A program made the translations under genes and the position numbers. The notes beneath the pieces are model-generated. The model worked only from the letters and a program-made list of their open reading frames with translations. It did not search any database and was not told where the DNA came from. A stretch of 64,000 nt of DNA from Chlorokybus atmophyticus (lineage: Eukaryota > Plantae > Mesostigma and Chlorokybus algae), in contig RHPI01002048.1 in the NCBI GenBank assembly GCA_009103225.1, positions 175,702-239,701 on the forward strand. The letters are read 5' to 3'. Shown here in pieces: positions 1 through 64,000 of the stretch (position 1 is its first letter; every line of letters begins with the position of its first letter).

Positions 1-3000
1 TACGACACTACGCGCTCCTTCTTGTTGGTGTCATGCTGTACGAGCACGGCCCCCATGCCGAGCTTGCTCCAGTCTGTGTGCAGGATGAACGACCTGGTGT
101 AGTCCGGGCGTTGCAGAATGGGAGCTGTGGTGAGGCGGAGCTTCAGTTCCTGAAAGGCCTCCTGTTGTGCCTCCTTCCACACGAACTCGGTGTGCTTCTT
201 CAGTAGTTCGTTGAGAGGCCTTGCGATTTTGGCAAAGTCTTTGACAAACCGTCGGTAATAGTTGGCAAGGCCGAGGAAGGCCCGCAGCCGCGTGAGGTCT
301 GTGGGGGCAGGGATAGCCACCAGTGCTTCCACTTTGGCCTGCTGTACGTACACACCATGGGGCACAATCATATGTCCTAGGTAGGGTACCTTGTGGGTGA
401 AGAAGGTGCACTTGTCAGGGTGCACCGTCATCCCGACTTCCTTCAGCCTCTGTAGCACCTCTTCGATGTGCTGGAGATGCTCCTCATTGCTGTGACCGAA
501 GATGAGGATGTCGTCGATGTAGCAGCGCGCGAAGTCCAACCCCTTGAGGGCTTTGTCCATGACGCGCTGAAACTTGGCCGGAGCGTTCTTCAGTCCGAAG
601 GGCATGACCTTCCACTGGTAAAGCTGCCGGTTTCCCCAGAAGGAAGTCTTGTGCTTGTCCTCCTCCTTGATGGCGATCTGGTTGTACCCTTGGCGCATAT
701 CCAGGATACTATAGACCGTGCAGTCTCCTACATCGTCAAAGATGCCTTCTGCGGTAGGCATCGGATACCTGTCCTGCTTGGTCTTGTTGTTGAGGGGGCG
801 ATAGTCGCCACACATGCGCCGGTCTGTCCAGTTGCCTGCTGAATCTTTCTTCAGGGGCATGACGGTCGCGGCCGCAAAGTCCGATGTGGACTCCTCGATC
901 AGGCCTGCATCTAGCAGCGCCTTGCACCTCCGTTCCACCAAGTTTTCTTCTAGGTTGGCAAGGCGGTACTGTCTTCTGAACACCGGTTCGGTGTCCACTA
1001 GTTCAATGTCCATCTGGTATGCTGAGCAGATGCCCAGCTCCTTCACACTGAAACTGAATTGGCTCCTCCACTTGTTGAGGAGAGCCTCGAGTTGCTCTCG
1101 AGTCTGGCCCGTGGCCAGCGGTCCAATGGCGTGGGACCATGAGGTAGCGTTGGCGACCACTGGAATGTCTTCCACAGTAACTGCTGCCTGCTCCTCCATG
1201 TGGGCGGTCTCGAGGGCGGTGTGTGCTGCTTTGGTCTCGAAAAAGCGAGCAATCCACCCCCCAGCCAGGTGTTCGAGCTCCTGGAAGGACACATGGCGGT
1301 CCTGGAGAGCAAAGCACATTTCCAAGTACCACACCATGCTGTTCTGATCCATGGCGCGCCCTAACAACTGACATTGTTGACTGGTTGTCAGCGTGGAGCC
1401 TGTGATGCTGCTTGGAAAGAATCCCATAGCACGCTCGCGCTCGCGGGCATTGGGTTCTTCCAGCTGTCCAGTGTTGGAGTCCAACACCATGCCGTCGCCT
1501 GCATTGCGGAACGCGTAGGAGCCTGGATAGGATACTAGTGTGGGTAGCGCGCGGCGCGGCTGGCCAGGCTGGTTGCACTGGTAGAAGTGGTGGTGGTCAA
1601 GGCGTGTGACTGGTTGCGCTGTGCGTCCAGGGTCCAGGATGTCATCGACGACGAGATTTCGTGGCCGATTGCTGTATAGGTACTCTGCCAGAAACAGGTC
1701 TTCCACAATGGCCAGGTTGGTCCACTTGGCGCGGACGCGGTGTGCACGAGATCCATGACGCGCGGCATTGATTTTGAGAGGATGCCCCAGCAAGGAGCAT
1801 ACTTGCCGATAGGCCTTGGCGACGTGGTGCCGCTTGTCATCCTCGGAGTGCACATTCTCGATGATGTACCCCAAGGGCCTAGCGATCTGACTGATCTGTA
1901 GGAGTTTGATGACTCTCATTAGCTCCCAGAACAGCTGTGAGCGAGGATCCGAGAGCCCTTGGCCTCTGCCTGCCCTGGAGTGCCCTTGACACTCCCACCC
2001 TGCTATCAGCAGGTCAATGTTGCCGACTGCCTGCAGGTGATCCTTGGTAATCCAGCGGATGTCCTGCGGTAGAGCCTTCTGGCTCCCTTGCAGTGCCGAC
2101 AGCGGTAGCTGCTGCGGGTAGCGCTGGTGCAGCTGTCGTAAATGATGGCTCAGAGCCTCCTGTGCATGAGGGTCAGGGTCACAGTAGAGGTACTTGGTGA
2201 CTGTTGTTCCTGTGTTGAGGACAGCCGCAAGCCCACTGCCTATGCCTCCGAACAGCTCCAGCACGGTGATGCCTTGTTGTCGGCGGAACATGTGGAACTC
2301 CACAACTCCCGTAGCTATGTGGTACTGCTCCTGCACTGTAGCCTGGTCTTTGTAGACAGGGAAGTGTGCAGTGAGCTGAGGCCTGGTCAGCAGCATGTGT
2401 GCTGCTACTTGTGCGCTCCAGCGACGCTCGGATGGCTCCTGAAAGGCCACTTCTTTGGTGACAGTCTCCTGAGACTCATCGTACGGTGTAGGAGAGTCCT
2501 CTTCAGCGTTTAGGCTCGGGCTCGAGCTCGTTGCAGTTGTCCTCGGCTGCGTTCGGGCACGAGGCACACGTGAGCTTTTTGTAAGACTGTAGGTGGCTGC
2601 TGCAGCCGATCTTCGTTGCGAGCGGTCCTTGGCCACCAGTTCGAGAGGTAGGAATCCCTGCTCCTCTCCATCGTCCTCATCCCAATGTGGTCGAAACCAT
2701 GCCTGCTCAGTCCAGCAGTCCAGCCCCATGCCGACAGGGAAGTTGCAGTCCTGTCCCAACAGTAGGTCAAAGGACCCGGCATCGGTGACCACACACCTTT
2801 GTACAATCTCGGTGCTGTGGGAAGGGTTTAGTCCGGTGAGGCGGATGCTCACAGCCTGCTTGGTAAGGCCGAGTACCTTGTCACGGTTGCCGGTTGCGGT
2901 GTCCAGCTGATAGGGACAGGGAAGCAGCTCAGCGCTGGTGATGCCGAGATCTCGTGCGAGGTAGCGCCCAATGATGACAGGCTGTGCTCCAGTGTCCAGC

Positions 3001-3647
3001 ATCACGCGTTTGGGTGCCCGCCCATTGACGGTCACGTGCTTGCCTTGGTTGGCGATCATGGCTGCATTGGCGTTGATGCGCAGCCTCTTGAAGCGACGGA
3101 ACCTCTTGCGTGGAGAGACTGTTGCTTTATTCTCATCTGCGGGGCCTGACCGTAGGGCAGCCAGGGCTCCTCTGCCTGATGGATCTTGTGGGCCTCCTTG
3201 TCCTCGGCTTTGTCCAAACCGTCCTTGTCGCGGTTGCTGGTACACGCGTGGTGGCCTAGGCACTGGAGGTGCTGCTGCAACCTGTCCAAGTGGAGGTGCA
3301 GGAGGGTTGACCCTCTGTGCAGCTGTTGTCATGCCAGGAGGAGTGGCCAGTGGCTGTGGCGGGAACCCTGGAGGACCTGGTGTTTGCGGGACTGCCTCTC
3401 GTGCAGCCTGCTCCTCTGCATAGGTCCATCGCACAGCATGGGCTGCCTCTCTGACTAGTGTACCTTCCCATGTAGCCGTCGCATTGTTGTCGACGTCTAT
3501 ATAGCGATGGTTCTGAGGCATGGGCTGCAGGTACACTGCGCGTAGGAGCCGCGCTCTCATGTCGTGGGTGATGGTGGGCACCCTGAGGATCCCTGCCATG
3601 TAAGCATCCCATCTGCCGTTGACCACTCCCACTTTTTTCCAGCACTG
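1..3647 (-). CDS. pol: Retrotransposon Pol polyprotein: protease - C5 methyltransferase - RT - RNase H (partial; runs off the window)
   Basis: I translated every codon from the stop at 3650-3648 to position 1 and found no stop. Protease DTG lies at 2996-2988, YIDD at 521-510 and RNase H HTD at ~80-72, all in one frame. Confidence 0.95.
1320..2273 (-). other. C5 DNA cytosine methyltransferase domain inside Pol
   Basis: Motifs occur in canonical order: I VLELFGGIG (2264-2238), IV DLLIAGWECQGHS (Cys 1991-1989), V GLSDPRSQLFWE, VI YIIENV (1859-1851), VIII HRVRAKWTNL (1742-1713), IX EPNARERERAMGF, X LLGRAMD. Confidence 0.93.
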
Positions 3648-6600
3648 TTATTGCTCGTGTGCGTACAGTGAGCCGGGTCTCTGGCTGTTGGACATGCTGC
3701 TCGTAAGCAGTGGCGATGCGCCTGCGCTGACATCCTGCCTCCACCCCTGGCAAACTCAGTATCGCCTCCAGAGCTCCCTCCAGAGTGTCAATGGCGGCGG
3801 AAGCCACTTCATCATCGGCTTGCCGTATGGAGCGAAGGAATGCGTCCACCCACGCTATTCTGGCGCCGAAAGCGAACAACGGGACTGCGGGATGGTTGGT
3901 AACCAGCCACGTCACTAACCGTGCGCGTGCCGCGTTGCCACTGTCTCGCATCCCAAGCATCTGCCGCAGTCCGATGCCTTCTTGCCGATGCAGCATGGTT
4001 GCTTGTCGCAACAGAGCAGTGCGTAGTTGTTGCTCTCCAACCAGTCCTGCTCCATCTCTTTGTGTACACCCTTGTGGTGTAAGGTAGCCCCTCCCTGGCT
4101 CCCTTTGGTCCTCAGGTAGATCCTCCACCAGCGCAGGCAGCAACGGGGCGATCACCCCCCTGGTTTGTTGAGCCAACGCCCTCGCTTGGTCAGAGTTGGT
4201 CCCGACGAAGAGCGGAGTGGTGCTGGAGGATGGACCAGCAGTTGGTGACTGAGGTATTGGTGCACGTGTAGCTTCAAGAGCTTGTTCACGTGCAGCAATG
4301 GCGGCAGCTTGATCCTGTCGCCAATGATATGCTTGTTCCAGTGCGTGGTAGCGCTGATGAAGACGAGCGGTTGTAGGAGGTCCAAGTGCTTCATCAATGC
4401 CCAAAGGCAGATCGGCTGCGTCGGCGATTCGCTGCTGGATGGCGTCTCGGCGGTCCCGATACGTGTCCAACGGGCTGGGTTCAAAGGTGGTGGTTGGCAT
4501 GCGTGCAGGCTGGCGAGGGGCGGTCTGCATGTTGTTGTGCAACGCCCAGAACAGCTGCAGAGCCAACTCCAACACTACAGGTGGGCTGTAGCTGATCAAG
4601 AACACCCTGTCACGCATCGGGGGTGCAGTGCCAGCAAGGATCTCATCTTCTAACTGGTGTTGAGTGAGTGCTGGAAGGGTGTGAACCTCTGGTAGCGGGA
4701 AGACGCGATCATCGCGGGCGACACGCGTGGTGCGCTCCCCCCCCCGGCCGAAGGCGATGGTAGTGGGGTCTGCTCCGCGCAGGATGGTTTCCCATGCCCG
4801 TTCAGCTTGCTGACCAGTTGGGACAGCCTGAGTGACGTCGAGAGCGGGCAGAGTGGCTGCGCGCGTCGCTGCAGAGACAGCGGGCTCGACGATGGCCATT
4901 GTGGCAGTTGCGACGGTATCGGTCAGTGGTACGAGAGTTGTCTCAACGCCCCCGGACAGAGGCGCTGCTGCAGTGGGAAGTGCACCGCCCACTGGTGCAG
5001 ATTCGGTAGTGATGGCGGCTGCTGCCAGTGTGCTCACCAGCGTCGGCGTCACGATGCTCACCGGTGTACCAGGTTGTGGTGCAACTGGAGTGGGTAATGC
5101 TGACGTTGATGGAGTCGACGTTGTAGCCGGTGTGGCTGTTGCTGCGGAGGCAGCACCACTGGTGGCTTCGGAGGAGGTGCCTGCTGATGTTGTTGCAGCT
5201 TCCCCTCGTGCTCGTCGTGATGGTTGCACGCGGGACGGAGTGTTCCTGTCTCTCTCGCGTTTTGCAGCCATCAGCGCCCATCGGGCCGTGTAGCAGGCGC
5301 GGTAGTCCTGCTCCTTGTCTTCCTCCAAGCGTGCCATGCGTGCCATTAGGGCTGCCATATGGTCATCAGCTGGTGGGTTGGCTGAAGCCTTGGCGGCAAC
5401 AGCAGCAGCGCGCGGACGTGTCTCTGGTCCCTTACGCTGAGGAGGTCTGTTCTTCCCCCTGTAGCCTTGCTCTTCCTTGCGAGCACTGGCATTGTTGTTG
5501 TTGTTACTGCCACCAGCGTTGTTGCTGTTGTGGGCTCCAGTGTTGTTGCTGTTGTAGCCACTGAAGTTGTTGGCAGGGTGGTTGTAGCTGTTGGCGGGCC
5601 TCAACTCTGGGAACTTGAGCCAGCAGACTGACTCCAGATGACCAATCTTGTGACAGTGGTCGCAAACCAAAGTTGAGTATTCTTCGGTGCACTCCTTTTG
5701 GTAGTGCCCATGCCGTCCACAGCGATGACACAGCACAGGGGCAGCAAGTGCAGCATGAGCTGACCGTTTCCCTTTGTCGCGTGCTGGTGGAGCGTCCCGG
5801 CCACGGTCGCGGCGAGGAGGCTCAGTTGTCGTGCTGACTACAGGCCGTACGGCGCTGCGGTTGGTGTCCAGCACTGCCTTCTCATACACCAAGCGCTTGT
5901 GGATGGCTTGTGCAGTCTCGAAGGCTTCTGTGAGGGTGTAGCCAAGGGGCCTGCTGTAGTTCAGAGTCAGGCGTGTCGACTCGCTCAGAGCAGCATCCAA
6001 CTCATTGACGTATATTACTGCAGCAGCCTCCTTACTGACAATCTTGTAGACAGTGTCCTTCAGCAGACCTTCCAGTCTGGAGTATAAGCGGAGGGGATCG
6101 TCATTGAACTTGCGTCGGAAGCGTCTCAGCTCCTCAACCTTGCTGGTGGTCTGAGGAGGGAGGGTACGGCGCAGGGCAGCGTACAGGTCCTTGAGTGGAG
6201 AATCAGAGATGGCAGCACCTACGGTGATGGCTGGTGCGCGCAGTGCTACTGACCCGAGGGTGAAAGCGCTACCTCCTGCACGAGAGCCAGGTGTTGCTGG
6301 AGGTAGAGGAGTACCCCACTCTGCGGCTGCCGCTTGCTGTACAGCTCGTTGTTCCTCAATGATGCTGGCAGAACGGTCGAGGATGCGGACTCGACGTGTG
6401 GCCTCCTTGGACTCAACTTCTGCAGGGGTCAAGTTGACAAGTACCAACTCTGGTTCCTCCTCCTCTGCCTGCTTGAGAGCTGCAGCTATGGTCAAGCCTG
6501 TTACTGCAACTGAAGTGGCAGGTGGAATGACACCTGCTGGACGGTGCCGGGCTGCAGATGCTATGGTGCTGGCAAGCTCGCCATAGCCGTCTCCTCGATG

Positions 6601-7014
6601 CAGTTCAGCAACGGACTTCCAGACATCGTGTGCTTCATGATCAAGATACTGAGCAGCAATGTGGAAAGAGATCTCATCTGACCAGTCTTTGTTCTTCAGT
6701 GCTTGCTGCCGCATCTTGGAGTGGAACTTGATGATGAACTCATCCAGCGAGGTGGTGCCGGCACGTCCGGAGAAGCGCAGGGATGTGGTTGAACTGGAAG
6801 ATTCCATCTCGTTGTCGTCGCTGTCCGATGATAGTGGAGAAGCTGGATGACGAGGAGTAGAGTGGAGCGGGGTGAAGCTGGAGATGGAGCGCGAGCCTCT
6901 GCTGCTGCGGTCGATGCTTCCGTCACTGGTCCGCTCGTAGGTGAGGTTGGTGGTTGGGCTCCAACTGCTGAGGTCACCCTCGTCTATTGGGGAGAACGGG
7001 GTGGGCCTGCTCAT
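3256..7014 (-). CDS. gag: Retrotransposon Gag (capsid-like region, two zinc knuckles, long extension). The segment below ~3633 is probably an out-of-frame tail.
   Basis: 1252-aa ORF with CHRCGRHGHYQKEC and CDHCHKIGHLESVC (CX2CX4HX4C) at ~5620-5735, located directly upstream of pol. Confidence 0.88.
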   Translation of the reverse strand: MSRPTPFSPIDEGDLSSWSPTTNLTYERTSDGSIDRSSRGSRSISSFTPLHSTPRHPASPLSSDSDDNEMESSSSTTSLRFSGRAGTTSLDEFIIKFHSKMRQQALKNKDWSDEISFHIAAQYLDHEAHDVWKSVAELHRGDGYGELASTIASAARHRPAGVIPPATSVAVTGLTIAAALKQAEEEEPELVLVNLTPAEVESKEATRRVRILDRSASIIEEQRAVQQAAAAEWGTPLPPATPGSRAGGSAFTLGSVALRAPAITVGAAISDSPLKDLYAALRRTLPPQTTSKVEELRRFRRKFNDDPLRLYSRLEGLLKDTVYKIVSKEAAAVIYVNELDAALSESTRLTLNYSRPLGYTLTEAFETAQAIHKRLVYEKAVLDTNRSAVRPVVSTTTEPPRRDRGRDAPPARDKGKRSAHAALAAPVLCHRCGRHGHYQKECTEEYSTLVCDHCHKIGHLESVCWLKFPELRPANSYNHPANNFSGYNSNNTGAHNSNNAGGSNNNNNASARKEEQGYRGKNRPPQRKGPETRPRAAAVAAKASANPPADDHMAALMARMARLEEDKEQDYRACYTARWALMAAKRERDRNTPSRVQPSRRARGEAATTSAGTSSEATSGAASAATATPATTSTPSTSALPTPVAPQPGTPVSIVTPTLVSTLAAAAITTESAPVGGALPTAAAPLSGGVETTLVPLTDTVATATMAIVEPAVSAATRAATLPALDVTQAVPTGQQAERAWETILRGADPTTIAFGRGGERTTRVARDDRVFPLPEVHTLPALTQHQLEDEILAGTAPPMRDRVFLISYSPPVVLELALQLFWALHNNMQTAPRQPARMPTTTFEPSPLDTYRDRRDAIQQRIADAADLPLGIDEALGPPTTARLHQRYHALEQAYHWRQDQAAAIAAREQALEATRAPIPQSPTAGPSSSTTPLFVGTNSDQARALAQQTRGVIAPLLPALVEDLPEDQREPGRGYLTPQGCTQRDGAGLVGEQQLRTALLRQATMLHRQEGIGLRQMLGMRDSGNAARARLVTWLVTNHPAVPLFAFGARIAWVDAFLRSIRQADDEVASAAIDTLEGALEAILSLPGVEAGCQRRRIATAYEQHVQQPETRLTVRTRAITVLEKSGSGQRQMGCLHGRDPQGAHHHPRHESAAPTRSVPAAHASEPSLYRRRQQCDGYMGRYTSQRGSPCCAMDLCRGAGCTRGSPANTRSSRVPATATGHSSWHDNSCTEGQPSCTSTWTGCSSTSSA

Positions 7015-7203
7015 ACAGCTGGTCCAGAGGTGAAAGGGTAGAGTGCTTGTGCTCTACCGTCTATCCTGATGCTGTTACCACCCAACACACTAGTGCTTGT
7101 GCGCACTATGTGATGACAATGATAACGAATGCCCAGCGATGTATCCCTGGGTGCAGACTGCACTATCTGATGCAGATTGCAACACACTCACTTGTGCAAA
7201 GAG

Positions 7204-7555
7204 GGTGACACTGTAAGTCAACAAGCCACTACGATAGGTAGTGCTGTGGACACAGTTCTTTGCATGAGTGGATAGAATGATACACTGTTAAGTGAGGTGA
7301 ATGAGTGTGCAACACGTGGATACAACACCCTGACTACTGAAACAACACACCACCGTCAAGCTCACAGCAATGGCAGGCACAGCGCACAAGAGCATGCACC
7401 GTGTCTCACGCAGTAAGGGAATTCTTGGCAACCGGGGCAGCGTGCTTCCAGTTCAAGTCGCTTCACAAGCTCTTTAGAAACAGAGTCTTTACTTCTTAAT
7501 ACTCCTAGTACTCACAGTACTCCTAGTACTCACAGTACTCACTTACAGTGTCACC
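7204..7555. repeat. Segment bounded by a perfect 15-bp inverted repeat (inner 7206-7553 reads TG...CA); LTR-like or small TIR element
   Basis: GGTGACACTGTAAGT at 7204-7218 and ACTTACAGTGTCACC at 7541-7555. Confidence 0.55.
7500..7542 (+). repeat. 18-bp tandem repeat, 2 full copies plus a partial
   Basis: TACTCCTAGTACTCACAG at 7500-7517 and 7518-7535, then TACTCAC. Confidence 0.85.
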
Positions 7556-9976
7556 AGCCAGTCTGGTGACGTGACTTCCTACTTATACATGTCAAATCAT
7601 GACTGTGCAGGGCCACGCGGGCACTAGGCCAACGGTCACATCGAGGCCTCATGCTATTTCGGAAATCTCCTAAGACTCGATATAGCACATGTGTTCTTAA
7701 CAGACTTACAACTGATCAGCTACGCGCGGTCCCTACAGACAGGTCTATAAAGTAGCCCTAGCTACATGCTACATGAGTGATACAGTAGCCAGCAGTAGGC
7801 TGGGGCTCGCGCGGTCTTCATGCTGGTAGCCCAGGCGTGGGGCTGGGTGTAGGCATGCTTGAGAAGAACTGGCATGCGAGGGTAGATGGCATGACAGAGC
7901 GCATGCGCGTGCGTACGCGAGTGGCGGAGCGCGCGTGTGTGCTTGGCAGAGGGGGCAAGGTTCCGGTGTGAATACCGTGCCTTGGTGAGAGGGTTGTTGA
8001 TTGGACCAACTCACAGGTGACAAGGCACGAGCACCGTCACACTTATCATGTCACATATTGTACACCTTGCTCTCATGTCACACTGCTGAGCATGCAAGAA
8101 GTGTTAATGCAGTAATCTCAAATGATTTGTTGTCATCATCATAACCATATCTGCATAATGCAAAACGCATCTTTAATTAAACCATCATAATGACATGTAC
8201 GCACTTTTTGATATGTAAAGAGTTGTAGTGCATTACATGCATAGTATACGATGCTTACGTCAAGCCTTTTTATTAATAGTCGTTGAAAGCAGTAGATGCC
8301 GCTGCGCTGAAAATGACTATTTTGCACCGTGCTTTTAGATAATGTCAATGGTTAATGATGCGCCTCAATGATATTGCTTAATATTATGGTAATGTGGATC
8401 GCATTGCGTCGTGGCATAATTTGTGAGTAGAGACACGCTTTTGATGGAGTCGATGAGTTTCTTTTGTGTCACAGCATCTCTAAAGATGAATATAACGCAT
8501 GCATCGCGTTTGGATATACAAGTAATATTATGACACGTGTATGTAAGATATTGGGCCAATAATTCTTGATAAGACATGCATAAACGTAAAATTGCAGCAA
8601 TCTCAGCAGTAATATACAAAAACTTCTCAATCCAAGCACGTGCCAGAGCTATGCGTAAGAAACGGCACCCGTATCAATTTATCAGGGATACATTTTTTTG
8701 TTACTTCATGAAACCTACATTCAGACCTGCGGTGAAAGCACATGAGTTATATAGTAGATTGATGTTGCCAGATAACTATTAAAATGACATGGCAACTACA
8801 TTAATGTTGTAATGTAATATAATATATGCTACAAAGATATCATGTAGGTTTAAAACCCATTACTTGTAAGATCACATGTTGACCGTTTGCCCACCCACAT
8901 ACCGCCGTCGGTTCAAGTCGGCCGAACAAGCATTGGCCCCCAACCCTAGGCGGCCTATTAAGTTAAACCTAGCCTCAAGCATTTACTCATGTCACATGAG
9001 TTATGTGACATGAGGCGCCAACGCGAAAGCGCGAGAGTCTGCAGTTGTGAAAGTTGAATCTTGTTTAAAACCCCCAACGGTCACATCAATTGCACCGGAA
9101 GCGACAACAAAAAGTGACTTGCGTTGCGTACCTCGTGCAATGAACTTGCCTCATCATGTTACGGCTCACGAGAAATGCAAGTAGGTGACCGGGTCACTGA
9201 CCTGCTTACATCATGTGACAATGTTGACGGGCAAAGTATGACCGTCGACTTTTGGCCCAGCTCACATTGTCAACATTTGGATCAGTGGCGGTCGAACATC
9301 AGTTGGCGGTGCGGACAACTGGGTGCACACAGCCATTGATCTGGCATCCAGGCCGCATTCTACTCGCCTTCAACGGGCCTGTAACGACAACACACCGCGC
9401 GATACGCAGAGCACTCGTTGCAGTTACGTAACTCAAATTATGATATCCACCAAAATTGCATTTTCATTACCATTGTCGATATCGGCTGCAATCGACGGTG
9501 CAGCTGAAAACGCCGGCAGGTCTAGACCAACGGCGGGCGGCGGATCCCTTTAGCGATATCAGTGATGCACAACGTGTCAAGGCCAAGCCGTGCCGCCGAG
9601 ATACGCTGAATTTGGTTGTGACTCACAACTTGTGAGGCACTGTCCCGTTCCACTGGTCTGGTCGATGAGCTGGAAGCGAGGTACTGACACTGTTTCTAGT
9701 ATCGTACACCTCGTAGTTGAGTATCGCGCGCACAGCTCAGTAGCTGCCGTATTTTGTCTGGCAAAACATTTGGCGTTTTGCATTTGCCCGCCTTCAGTCA
9801 GCTCAGCGCCGGCGGCGTTCAAGGACGACGAGCAGCAGTAGGAGGCGGCAGAAGAGGAGGAACACAAGGAGGGGTTGGAAAAGAGTGTCTGAGAGGTGTT
9901 CCTTAGCGTGGAATGCCGTTTGGCGGGGTGTGAAGGTTGTATTCTTGTCTGCCTGGCACACAGCTTGACGTGTGAC

Positions 9977-11866
9977 ATGGCGGCGGCGGCGCGTTTGTCG
10001 ACGGCGTGCGAGTCTTTGTCCACAGCATGGTCAGGGGAGTCTCTGCGGGTGCCCAGCCACAAGAGGCAATGGAGGAGGCCCCAGGCGTCCGCTCAGGTAG
10101 CTCGCGTGGTGGTGGAGGAGCATGTCGCCGCAAGGGTGGAGGTTGCCCCGCGGGCGGCGGTGGACCGGCTGGGTGCGTCGGCGGCGTCGTCCACCACGTC
10201 GGCTGCGGACGCGGCAGGAGTCTTGCTGCGGGAGGCCTCCGTTGAGGCTGGGGAGTGCCTGGAGGTGGCTGGCCGGGCTCAGCTCTCCGGTCATGTCAGG
10301 ATCAGCGGCGCAAAGAACAGCGCTTTGGTTGTCTTGGCTGGGGCGTTGCTTTGCTCAGAGGAGGTCGTCCTCCGCTCTGTGCCCAGGCTGCAAGACATCA
10401 GGCGCATGGGCCAGCTGCTCCAGAGCGTCGGCGCCAAGTTCCAGCATGACGGGCACACAGCTGTCATCGACGCCAGCACGCTCACGTCCAGCGAGCCCCG
10501 CGCGGACACCGTCAGGCAGCTGCGCGCTTCGTTTTTCGTCATTGGGGCGTTGCTGGCTCGAACAGGCGAAGCTGTCTTGCCACTGCCTGGTGGCTGCAAC
10601 ATTGGGGCTCGACCAATCGACCTGCATGTTCGTGGGTTGCAGGTCAGTTGATTCCACTTGAGCTGCCTGTTGCACGGTCTTTGCACATGTTTACCAGAAT
10701 TACATCATGGAGCATGATGTAACTCTGGTAAACTCCTTGCACGTGCATGCTGACACACATTGGGTGCTGCCGGCATCATGGTTGTTGCTGTGTGCGTTAT
10801 GTGTGTGTACACAATTCCGTGTCTCAGGGCGTAAGTTTAGATGGTGCAGCTTCTGACAATGCTGCTATGTGTGCAGGCGCTAGGTGCAGATGTGCAGATC
10901 AAACATGGTCGCGTACATGCCAAAGCATCGAAGCTCACCGGGGCGTCCTTCTATCTTGATTTCCCTAGCGTGGGCGCCACAGAGACGCTGATGATGGCTG
11001 CAGTGTTAGCAGAGGGGGAGTCCGTATTTGCGAATGTTGCACAGGAGCCGGAAGTGGTTGATCTTGCCAACTTCCTCATTAGCATGGGAGCGCAGATTAA
11101 GGGCGCGGGCACGAATTGCATAGTTGTCAATGGTGTGAAGAAGCTGCACCCTGCTGAGTTCACCATCATCCCCGACCGCATTGAGGCTGGCACCTTCCTT
11201 GTAGCAGGAGCCATTACCAATTCCAGCCTTTCACTTGCACCAGTCATCCCTCAGCACTTGACTGCTGTCATTTCCAAACTGCAGGTACTTACCAAGCTCC
11301 AGTACAGCATCATCTACTGGACTTGCACATTGCAGCCTGCCCAAGTTCCATGCCTCCGCCTAATACCTGTTGCTTGTCTGCAGGCATGCGGATGCAGTGT
11401 AGTTCCTGACGGACCAGACCGGCTGCGCATCATTCCCACAGAGTCGTTGCGAGCAGCGGACATTACAACACTGCCCTACCCAGGGTTCCCAACTGACATG
11501 CAACCGCAGTTCATGTCGCTGCTCGTGCATGCTCAAGGGGTATCCACAATACGTGAGACAGTGTTTGAGAAGCGCATGCGGCATGCAGAAGAACTGCAGC
11601 GCCTGGGTGCAAACATCAAACTCTCTGGCAGTGCTGCCACCATCTATGGACGCCTGGACAACAAGGCCCTTTGGGGAGCACCAGTCACTGCCACGGACTT
11701 GAGAGCAGGCGCTGCACTCGTCCTTGCGGGCATGGCTGCTGAGGGCGTCACAACCATTGATGGTCTCGAACACATAGACAGAGGGTATGAGCTTTTGGAT
11801 GAGAAGCTTCGCAACTTAGGAGCAGACATCAGGAGGGTTCCTCGGCCGCGCTCTGTTGAAGAGTGA
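9977..11866 (+). CDS. murA: UDP-N-acetylglucosamine 1-carboxyvinyltransferase (MurA) with predicted plastid transit peptide; 3 exons (9977-10642, 10877-11284, 11384-11866)
   Basis: Motifs [33 protein letters not shown] (catalytic Cys), [51 protein letters not shown] and HIDRGYE. Two GT-AG introns and an ~90-aa Ala/Ser/Arg-rich N-terminal extension. Confidence 0.96.
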
Positions 11867-13120
11867 CCAGCAGTTAAACACTGCCACAGCCTGTGATATA
11901 TAAGCTTCAGAGCTTGAGCTTAGAGTCGCATCGCTTTTAATCCATGCTGCATCTTGCAGTGGTACATAGACTGGCACATAGACACCGCACAAGCAATGTA
12001 AAAGTAACGTTATTTGTCTTGTTTTGTTCTGAAGCTGAAGTGCGCAGCAGTTTATGTAAGGCTGCATCCAGCAAAAAACAGCTAAAAAAATGTAGCAATG
12101 CGAGAAGGCAATGGCGCATACAGCTGGGGCCAGTAACCGGCTGCGTGCACAAGTGCACAAGCTTGCACAATGCATTTCCCAAGTGGTTAGATGCTCCGTT
12201 GAGTCACCAAAGTCATGTCTTTACTGCGTGGTACTAACCACTTGCCACCACAAGCTCCAATTGAGATCGTTAGTAATGAGACCATGCGCGCATGTGTGGC
12301 ATAGCTTATTAGATGAAACTCTTCATAGAAACACTATGATAAATGCGTTGCACGTAACCCTTGTATGACATACCACGCAAAACCAAGCCATGTAAAGGGC
12401 TCTTGTAATACATCAAATGTCTTCATGCTCAGAGACACGAGATGTTCAGCTAGATGATAATTAATGCACTGCGATGATTTGCACCTCTTGGCATGACCTT
12501 TTCAATCCTTGTTGCACTTCTGCCAGCTCCGACAATCGCCTAATGTTGTGAAATGATAGAGTCCGCAACGACAGCACCGATCACATGCATGTCTCATGTT
12601 ATTTGGTCATTGTTTTGGCAGTAATGGCTCATGGCATTATGCCAGTTAGCTCGCCGAAAAGGATGAAACCCTTCATGCATGAGCATATCATATATGTATT
12701 ACCCAATCGATGAACATATTGTGCAACACGCATTGCCAATGTATCTAAGCCATGTCGATTGCACAAGCTTATATAATACATGCAATGCAAATGAATGAAT
12801 GAATAGGTAATTAATGGTCGGCGAGTATCACATACATTATTGTGGTGAGTGTTGTGTACATGTTGGATGACTGATAACATAAGTTGTGTGGAAACCACAA
12901 TGTACACCGCTTGCACGATTTGGGCATGCGCATACAATTACCCGATGTTCTCACCATGCACGGCTTATCACACATGCAAATGTTAACATCAACCTTTTTG
13001 CAAAACCGCTAGGCTATGTACCCCAAGTAATTAACCTACATACGTGAGCCCCAAACACTTGCAAGCCTGAAGATAACAAGCGTTTACATCGCAGGTGGTA
13101 AAATCCTCAAGTTATTTATT

Positions 13121-13326
<206 letters not shown>

Positions 13327-14607
13327 GCCTGTTATTCTAGCTTCATGACAGTACGAGTGTAAACAAACATAAACAAACATAAACTTTTTGCATTATGGCT
13401 GCTCCTCAAAGGTTACAAGTAGTGCACATGCTTTGCTATTGGATGGTGGATCGCTGAACAATGCCACCAGCCATTGGAATCGCGCAATTAGCTGCTATCA
13501 TTGTGTAGGTGAATTAGGCATGTAAGCTAAGACCCATCCAAATAGCCATGTCAGTAAAGCACGTGTACCTGAAAAACACTACTTTATGTACACACCTATT
13601 GCTTGTGCATGGCTGTGCATGACCGCTTTAGACATGCTGCTCGTGTGACCATGATAGATTGTTATCCACGTATCCTGCCACTGTTGTATAGGGGGCCGGG
13701 CCAGGTCGGAGAATAGATATGCATACAATGCCGCATGTGATTGTCCAAAGTATGCAATGCTGTATATCCCTGCGCGTGTTTGTGCACAAGAGATAGTAAG
13801 CTACATTTGTCTTATGCTGGGGTGTGAACTACAAGACTTACATGAAATGCCTTACACCGTCCGCATACGGTATCACAGACATGCACCAAGCCATAGCTAG
13901 ACAAGTAGAACAACACAACCTCACAAGACAATATATGATTTGGCCAGGGGGTGGAGCTGGCCACTTCTTAACTCAACCACCAGATACACCACCACTACAC
14001 CACACTATATGCGTGCATATGCGTGCAAGTGCGTGCAGTAGTAGGAATGGCAACACCAACAGACACCAACCTGCAGCAGCCGAGCAGGGGAGACATAGTG
14101 CTGGTGAGTTTGCGGGCTTGGCAAGTGAGAGAGTGCTGTGCGATGGGTGTGCAACATGTGGTGCGTGCATGCCTAACATGGAGGTCTGGGGTAGTGTAGT
14201 GCGTTAGGTATGAGCAAGTAGCGTGGATAGCCCGGTGGTGTATGTATCTGATAAGCTATGCTTGCATGCTTGTCTGTGTGCTGCTGTTTGCGTCATGCAT
14301 GCCTATAACTGCCTCATGCACATCCTGTACAGTCCACCACCTGTGTTGGAAGCTATGCGCAGACGTCAACACAACGTATGGTGACTCTGGTCGTTGCTGT
14401 TAATTGTGGCTGGTGCACTGTTTGTGAATGCTGTCTGACCGATGTACATTGTGCATGAATCCTACGTGCACTAGCGCAATGCATCATTGGCTTCTGCTAG
14501 CACTCGCTCCTAACGGAGCAGCCCAATCAGCAGCTCCTGTGCCACAAGCACAGCAATAACGCAGCAATTCGTTTTTACAACCACAGTAGAAAATACCCTG
14601 CAGCACT

Positions 14608-17600
14608 TCAAACAACTTGATAACTGTCAACGGCCAAGCTTGTTCTTGATGCAAACTTGGCCGGGGAATTGTCTGATGTACTGAAAACGCCAGCAACCTG
14701 TCCACGTGTTGGAACTTTTGATCAACATGCAGGGTAAGATGGGCAAGCACCCCAGGCAGCACAAACGAGTGTACATGCGCAAGTTGCTCCACCTTGACAT
14801 CGCAGAATGTCTTGTTGGAGGAGAACTTGATGTCAACAGGGAAGAAGGCATTTGTGGAAGCGGCAGTATGCACAACAAACTCCATGGCACCACTGCAGAG
14901 ACCGAGAATAAGTAAAGTACTCATGCCAGAGTATGCAGTTATAAGCTTGAGACCTATGGAGATGCAAAGTTGCACGTGCAAGTCCTGTGCAGAACGGGCC
15001 TTCATACCTTCTATTGGTGTTGTCTATGAGCTCAATTTGCCATTCCAGTACACCTTTCCTCGCATCATACCTGCAGAGGTGCGATCAAACATGTCCACAA
15101 ATCAAAACGGGCAGTGCGCTGTTGCTGACATGTCAATGCCATGACCATGAATTTGTGCAGGTTGCTCACCGGAAGTCACCATCGACTTGGTTCACTGATG
15201 GGGGATCACGTGCAGGCGGTACTGGAATGGTGACCAACACCTTGTGCAGCTCAAATTGTGAGGTGGATTCGTACTCTATGTTTACATAGGTCTCATTGCC
15301 CGATGCTGATGGCCAACAATTCACTGCGCAACAAGCAAGCAGTAAGTAGAGAACATGTGCACAGACAGGCTCATCTTTACGACATCACGCACTTGGTATC
15401 ATTACAAGAAAAGCACCTGTGAATGGGATCATGCTCTCATCCTTGCATTGCATGCGCCATTTTAACACACCCAGCGCACTTCCTGTAGGAAAGGGACGGC
15501 TGGAATCTTTGAGGCCCAGTATGCTTTGCTGGCTGTGGAGGGCCTTATCAATGTTTGGATGGGTCTTGAACTGGAAGCCAGGGTTGTCACCAGCTTCAAC
15601 CTTGATGCGAATGTAAGCATCCTCCTCACGCACAACTTCAAGCGCCATGGTTCCTTGAACCTCAAAGTTCTCCAGGCCGCCATCCTTCTTGATGACAATG
15701 TTGAGAACTTCTTCAATGGCGATTGTGATGGGGTCCGATGCGGCCTGCACGATCGTGCTGCCTGCAGCAGGCCTACTAGACCCCTCCGCCTCGACAATTT
15801 CACCTTCCGCACGTAATGACTCCAAGAACTGCTTCGCTTTTGTAGTAGACTTGCCCAACTGCATGCCCTTGCCCTGCCCGGATGTTGGCGCGGCAGGTGC
15901 TGGCCACAGATATGACAAGATAAGGGCGTGCATGGTATGCATAAGGCAACAATGCACCAGTGCACAACTGGCAACAGTACGCACCATTAATTTCTGCAAA
16001 ACCACCAATGGGCGAAGCAATGAACGGCTCTGACTTTGGAGCAGGTCGATCGCTGCTGATGCCAAATGAACCATTGCTGAAATTCGGGCGATCTCCCTTG
16101 GCCTTGTCCATCTTAGTCTTATCAATTTCAGAAGCCTTCCGCTTCATGATGTCCTTGGTATCGTTAACCTTGCTCTAAAGAAGCATAAAGAAACAGGCAG
16201 TTGTGATAATAGCCTGGTCTTCTGACTGACTGCCATGAGGTTTACTCACCTGTATGATCATCTTGTGCAGTTTCTCCTCGTGACTCTCCATTTCAGTGAA
16301 TGTTCGGACTTGTGCAACCGTCACATTCTCCTTGTGGCCTTCCGATATGACTTCATCAAAGGCAAATATGAGCTCAAAAGCTGAGCGAACAATGCCCTCT
16401 TCATCCATCTGTGTACAGAACTCTGGAACCTGTCAGTAGCACAACAAACTGTCAACCTTCAAAGATGCAAAGAACACACTATGAAGGCACGGTGGACGTA
16501 GCAATTGAACCATAGCGGTCATGGTGCTGATACCAGCTTTGATAGAAGGCGCAGAGTCTCCAAGTCCTCCAGAATGTTAGACTGCTTGTTGGTGACCAGC
16601 AGCAGGTACAGACCTTCCAATGGCTGATACACGTATCGAACATTCTCAGTCTCCACATAGGTGTGCTGCTTGCCGCTGCCCACCAGCTTTGGGAAGGCTG
16701 CCAGCAAACCTTCTATTCGGATGCGAGTCATATCGACAAACTGCCTGGAAAGCAAAGCTGCACCAAAGCAGTGCGTCACATACCAGCAGCAAGTCAATTG
16801 CAATAGACGATGCACAACTGAAATGGCAACCATGGCATAAGCACAAACCATGTCTTGCAACGGATAACCAATGGGCCAAAACATCAATCACTGCTGTACT
16901 GCCACCACCAACAAACAAGGCCGCTGCTATTACTATGTACAACATTGACTGCAAACGCAGCCATGTCGTGTTGGACGTTGACACCCTTCCCTGCAGGCAG
17001 CAACGCATAGGTGTAATGCACATTGCTGCAATACCTTTCCCGGACTTAGTGACCACAGATGCCGCCAACACCACCTGCATAAATGCCACATAAAGCTCAG
17101 TATGTATTCATGCATGATTTGCTTGTCGACTTAGGAACCACACCTCAAAGGCAAGCAAAAATCTGCATTCAGGCAGCCACACAGCAGCATGGCAAGCGCA
17201 TGCAATGAGCTATGTGCAATGGACAACAGAATCGGTGAGTACCTCAATGTACAGACTGCAAACCGTGAGACCGCATTGCAGTGCGAACCGACCAACTGCA
17301 TCCAACTTCTGTGGCGACAAGAACAATGCGGTCGCAAGATGCAGATTCAACGTGATGTGATAGCCCATAAAAGGTGCAGCAGATAGTTAGATGCGTACGT
17401 GCATTGCACAATGCTGCATGAGCCAGATGCTTGGTTGTGCCCACACGACAATGGTTAAAAAGTTGTCGATTGATACTATTCAATGAGCAGATCGAGTACC
17501 ATGCAAGACGTCGAAGAACTTGTACTCATAAAATGCTGAATAAATAGCATCATACCATACCATACCATACCATACCATACCATACCGTACCATACCATAC

Positions 17601-17956
17601 CATACCAAAATGCTGACTAAATAGCATCATACCATACCATACCATACCACAATGCGTTGTTTGTGCTGCCTGTTATTATGTCACATACTGCACACACGAG
17701 ACGCTATCAGCATGGCATGACACGTAGCTCATGAGTCAAGCTGCTCATGTAGCCACGTTGTTATTATGTGTGTGTCACAAAACCAACAAAGAGGTTCCAA
17801 ACTACTTCTCGTCATGCACGCCATCGACTTTGCCACAACTTCCACGGCATTGTATTTACCAAGCTGATCTGCACAAAGTTGTATTCTATGCCTCGCTCAC
17901 TTCTATGCTGCCAATGCCTGCACTAGCTGCACACATTGGACTGGACTGCTCACCAT
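14608..17956 (-). CDS. ARCN1: Coatomer subunit delta (delta-COP); ~10 coding exons, the first contributing only ATG (17956-17954)
   Basis: The spliced product reads M|[13 protein letters not shown]|[25 protein letters not shown]...[12 protein letters not shown]...[13 protein letters not shown], then a mu-homology region [11 protein letters not shown]...LKWR...VNCWPS...LEWQIELID...SYQVV*. All junctions are GT-AG and in frame. Confidence 0.96.
17530..17650 (+). repeat. Duplicated ~77-bp unit containing a (CCATA)n pentanucleotide array, inside a delta-COP intron
   Basis: AAAATGCTGA(A/C)TAAATAGCAT followed by CATAC runs, starting at 17530 and 17607. Confidence 0.9.
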
Positions 17957-18124
17957 CTTGCCGGCTGATCAGCCACAACCAAGAACGCGTCCGTTCTTCG
18001 TCGGTGACGTCGACAACTACACCGACTCCACCTAACGGTACACCCACGCCCACGCCCACACCACCGCCGCCGCCTCCACTGCGGGCGGCGTCCACCACAG
18101 TCTCCCGCTCACCAGGTGGTTAGG

Positions 18125-18133
18125 CTAGGGTTT
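18125..18133 (-). promoter_or_regulatory. Telo-box (AAACCCTAG) at the 5' end of the delta-COP gene
   Basis: CTAGGGTTT on the + strand, 12 bp from a putative 5'-UTR intron donor. Confidence 0.55.
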
Positions 18134-19141
18134 CGGGGCGTGAGGGCAGAAACGCACGCTGCTGAACGCTAGCAGCAATCGCAGGCGGGCATCACGAAGC
18201 ACAGCAAGTCGTGTCAAACTTGTGTCGCATTGTGCCTGGGATCGTTTGGGATCATTTTATAGTAAGATCAGTGATCGGTGGAGGGATCACATCACCATCA
18301 CAAGGTGTAAGAATGGTCATCATCCTTCTCCAGAGCGAAACGCAACTACAATTGTGTAGTTTTATGGTTAACGGATATAGCTACAAGTAATCATTGGTGC
18401 CAATACAGTATGAAGGTTAGGATTGTATAGGTTACAAGAGCTTGTACAATGAAAACCGACCAAAGAGCTTCGTAAATGGTATACGGTATGAGAGATATAC
18501 AAATGGTATGTAGGAACCTAATTGTGTGCAAGTATTATGCTATACCTATAGTAGGTATAGTATATATAGCACAGACGCAATTATTTTAGACAGTGCAGCA
18601 AGTTGCGCAACTGAGCGTTTACGTGGTGGGTGACATGAGCGATGATGTTGAAACGGCTCAAGTTTACAAAAGGGTCATTAAGCTACATTGTATGGCACAA
18701 CTCGCCTCTATAGATGGAGACACACTGCATATGTTTGTCACCTTACCTATGTAGCATCGCCTATGCGAGAGGGAGCGTACTATACAGACACACTGAATTT
18801 GGTGCTTGCATTTTACACCTGCTTACGTATGACTTATTATTGCACAACTGTGCCGCAATGGCATGAAAGTTGACCATGCAACAACCCTTCGGGGTGTACA
18901 TGTGTCCAATCAATGTGCCAAGTACACATATGTAAGTTCGTCTGGTTTGTGGCAGATTGGATGAGGTTTTCAAACAACACGCCAATGGTAAACCGTCATT
19001 ATGCTGTGTGACACTGACTTACTGTTATGTTACAATGCGCACATGTAACAGTGTGAACCCTTGTGTAGAGGTAATGATATAGTGTGGCTGTGGATTGATG
19101 CTGCATGCATGCGAAACAGCACTTCACATACCCTATACGCA

Positions 19142-20115
19142 TCATATGGTAGCCAACTGTTTCTGATATGTCTTGCATAAAAGCTGCAGCTTTGCTTCCC
19201 ACTCGCGTATCCGTGAGCTGCACTCCTTCATGAGTGCATCCTTGGTCTTGATCTCTGCCTCCAGTGCCTTGATCTCCTGCACATGACAATGCCCCATATC
19301 TAATGCCTGGAATGACAAACCATGCATCATACCTGTAGCAGTTGTGTGCAGCTTGCGAGCACGCACCCTCAAAGCACAGCGATACATCTGATGATGGTTG
19401 ATATGAGATGCTACATGCTCCTGACTGCATTGCATGCAAACATGACGCACAAGCAACAAAAATTGTTGGCATAATGCACAGCTGATGACAATGTAGGCAC
19501 GATGCGTACCTCAGCCACAGATGGCCCGGGTTCTTCCTCGTCGGCAGCTTGCCGCGACAGGAAAAACAGTTCAATGCTTTTCGCTGCAGCCAGGAACTGC
19601 TCCGCCAACCTCGCAGCATCGTCATCTGCAACAACGCGCATGCTTATCCCTGTCCCCGTAATACCCACAGTGCTTTGAGCGTACCGTAAAACCAAGCCAC
19701 AGCATGTGCATGCATGCAGCTGCGACAACAGCCGTGCTAACATTAACTCACACCCAAGCATGTTCTGCCTTGCAAGCAAATTCACAGCACACGTGTAAGC
19801 AGAAGGGAAATAGTATACGGTCCGAAAGTTTTAACCTTGCAAGGCGGCTGCCGCACCAGTGGTTGCAGCTTCCTGCTGGTAAGGCGGCGGGAGTTGAGGC
19901 GGAGCAGGCGGCTGTGTTGGCGCGCGAGCCTGCTGCGTCAGAGCTCTCAGAGCTTGAGTGAGGGGTGTCGTTGGTGTTGTTGTCGTCGTTGTCGTCGCGG
20001 TCGTCGTAGTGTTCGGGGTTGTCTGCAGCACAGGCAGCGGCAGCATGCCCCTCAGGCTGGCCTCTATGCGCTCCAGCAGAGTCTCGCACTCCTCTACGCT
20101 AGCTGCACCCTCCAT
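19142..20115 (-). CDS. MED28: Mediator of RNA polymerase II subunit 28; 3 exons (20115-19836, 19649-19510, 19276-19142)
   Basis: CETLLERIEASLRGMLP...DAARLAEQFLAAAKSIELFF...EIKALEAEIKTKDALMKE resembles plant MED28 as I recall it. The GT-AG junctions are in frame. Confidence 0.8.
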
Positions 20116-20540
20116 GATGGTAAGCAAGAAGCAAGCCTCCCAAGCGTACCAACAACGCCGCCACCGACCTCGCCGCTGCCGCCTACGACAAGCTCGGTCC
20201 CAAACCCGCTTCCGTACCAAACTACACAGAAATGCATCTGGGACCCAAGGCTGAACCAACGAAAATGGTTGGTTTGTTTTCAAATTTTTTCGCGCTCGCG
20301 ATGTAACGTCGACATCGGACGCAATAGCTGAGCTTTCAGCAGTCCTAACACAACGCGCAGGTAAGACGTCGTGAATTTCAATGCAGCGGCGATATACCCG
20401 CCCGCACTCAATACTGTTGACTTTAGGCGGCAGTGTCGGTGCGGTTGTGGGCGGCGGCGTGGTTGGTGGCGTGGCGGGCGGTGTTCAGGAAACTGTCTAG
20501 GGGGCGTTGTCGTCTGCAGGAGGCGTTTTCCTTCATTGCC

Positions 20541-23507
20541 ATGGACGAGAAGGAGGTGCGCCGCTTGACGGTGGCGCAGCTGCGGGGGTTCCTGACCGAG
20601 CGGTCGCTGCCGTACGCCACAGGCAAACTCAAGGAGTATTACGTGGAGAAGGTGATGGACTATTTGCAGGAGAACCCCCGGGACGACCTTGTGATGGTGA
20701 GCAGCACTTAAATGTCTTGTCCGTTCATGCAGACAGCCAAGTGCCACAGGGTGATTGTCAAACAGCTGCGGTGTTTTTAACATTCATGTCAGCTGTCAGC
20801 TGATGATTGCTCGTTTGCTTTGCACTTATAAAGGCACGTTTTCAAGTACCCTCTACGTCGCCTCGGTGTGCGGCTAATTAGCTGCTTGAACGCATTGCAA
20901 TCATAGCTACGGGCGTCGCTGACCGCTGTGTTTTGGCCATGCAAGAATTATGTCTGAGTTGTATTGCGTCATATCACACAGCAAGTGTAGTCATCATTGT
21001 GTGCAATGTGCTTTCGCATGTGCAATATCTGCTGTGCTGATGCATGGGTATACGCACGATGCATATGCAAGAGAGGATGCAATATCAGGTGTGCAAGCTC
21101 AATTTGTACAATTCACACTCCTGTTGCTCTGCTGCAGCGGCCAAACAGCCCACCGATGACGAGAACTCGGCGTGCAACACGAAACTCCGAGCCTTTTAAA
21201 TCACCACCACCCAAAACGCCCCAAAGGTTTAGGGAACCAGTGGCTCCGGCAACAATCGCCGCCCCGCAGCGGCCGCAAGGATCGTCATTTGTCAGCTCCA
21301 CCGCGACGCCGGTTACGCTTAAAGTCCCAATGGTGTCATTCGCCTCGGGCACAAAGCCCGCAGCTTCCTCTCCCATCGCTGCTCCTCAGCCATCATCATC
21401 GCGCGTAGTAAGCGGGCAAACAGCCACGGCCACGAGTGAGAAGCCTTCTCCAGCGAGGAATGTCATCCACAGACGGCGCGTGGTTTCACCCTCGCCCACA
21501 CGCTCTGCCGTTCCATCCTCACCGAGTGCAGCACAGACACAACCTAAGCGCCTGTCCATCGAGAACATCGACAAGTGGTTGAGGCACTTGCCCACAATGC
21601 AGCACGGGCTCAAACTTGCGCTCTTCACTGTGCTTGCATTGATCGCCCTGCTATCAATATACTTGTTCCTGGCCTCAGCTGCTCCATTCTGCGACACCGG
21701 CAAGCTTTCAACCGCAGGTGAGTGTTGAAGCTCAGTGTGTATGTGCATGCAGATGTCTGACGTTGACCTCACATTGATCTATACCACAGATGCAACGTGC
21801 GTGCCTTGTCCGCAGCACGGCGTCTGCAGCGGTGGCCGTCTCAAGTGCAAAAGCGGCTACCGCCATGATGGATGGCAGTGTGTTCTTGACGAGAAGGCAG
21901 AGAGCCTCTCACAGCGACTGGTTCGTGACGTTTTTATGCTCCCAACTCTTTGAGTCAATATTCCAACCAGGTGCATGTTATCAGACAGAGCTTGAACAAC
22001 ATTGTCACAGGTGGGCCCCATCGTGCATCACGTCTGCACATCGCACGCGAAGCACATGTGTGGCGAGCAAGGAGCAGAGTGGGTGAGTGCACATGTTGCA
22101 AGGTGCTGCCACTGATCTGTTGAAAGTGTTGACAATGGGTGTGCTTTGCAGGTGAGTGAGCCCGATGTCCGGTCCGCCGTCTTGAAGCCGTACATTGCAG
22201 AGCGCGCCGACGCGGACACTGTACTCGCAGCAGCCGTGCAGAAAGCAAGTGCAGTGTTGGACATGCAAGCCGGGAATGACACCGGGTACGCAGTACAAGC
22301 ATCCTGATTGTCGTTCGTTCCATGCTTGTCACGTGAAGCAATCGGGATGCCTGGCGATGCTGTCACACAGGTCTGACTGAGACCTATCACAGTGCACACT
22401 GTTGTAGACTCCAACTCAGCAGATGGAGTCCTGTTTTTATGCGTCCTGCACAGCTATGGTTTCACATGAAGCCTCTTTTAGCTTGCTGCTTATGGTGCAG
22501 TACTCATGGTTGTTTGTGTCGCCGTCATGTTCTGTGCAGGAAGTCTTGCTTCCGTTGTCCACCTCCCATGGCATGGGAGTATAGGCCATTATCCTGCCGG
22601 CTAGCACAAGGCTTGCAGGCACTCAAGTCGGGTGCAAAGCACGCGGGGTCGTCAACGCTTCACAGTCTGCTTGCATTGCTAGTTAGCCTGCTGCAAGGCG
22701 TGAGAGACTGGCTGCTTGCGCGATTGAAGTACATACTGTGTCTGCTATTGCTGGTAACTGCAAGTAAATATGCAATAAGTCAATGAAGATGAACGAGAGT
22801 TTGTGCTTACTGACGGAATGGACAGGTGTCATTGGCAGCCTATGTTGTATTCGCCTATAAGCAAAGGCGACGAACCCGCTCAGCAGCGCATGCATTAGCG
22901 ACTGAAGCGCTCGCATTTCTGGAGTCTGCCAAGCGTGATCAAAGCGCTCCACATGCATACACAGTGGTAGAGCACCTGCGAGACTCCCTCCTCGAGCTTG
23001 ATGAGCCGCACGAGAAGGAGAAAAAGATACAATATCTGTGGCCAGCGGTGCGTTTAGCAGTACGTGCTTTTTGAATGCTGTTGTGCAGCGTGCATGGTTT
23101 CTTCCATCTCAGCTGCATGTACAGTGTATCCAGAGTGCCTGTAGGTGCCTGCTTCCATTTTCAGTCATACATGCTTCACTGCTGTCTCGATTCAGTTGCG
23201 CACACGTGCAACACTTTCATGCAAGGGCTTGACTAATTTGCTCAGGTTGGCTTGCAGGTTGTGAGGATAGTTCGCAAGGACAGCCGCGTGCATGAGTACA
23301 AGGAACAAATTAAAGGCGAGCCCCGTACAGTCTGGGAGTGGCAAGGTGAGTTGAGAGGTTCCATGCAATCTGCCCTCATGTTTCCTCAAGTCCAGCCACG
23401 ACCATATATGCTCCATCTCATGTCTCCCCTCGTGTGCTTGTGCAGCTGCCTCAACAACGCCTGTCAGAAGGACGCGACAGACACAATCACCAGGGGCAGT
23501 AGGCTAA
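20541..23507 (+). CDS. MAN1: Inner nuclear membrane protein of the MAN1/Src1 (Heh) family: N-terminal HeH/LEM-like domain, two TM helices, MSC domain; 3' end approximate
   Basis: Exon 1 (20541-20696) encodes LTVAQLRGFLTERSLPY. TM1 LALFTVLALIALLSIYLFL is followed by PFCDTG...CVPCPQHGVCSGGRLKCKSGY. A second TM is followed by VVEHLRDSLL...LWPAV|VRIVRKDSRV...IKGEPRTVWEWQ. Confidence 0.82.
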
Positions 23508-24423
23508 GAGCTTTGGCTTCGTCCGTTCCTGCAGGTTGCATCTCTGTCTCAAGCGCTTTGGGAGTCATGCAGCTGACTCGGCTGCAAACTGCCTGTTGGT
23601 GACGTGCTTGTTACATCAAGTGCAGCCCGACGCGGACGTGTTTCAGATGCGGGGTTACACACATGACTCTGCAGTGACAAGCCTAAACGTGCCAGGTGGA
23701 CGGGTTGACAACATTCCGCGAGTGCTGCGAGTCTCTCAGAGAAGCATCGGCAGGTGCCCCACCTAGTTTCGCACTTGATGGATACATCATAAGTTTGCAA
23801 CAGCGCTTGCTGACCATGTACACAAGTTGCCAACGCGCTGAGTTGGCTTATAGTGATGCTTGCTGACAATACTTGAGGGCTGTCAGGAAATAATTGCTTT
23901 CATTGCAAGTTACGAGGTGCCAACTGCGCCACGTTTTGCTATTGGTGCGGCATGCAACATTCTGAGTATGCTGGATAAGTTTCTGCGCTGCATACAAGCT
24001 CCTGCATCCACGTATTGTAAACAACGTTGTTAACGGTTTGCAGCTAAGCTGCTTAAAGGTGCACTGCGACAATAGTTGTGATAATGTGGTCTCATGCCTT
24101 ATGAGCATAACAAATTGCTGCATCTTGCTGGTTACTAGTGTCCCCCCTCAAGCTCGGGTGCATGAAGGGTTACTAGTACACCCTACACTAGAGGTATGTG
24201 TACGATTATCAATCAAGTGTCAATGTACCAACGCTCAATGTGGCTAGCTTGTGTGTGCGCACAGACAAGCTAGCAGTATGCGTTGTGTGTAATTATGATA
24301 TAGTGCAATAAATGTCGGTTACAGCTCTTAAACTTAAATGGTTTATTAAACTATTTTGTTGGTCCCCTCGTACTTCGTGCTATATAACTTGTTGCTTAAT
24401 GAACTGAAGCAAGCTCTATCCCC

Positions 24424-24615
24424 NNNNNNNNNNNNNNNNNNNNNNNNNNNNNNNNNNNNNNNNNNNNNNNNNNNNNNNNNNNNNNNNNNNNNNNNNNNNN
24501 NNNNNNNNNNNNNNNNNNNNNNNNNNNNNNNNNNNNNNNNNNNNNNNNNNNNNNNNNNNNNNNNNNNNNNNNNNNNNNNNNNNNNNNNNNNNNNNNNNNN
24601 NNNNNNNNNNNNNNN
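24424..24615. other. Assembly gap (192 N), followed by a C18 run
   Basis: Visible directly in the sequence. Confidence 0.99.
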
Positions 24616-26439
24616 CCCCCCCCCCCCCCCCCCTTTGCGCGCGCGCACGCAGCACAAGGGGTGAATGGACTCTAAGCATGCGTGAATGTACTCTTACCCC
24701 CTTCACAATTTGGAGTTGTGAAGTAACAAGCTACCTTTTTATCAAGGGTTTCAGGCTCTCGGAACTTGCACAACATTCATTCTATTGTGTAAGATGGGAA
24801 TACAATACTTTGCTGAGATGAGATGAGATGAGATGCAGCGGCCAGTTGCATCTCATATCTGCATAATCATACATATTATGATTGACAGTCCAAGCGTTGA
24901 ACTCTGTCTTGGCCCCCATTGAGATTATTTACTTGTTGCTTGCTTGTGCTATCTATGCTTGCAAATGCATGGATAACAATTCTTGAAATTTGCTTTACCG
25001 CAACTCTTGTGTATTATGATATGTATGATTCATGCATTCATACATGTTAATACGATCAACTCAATTACAAGCCCCCATAAATCACAACACTCATTTTTTT
25101 GCCGGTTCACGACAAAGCTCAATTCATAAGCATAACTACATGCTTGCATGGTTCGTGTAAGGTTTATTACGGTAGCAATGCTTCTATGTTTGAGACTGTC
25201 ATTACCTGAACGGTACTCATTTGTGTCATCACGTGGCTGCTGTGTATGTCACCTGCTAAGGTTCCGCGACTGCGTGAGATGCCGTACCTGCGCACACTCC
25301 TGCATCCTGCACCAGGCCCAAGTTCCGAGCTGGCCGGCACGCCGCTTGTGGCACGCGGCCATAAATGGCCCATAATGGAACGGTTCCCTTAAGCAACTGA
25401 TAGGGACTCCCTTCGGAAGTGCACGTGCCTAATTATTGTACGGTATGACTCAGCTTTTGATTACAAACCTCCAAGAGGGTCATCCACCATCCTCCGATTC
25501 TGGGCCACGAACCCCAAACCTCAGATTCCGTGTTGCGCAGATTCTTGGGATTGTCCCAAAAGGATTCCCATTGGGGTTGTTCAGCTTCTGAAGGGGTGTC
25601 ACGGTCAGCTGAGTCGGATGTTGCCGACTGGACATGCAGAAGTTCTGCAGAATTACATTTCTTGTCGAAGGCACAAGCTAGCGGCCTGCAAGAACTGGGG
25701 AGATCGCTCCAAATTGTCATTCGTTGCCAAATTTCCCGCGCAATAGAAAAAAGGCGACAGTGATTAAGCGTAACGCAGATTACTAGTGAGTTACGTACAC
25801 GGCCACCTTTCGGAAGAGGAATAGACAACCGGTAACACCAACTGTCTGCAGCTCTCTGATCGGCCGGCTGACCGCGGTTAGGCCTGTGCTTACGCGGCGG
25901 CGCCGCAGCTGTGTGCTGACGCGACCGACGCGCTGAACGCGCTAGAGGGGTGCGGTTTCACCTAACTAGTCCACAGTTACTACCGACCTGAGCTCCAAAC
26001 CAGACACTCGAGATCCCTGTTAGCTCTGTCGGCTGCCACGCTTGAGAGGAGGCCCGACTTGACCTAACAAAACGGTAACGGCATGGGCGAACTTCACGCG
26101 AGAAAGCCTTGAGCTTCTCAATGCGTTGCAAGGTAGAGCCCCACTCAACGGCGATTCCCCGGTCTCGTATATACCGTGCTCGTCAACCAAAAATACAGAA
26201 TCTGCTTGAAGGCAACGATTCCAGACGCCGCCTCCTTCTGTACCACTGTGTCTCCTCAGCCGCCGCTGCCTCCACCGTCGCCGCCGCCGCCGCCACCGCC
26301 ACCGCCGTTGCTGCGTGGTGCTACTGCTGTCATCGGGGTGTAGATGCCGGCGTCAGGGGGCTAGTGCGAGGTGGACTTGTCGTTGGCCTCTGTGGTGGGC
26401 GGTTGTAGGGTGGATAGGGGGCGGCGGGAAAGGGGTGGT

Positions 26440-26891
26440 ATGGGTAACCCTATCTACCAGCCGCCCAAGAGCGAGAGGAGGCCAAAGAAGGAGGTGTATG
26501 TGCAGCTTTGCGTGCGAGACAGGTTGGTGTTTACGTTATTCCTGTTGTTCTTGGGCCCTTGAGATCTAGCGAAAGAAATTTTCTGCCTCCTACTGGCCTG
26601 TCTGGTTCTTGTTCTGCACTTCGTGGTCGTTGTCAATGTTGGCGATCTTGATGGTTAGTTATTTATCTATTGCCTTGTTGCAGTCGAGGTTGTGAAGTAT
26701 ACTTCAAGATGAAGCGAAGGATGCCGTTAGGCTACTTGCAAGACGCATACTGCCAACGGGAAAGACTAGACGGTACAGCGGTTGAGTTCTTCTACAAGGG
26801 CCGGAGAGTATCAGACCAGGACACGCCTGATCTGCTAGAAATGAAGGAGGTGGATTGCATTGAAGTCAATTGCCTCCTGCACTCTTGGTAG
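26440..26891 (+). CDS. SUMO-like (Rad60/SUMO ubiquitin-fold) protein lacking the C-terminal diglycine; 2 exons (26440-26522, 26684-26891)
   Basis: The spliced product VQLCVRDSRGCEVYFKMKRRMPLGYLQDAYCQRERLDGTAVEFFYKGRRVSDQDTPDLLEMKEVDCIEV aligns by eye with the SUMO core. It ends in HSW*. Confidence 0.78.
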
Positions 26892-27813
26892 CTGCCAGCG
26901 CACCGCCACACTGCTTTTGTTTTTTGCACGCACACTACCGCCCGGCGAGCCTGAGGTCCAGTGCATTCTTCAAGCTGAAGAGATGCGCAGGCTTTGGAGG
27001 CCGCGCCGGCGGGTGTCTAGCTGGATGTATGCTTCGCAGTCAGGTCTACTAGCTGGCTGCGCGTACATCTGGTTCTGTAAATATAGCGGGGAACAATTAC
27101 TTGAATAATACCCAGAGCACCAGCCACAGCCAAATACACATATTGCGCGACTCACTGCTGCCTGCTGTCGCTATAGAGTTGTGAGAGCTTGCTGTGTATG
27201 CATCACGGGGTCGTTCTGCGCAACCTTGTCTATAATGCCATGTGGCAAACAGTGCATGGCTGGATGCTTCCTGGCGTGTACGCGTGACGACTGTTAGGTG
27301 AAGTATTGATGCTTCCCCTGTCATACGGGTTCAGTATCTGGTCCATGACCAATTGCCAGCATCTCGCCTGCGCCGAAGGCAAGCTGAGTAATCTTGTGCC
27401 CATCTCTGCACACGCGTTAACACCTGTTATCCTGGTCTACAACCATTGCATAGTCTAACCTTCCATGAGTGAAGGGCTTTGCATGAAGGAGTTGGACACT
27501 ACATATGCAACGCGACGTACGGATTGTATACTCGCACCACTCAATAAGAACCGCTGCCTCTGTACACCTGCATGTACACAACAGCCGCACGCTTATCATG
27601 TAGTCTAGTTGTTGATACCGGGCTTTGATCAACAGGCTACATGTTGCTTGACTTAGTGCGGATAGTGCACCGCACCTACGACTAGCTGCTAGAAGATTGT
27701 GCAGTGCGCAGCCAGTTATGTACAAACTCTCTCATTACTACTGTACAAATGTCTATAACACAATATACACTAGCTATGTGCAGTGACACTGCAACTAGCG
27801 CAATCAAGCTGAC

Positions 27814-30800
27814 TCACACAGTGAGAATGCCTATTGGAGGTGCGACATAACATCGTAAAACAGTAGCATTAGGAGCCGGGTTCCGTGCAAAAATGCGCGG
27901 TGGGGCAGCCGCAGCACTGACCAGCAACTGTTCATGAAGCTGTCCAGCATCCACCATGCTGCGCAGCAACTCGCGAGCCGAGTTCACACTTACGACGCTA
28001 AGTGCATCCAGCATGGCCTCTTCAGGTATCCCAGGCATGCGCAGTGCAAAACCAACTGCTCGCCGCTCCAATGCTTGCACAAATTCTTCGTCAACACTCT
28101 GGCCATCAGCTGTAAGCCATGCACGCATTGGACGCCGACCTGCATAGCACAAGTTAGCGCTGTACAACTTATTGAGCAGGCCTGCACTCCACGGCATCAC
28201 CTGTAACACGCTGCACAGTTGAGGCTTTGTCGGCGCTGACAACTTCCTTCATGGGCAACGTCAGACGCCTGCAGTGCACGTCTGCCACATATCGCGCCTC
28301 ATGAAGTGCATCCACCTGCGAGGTCATTCGCATCACAATGTGTTGTCACTCGAGGATTCCGCAGCAGCGCCACAGTCCACCAACTTGGTCATGAAGCATG
28401 CAGGGTGCTAAGTCCTGGGCCATGTATGCATGCTTGCAAGGCATGTGTGCAGGAGTGGTAACCATAGAGTCACCGCATAGATGAGTTGCGCGGTTTCCAA
28501 AGCAGCTATGCAGTCCTGAATGACACTTTGGCTGACTGGCTCTGCTTCGCTGGTTGTCACAGAGGAAATCAACTCGTCAACAGTCGCACCTGCTTCCCCG
28601 TGCGATGAAATTGCCTACACCAGCCCGTCAAAGCGATAAGAGTGCTGAGTGCATAACATGTTGGCAGGCTTATGGGCATTGGTGATGTCTTTACAACATG
28701 CTGGCAAGACGAGCAAAGCCACATACATCATGCTTGCTAGCTAACATGACCATGCACCGTGTTTGTGACAGTGCTTGCCCACCTTGTGACAACTGTCAAC
28801 ACGTGTCTCGTTGAGTTGGGGATGCAGGTGCTCTATGATGGCACGCAGCACGTTGTCACTTCTTTCACTTGCGGTTGCCTGTTGGTTGGCTTGCGGGACT
28901 GCAGTCAGCACTGGCCGCTCCTCAGCATGCTTATCTTGGACGGCATGACATGAAGTTGCTTGTGCTGATGGAGACTCCGCATCTTGGAAAGCAGCGGTTG
29001 CAGCATTGATGGCAACGCTGGCCGTAACAACATGTGTTGCTTGGCGCTTGCTAGGCTTCGCAGCCTCCGTGCCCACCAATTGCCGCTTGCGCCCGTGCAG
29101 TCTTTGTTTGCGAGGCAAGTGTTGTTCACCGGCCGGCTCCACATCAATGCAAGCGTCGCCATCGCTAGCATTCTGAGGGAGGGATTCTTCAGCTTGCGAC
29201 ACAACCTGCGCCGAATGACCGACTGCATTGCTGGCTTCATGCATGTGCCCGGCGCTTGGAGCTACCGCAAGCAAAGCAGGGGTTGATGTTCCTGCATCAC
29301 CATCAATTGCAAGCATCACAGCAGCAGGACTGTCCACAGGAGCAGCAGGATGCATCTGGCGCAGAACTGCCAGCGGCACTTCAGCAACCGCCTGTTCGAC
29401 GTCATCAAGCCACTCGTTGCGAGGGGCGTCATTGAGCGACTCTCGATAGCGGTCTGCCGCTGTTGTTGCTGGTTTGGCTGCGTAGTCACCCAGCTTCATG
29501 CGCAGCTCGACATGATGATCAGCGGCCATTGCTAACACGCAAGCAACATCACCCCCACAAGGGTGCTCTGGAACACTCCACTCATCATTCATCTTGCGCA
29601 CATCCGTAAGGCAGCTGAGGCACAATGATGCCTCAAGACCCAGTGCGCGTGGGAATCGCGGGACCTGACAACTGGCCTTGAATCGCAGCGAAAGAGCAAA
29701 TCGCCGCCCTGATGACTTCTTCTGCTTCGACTGTGCATCAAAACAATATCAAGCATTGCAACCAACAACTGCAACGATATGCTCCAATGATGACTTGGCA
29801 ACCTACCACAAAACCCTGCCTGCGCAGCAGCTGGAACCCAGCCGCAACCTCTCTCTCAGTAAACCGCTGGAAAGCGGCTGCTAAGACGGGAGGCACACGA
29901 CCATCGGTGCCGGTATGCAGAAGCAGCAGCCTGATAAGGTCTGCAACACAAGATAGCACTGTACTAGGGATCTTTTCCCTCAATGCTTGTTCATTGTGCG
30001 CAACATGACCACGCTGGACCGCATGCTCTTCTTGCTGCCTACGCCTATCCTCCCCTTGTGGCGCTTGAACTTTCTGATACACGACAGGGCGACGGCGAAT
30101 GGAGGTGGCCCTGTTGCCTTCAAAGTAGTGCTGCTGCTGAGTGCAGGCTTCCAATGCTGCTTCCACCTGGACTTCAGTGGGCTCCAGTGGATCATGTGCT
30201 TGGTCAGCACTCATATCACCTTCTGTCAAGTGATCTAGATGGGTGCGCGCAGCAGCTGCAAGCTTTCTGTTCGCTTGGACGAGGCTTGTTTGACCAGGTA
30301 AAGCCATCGGGCGCTGATGTGTTGTGCGCTCAGCGGCACGCTGTTGTTGAAGCTGGTTGACTTCGTACGCAATGAGCAATGCAATGGACCTGTCTGTGGC
30401 TTCTGAACGATGTGGATTCCTCCTCATAACCACAAAACGCCTGCGACAGAGGTCCGGGGTAAACCTGTGCGGAAGACCTGTGTAATGCAAGCTGTGAGGT
30501 ATATACAGATAGACGGTGGTATACAGCATCTTGTCGCAGCAAATGTGTTGATGCAAGCGTAACAGTACAAGCGCATATGCAACCAACAACCCGTATAAAG
30601 TGACTATTGACAGAGCTTCCTTGACCTCACGTACCTTCGATGTTAGCCCAATCTGTGCTGACGCCGCTGCCATGGACAGCATGCCATTTTGCATATGCAC
30701 GCAGCAGCATCTTATCATCCTCAGGCAGCCAGACATGCCGAGCTCTGCGCCTTTCTTTGCGAATGGGTTGTATCAGTGAACAACCAGTTGCAGGGGTTTC

Positions 30801-33800
30801 GTCAAAGTCATCAACATCTTCTTCTTGCTGAGAGTCCTTGTCAGGAACTTTCTCCTTGGCAGCAGCCGCAGCAGCTGCCACTTCCGCCGCCGCTGCTGCT
30901 TCTTTGGCAAGACGTTGGCGCTTGTAAGCTTGCACATGTCCCGCCTCTTGAAAGGCTGCGGCTGGTCTTTTCGCCACAGAGCCTGCACAAACTCTCTGAG
31001 TCGGCAGGCAAGCTATGCAATACTGCTTGTATACATGGCACTCATGCCTTATCTCTAACCTGTTTGCTTGCCGGTGTACTGAACTACAGAAGAGACCTGC
31101 AAGCGGAGTGCTTGCAATCGCTGTACGCGTCTCTGCTCATAAGTAAACCTCAGGAGCTGTTCGGCGCTGCACCCCAGCTCAGCAGCCAGAGTCTCTCGCC
31201 TCTCCAGGGTCAGTGGCTTCTCTAGTTGCTGTTTCCTGAACAGATCGGCCATAGCAGCTCGCTGAGAAATGCTTGCTGCAGAGTCCGTGCACCAGCTTTT
31301 GGGGCTGATCATCTCCGGCACCGCTGAAGCAGGGAAGAATGTACGCGCCTCATGCGGAGGCAGTTCTCTAAAAACAAACTCCATTGCATGCCAGTAAGTA
31401 TCTACGTCCGCAACTGTTGCAAAACTAAAGCTGCGAGCAACCCTGCCATCCTCCTCTGGTTGCACGTTTTGCGCAAGTGCAAAGGACAGCGTGCCAGGCA
31501 TTTCTACAAGCGCCTGCACCTGAAGGTGGTAGCGACCAGTCGCCTTTGGCACACTACGAACATGGCGCACACGGGGTGCAATGAGTGTCCTGACTAGTTG
31601 CATGCGGTTGAGGGTGTGCATCGCTGTCACTACTCGGCCCAAGATTTGTGCATTGTAGCAGATCTGGTTCCTGTCTGTGGCAGGCAAGTCGCCAACCCGC
31701 ATACCAGCTGTGCAGCGCCGGACAAAGTCCGGGACAGGGAAGTGGATGCCTAATGCTTGTGCAACCAGCTCAAGAGGCATGGCCTCAAGCAGCCCTTCTA
31801 GCTCAAACTCATGTGGCAACGATGTGGCTGCAGGCTGATTACTGCGCTCAGTGGTATTTTGCTTGTCTAACCCTGCAACACCAGAGGCTGAAGACTGCCT
31901 CAGTCTAGTTCCATCCTTGCTTCCCACAGTCCCGTGGAGCAAGCCGACCACGTGTTGCACCAGAAAGTAGTGAAGCATACGTGTACGGACCATCTTGGCA
32001 AAGATGAATCCTTGCTCTGCCAGCAGTGCTGTTGTCAAGGAGGGTAGCAGGATCGTTTGTGTTTTGTCAATGCCAATGCGAGGTGGGGCTGATGGCAAGT
32101 TTGGATCTGCCATGGCAATGCGGCGATTCTCTGATATGCCAGTGCGCTTTTCGCGCAGGCGGCTGGCGGCTGCAGCCAGCAGTTCTGACTCAGGACGTGT
32201 GGCTGTTCTGCTCAGCAACACCCGGAAACTGAGTGACTTCACGCCGACGAGGGTGACCCTGCCAAGCTTGCAGACACCCTCCTGCACAAGCTGGCCAATA
32301 ACGCGGTCAACGGTTTTCGGGACAGCCTTTATTGGAGCTTTGCCTGGCTCCAAAATTGCCATCATAGCACATGCGTCAGCATAGGTCACCATTTCCTCAG
32401 CCAAAAGTGTACTCCTCAACATTGTCACGTGGTTAGCCATCTTGGGCTTTGCTGGCCTTGCGCGCCTGCTGCCAGCTGCAACCTCAGTGACTGCTGGTTG
32501 CTCCAAAACTTGCAGAGAGGTTTGATCGCTGACAAGCATGTGCATAGCCGACGAGGGAGCGGGCTGCCCACTTGCTAGAGCTCTGGCCTCCTCTGCGGGT
32601 CCTTTGAGCTCAGGTGGCTGCGCTATTGCGGTGCATTTTGTACTTGTTTGCAACTGTGACTCCGAGGGCACGAACAGGCGATACACCGTTTGCTTGCCCT
32701 GGCTTTCCATGCTGCGCTGCACATTGAACCTCTTCTGCAACTCAGTGATATGGCGGAAGGTTCGTTTGTAGTTCAATCCAAGCCGCTTGAAGAGATCCGT
32801 AACAACAATGCCCTGGGAGCCGCTGGCCTTGACCGTGTTAAACAATTGCTCCAACAGACTGAGTTCAGCAACAAGTCCAGAGCCTGTTGTTTCCGCCAAG
32901 AAATCGCCTGGATCATCGTCATCCGGGATGTTGTCGGAAGATGCAGTAGTAGGTGCATACTGTGCGCGCAGCCTGAAACACGCAATAGTGGCCCTTTCGC
33001 TGCGGGCGAAAAATTCTTCAATATAGCCACCTGACAGCAACTTTGTCTTCACTCTGCGCCACTCTCTGTGTTGGGCTTGTGCGCCCATGTACCCCAGTGC
33101 TCTCTTCAAGTCACCTTCACGCATCTCCTGTCCAGCTGCTGCAGCAACCAGTGAGATGGCATCTTGAACAGGCCTGTCAACACTTCCCACTGCATACACC
33201 TCCACTTCATCTGAAGGAGGGCCTGCTTCAGCTTTATGAACAGATTGAGCTCGCCTTTCCACACTTCTGAAAACTGGCAAAGGAGCGGCATGCTCGACAA
33301 ATGCCGTCAAATGCACCAGATTGGTGTGATAACCAGGTACTGCAGTGCTATTGGCCTGCATGCGACGCGGGTCGGTCACAAATACTTCGCGTATGGCAAC
33401 AGCCCCAGCCGCTTCCAAGAGACGCAGGCTGTAGAATGCTACTCTTGTGTGTACATTGAAATCGGTTGCAAGCTGCGCTTGCAGGACACCTTGGTGTCTG
33501 CAGCAGCCAATGTTAGCTTTCCAACCAAAACGGCAGCGTAAGTTGCTTGAGTCCAGGCAATCTCGCATCACATTGCTGTATGCTGCAATTGATGATGCGT
33601 TGATGTGGTGAGCTTGTGAGCTTTCAATCGCAAGCAATGCTCGTCTCACCTGGATTTGCCAACAGCTTCGAGAAGAGTTAACGTATCGGAGGTGAGATCG
33701 ATGCTGCCGATGCTGTAAATGCCTAGTGTGTTCAGGCGGAATTCTGTTGAGGCTGCAACTCGAAGGTCCGCACGCCATGAGTGGTTGCTTTCCAGGACAG

Positions 33801-34305
33801 AAGCGAGTAGAGGGTGTGCCGGTGGGAAGCGAAACCAGTCCACCCTTGCAGACGGCTTCTTTCCCACAGTGTGTAGAGGGAATGGCTCTGCAACTTGCTC
33901 ATTGTCAACTTGCTTGAGGGTGTAGAACGCCAAGACTGGCTCTTGTAGCAGCAATTGCCACAGATGTTGCCGGTATGCATCATCAAGCTGGATGCCATCT
34001 GGAAGCGTGCTCAGCTCCCAGACGCGATCCAAAGCGCAACCTGCAGCACAACAACGTGACAACAAAGGTACGACAGCTAATATCGAGCACAAGTGGTATG
34101 GATACCAAGGTCAAGTCAACGTGACAACACACATAGCCTCATACAGAACAGAATCAACAAATCTCAGAGCGAAAGGTTTGCAATGTATACTGCGAACAAT
34201 GTATGCAACAGTACACTTGAAGCTGGGACAGCCGCATTCGAGTATACCTTGTGCGCCTTCCAAAGCCACCTCCTGCAAAGTTGTCAGTAAAATCTCGTCC
34301 AACAT
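27814..34305 (-). CDS. GTF3C1: General transcription factor IIIC subunit 1 (B-block-binding), multi-exon
   Basis: The N-terminus MLDEILLTTLQEVALEGAQG, the winged-helix segment RHQGVLQAQLATDFNVHTRVAFYSLRLLEAAGAV and the C-terminal RRAVGFALRMPGIPEEAMLDALSVV...RELLRSMV resemble plant TFIIIC large subunits. Internal exon boundaries were not all resolved. Confidence 0.8.
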
Positions 34306-35325
34306 GCTGGGTTTCAAACCGAGTCCGCCGTAGCATAATCAGTGTAGCTGTTCCAAGTCTGCATCAGGCTCACAATGTACCCATGGTTCCACACATTTCA
34401 AATCACAATGCACGTCTTTGTTGCAGTGATGTTGCAGTGAGGCGTGTCACCTGCAAGCGAGCACCCTGATTGAACAACGTGGCACAAGCGCTACCCCGTT
34501 GATTCAACAAGATTAGGCAAGTCTGTGTGAGGCGGACTGCATACGCCAGAATAGCAACGACTAGCATCCAATCTTCAACATCATATTCAAATATAGTATG
34601 ATGCTGAACTGCAGTTCAGTTAACGACAGCCTCCACGCTGGCAGAGGCAAGTTGTGTCATTAGGCTGTAACATGCACAGCAGCAGACTGCTAGGCAGCCA
34701 AAGGCTAGCAGCAGGAGGTTACAACTGGTGATACGAGCAAACCAGCAGATGCTGAACGGACTACAGGCTTTTTGACTACCCTTGGACAAGCATGCAGCCA
34801 GACATACGCTCAACACTGAAGCAAGCTGCAGCAACCGCAAACAAGCATAAGCAGAGCGAGACGTACGTACGTCTGTGTACGCTCAACACTGAAGCAAGCT
34901 TGTTCCAGCAGGCCAGCAGTCAAGCAGCCCCTTCCTCCCACCTGCAGCTGTCGTCAAGCATCACGCGGTAGGCAGCTGCCGTCGCCGTGGCGCTGCACAT
35001 GCACCAAACCCGCAAAGGCTCCGCCGCAGCTCCCGCCACCAGCACCCAAGTCACATGCCGCTGGCGCCAAGCAGGACAACTTGAACTGCAATGGCCTTAG
35101 GGTTTCAGCCCAGGGTTCAACACTCGCATGCAGACATGCGCTTTTCGCTCCTTTCACTCCAAAGCTGGCTTTGGCCTGCCTCTCCGCTTGTTTCGGCAGA
35201 ACCAAATTGGACGCACAAGCAATGCAGTCTATAGACACGTTGCTGAAAGCATGAAGTGGTGAAAACGCTACTGGAAATGCTGCTGTGAGCGGCGGTGGCG
35301 GTCTGGGTGTCGGGGGGGAAGGTGG

Positions 35326-37667
35326 GTGTGGCACGGGTGGTCTGTCACCACGTGGTCCAAGGGCAAGGCGCAGGCGTTGAAGGAGCATGTTGCTGCGTTT
35401 TGGTCTCTGACGCCCCCGCCGCCTGCCACCGCTAGCTGGTGGCAAGGGCCCCGGCAGCAGCAGCAGCAGCACCACCACGTGCATGAGCACTCTGCTGCCG
35501 GGGCCCCTAGCTATTACGATCCAGCAAAGGAAAGAAGTGCTGCTACAATTCCAGCTGTTCCACTGCAAGTGTCGCATAACTCAGCCAATAGCGGTGGAAG
35601 CGGCAGCTGGGAGCTGGTCGCTGCCACACCCGAGCAAGACGGCGAGTTGCCGCCACCTTCCAGCATAACTCCGACGAAGCCTCGCACCACTGTCTTCAAT
35701 GAATTGGTACTTGCGACGCACTTGATGCTTGTTCGACTGCGCTGGCGCGTTGCATGGCAGTATCGATGTAAACATGCTCTTATGCGACGACCTATACTCC
35801 GACTGATTGTGAAATGCAGCTCCTTAGGTGGCAGTTTTTTCACGAACTTTACCGTGGTCACTTACATATGTACGCCATGCAGTTGAGCGAACCCGTAATC
35901 AACATCAGTGGACTTCGTCAACTGGCGTCTCAAGGCGTACCAGATCAGCAGGGCTTACGAGCACTTGGCTGGAAGGTGAACACATTTTACAGTGGTGTGA
36001 AGCGTTACTTGGTTTTTGCTGCGTTGCTGGCTGCATCACATAAAGAAATTGTCACGTGCGCATGATTTTCTATTTAGTGAGCTGGTATGCATGAATGCGT
36101 GCAGGTATTGCTAGGATACTTGCCGCGAGATCGAGGTCAATGGGTTGGGGAGTTGCAGAAGAAGCGACTGCAATATAAGAATTTTGTTGAAGAGCTGCTG
36201 ACAAGCCCAGTAAGCTTCTCTGTGACTTGCCATGTGTTGACAAGTCTCCCCTTGTGCTTTGTTTCTGTCATTTATTAATAATCTGCTTCGACAGACCAGA
36301 GCTGCCAGAGCTGAGGCACTTGCAGATACTCAAGATGGTGATTTGCGAGTTAAACGGACTATTGTGGATGACCATCCTCTCAATGATGTCAAAGGGTCAG
36401 CCTGGCACAAGTACTTCCAGGTGCAGTTCAGTTCATCTGTGTACACAGGCTGCGTGCTTGTGGCTACTGTTTGCAGTATAGTCTTGTTCTGATGGCATAC
36501 TCCCGTGACAGGAAAACGAATTATTGGAACAAATAGATAGAGATGTCAAACGCACGCATCCCGACATGCACTTTTTCAACAATGAGGATGGTAGCGCTGT
36601 CGAGAACCAGGTGGGGCTTGAGCAACATACCATGAAACGCCCCTTATGGCACTGTTGCATGTGACTGAATGCGCTTAAGGTGCTGCTTCCTCCAGGATGC
36701 GTTGAAAAGGGTGCTGTTTGTTTTTGCGAAGCTCAATCCTGGAGTGCGCTATGTGCAAGGCATGAACGAAGTCTTGGCGCCTATATTTTACACTTTTCGA
36801 ACTGATCCTGATGTCAACTTTGCTGTAAGCTGCTCAGAGCCCGCGCTTTGTGCACAACTTGCTAAGAGTGACCCATTGGCACTGAGCACCGAACAATTTA
36901 TTGTCAGCATGAGGACTCAGTTATCTAGTTGACCATCAAAGCGTGCAGGCTCATGCAGAGGCGGACGCCTTCTATTGCTTTGCAGAGCTGCTGAGTGATT
37001 TCCGGGACAACTTTTGCCAGGTACCTGTGCACAGCATGCTACTGGACAGCCATTTGTCAGAGCTGACTCGTTCTGTGTAGGTGCTGGACAATAGTTCAGT
37101 TGGCATCCGCAACACTCTATCCAAATTGAGTGCCTTGCTCGCTCATTACGATGCAGAACTGTGGGATCACCTAGAAAATAAGACTAAGGTACTAGTTTAC
37201 CTATTGAGCCAAGCATGATTTTATCACAGTCTCTGCCAATGCGCAGGTGTGTTGGTGGCATCTATAGCTGGCACGCTTCGCATGCCGCAAACATTGACTG
37301 CTGGTGATTGTGTTGCGCAGGTCAATCCCCAGTTTTATGCATTTCGTTGGATCACTCTATTGCTATCCCAAGAGCTGGAGTTTCCTGAAACTTTACGGCT
37401 ATGGGATTCTCTTATCAGCTGCCAGGGTAGCCGTCTGGTGAGTGTCTTGCAACATGGGCGTAAGTGATTTGCTTTTCAACACATCGATTATGATGCTTGC
37501 CGCATTCTGTCATGCAGGACTACTTGCTGCTCGTGTGCTGCGCCATTCTCATCAGTGTCCGCTCTGAGCTTCTTCAAGGGGATTTCAGCGCCAACCTCAA
37601 GCTGCTTCAACATCTGCCTGCGCTGGATGTACATGAATTGTTGGTCAAAGCAGAGACATATCGCTAA
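35326..37667 (+). CDS. TBC1D13: TBC-domain Rab GTPase-activating protein (TBC1D13-like), multi-exon; start codon not resolved
   Basis: LRQLASQGVPD...LRALGWK|VLLGYLP, DHPL, EQIDRDVKRTHPDMHFF, KLNPGVRYVQGMNEVLAP, AEADAFYCF, PQFYAFRWITLLLSQE...LRLWD, GDFSANLKLLQ. Confidence 0.88.
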
Positions 37668-39205
37668 AGTCCAATTGTGCATGATTTGTGGGGACAGGTG
37701 CGCTTACCTCATTGTACAGTCTATTTGGTTATGTGTATCCACATGTCGGTCATGCTGGCACACCAGTGGTATGATACCACCAGAGTGCCACTAGATGTAT
37801 ATTGATCGCCAATAAATATTTATATTTAATTTGCTTACATGTGTACATGCATACCTAGGTAGGGTATAGGTATACATACATAATGGTATAATTTCACCTC
37901 TTAATCACTGCGCAACATAGCGTGCAGTCCAAGCTCTTAGTGTGGGAACAGCTATCGCCGAAGGGGTTAGTGCCATCCCAGAGTATCTCTTCTTCAGATC
38001 ATTCATGCAACTATGGCATGCTGCCATTGTTGCAAGCTATTCAGTGAATGGTGGGCATGGTCGTTGTTTATGGCTGAAATTGCATGCGCATGCTTGCATC
38101 AGCATCTGCACTCCCTCGATACGTGAAGTGAAAATAGTGCATCTCGTTAATGCTATGCAGGTGCTGGTCAAAGGCGCAGTAGCACTTTAGAATTGCGTAC
38201 CTACAGAAGTTGAGATGCATACACAGCCTACTAGATAAATACACAATATTCTAAGGGAACGCAACGTTCTCCATGACATTTGTAAAAGTTGTGAGTCGTG
38301 TAGAATCAGTAATGCACAAGCACTCCGCAAGTACAGCAGGAACGACACATGCGCCAGATTGATTTTGTGAAAAGCTATGAGTAGCGTATGCATCTTAACA
38401 CATGCGAACCGACGGTGGTGTGCACTAAGCACGCCATGATTCATGTGCGGTATGCAACATGCACTTCACTTGTGCATAAATATTGCATCAATGCCAAACA
38501 GGACCAACAACACAAGCCAGCAGCCATGATCATCAGAACACGGGATGTTTTCAGTGTGCAATTGTGGGCAACTTGTCTCTACCAAAACTTGACTTCATGT
38601 GAGACACTTCTAATATCCGGGCCTACACAAACACCAAGTCATACGCTGGGAGTGCTTTCTGCCTCCGTTGGTGGAGGGCCTTGGGCCATATGACCACAGC
38701 CTCGTACTGCGGACACTGCCGCTGCACCCCACTTTCTAGGTTGTAAGGCTGACATCACGTGTACAGATGCGAGAGGGGTATGTGCTTGCTGTAACGCGCA
38801 AGCCATGTGCTGGCGGCAGATGCGGGTTAGCTCTAATGTCTGTCACGAGCCCTTTCAGACTCCGTGGCTTGCTCCGCTCTTCGCACTGTGGCGCATGCAC
38901 GGATCGACGTAGTATGGTGCTGGTGCTATTCTGATTAAAAGTATGCAGGCATGCTGATTGCTGTTGACACAATTGCGAGACTGACGTTGCCATGTACATG
39001 TCATGGATAAGAACTTGATAATTACAATGTTCATCCAAGACCAATGTCGTGGCAGCACAAAGGCCAGTGCTAGCGCTGTCAGCAACAGGTCGCCACAGAG
39101 CCTGACTGCCATGAGCATTGGGGAATAAGCTATACAATGCCTGGCCACCTTCCTTCGCGCAGCCTCTACTATGCTCAGCATACAGCATACCGCCCAAGCA
39201 GATGC

Positions 39206-41678
39206 TCACTCGCGCGGTTGGACCAATGATGCAAGAGCTGTCTGCAGGTCAGCAATAGTCTTCAGATTGCGCGACAAAAGTACCCTCTCCAGATGTGCCC
39301 TTGTAGCCTTCAAAACAGCCTGCGACACCAGTGCATGAGACGCTGGTGAATAGGAACTACGCTTTTGGTTGCATACGCTGACCACCACCACCATCATCTT
39401 CATCGTTCCAGATCTGAATGCAGCACAAAAACGTCACCTACCTGGAACTCCATGTATGAGGCTCCCATGTCCAGCCATATGTTGTCTAAAAGCCGGAAAG
39501 CTTCCACGTAGACCTTGTCGAAAGCATCTGCTTCCGCTGAGAGCAAACACGCATGAGCTGTTGACACTCAGCAACTAACGGAGACGGAAAGGCCTGCTGC
39601 AGATAGGTACTCACTTTCCAGCAGTGCCAAAAAGCCCCTTCCAGCTTTTGTCTGCGGTGGACGCGACTCTGCATGCATAAAAATAGCTCAGACGAGTTTG
39701 CAAAGAAGCGATGCATCAACGGGCTAACTGCCATTGCAACACAACTATACTTGACGCAAAACTCTTGAGGTTCTATATGTGCCATTACTGTTTGAGAGAG
39801 TACTACCCTGGTGCTTACCATCTCGCAAATCTAACAGGTCAGTCAGCATGAACGAGATGTTCAACCCTGCTACAGCGAATGGATACTCTGCCTCGGAGCG
39901 GCTGCCATTGGACTTGTGCAAAAGGCGATTGAAAAGCTCCTGGAATCAACACATTGTGACGCATTGATGATGTTGATGACAATGCGGACAGTCAAGAGGA
40001 CACATAAACTGCGACACAAACGCCGGAAGCATAGCTTACTGGGTTGAAAGTTGCTAAGAACAACAGGTTCTGCAGCGATATGAAGCCACCTCCCCTGTGC
40101 GACACATGCCAACAAGAGTTAACCAAGAAGTCAAACCCCAGACTGCAGAGGGACTCGACAATCACTGCATTCTCCCACAAGTGCGCGTGTAAGGTAATCG
40201 AAGCGCGTGCATTGATAGCGATCCTTGCCTAAAATCCGTGCCTGGATCAGATCCTTGCCAGCCCATTTCTTTCCACTGCGGGGTTTTCAGGGCGGTACAC
40301 TCCTTGTCAGGCCAAGCTTTGTGCCAAAGCATGCGTAGCGCCTCCTGCACAAGCGCGCGGAAGCTGAGTGGTAAGCTCCACTAGCGAGCGCTTTAAGAGT
40401 GTCGGCGGATGCAGCATGCATTAACAAACCTGATGGTGCACGTTGTTCCCGTCAAACGGGACATGTATCCGAGTGTGAAGCTCCTTGAGCCTATCCACCT
40501 GCGAGATAATGATAAGCAAGAACTCAACATGTTTGACCTGTCCGTTGTGAGATTGGTACCATGTGCTTTCACCTGAACCTCAGAAAGCTGCGTTTTCCCT
40601 GAGACCGAACATGCCCCAAATGCATATCTTTGTAATGAGCTCGCAAATGTCGCTGCGCAAGCATCAACACGTGTCATTACAACCAATACGGGCCAATATG
40701 CACCCTGGTTGCAGCTATGCCAGACCCACCCAATACCACAACATGCCTACATGAACAACCCTAACCCTCAACGCATACCCAAGTACAGAGTCCACTCGAG
40801 GAGTATCTTTTCAAGAAGCTCCCTCCACGTGCTAGACGCCGCGCTATGTGACTTGGCATTCGGATCCACCTGCGTAGAGCGAGTTAAGTACACTTGTAAT
40901 AGCATGCACAGGCATTGTGACAACGTGCGTCCATCGCTGATGCGAACCAAAGACCAGACTGAGCGAAGCAGACACGCCAGGCGGCAACAATTATCGAGAG
41001 TTGCTGCTTTCCAATTTGCAGCGGTCCTCAATGTACATGTTCCACTTCAAAACATTTACAAAGTGTACGACAGTGTGCCATTCCTCCACACGCATCTCAT
41101 ACAACTGTTGCGACGCATGTCTGTACATCTCACATACAAGCGTGCAAGACCACTTGACACAAGCAGCTAAACTTGGGATCTTTGATGATTGGACGCCAGT
41201 CCGTCAGCGACCATGTTCAATGCACGCAACAATTTCGTGACACCGGATATGCCATCCCATCCCTTCATTCCCGCTGCAAGACTTGAAAGGACTGGCAAGC
41301 ACAGCAATTGTCTGTTGCTGCCTCCAAGCATGCATTGACAAATGCATGCTTGCAACCAGAAGCAGACACTGCGCCTTGCAGAAACGCACAGAGTTGCCGT
41401 TGCGAATGACAAAGGTGTACACAGATAAATGCAGCGTAACCGCTGCTAAAGCAGCGCTGAGCGCAGGCGAGTAGTAGCGTGAGCAAGACCACACATACCT
41501 AGTTACAGCACAATTCAGCTGAGCATTAGGTCACCTCTTCTGCAGCTTCTCGCTTTCCCTGCTGGTCCAGCCAAGGTTCACTCAAGCCGGAAGACGAAGT
41601 GGCGGGAACCGCCATGGTGCCGGCGGCACCAGCTGCGGCAGCGCCGCCGGCGTGCCGGCGGCGTGCGGTGGTTTGCAT
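39206..41678 (-). CDS. ELMO/CED-12 domain (ELMOD) protein, multi-exon, includes a GC-AG intron
   Basis: LWHKAWPDKEC...QWKEMGWQGSDPGTDFR|GGGFISLQNLLFLA, EYPFAVAGLNISFML, AFDKVYVEAF, and C-terminal VLKATRAHLERVL. Confidence 0.9.
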
Positions 41679-41745
41679 GAAAGCACAAGAATCCTCACCA
41701 CTTCCCACCCAACTACCAGGCCAACCCCACGCTCACCGCCGCCGC

Positions 41746-41754
41746 CTAGGGTTT
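41746..41754 (-). promoter_or_regulatory. Telo-box (AAACCCTAG) at the 5' end of the ELMOD gene
   Basis: CTAGGGTTT on the + strand, just upstream of a GTGAGC donor-like site and the start codon. Confidence 0.55.
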
Positions 41755-42760
41755 GCTGCTCCCTCAACCCTCCCAACACGCATGCCTGACAACCCAACCC
41801 CAGCCACCGGCAATGGCGAGCATACCAAGCATCACTCCCCGCCACCCCATCATGCCCTTCACTGCTTTCCGACTCCACGACCTCCCGGCCACCACGCCCG
41901 CCCCCGCCACCCCCGTCCCCGCCGCCGCTGCCGTTGCCGCTTCCACACGCTGCCGACCGCTGCACGTGTGTTACACTTGGGCTCGTGTACGGCCTGCCAA
42001 TGAAGTAAAACCGCCACAAAACAATTCCTGTGCGCATCAAAATCCTGTGGCCACATAAAGTAGGCCTACGTGCCCTGAATGCACGGCATTGTTCGGCATT
42101 GCTGATTTCGCAGCTCTTACGCTGTATGGGAGTGTGCCACGTGTGATGCATGAAACTTCTCTCGGGCGGAATTGCAAGTTTCTGAGGCTTGGAAGGGCAG
42201 TGAAAACTCTTTGGGTGCAACTGCTGAACTTAGGGTTTGGGGCGGCAGATAGGTTGTGTGTCAGGGGACAATGTCAGCACATAAGTTTGGCCACTATTTG
42301 CTCTGCGAGGCACGTGTTGGGTAAGGAGTCAAACCGTAATGTTGTTACGTCATTCGCACAGACGTAACTGGCAAGGAGGAAACCAAACAAGGGGCCTGGA
42401 TTGAGAGTGGAGGTTGACACTGTTGCTGCCGCCGTTGTCGTCGCCGCCGTTGTGGTCGTGGCTGTCGGGTCCTAGCTGGTTGGCAGGGGGGAGGCTGTTC
42501 ATTAGGTTGGGCGCCAGGGGGATCGGTTGCTTGTGGACGATCTGGGCGTAGCTGCCGCCAGCGCTGGTGCCCGGAGCGTAGGCGGCATGGGTGGAACCCT
42601 AGCTTAGTGAGGCATGAGTTGGTTTAGTGCTGCTGAGCCAGATTAAACCGCAGCGAGCTGTATGATTAGTATTGATTATATTTGGCCGTGTCACGGTTAA
42701 CTACGGTGAGTAGAGAAGGAGGTGTTTCATTGTGCACGCGAGCTAGAGTGGTCCACCGCC

Positions 42761-45700
42761 ATGCCGCCCAACGAGCGCACACCTTTGCTACAGAGCGAGC
42801 AGGTTGGGCTGAGCTTTGTGTTTTCAAAAAGATACGGTCACGAACTGGTGATCTTGCTCGTTTGCTAAACCAGAATAGCAGTAGCTGCCTTTGTGTTGTG
42901 AGAAGTGGTTTGCAAGGCAAGCGCGCTACACATGCTGTTTACTGCATGCAGAGTTCCATTCGCTACAACTAGCATAGGCTTGAAGTTGTTGAGTCTCATG
43001 CGCACTGGACCGTGTACAACACACGCTGCCTTATTGTAGTTCGGTCAATCAGACATGTGCATGCGCGAGCACACATCTGTTTTGCTCTGTACGAGCACGC
43101 TCTATGTGAGACAACAGTGCAGCAATTTGTAGGAACATGTCGGAAAGCGAAAATACTTTCAGCCTTCTTCGCCTGTCTGCATGCATGCAAACAGGCGAAC
43201 AAGGCTAACTGCCAAGTGATTGTTTGCGTTGGCCTTACTGCAGATGTTAACCAAGTGACTTTGTGTCCAGCACACGCACGAACCGCGAACACCGCGCGTA
43301 AGAACACCAAGAAGGAGTCGGGATCAGTCAAAATCAAAAACTCCTGCCACTGGCGATGAAGAGTCTGGTCTGGAAAAGGAACAGAACATCGGGCTGCTGC
43401 GGGTGCTTCGTGAGGCGCGCGAGGAACGACCCATCCTGTTCTTGGCTACCATCATGCTAATGATTGCGGCCTTTGCGAACATGGCCCTGCCGCAGTTTGC
43501 TGGCCGCGTGCTCGATGCAATAACTTCCGTTGATAAAGATTACGCTATGTCGCAAGTCCGGCATTCCGTCCTGTACATTCTTATCTGTGTTGCAGTAGGG
43601 TAAGTGTCACTTTGCACTTTGCTCTTCGCGTCTCAATCAAGCTGTTCAACGTTGTTGCAGAGTTTGCATACATGAAACTTCTTCCACAGTACAACAGAAG
43701 CACCATGCATGCGCTGTGCCCCATTGTGTCTGATGGAGCCTTGTAATGATGCGCAGGTCTGTAGCTTCTGCTTTGCGCGCTTACCTGTTCAGCTCTGCCA
43801 GCGAGCGAGTAGTCGCTCGCATGCGCATGCGTCTGTTCAATGCCCTGATGACTCAGGTGAGTTAAAAGGGTTGACGCAGTTTGCGAGGCATGGTGGTCTG
43901 GACATGATTTGGAAGACTTTTGTTGCTTATACAGGAGGTGGGCTTTTTTGATGTATCACGTACTGGTGAGCTGCTCAATCGCCTGTCAGAAGATACCTCC
44001 GTGTTGAAGAGTGCGGCCACCAGCAACCTCTCAATGGCATTGCGGTCGGCAGCGACTGCCATCATCGGCCTGGCGTACATGTTTGTCACTTCTTGGAAAT
44101 TGTCATGTAAGGCGCCGCAGTGCCTTTGTAATATAGTGCGCTGTCGTTGAGTTTTTGCAAGGGCTGTGACGATTACAGCAGTTGTTTGTTTGGCCTGGCA
44201 GGTGTTACTGTCGCTATAGTGCCTATTACATCTGTGGCCATCAGGTATTACGGCCGTTATGTGAAGAGGCTGTCAAAACAAACACAAGTGAGTCTGGCTG
44301 CATACATGCATGTTGCATGCGTGTTTGGTTCTCACAACAGACACCCTATCGACAGGCAGCCACAGCTGCTGCTGCAACTGTGGCTGAGGAGTCACTTGGT
44401 GCCGTGCGCACCGTTCGGTCATTTGCTAGGGAGCGGACGGAATGCTTCCGTTACGGGGAGAAGGTGTTGGAAAGCCGCTCCTTGGGTTTGCGAGCTGCGG
44501 TAAGTGGTTTAGCGGGTGCCACTAGAGCCTGAGGCCATGGGATCTTGCATTGTTCACGGCAGCTCGTACTGAAAGTCGTTGGGTGTTCTGCTCTTCTGCA
44601 GGTTGCAAACGGCCTCTTTACCGGAGGCATGTTTGCTGTCGCCATGCTTTCCATGGTGATTGTGTTGTGGTAAGTTGATTAACTTTTGTCTGGTTCAGAG
44701 GCAGTTTCTCTATAACTATCATGCATGATGGTACTTGTTCATGCAGGTATGGGGCCATACTGACTATACGTGGAGAGCTATCTACGGGAACTCTTTCGTC
44801 CTTCATCTTGTATACATTTACTGTGGGTTCGGCCATTGGCAATTTGTCGGGGCTGTACACGACAATTATGAAGGCGTTGGGAGCGTCCCAGCGCGTGTTT
44901 CAGTTGATGGACCGCGACCCGCGCATCCCACCATCTGGCAAACAGGTGTGTGATGATTTTTGCTGCATGACTTTTGCTTGACATGTGTCTTCGCCCATCC
45001 TGGCCGTAGCATGAATTGTAAAGGACGGACCTTCATGGTGTTGGTTCTGCAGAAACCCATGGGTCATGACGTCAATGGAGCTGAAGTGCGGTTGGAGGGT
45101 GTGTGGTTTGCGTACCCTTCAAGGGCGCACAATTGGGTTCTTAAAGGCGTGGACCTGTCGCTGGCCCCGGGGCAAAGGGTGGCGCTGGTTGGTCACAGCG
45201 GGGGCGGCAAGTCCACTGTGGCCGCTCTGATACAACGCTTCTACGACCCGCAGAAGGGAAGGGTCTTTATTGACAATGTACCTCTTCCTGACATTGATCA
45301 TGAGCACCTCCATCGGGAAATTGCAATGGTTAGCCAGGAGCCCGTGCTGTTTGCGAGGACCATCAGGTGAGCAGAGAGAATGTGAATGCTGTTGCATGTA
45401 TTGCTCTTTATCAGATGCTGATGCGTGGGGTTGTAGAGAGAACATTGCGTATGGAAAGGACAACACAACCATGGAAGAGATTGAGCATGTTGCACGCATG
45501 GCCAACGCGCACGACTTCATATCGGGCTTTTCGGATGGTTACAATACCGCTGTTGGCGAACGAGGAGTTCGCTTGAGCGGCGGACAAAAGCAACGGTATG
45601 TTCAATGGTGTTTTTTATTAGTGTCATGTAGTCAGGTTATGTAGTCAGGTCAACAACTCGTATTGTGCTACAGGATTGCGATAGCTAGGGCACTGCTTAT

Positions 45701-46360
45701 GAACCCGCGGCTGCTACTCCTGGACGAGGCTACGTCAGCACTCGACGCGGAATCAGAGTTTTTGGTGCAGGTGAGTCGCCAGTTGTTATCTATCTTCAGA
45801 AGTTAATAGTGCTCTGCGTGTACTACAAGCAGTGTTGATTGACATGTTACAACTTCAGGATGCACTCGAGCGGCTGATGTCCGGCAGAACAACATTGGTT
45901 ATAGCACACAGGTGACGGTCATTGCAAGAATTGCATGCATGTCTGAAAACTGAATCTATGACTGAGATTATACAAGCCCCATATCTGAGGGCAACTCCCT
46001 GTGCTCTGCAGGCTTTCTACTGTAAAAAGTGCGGACATTGTGTGCGTTGTAGACGAGGGTGTTATCAGGGAGAGGGGCACTCATGAGGAGCTGCTGGAGC
46101 AGAACGGCATATATGCAGCGCTGGTCAGGAGGCAGCTGACCACAGGGGGCTTCCTCGGGAGGGAGGCAGACAAACCGACGGACGTATCAGAAGTGGACGA
46201 GGACGGCGTAGAGGAGGACGGCGGGTCTGACAGCGAGGTTGATGATGACGATGTCTCCGTAACAACACCAACAGCTGAACTGCCCGTGAGTGATGTCGGC
46301 TATGGTGCCAGGGCAGAGCGTTTGCGCACTGCCAGCCAGGCTAGTTTGGCTGATGTGTAG
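42761..46360 (+). CDS. ABCB half-size transporter (TAP2/ALS1-like), multi-exon
   Basis: Exon 1 (42761-42802) encodes [14 protein letters not shown] and splices in frame to 43271. The TMD includes [17 protein letters not shown]. The NBD has Walker [18 protein letters not shown], signature LSGGQKQR, Walker [13 protein letters not shown] and IAHR|LSTV. Confidence 0.93.
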
Positions 46361-48264
46361 AAAGACCTTCAAGCAGAGTGGAGTTTGTCATCAGGTGTCA
46401 TTGTTGTGAGAGTGAAGTGTATGGGGTAGTGCTGGAGACCTACGTGTCCACTTGATCCGATATGTGCACACAGTTGGCAAGTTGTGGAAGGGCCTGAGGC
46501 CAACAGGGCTAGGTAAGGACGAGGAAAACCGCTTGACGCTGTAGACTTTGTTTGTGCATGTTGATCGGGAAGCTCGTTCATCCTTGTTGCGTAGGTTTAC
46601 AGGCATTGTTGCATGATGTATGTGTCGCATCTCAGTCATGCATTGGTAATAGCATATACATGGCGCCAGCAGAACATGGAAGCTTCATAAGTACTGATGC
46701 GTATCATCGTCACTATGACTAGCAGCAGATAATATACAATATAGTCATCCCCTCTGCACCACCACACCACATGCATTGCGCGTAGCAAACTACAGATGTA
46801 TAGAGTAATTAGATCTCACTTGGACTATCCTATCCGCCACCGGTTTATGTTTGGGTCAGTGAGTACTATGTGCGCTACTACGTGTGCCCCATATACATGG
46901 TTATCAGCTAATTAACTGATTGAGTTGTATACAAAAGATGCAAGCTGCATCACCCGCATGCAAAGCACACTCACACATCAACTCAGCACACCGCATGCAT
47001 GCATTTACATATAACACCACTGGGCTACATGTTAGCCTAGCTACTCACTAAGCACGACACTAACTACCACTACCCCGTTAGACAACATGCAGTGCATGCA
47101 TGGCAATTTATAGTCTTTACCTGCACGCATGTGCAGCTAGTTAGACTTCCAGGCGGTTGCCTCCGCCAGCAGCATGAGCAGAACACGGACTCCCCTCGCC
47201 CCTCCCACTCTCTCTCCCGCTCTCCTTCGCCCACACCCTCACTCCCTCCGCTTCCTGATACAGCTGCCGCTTGAAACCCTCGTCCAGGGCCCCTTTGCCC
47301 CGCCCCTCTGCCCCGCCCCTCTGCCCTGCCCCTTTGGCAGCGGTGCTGTCGTGTCGCTCGGCCATGAGCTGGGTCACTGGCACGCCCTCGCTGCTAGTTA
47401 GGTGCTGCTGGTGGGGTGGGGTGGTTGGGTTGGCATCTTGTGTCTGTCGCACAGGCAAGCGTGTTTACCAATCCGCCTGCTCCAGTGCAGTCGTTGCAGT
47501 GTGGTTGTATCGACCTTGTTGGAGGATATGACTTCGCTTGCCCATGGCACTTTCGCCTAGTTCAAATCTGTGTGATATGAAAATTCAATCAAGACCACAA
47601 CCACCACGGCTTAATTGCAGCTGCCATTCAGCAAAAGGACTCGATGCTGCAACAATAAACGCGCGTTGCCACAGCTGTGGCAAGTCGTGCTGCAACCAGT
47701 CTCAGCCATGCAAGTGTACATATCACCTTGTTGATGTCTTTGCATGTTGAAGAAGAAAGCAAATTTGCTGGAGTATATTGCATTGATTATCGCAGTTGGT
47801 GAACTGGGTCGGGGACATGGATCACATGAGACATGCATTGGCGCGATATCCCACACAGAGTGCCACACACCAACTCGCAATGTCCCTTACAACATGCAAC
47901 AGGAACGAAACCTCCAGCTGGACATGAACTACCTACAGTTTCAACACCAGCAACTCCTCTTGCAGCTACTGTCAAGCCAGCAAAGCAGCAAGGTCACCTT
48001 CGAGCCAGCTCTGACTCGTATTGCGCACGAGGTGGCCTACGTACCTCCTCTCTCTGCACGCACAGGGTGCCTATAAGAGCCCAACCTTCCGCAGTTTATG
48101 TGCAAATGGCGACAGGGAGACAGGCACTGCGCGAGACAGAGTTTTGGGCCAATAGCTGCTCACAAAAAGACTAGTCCTGAGAGAAACTGTCCTGAGAGAC
48201 ACTACAGCCTATGCACAGAGCGGCCCTGTGAAACTGGCTTCATGAGTAGCAGCTAGCAAAACAG

Positions 48265-51148
48265 TCATGAGGCCGCCGGTCTTGCATCAAAGTCATTGTG
48301 AAGTGCCGATTGCAACTGAGAGAATTTCATTACCAAGGGCGCCTCTTCGTCATTGGGCACCATGTCCGCCAGCCCGACCATGCTCCAGCCTCGGTAGCTC
48401 TGCAGCTTGCCGTGCACCTCTTCCGCAACGAGCCGCGATAGGAGAAGGCCAGATATGAGGGCGGACGTGTACAACATGTAGAAGACTGCTGCCCAGCCGT
48501 ATTGGGCAAGAAAACCTGTTAACAACGGGCCAAGTGCAGCACCGATAGAACCCGTGCCATCGATGATGGCGGTTACGGTTGCAAGGGCCTTTTCTTTTCC
48601 TTGAAGAGAACTGTGCGTGCCCAAATCTGCGGCGACCGCTGTGGTTATTAGCGCGTAAGGGCCATTGACAAACAGCCCGGCCAGTATCATGAGGGCAGCA
48701 TTGATGGCCACGGAGATGTGGCCAAATGTGGAGTAAAGAAACAACGCCGGCACGGACAAGAACACAAAGCTGGCAGCCGTAATGGAACGCGCTTGGAATC
48801 TGTCGCTGATGTATCCAGCTGCCACGCCGCCAACAACGCCACCCACGTCAAATAGCGCAGATAAGTTGCCTGCTGCCACAGGGCTGAGATACTTGTGGCC
48901 GATATCTGCAACAGATACCGGTTATTACGCAGAGCACGCGGCGATGCCAGCATCAACAATAAGAGCTTGACAATCAGGAACACATGCAGCCCTGTTGAGG
49001 TCTCTGTGACATGCCACTTACGCGTGTTGTGAATGTAATAGGGCAGCCAATAAAGGAACGTGTATGCCACCAGTTTGGCAAAGAATAGTGAGAACGCATA
49101 AACTGCGACTCCAGGTATCCGCCAGGCTGCAATGAAAGAGATGTAATGCTCCTCCTCCGTGTCAGATTCGTCCGAGTCGAGCCCAGTGCTGTGAGACGGG
49201 TGGCTTGCATGCGCTGCTTGGCTTATTGAATGCGCCAGCCTTCTCACTATGTATGGTGATGGCAGCCCCACCTGTGACAAGGTGCAAGAGATGATATGAG
49301 TGATGCATATGTTGCCCATAGCTGCGTTTGCATTGCTGCTGGCACGCATGCAGCTGCTATTGGTGCTATCGGTATCACACAACAACTCAGCCAATGCGTA
49401 TGCAAGAACATGTTCATCACCTCTTCGGGTTCAACGACGAGGAATAGGTATGTCAACACGCCAATGCCCGCAATCACACCAGCAGGCACAACAAAGGACC
49501 AGCCCCAGCCAAACGGCAGCACCTCTGCAGCGATAACGGACCCCAGAATGTTGCCAACGGACGTGTGGCTGTTCCATATCCCCATAATCAACCCTCGTTT
49601 GCTTTTGCCAACCCAGTTGGCTACAATGGACACGACGCTTGGCCAACCTGTTGATTGGGACAAACCCGCCATCACCTGCAGGCACGCGTATCAGCAACCA
49701 TACAACATCAAACGAGCGAAGCACAACAATCCTTACTGCCCTTGACAACTCTACCAAAGCTACTCATAATCAATGCATACAAGCAGCAACGGAACAGCTT
49801 GCACTACAACACGCGTGCTACTAAACGAGGCTGGAGACAGAATTTGACAAGGTGCTGGCATTGATAAGCATAGCGATGAAGATGACATAGTCACATCCTC
49901 AGCCAAACATTCAACTTGATTTGAGGTTGATGCGATACACAAGGTAAGCTACAAGGATGCGCATCGTGAAGCAAGCCCTACCTGTACAGCAATGTAGTAC
50001 CAGAAGTTATGTATCTGCAGGAAGTAACCCGCGCCAAACAGAGCTGTGAACAGCCCGCTTAGAAGCATGCCCCACGTCAAAAACAGGCGCACGTTCACGC
50101 GATCTCCCAAGTGACCAGACACAAACAACCCTCCCGAGTACGTTATCAAAAACGCCACGTCTAACATGCCCAGCAAGCTCTGCCCTTTGGCACCATTGAA
50201 CGGTGCCCAGCCTGAATCTTTTGAAACCTGCTCAAATTACACAGCATCAGTTTCCAACCGAGTTGTCGTTCCCATTTCAAGGTGCCACGCTGCGAGTTTC
50301 AAAACGTACAACCACTAACATGAAAACCTCAACTCAATGCAAGTGACACACAGGCTGCAACATGGGCTTACTAGAGGGTCTACTAGAAATTTAGATGTAC
50401 ACGCAATTGAGGCCAAAACATATGTGACTAGAGTATAATTATACACGCATACGTAGCTCAACTTCAGTATGATTGCCCAAGGCAAGACTTGTCTGTTGCT
50501 ACTCCAGCTAGCAACAGACAGCCTCTGCAGGTGACTTGCATTCGTAACCACTACGCCTCGTCAACGGGGCAGCAAACCCATGCACGACAGCTTGTTACTA
50601 CAAAATGCACTATACATCATCCTGATCCTGCTTGCCAAGTCTGCTGGATTGCACTTCTTAACAACTGGTGAGCATGTACAGTGCCATCACTGAGGTAAGG
50701 CGGGAGGTACAGGAGAGACCATGTTACTAAGATGAGTATGTTGACATATTGCGGTTGCACAATGGCACAAACACCCAACGCACTTGAGCGCCAGTCGGCC
50801 AATCCACTTATTCACATCACATCATCGCATCCGCTGGACCACAGCGTCCTGAACCATGCATATTGAAAATGATCAACTAATTTGCAGGGTTCGTGCACGA
50901 TGATGATGGCATTGTGAGCAAACCTTGTCTGGGAGGTAAGCGGTGGGAATGGCGGGTTGGGTGGCATTGTGTATGGACGGGTGGAGTGCATCCTTCACAA
51001 TAGAGGCAGGCTTGCGGCTGACATGGTAGCTGGCGTATACCAAGTACGTCAGGACCAGCACCAGCACCTTGTATTGCCCATAAGACAAGCCTGTGCCGCC
51101 CCGCAGACGCTTAAGCAGCCGAATGCCAGGCGCAGCTTTGCGTGCCAT
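48265..51148 (-). CDS. G3Pp: Glycerol-3-phosphate permease / SLC37-type MFS organophosphate:Pi antiporter, multi-exon
   Basis: MARKAAPGIRLLKRL...YASYHVSRKPASIVK, LDVAFLITYSGGLFVSGHLGDR, QSTGWPSVVSIVANW...RGLIMGIWNSHTSVGNILG, FAKLVAYTFLYWLPYY, FDVGGVVGGVAAGYISDR, NGPYALITTAV.ADLG, TVTAIIDGTGSIGA. Confidence 0.94.
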
Positions 51149-51728
51149 TAGCACTGCTCAGAGATATTTGCCCCAGGCGGACACAACCCCAACCCCCGTC
51201 GTCAACTACAGCGCATGGGACCTTTCTCCCTCGTCAATGCTGCATGATCGCCTCTCGGCAGCCGTCTTTCAGCAAGCATCATGAGTGCGCAAGTGCATGC
51301 TGCTGTGACTCACAGCGCTGTGAGGATGCTGCTGAGCCAAGCCAGCAGCTCTTAGGCCAAGCAGCAATCGGCTCCAACGCTCTTCCCAAAGCCACAACAC
51401 GGCAAACCAACCCCGAATGCTCTTTCCCACAACCCAGGATGATCGGCTCTGGTCTAGTACAGTCTAATGCAGTCTGGTCTGGTACAGTCTAGTCGCCAGG
51501 CCACCGCAACTAGTTCAGTGCTGCAGCCGCAAGGGGGATCTCCTCAGCTGGAGAGGCTGCACTTATGCTTGTCGTCGGCACTGCGCCTCGACCCTATATT
51601 GCGCCCACATACATACAGACGCCTTCCACATTCACCGCCACCTTCATCACCTTCGCCGCCGCCACCGCCGCTTGCCAACAAGCTTTGCTTCATGACTCAC
51701 TGCCACGTGGCACAACGCTAGGCACTTG

Positions 51729-51741
51729 TAGGGTTAGGGTT
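51729..51741 (+). promoter_or_regulatory. Telomere-like repeat TAGGGTTAGGGTT in the G3Pp/Hyccin divergent promoter
   Basis: Visible directly, ~200 bp upstream of the Hyccin ATG. Confidence 0.5.
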
Positions 51742-51936
51742 GACGTCTCCGGCGTGGGTGGCAATGTCGCTGTCGCTGGCGTGCGTCTAGGACTGAGTGC
51801 ATTCCGTGTTGCCGGTGCACGGCGACGTGCATACGTACATACGAGGGCAGTGACAGCAAGCATGACGGCAAGGAGGAGGAACAGGAGCTAGTTGTGGTTG
51901 TTGGCGGCTTGCTTGGCAGCTGCTCGGGTGTGATAG

Positions 51937-53873
51937 ATGCCGGCGTCCGCGGCGGCGGCGGCAGCGGTGACCGCGAGTGCGCAGAGCTATGTCGCTGAAG
52001 CCGTCCGAACGCTAGAGGCGGGCCTGCCTTCTGCCTCGCCCGCTTCTGCCAACAACCTGCGGGCCATCCTGTTCGCCCTGCAGGCATGCATGCATGCACA
52101 CTGTCTTCGATCGTCCATTGCGTGAAACAACATTGATACTCAGTACCCCAGCTTTGTCTATGGATTGCAAAAACAAGACAAATGCAATGCAATGCATGGC
52201 TGTGTCGGTTGAACCAAGCGTGTGCAACAACACGCTGTGTCAATACGCATCAATGAGAGCATTGTCACTTGCAGGCAGCTGATCCCGCAGCACTTCTGCA
52301 CGATGAGCGCTTGTTTGAGGCAGTCTGCGTGCAGCTGACGTCCAATGAAGCCGGCAAGGTTTGCCAACTCTAATCACTCACTGATTCATCTTTCACACGT
52401 CCTGTTGGTTACACCACATTCACGTGTCGCACATTAGCTCACAATGCGCTCATGCCAAGCTGCATGTGAGCATCAAGTGGTTCTGCATGCAGGCATTGAT
52501 GCTTCGCATTGGTTGTCGCACTCGCAGACCGACTGCGCATTGTGCGCGTGGTTTTTCAACTGGTACCAGAGCCCGATCCCGGAACTGCGGCAGTATGTTC
52601 TGCAGTTTGCTCCTGTCCTGGGCTGTCAATACCTTGAAAGAACCTCCGATCACCCTGCCGACAGCTTCTCAGGTGGATTACAGACCCAAACAGCTTGCCA
52701 CATCAAGCTCTGACTCGAATGACCTGATATGCACACACACGCATGTACACACCCGTACATAGCTTTGTACAAGTGTGTATAGGTATACTCTGGCCTGCAT
52801 GCGATCTCATTGTTGGTGCTTTAGGCTTTGAGGCTCTTCTGCTGGGAGTGTACGCACAGGAGATGCGGTTGAGAGGCGGACATGCGGTGCGGTATACCAT
52901 CCCATCACTGGCGGTGCCATCGGCGTATCACAGACCCACAGCTGCGCAGTTGGCAGATGGCTCCGCTGGCGCTGAAAGCCTGGTCGTGGAACCGCCGCTG
53001 AAGCCGCTGAAAGGCGTCCGCGCCGGCCAGCGTCCTTTGCTTGTCGCCATAGCCGTCGGACAGTTCATCAGGCTGATAGCGATGATGCCAAAGGCTTCCC
53101 TCGTGCGCTTCTGCACCTGCTGCACAAGGTGCGTATTAAACAATGCTGCACACGCCTGAAAACTTGGTCAGGTGCATGGCACTGAGGTACAGTGCATGAC
53201 GGTACAAGCTTGTTGCTGCCAGTAGAGAGGCACCTATACTCAGCTTGTGTCTTTGCATTGCAGCGGTGCAGGTATGGGCCCCTGTTCTTTGCATGCATGC
53301 CTCACTCGCGTTTATACCAGCGGCTATGCACCGTATTGAGTTTCTGTGCTTTGGTTTGCAGGGTGTCGACTCTAGGCTATACCTGGGCATCTTCCGTCAG
53401 CAAGGAAAATGCTTTTGCCGTCAGCGCCAGCGCTGTCACGCTGCAGATGCAAGATGCAGCAGACCACTCGCAGCCCAGCACAAAATCCCCAACATTGATC
53501 AGCAGCGCTTCGCTTTCCGCCCCGCTCACCCCTCTACCAGAAGCTTCTCAGCACAGAGTGCCTTTGCCCCTGAACCTGCTACAACAGTTCATCATTGGAC
53601 TTGGCTACTGCCTTCACCAACAGGCTGCAGCGGGTATGTTGGTTACAAAGTGTGCGCTGTTCTGGCTGCAATGTGCATATGAGTTACAGTCTCCCACAGG
53701 CAAACATCAACAGCAGTGGTTTTATTGCTTTGTCCGCAGATATTGCTGCTCTTGCACTGCGCGCACTGCACCAACGGGTCACATATGACTTGTTTACGGA
53801 AGGCATTCTTCTCACGAGGAGCCTACTCGCTGCACACGAGGACTTTGTGAGCAGGCAAGCAGCAGGTCAATAG
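51937..53873 (+). CDS. Hyccin/FAM126 family protein (PI4-kinase complex subunit), multi-exon
   Basis: LCAWFFNWYQSPIPELRQYVLQFAP, GFEALLLGVYAQE...YTIPSLAVPSAYH, RVPLPLNLLQ...LGYCL and LRALHQRVTYDLFTEGILLTRSL resemble plant Hyccin proteins as I recall them. Confidence 0.82.
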
Positions 53874-54935
53874 TTTTTGTATGGTTCACCCAACAGTGCA
53901 GCACCATGGGTGCCTTTGTTTTGATTGGCATGTGGAAATGACCGCTGCAATGCTACTGCGCGTGCACGCCAACGCACAACCAGTATGCACCTGTAAGCCA
54001 GTACACAACCAGGCAACCACTGCAATGCTTTGTCTTTGGTGTAATATGTTTTCTCAAAGTTGGTCTCAATAGCAAGATGTGTGAATCAGTAAGGATGCAG
54101 ATTGGTTGGGATGCTTGCATCTTACGCGTCAATGTGTAATGCATGCGCCATTGCTGTGACACAACTGTCATCATTTTGTGTTTAGTTTCCTTGCATGTAC
54201 GTTGTGTTTTTGCACATGACTGCATTACAGGCTCAATAGCGTGAGTGGCAGCTTGGGAGGTCGCCCTGTACAACTGGCACGCAACACAATGTTGCTGTTC
54301 GTAAATATAACCAAGCCTTCATGCTTAAGGCACGTTGCTGTTGATGTGTGGTAGCAGTCTTGATGTCACCGTATGACATATTGTGCACGCGCTGCATCTC
54401 ACCATCAAGGCATCAGCGTGGTGTCCCTTCTACGTTGGTGGACTGTCACAATGCGCAAGCATGATAACATCCATCACGCCAAGCTTTACAACCACAATCG
54501 CATTTGCATCTTGTGCAAACCGTGTGTCAGGTAATGTGACCATGCCTGTTGCTTGGGAGCCGTGCATGTTAGCATAAGTGAGATTAGGACCAGACATAGC
54601 CTGCCAGTAACGAAGATAGTGTAGCAGCAAGTGTATGTGCTGATGGCCTGCAAGAGTGCATGCAATTTTTACCATGACGCAACTGAGTGCATATGCAACT
54701 ACCTGTTGACATGTGTAGGTGTGCTACCCAGCACACACCATGGCACTCAGTTATGTTGGCCCTCGCATGCAGCTACAAGTGCTGACCATGACCTCTGCAT
54801 GAACAGTGCCTTGCTGGAACAGAGTGTGCGCGGGGATTTGATGTGTCCATATCTCAACAGCAGCTATGTGATGCGAGTTTTTGCAGGCCGACACTTGCTG
54901 AACACACGTTGGAATACAAGCTAGGTGACGCTTAT

Positions 54936-55888
54936 TTATATGCTATTACACCAAAGGGTTGCATGAGCCTCGCGGCGTGCGCTGCTTACAACACCTCCGC
55001 ACCGCTCGCACACGAAGCTGGTGACATCCGCCGCAGCATCGTGCAATATGTTGGTTCTCCCTGTCTCCGCCAAAATGGACCCGGAAGCGTCTATGTCTGG
55101 GGCACTCATTGATGACGTGGATGGCAATTGCTGGTTTGTAGTAAAGTTTGACATCTGGGACGCGGCCAAGGAAAGAGTCTGCTCAAACGCCCGAGTCAAC
55201 TCGTCCACTTCATCCCCACCAGCCTCAAGCTGGTTGGGCGAGGAAGCATAGGGCTGTTGTTGTTGTTGCTGGCCTGCAAGAAACTGCTCCCGTGCGTGCT
55301 GCAGAGTTCTTGACACCAGAGACTCTCCGCCCAGCAACTGCAGCGCTGTGATAAGCTGCAGCATCGACCAACTTCAATGTCAGTCGCGGCCACTGCAGTC
55401 ACTGTCGAACACACACGCGCGCTGTCGCGCACATGCACACGCAAGCAAGTTCAGACCCAACAATTGCACAAATGCACGAGGGACAAACGGTTGTGGGTAC
55501 TCGTACCCACATGCCAAACTGCGATGTACAAAATAAAGGACATGAGAATGCATCGATGCAACGCCATGGCGGCAAGCATACCGGACACACAGACAGTATG
55601 TTTGACTGTGGGTTGTGTCAACAACATCTACAAGGTATCACTTGCAACATATCCTTGTTTTACGCAAGCAAACATTGTTCAACTAGAGAATTGCAAATTT
55701 CGTGCTAGTTAACATCATCAACTAGCTGTGAACAGAACACACAGTCTCACCAGCTCAAAGGACTCCCTGAGGCGCGCCTGCTCCTGCAGCTGCTTCGCTT
55801 GCTGGAGCAACACGGCCACACTGGGTTGCTGAGCAGGCGACAGCAGCCTGTGGATGTCACTTGGCTGCTGCTGCTGCTGTCTCTGCAT
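54936..55888 (-). CDS. Conserved plant-type protein with a C-terminal C2HC zinc finger; 2 exons (55888-55751, 55355-54936)
   Basis: SILAETGRTNILHDAAADVTSFVCERCGGVVSSARREAHATLWC (CxxC...H...C). The GT-AG junction is in frame. Confidence 0.75.
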
Positions 55889-56333
55889 GCCTAATGTTGA
55901 ACCCCTAACCCAGCACCAGCAGCGCTCAGCTTAGCATGCAGTGCACGAAGCTGCATGAAACACAGTGCCTCAGCTCAGCCTGCAATCGTAAGCTTAAGCT
56001 TAGCGCCGTCGCCGCCTTCTCTCCTTGTAAAGAGCGTCCGTCAGGCCGAGAGAGCTGCAAAGCACCACACGACGGCACGCACACCGTCAATGCCACCGCC
56101 ACCGCCGCCGTCGTCAGCTCAGACGACAGTGCTTCAACGCAGCAGAGGCTGAATCTGGTGCGTCGTTGGCCTGGTTGTCATGTAGGCGGTTGGTGGCGGC
56201 AAGCAGGTGTGGCTGCTTGCTTGCTTGCTTGGTGACTGAGCGCTTTGTGTGGTATGTTGACTGAAGCACGGTGTGTTCGTGCATTTCGCAGCTTCCTGCA
56301 TTGTTATTCCTGCATGCGTTACTTGCCTGTGCA

Positions 56334-58754
56334 ATGGATGTCTCCAAAGCCAGATGGGGCGTGCTGGGAACAGCTGAGATTGCCAAGAAGGTGATTGTGT
56401 TGGTGTGCACCAGCTGTCACCATGCAATGCATGCTGACGATCAATGATTCTCTCTATGCTCAGCTTGTCTTTGATGACCAAATAGGTCATACCTGCCATC
56501 CAGCGGGCTCACAATGCTGCAGTCGTAGCCATTGCAAGCCGAACACTCGCGAAGGTTGGTCTCAATGGTTGATCACTGTGTCCAAACTAACTACTCTATT
56601 CAACCCTGCTCATGCCTACAACTGACAATGCTTTATACATTTTGAAAACGAGGATGCTTATGCGTACGCGTATGTGTATGTGTATGTGATTGCTTGCCCT
56701 TTCACGCTTGGTTGTTGTTGCACACCCAATCAACGAGTGTGTGCAGGCAGAAGCGTGGAGCAAAGAGCATGGCATTGACAAAGCGCACGGCAGCTACGAC
56801 GCGCTGCTTGCGGATCCCAAAGTCGACGCTGTGTACATTCCGCTGCCGAGCGCTCTCAAGTGCGAATGGGCGGTCAAGGTAGTGTTTGTAAGTCGTTGTT
56901 GTTGTTGTTGTGGTGGTGGTGGTGGTAATGTGTTGGTTGTGATCAGGCTGCTCGTGCGGGGAAGCACGTGCTGGTGGAGAAGCCGTACGCTTCGGTCAAT
57001 GATGTGCAGGTGTGAAGAGTGAGCTGTTACATGCATGTGCACACAGCTGAGCCGCATGCATGCACTGTGCAGTCCTGCCTGCTTGTGTTTGCGTTGAAGC
57101 CAAATCTGGGTAGTTGTTGATCATGTGTATTGGTTCCCGAGGGCTGGTAGCACGCAACTTGTGCAGACCGCAACATGTGCATTTTGTCATTACCAGGATG
57201 TAGACTGCGCACATTTCCACATCTGGTATAGAAGTGCGCGTATATACTTTACCTACAAAACATCGGCGATTGCATAGTCCTGTACACGTGTGGTGGTGAC
57301 TACGTTTCTGTGGGTCCATGCATGCATGTGTGTGCGTGCACTCTCAGGCTATTGTCACCGCTTGCGAGCAAAGCCAAGTGCAGTTCATGGATGGCACCAT
57401 GTTTGTTCACCATGTCCGCACCCGCACCATCCTCCAGGTAAGGTAGCTGCTACGTCAAGACACAGGCAACTCCTTGTCACACCATTACATATACTTTCTT
57501 CCCTTTGCAGTCAGTGAATGAGATTGGTGGCGCCAGACGCGTGATCTCTTCATTCACCTTCCCCCTTTCCGCTTACGAGGGCTACGAAGGAAACGTGCGC
57601 TTGAACGCGCAGCTCGAACCCCTCGGTTGCTTGGGTGGGTGAGACATCATGCTACCCATACAGCTCCGGCATGCACACTCATGCCACACCCCTCATGTAT
57701 ACGCATCTGCACGTGTGCATGCGATGTGGTGTTCGCGCATGCACACACATATACTCACTTGCAGGTGATGTGGGTTGGTATTGCGTCAAGCTTGCGCTGC
57801 TGGCGTTCAGTTGGGAACTGCCGACGACCGTATATGCAACAGGCCTGTGGTCGGATGGAAGCGCATCATTCAACGGCTCTAATGTGCCGTTCTCGGCCTC
57901 CGTAGTCCTTCGCTGGGCCGACGGACGCACGTCAATCTTTGACTGCGGGTTCGACAGCTGTTGGCGAGGCTCAGCTGAGGTATGTGTACTTGTCACAATT
58001 CAGCATCATTACAGGTTTGAAGCAAGCGATTGTTGTTGATGGTACCCCTGTCTTCGCCTCCATCCGTGTGCGACTGCGTGTGCGCATGTGTGCGTGTGAA
58101 CATAGGTATGTGTGAGCATTACATACAACGGATGCCCTATGCATGTCTCTCTCAACCCTTGTTCTGCAACAGATTGTGGGTCCAAAAGGCTCTCTGAGTG
58201 CACACGACATGTTTCTCCCATTCGAGGGCAGCCCTGCCAACTTCCCTAACAACCCCGTAAACTACAAAGCCAAGCATCGACTCCAGACCGGTGATGGCGT
58301 AACCTTGGAGTACACGTCACCCGAGTGCATACAAGAGGTAGGTCATGGTCTTGTTGCATGAGCAACTACAGTGGCATCAATCAGACACACAACAACATGC
58401 CCACGCAAGCAACGTAGTAACACATCTCAGAATCACAAGCGTACTCAGCAGTTGTGTAAGGTAGAGCAAGGGTTGATTGGTGCGTATATTTAAAACACTG
58501 TAACCCCCTGTTGCACAGGTTGCAATGATCGAGCGATTGTCGGCGATTGCTGCGAGCAAACAGTTGGAACCTGAGTGGCCACGTCAAGCGCTTCTCACAC
58601 AGGTTGGATGTGTGTGGCCCTATGTTGCATGTGTATTGCATATGGTTGTGTGCTTGCAAAAACAGGTGTTTCTGCTTTGCAGATTGCACTGGCTGCTGTG
58701 GCGGACGCCTTGAAGCAAGGGCACATCATTGATGTCCCGCAGTTGTCAGCGTAG
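56334..58754 (+). CDS. Gfo/Idh/MocA family NAD(P)-dependent oxidoreductase, ~10 exons
   Basis: RWGVLGTAEIAKK, VVAIASR, GSYDALLADPKVDAVYIPLP, GKHVLVEKP, VQFMDGTMFVH, GCL|GDVGWYC. Confidence 0.92.
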
Positions 58755-59608
58755 ATATAATTCTACATTATGTTAGTAATGTCTTTGTTTGCTCGCTTGT
58801 GCAGTGCTGTCAACTCTCAGGGCCCAACCGATGATTGGCAACAAACATTCGCGCAAAACTTTGTCCTATGCATCGCAAATTGTGTGCATGAGACGCACAC
58901 CCTCGCATGCGGCGTACAGTGCACAACCAATGGACTACAGAGTGCTGTCATTTATTCATATACATGTGTGATAACGGAGCAGTACACATGCCATCGCGCC
59001 GGTGCACACAGCGCATATTACCAGATACCGCTTGCTTTACACTGCTGCGCACGAGACATGGACCATTGCACCGCAACATATCACACAGGATATGTTGAAC
59101 ATAGGGGTAGAACATAGGGGCCAATAGAGCAACTAGGCAAGGCACAGCACAGAACACAGACCAGCAGCCAACATGTGACCTAAACTCGCATCCTGTACTA
59201 AGCGACAATAGCGATGACTTATTAGCCACAACTGCCATGCTCTATGACTCGCCGCGATTGCGTGGAGTTAACCCTGCATCCTGCCTATCAGTTCACTGTC
59301 TAATAACGGCACTTTCAAGAATACAGTGTATTGACAAGTGGACGCAAAACATGCATAAGTCATGCGGCAGGCCATCACATTTATGGTAGTCCGTTTTGGA
59401 CAAGAGTCCCCGAACCAGGGACAGACTCCAATCGCGTGCTTCCTTCCACACCAACTTGCAAATTCGTGTTTGTTGTCAGCGCAAGTTGAAATGCCAAAAG
59501 AAACGGGTGTCAACAACCGAAGTATGGTTCACAACGTTGTGCGCATAGCAGTGGGCGGACATGACAGTCGCATGGACAGCCTCAGTGCATGTCCAACAAC
59601 CGTGCGCG

Positions 59609-60530
59609 CTATGTTGAGTGAGCATGAGCAACATGATTAGTGCACACCTTGCCATGGCACCTAAGGCAAGAGCAAATTCTTTGGGAGACTTCTTGCTGCT
59701 CGGGTTCTTCAACAGCCTCTTCGTCACTTGTCAGCGCATGCAAGTCATTAGTTGGCATGTCAATAGTCTCTCGCAAGTCTGATTGTTGCCATGGTTGCTG
59801 AGAGGGGGCAGCACTGCCGGTGCCAGCCATGTTGACAGTCAGCTGTAGATCATACTGAAGTTGAAGTGGAGTTGTCGCTGCACTGCCGGTGCCAGCCATG
59901 TTGACAGTCGGCTGTCCATGGAATTGCAGTGGAGCTGCTGCGGCACTGCTGGTGCTGGCAACATCGACAGTTGGCTGTTCACCTGACTGTTGCTTTGGGC
60001 GAAGTGTGGCTGCCACTCCACTGGTAGTGATGCCGGCCACATGGACAGTCGGCTGTTGATTTGCGGGAGGCCTACAAAAATCCTGCAGTTATACCATATG
60101 CACTGGCACCATCAACTGACAGCAATACACAGCAAGGCAGCTAGTGCACGTGCAGTTTGTTGACAGTCTCCTAGCATGTGAAGGACATATTACTGGTGAA
60201 GGCTGTCACAGCAACGATAGCAGCTGGCATGCACAGAAGACCGCGTGACCATTGCAGAGAAGCAAGTAAGGTCAGCAAGTTAACTTACTGCTCATGCTGC
60301 TGGCTAATCTCGCCTTCCAGCTGGTCGTGCGTGGCCTCAACTTCATGGGCAGGCTGTGGGTTGTCAACATCGTGCTGCACATCAGCCGCCTGCTCCGGCA
60401 AGGGTAGGGAACTCTGTTGGCTGCGACGGCGGTGGCTACGACTGATGTTCCTCTTATCGGCTGGTGGCAAGTTGATTTCTAGCTTGGTAGTAATGTCCCT
60501 GACAAACTGGACAGCTTTTTTGCTTGCCAT
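59609..60530 (-). CDS. Hypothetical protein with ~21-24-aa tandem repeats and a terminal Cys/His cluster (tentative 2-exon model: 60530-60289, 60071-59609)
   Basis: A GT-AG junction joins MASKKAVQF...HEQ in frame to repeats QPTV(H/D/N)(V/M)A. The ORF ends in ICSCLRCHGKVCTNHVAHAH. I recognise no family. Confidence 0.35.
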
Positions 60531-60850
60531 TGATATTGCGCCAGCATTCCGCCACAAAGTACACCGCCAAGAGGCCGCCGCCGCCGCCACCAGCAACAAG
60601 AGCGCCGCCTGCTCCCTCCTCCGGCGCCACCTCACTGAGCGGTAAAACCCTACTGCACATACCACAGTACTCTGAACCCATGCACGTGAGATGACAGTCG
60701 CACCATGCAAGGTGCTTGACTCTATGGAGTAACTGCACACCGTTTGATATGTCTGGATCGACGGTTACATGAGGCTGCCATGAAGACTTACCCTTGACAG
60801 TTGCATCATGCATGGTGCGACTATCAAAAAGCTAAGCGTGCATCAGCGAT

Positions 60851-61595
60851 GGTCCCAATCACTATTCTGCGGACCAACCTAGAACCGTACATGGTCCGTA
60901 TTCTCCCAGACCTTCGGACCAGAAAGAGCTTGGTTAAGTCAAGGACCATGTAGGGTCCGCAATCATATGATACAATGTGGACCAATAGCTACTTGCTTAG
61001 ATTAAGGACCATGAATCGTCCGTACACTCCCAGACCTTCGGACTAAAAAGAGCTTGGTTAAGTCAACGACTATATAGGGTCCGCAATTATACGACAATGT
61101 GGACCAATAGCTGCTTGGTTGGATTAAGGACCATGAATGGTCCGCAATTTGTTAGCATTTGGACCAGTAAGAGCTTGTTAAGGCGGCAAACCATATATGG
61201 TGCGTGCTGCTCGTCAAAAATGACCGATAAGCTGAGCGTGCACCAGCAACCGTCCGCCCAATTAGTGTGGTTCGGATCAGTCCCATCGATTGCATTCACC
61301 GCAACACATATGGTCCGGCATTGTTGTGGTCCAGAACACGCATGGTCCATATACATATTGACAGTTGGACCGGTAATATGCCTGGTCCGGCTGCAGACCG
61401 TATATGGTCCAGTCTTTCGCGGCCAGTAGCACCGGTAATATGTCTGGTCCAGCCACGCACCACATCTGGTGCGTGACTGCGCACCAGGATTTGAGACCCC
61501 GAACAGACCATGCACGGTCCGTCCCCTGCGGACCAGGCAGTCCTGGCCCACGGGATACGGACCATGCATGCTCCTCGGGGTCCGTGAAGGGACCA
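60851..61595. repeat. Array of imperfect palindromes built on GGACC/GGTCC, including two ~124-bp tandem copies
   Basis: About 25 GGWCC words counted by eye in ~750 bp. CTCCCAGACCTTCGGAC occurs at 60903 and 61027. Confidence 0.85.
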
Positions 61596-63786
61596 TACCT
61601 AGTCCTTGAACGTCAATCGGTGTGAACAAGCTCGGCTTGTTGGCAAACATGGTCATCTGCAGGTGCTCCACGTACACATCTTTTCTCCGCACGATCTGTC
61701 GCACCTTGGCCATGGCTATGTCAATGTTGCAATTGACATCAGCCAATATGGTCGTAGGCAGTTTGTCGTAATACTGCGCCATCTCTCGCGCGGCACCAGT
61801 GGCTCTGCAGAAGTCTAGGTTTTTGCTCGCCACGCCTGCATCGATAACCTGGGCGGTGATGCTGCGGAGAGTGTCCCCCCTGCCGTCGTCGTCCATGGTG
61901 TCCAGCATGGCCCAAAACCTGCTCGAGCTGGGGCGCTTGTGATCATCCAGCACACTTTGCGCTATGGATGGCCTGACGCGAAACACACAATGGTAGAAGC
62001 AATTACCATCCGTAAACGAAGTGAAGTGGTCTCATGAGGCGAGCTGACCACCTAGTACAACCGATGGTTGTACGCGAGTTGCGACTAGCTCCTCTAATGT
62101 TTCGCTGGCAGGTGGTGACCCCTGCTGCATGCGCATACAGCACTCAAATAATGTGTCCAATTGTCGATGGCAAGAGCCACAGTGATTGATAAAGTACCTA
62201 AGCTTGGGCAGACTGCCGGCTTCAACTCGTAGCGGGTGGGTGCAGAAGCCACATCGGATGTTGCATTGTGCTGTGGTCTCCGGTTGTGGCAAGAAGGATT
62301 GTTGCACCGCAATCACCGGTGCTGCTCGTGGACGAGACGGCAGTACATGAAGGACTGGTGCCGCAGAAGGTGGATGCGCTCTGGCTGCGAGGGGAGCAGG
62401 TGCGGAAGGTGAGACCCATGATAAGATGGCTCACAATGTTGCAAAGGACGACCATAAGCTTATGCATGTGCCTGACGCATTGTTACTAAGGCACAATCAT
62501 AAAAGACAGCGTCTTACCTCAATGGCCCGTGGGCTGCATAGAGCAGGGGAAGCCATGGGGGCTGACAAGATGGTATTGGGTGCACTCCCCGCCACCCTCA
62601 ATTGCAGACTCGTCACGGAGCTCGAGCCATGGGCACAGGATGCGCCACTGCCCCAATGGACATGTCGGGATTCAACAGGCCAACATGCATGTCAAACTAA
62701 TGCCGCATTCCGCCGCGCCCATCAGCAAGTTGGATTGAAGGACTAGGTGATGGGATTGAATCCAGGCTTGCATAGGAGCTCCAACAAGACCTGGTGCATT
62801 GTGGTGCTGTCAACCAATCACATATGGGTTAGCTGCATACTTGCGACAATGCAAATGCAATAGTTAACTGCGTCACACCGTCATCAGTTCGTTGCTTCGA
62901 ACAGTCACCTGCGGCATTGCTGGTTGATGCACGAATGATTGCATGAACTGCGTTATTGCTGGTTGTTGTTCTACTGATTAACATGCCAGATGAATGGCCA
63001 CGCGCCCCTGTGCTCAAACCCAGCCTACTTCGTTCGGCACGCGCGCGCGACTTCGCACGCTCACGCACATTTTTGCATGCAAAGATAGGCATGCATTGGT
63101 GGTGCATGCAGTCGACATGCACAGCGAGGTTCGCAATAACATACCACCGCCCAGCTCTGTCTATCTGCTCTGGCTTCCGCAATATCGGCTTGACTGTGGC
63201 GTAGGTATGGGTGAATAGTGGCGGCCTGCAGCCACGCTACATGTATCGCATGGACTGCGTCAAAACCCAAATTGCTCTTGCAAGGAAATGCATGTGACTG
63301 TTGAGCGTATTTTTGCATTCCTTTGAGCCTGTTCCCACAGCCGCAATTGGTCCCGCATGGTTCTGACAAGGGGCTCCAAGGACTGCAGCTCCTGATCCAC
63401 TCTTTGTTGTAGAACGCGAGCCACAAAGCAGCTTCTTATGTGAAGATCGTCCTTGATGGCTTGCCTGCTGGTTTGTCCAATGTTGGTGACGCATGTTAGA
63501 CAGCCCCATTGCTGACGCCTACCATGATCCATGACGTGGCGCCCGTTATTTGCTGGCTTCGCTGCTTGAACTTTTACGACGACAACTTCTCGCAAGATGA
63601 GCCACGCCGCCGCTGCCGCCGCCGCCGCCTCCCACTCCTCTTGGTCCTCCGCCTTCTAGTTGAACCCAGGTCCACTATGCCCAACATTCGACCCGTCATT
63701 GACCCGATGCCTCTGCTTGCCATCATCCGGCCATCAATGAAGCTGTTAGGGTGAGTGCACGCTAACTCCAATTAAAGCTGGTCGAG

Positions 63787-63950
63787 CAATGGCTCTGTCG
63801 TACCATTGATGGTACGACAGAGCCATTGTACGCCAATGGCTGGGGTTGGACGACATGCCTCTGTCGTACCATAAATGTTATGCCAAGCCATTGTTACCCT
63901 TGGTTGTACGAAGCATTGATGGTACGAATACATAAGTCGTACCATCAACC
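63787..63950. repeat. 42-bp near-perfect palindrome plus further GTCGTACCAT copies in both orientations
   Basis: CAATGGCTCTGTCGTACCAT-TG-ATGGTACGACAGAGCCATTG at 63787-63828. The core motif recurs at ~63860-63950. Confidence 0.9.
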
Positions 63951-64000
63951 ATAGGAGAGAAGGACGCACTACAAGTGCGACTCTAACGCGGGACACTAGA

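Follow-up and report, generated by a model that had tools for sequence, protein, structure and literature searches.

The DNA analysed here, a window of 64,000 nucleotides from Chlorokybus atmophyticus, very probably holds the 5' two-thirds of one copy of a Gypsy-DNMT3 retrotransposon, this being the best explanation of the findings as a whole. A cytosine methyltransferase that resembles the DNMT3 family is an integral, conserved part of its Pol and not a nested insertion. The features on which this rests are the following, motifs being read from the translation:

7015–8100, minus strand: 5' untranslated or terminal-repeat region, with an approximate outer border set only from a drop in G+C near 8100
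3259–7014, minus strand: gag reading frame of 1252 codons with its ATG at 7014, in the open frame 3259–7053
3633–3636: four extra bases in a T6 run (A6 on the coding strand), lacking in sibling contigs
3–3647, minus strand: pol reading frame, 1215 stop-free codons, with protease, DNMT3-type methyltransferase, reverse transcriptase (RT) and the start of RNase H
2748–3035, minus strand: aspartic protease, pol residues 205–300 (Pfam PF13650, Asp_protease_2, E 4.4e-08)
about 1290–2282, minus strand: C5 cytosine methyltransferase, DNMT3-type by profile and AF2 model, pol residues about 456–786 (PF00145, extent of homologues, motifs)
2232–2258, minus strand: motif I, ELFGGIGSG
1968–2003, minus strand: motif IV, AGWECQGHS, with the catalytic Cys at 1989–1991
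1851–1865, minus strand: motif VI, IIENV
1713–1754, minus strand: motif VIII, GSRAHRVRAKWTNL
1533–1547, minus strand: motif IX region, LPTLV
1347–1367, minus strand: motif X, LLGRAMD
366–827, minus strand: RT core, pol residues 941–1094 (RVT_1, PF00078, E 5.4e-33)
6–179, minus strand: start of RNase H, pol residues 1157–1214, cut by the window edge (RT_RNaseH_2, PF17919, E 1.6e-16)

The pol frame runs off the left edge of the window and is for that reason missing from the program-made list of open reading frames, as an earlier note on this DNA had recognized. Along this single frame, an aspartic protease with the active-site sequence MLDTGAQ (2982–3002) is followed by a complete, non-permuted C5 cytosine methyltransferase, an RT with YIDD at 510–521 and the beginning of an RNase H. 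Together, the absence of stops and the Pfam matches bear out the reading of a Ty3/gypsy Pol with a full methyltransferase lying in the same frame, after the protease and before RT. The search with the DNA_methylase model PF00145, which the earlier note had proposed as a check, gave a significant match (41.3 bits, cutoff 22, E 1.7e-10), while the NCBIfam model TIGR00675, tuned to bacterial Dcm enzymes, scored 48.3 bits for the domain, under its cutoff of 100.65. On translation, motifs I, IV, VI, VIII, IX and X follow the unpermuted order of C5-methyltransferases, as had been described, and the domain borders, which we set by the span over which homologues align, leave the previously proposed extent of 1320–2273 essentially right. 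In motif IV the catalytic Cys is preceded by Glu, the canonical residue being Pro. Regarding reader domains, Pfam found no PWWP or ADD in the pol frame; such missing companions are not defining outside animals, as protist and algal DNMT3s also lack them (PMC12344493).

The gag frame contains a CCHC zinc knuckle at 5683–5730. Both the knuckle and the capsid-like part match relatives, and no match was found among them for the long Ala/Thr/Pro-rich linker (about 3650–5450). CCHC gag, protease, RT and RNase H start thus stand in Ty3/Gypsy order, and the integrase, which comes after RNase H in relatives, would fall outside the window. In this copy the pol frame is +1 relative to gag because of the four extra bases at 3633–3636; in sibling contigs without them, 7053 to 3 reads as one stop-free gag-pol frame of 2349 codons. 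Since the insertion uncouples pol from gag, so that Pol could be made from gag only through a +1 shift, this copy has probably been disabled recently. The claim of an intact frame therefore holds for pol and fails for gag-pol. Within pol, contigs from independent public runs cross both methyltransferase borders and none has an indel, so that neither an isolating stop or frameshift nor a separate nested insertion, the outcomes named beforehand as contradicting the reading, was found. We also considered a programmed frameshift at the A6 run and rejected it: pol lies at +1 and not at −1, and siblings merely lack the four bases, as expected for a mutation of this copy. As for LTRs, we found no direct or inverted repeats involving the element in positions 1–16000 or in the whole window, the 3' end of the element being beyond the window; split, DIRS-like repeats are given for the KnitGypsy-Dnmt3 family of Klebsormidium nitens (PMC5890265).

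To place the methyltransferase among known classes, we compared a profile of 39 relatives with the PDB. The best match was DNMT3A (E 2.7e-25, 92 bits), with DNMT3B at about 1e-22, DRM at 1e-13 (54 bits), M.HhaI at 3e-10 (43 bits) and DNMT2 at 1e-07 (34 bits). An AlphaFold model of the domain (pLDDT 91.5, pTM 0.90) retrieved catalytic domains of DNMT3A/B/C throughout the top 50 Foldseek matches, with target TM values of 0.80–0.84; a search of the ESM Atlas with the domain returned general PF00145 clusters only. By sequence profile and by predicted fold, then, the Chlorokybus domain is of DNMT3 type, and the K. nitens members have been placed within DNMT3 by phylogeny (PMC5890265). With mammalian DNMT3A/3B/3C it has in common the motif VIII pattern AHR.R..W.NL and the C-terminal pattern ER..G...LLGR, although identity is only about 21%. 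Unlike the mammalian enzymes, it lacks PWWP/ADD, has a target-recognition region about 50 residues longer and is embedded in a retrotransposon polyprotein.

Relatives are numerous, with 597 clusters at 50% identity, and show two arrangements of Pol. The protease-methyltransferase-RT order occurs in streptophyte algae (Chlorokybus, Closterium and Klebsormidium) and in many metagenomic contigs, and the order RT-RNaseH-methyltransferase-integrase-PHD in chlorophytes (Haematococcus and Scenedesmaceae). A decayed K. nitens locus (L001), not necessarily one of the copies studied in PMC5890265, has its methyltransferase upstream of RT, with the domain order of Chlorokybus, and this methyltransferase is 29–38% identical to the Chlorokybus one (E 5e-30). 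As its long branch has no supported place in the methyltransferase tree, we used the RT to place the copy, and this lies inside the protease-methyltransferase-RT lineage of the Chlorokybus element (SH-aLRT 99). Since domain order and RT lineage are shared with a K. nitens copy, the Chlorokybus element is a further member of the Gypsy-DNMT3 kind already published (de Mendoza 2018, PMC5890265) and not a new kind. The statement in the earlier note that such enzymes had been reported from dinoflagellates and Klebsormidium agrees with that paper.

Like the Chlorokybus element, KnitGypsy-Dnmt3 is a Ty3/Gypsy element whose Pol frame includes an unpermuted DNMT3-type domain, and in both the domain may be under purifying selection. 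They differ in that Chlorokybus is an earlier-branching streptophyte alga, its methyltransferase is only about 37% identical and its copy has the four-base insertion between gag and pol; motif X is well conserved in the element described here (LLGRAMD) and in the family, whereas it is described as poorly conserved in K. nitens members (PMC5890265). The chlorophyte Gypsy elements (Haematococcus, Hariotina, Tetradesmus and Scenedesmus sp. PABB004) carry a homologous methyltransferase, 37–42% identical and with the same invariant residues, in single long gag-pol frames with an RT of the same broad lineage, and differ from Chlorokybus in the order of domains. Two Haematococcus gene models, P0132 and P0144, were left out for their odd domain orders, probably a product of gene-model splicing. 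SymbioDIRS-Dnmt3 of Symbiodinium likewise has a DNMT3-type domain inside a retrotransposon Pol, but it belongs to the DIRS elements, has a tyrosine recombinase and occurs in a dinoflagellate host, and its authors regard it as an independent acquisition (PMC5890265).

The methyltransferase and RT trees agree that one branch splits the elements of chlorophyte order from the protease-methyltransferase-RT elements. When the methyltransferase tree was rooted with three distant PF00145 proteins, the chlorophyte type nested in the streptophyte type, a weak indication of direction, given very long outgroup branches that reach 4.5 changes per column. Whether Gypsy-DNMT3 is one old retrotransposon lineage spanning the green lineage, with the methyltransferase captured once and moved once within Pol, rather than an acquisition of the Klebsormidium lineage, is an evenly balanced question. 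Neither the chlorophyte branch nor the existence of two domain orders was found in the literature that could be searched.

Among 204 full-length domains of relatives, the catalytic Cys and the Glu of ENV are present in 100%, the Arg of motif VIII in 100% and 98%, and the Gly and Asp of motif X in 99% and 98%, respectively. The residues predicted to bind SAM and to catalyse the reaction thus match an active enzyme, and they vary hardly or not at all in the family. The residue preceding the catalytic Cys is Glu in 55% of the 204 domains and Pro in 37%, and for the latter reason we rejected EC in place of PC as a family signature. Between this copy and sibling contigs, the 40 best supported of 162 differences include 18 synonymous and 12 non-synonymous changes in pol, of which 6 and 3 lie in the methyltransferase domain; these are raw counts and not Ka/Ks. 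This lean toward synonymous changes fits selection on the domain, the direction that the earlier note had supposed. The observed/expected CpG ratio was 0.65–0.72 in the element and 0.72 in the window background, so the element has no deamination footprint of its own, and we dropped CpG depletion as a sign of methylation. Among the listed runs that contain the element, none is recorded as RNA, the runs being kept as contigs only.

The Chlorokybus domain is likely an active DNA C5-methyltransferase. Its role can be sketched more tentatively: a domain released by the protease, or still attached to RT, may methylate new cDNA. In active siblings, the element's own protease would cut the polyprotein; the DNMT3-type domain, free or on the N-terminus of RT, would use SAM for de novo methylation of cytosines, most likely at CG, in fresh double-stranded cDNA within the particle or the pre-integration complex; and the new copy would enter the genome with a host-like methylation mark already on it. 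This cDNA self-methylation hypothesis, to which the mechanism suggested in the earlier note corresponds, was put forward in PMC5890265, where SymbioDIRS-Dnmt3 domains produced de novo CG methylation in yeast, the sole retrotransposon DNMT3-type enzyme for which this has been shown. The Klebsormidium Gypsy-DNMT3 domain gave no methylation in yeast, in the only published assay of its kind, which the authors called inconclusive; human DNMT3B failed too, and we therefore give the negative result little weight (PMC5890265).

One could argue that an active enzyme leaves its own cDNA alone and works in trans on chromosomal DNA, be it resident copies of the family, rival elements or host sequence close by, thereby limiting the copy number of the element or reshaping chromatin at integration sites. 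We consider this rather unlikely. It would suit the conserved catalytic residues, the PHD finger that ends the integrase of relatives, which fits chromatin-interacting elements, and the methylation of KnitGypsy-Dnmt3 copies themselves at CHH and CHG in K. nitens (PMC5890265). However, no result here tells cis from trans action, the place inside Pol beside RT suits action in the particle no less well, and CpG depletion in the element is the same as in the background. A substrate other than double-stranded DNA (the element's genomic RNA, an RNA:DNA hybrid or single-stranded cDNA from reverse transcription) seems improbable. In its favour, the domain lies immediately before RT in the protease-methyltransferase-RT lineage, 55% of the family have Glu-Cys in motif IV, and DNMT2 is an example of this fold acting on RNA. 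Yet sequence and predicted fold are nearest to DNMT3A/B/C and not to DNMT2, and 37% of the family keep the canonical Pro-Cys. The Klebsormidium domain, which left yeast DNA unmethylated, might also be counted here, but that negative is weak, as human DNMT3B failed alike (PMC5890265).

The same yeast result, for the only Gypsy-DNMT3 domain assayed (PMC5890265), could be taken to mean that catalysis has been lost and that the domain persists in Pol as a structural module or as one that binds DNA or chromatin. This is very improbable, given that all catalytic and SAM-binding residues are invariant or nearly so in 204 diverse relatives, a constraint needless for binding alone. Hardly credible is an origin foreign to the element, whether as a piece of a host gene, a nested insertion or a chance in-frame chimera of the assembly: the 1215-codon frame is free of stops, contigs from independent runs span both borders, Closterium, Klebsormidium and many metagenomic contigs have the same domain order, and the methyltransferase and RT trees show the same split.

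Hosts fight transposons chiefly by cytosine methylation, so a transposon with its own de novo methyltransferase is a paradox. To our knowledge, a single paper has studied such elements experimentally. The Chlorokybus copy alone adds little because its kind is already published; it does add an early-branching streptophyte host to Gypsy-DNMT3. Taken together, the copy and its relatives show, at the level of sequence comparison, a family that is large and old and whose catalytic residues appear to be under selection, and on these grounds Chlorokybus, Closterium or a Scenedesmus-type alga could be used for testing the role of the enzyme.

The retrotransposon at the left edge of the window, on the minus strand, carries a C5 cytosine methyltransferase domain (MT) in its Pol. 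The earlier note had proposed a retrotransposon-borne enzyme of this kind at 1320-2273, and the aspartic protease, the DNA_methylase match and the reverse transcriptase (RT) do lie in one frame, with the MT motifs confirmed by translation. The PF00145 search it had named as a check scored above the gathering threshold. That match spans the motif IV-VI core only; by alignment of homologues the domain extends over pol residues about 456-786 (window about 1290-2282), in agreement with the placement first proposed. The pol frame is missing from the mechanical ORF list because it leaves the window at the left edge.

Features of the element (residues numbered in the pol frame; motifs by translation)
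7053 to 3259, minus: gag frame, stop-free, 1265 codons, first ATG at 7014
3647 to 3, minus: pol frame, stop-free, 1215 codons, exits the window at the left edge
pol residues 205-300, minus: aspartic protease, Pfam E 4.4e-08, active site MLDTGAQ
pol frame, minus: DNA_methylase PF00145, Pfam E 1.7e-10, 41.3 bits against a gathering score of 22
2232-2258, minus: motif I, ELFGGIGSG
1968-2003, minus: motif IV, AGWECQGHS, Cys at 1989-1991
1851-1865, minus: motif VI, IIENV
1713-1754, minus: motif VIII, GSRAHRVRAKWTNL
1533-1547, minus: motif IX region, LPTLV
1347-1367, minus: motif X, LLGRAMD
pol residues 941-1094, minus: reverse transcriptase, Pfam E 5.4e-33, YIDD at window 510-521
pol residues 1157-1214, minus: RNase H, beginning only, Pfam

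The gag frame resembles the gag of related elements in its N-terminal part, and Pfam found a CCHC zinc knuckle in it. Between this knuckle and the protease runs an Ala/Thr/Pro-rich stretch of ~600-700 codons (window about 3650-5450, minus strand) that has no match in related elements, whose linkers measure 250-470 residues.

When the MT was searched as a single sequence against solved structures, DNMT3A, 3C and 3B came out on top (E about 1e-07), with M.HaeIII, M.HhaI, DNMT2 and DRM lower. A profile of 39 family members gave DNMT3A at 2.7e-25 and DNMT3B at about 1e-22, with weaker matches to plant DRM (1e-13), M.HhaI (3e-10) and DNMT2 (1e-07), and none to DNMT1 at E up to 0.01. The AlphaFold model built on the 39-member alignment was confident (mean pLDDT 91.5, pTM 0.90), and its best 50 Foldseek matches in the PDB were all catalytic domains of DNMT3A, 3B or 3C, with target TM-scores of 0.80-0.84. 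Motif order is rearranged in DRM, whereas in the window MT it is not. By its best matches in sequence profile and modelled fold, the domain is of DNMT3 type; neither PWWP nor ADD was found beside it by Pfam in the pol frame.

Among 204 full-length family domains, the catalytic Cys and the ENV Glu are present in 100%, the motif VIII arginines in 100% and 98%, and the motif X Gly and Asp in 99% and 98%, respectively. The Glu that precedes the catalytic Cys in the window MT was considered as a family signature and rejected, being a common variant (Glu 55%, canonical Pro 37%).

We aligned contigs from three public sequencing runs to window 1-6000 and found many sibling copies, with 331 pieces in run X1 alone (58 at 99% identity or more, 98 at 95-99% and 175 at 90-95%). 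Contigs bridge both MT borders, evidence that the domain belongs to the element and is no nested insertion, and no indel was seen inside pol. Among the 40 best-supported differences from siblings, 18/30 in pol and 6/9 in the MT are synonymous, well above the proportion of about one quarter that an absence of constraint would give; this is a rough count rather than a proper Ka/Ks, and it is consistent with selection on the domain.

As for the claim of an intact frame, it is true of pol but not of the whole element, in which gag and pol are offset by +1. The offset comes from 4 bases at 3633, within a T6 run, that are absent from contigs of X1 and of a second run, X2; without them, 7053 to 3 is a single stop-free frame of 2349 codons, and relatives from other algae also have gag, protease and MT in one frame. 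In X2, about 18.6 of a depth of 63.5 at 3633 lacks the deletion, and therefore the longer form seems to be present in reads and not in the assembly alone. Our reading is that the 4 bases were inserted recently and disabled the window copy. Programmed frameshifting at 3633 is disfavoured, since the siblings lack the 4 bases and the frame is single without them.

DNMT3-type domains inside Gypsy Pol have been described in Klebsormidium nitens as KnitGypsy-Dnmt3, with Ka/Ks below 0.2, and in Symbiodinium DNMTs are carried by DIRS and LINE elements (De Mendoza et al. 2018, PMC5890265). Two later papers cite only these cases, one of them mentioning 'streptophytes (Gypsy-DNMT3)'. Our profile search matched the K. 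nitens fragment KFL_005910020 (E 9e-34), whose locus, from DF237540.1, holds a decayed Gypsy-DNMT3 copy at positions 4770-7259 of the locus, with the MT broken across three frames with two stops and the RT reduced to a stub. Because the MT lies upstream of the RT there, as in our element, and the RT fragment groups on our element's side of the RT tree (SH-aLRT 99), the window element belongs to this published kind; its host is another alga, one that branches earlier. In the annotation the decayed copy appears as three small hypothetical genes, with genes for a histone-fold protein and an HSP70 a few kb away.

The family has many members: when 1.84 billion cluster representatives were searched exhaustively with a profile, 597 clusters (50% identity) came back at E up to 1e-30. 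Two domain orders were found: type A, gag-protease-MT-RT-RNaseH-integrase (window, Closterium, Klebsormidium), and type B, RT-RNaseH-MT-integrase-PHD (Haematococcus, Hariotina, Scenedesmus sp. PABB004 and Tetradesmus, the last a transcriptome sequence). In the MT tree, Chromochloris clusters with type B. In several chlorophyte proteins, P0063, P0108 and P0204 among them, the DNMT3-type domain follows RNase H and precedes the integrase, and the sequence closes with a PHD finger. The 324 fetched proteins comprised 120 of type B, 43 of type A and 161 fragments. One branch separates the types in both the MT and RT trees (SH-aLRT 97 and 99); therefore, the MT and its carrier evolved together and the position probably changed once. 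The named taxa, few as they are, are streptophyte for type A and chlorophyte for type B, suggesting that the family is old in the green lineage rather than captured in Klebsormidium alone. Rooting with distant outgroups put type B inside type A, on outgroup branches too long to trust. No mention of the chlorophyte branch or of the two orders was found in the literature searched, and these two architectures across green algae are the part worth following up, the window copy itself being of modest interest.

Our results show how the element is built, that its MT has a DNMT3-type fold and that the catalytic residues are conserved; going further, we predict that the MT is probably an active DNA methyltransferase. 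In the 2018 yeast assay (PMC5890265) the Klebsormidium domain gave no methylation, a negative that is inconclusive because human DNMT3B gave none either. In intact siblings, the gag-pol polyprotein would be cleaved by the element's protease, and the MT, free or joined to the RT, would add de novo methylation, probably at CG, to newly made double-stranded cDNA before or upon integration. Such self-methylation was hypothesised in the 2018 paper and has experimental support for the Symbiodinium DIRS enzymes only (PMC5890265); for our MT we propose it tentatively, as a putative role. CpG depletion in the element was no different from its surroundings, and none of the public runs listed as containing the element is recorded as RNA. 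Action in trans on chromosomal copies is rather unlikely, an RNA or hybrid substrate is improbable, and a non-catalytic role would surprise us most.

Elsewhere in the window, two long ORF pieces at 9896-11866 (plus strand), probably separated by an intron, make up an EPSP synthase gene (PF00275 E 2e-64 and 8e-24). It reads in the opposite direction to the retrotransposon, whose 5' end is ~2-3 kb away. An exon-sized ORF at 15385-16125 (minus) matches the clathrin adaptor medium (mu) subunit (PF00928 E 2.7e-13). The assembly has gaps of a single N at 13163 and 192 N at 24424-24615. A 907-residue ORF (31055-33778, minus) carries DUF7599, DUF7646, DUF7647 and DUF7645, all recent Pfam entries of unknown function, and the two ORFs downstream of it on the same strand (28741-30736) lack a Pfam match; this may be a further mobile gene or one specific to the lineage. 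Finally, a 90-nt repeat occurs three times within 275 bases at 60881-61155, the later copies sharing 84% and 60% identity with the first one.
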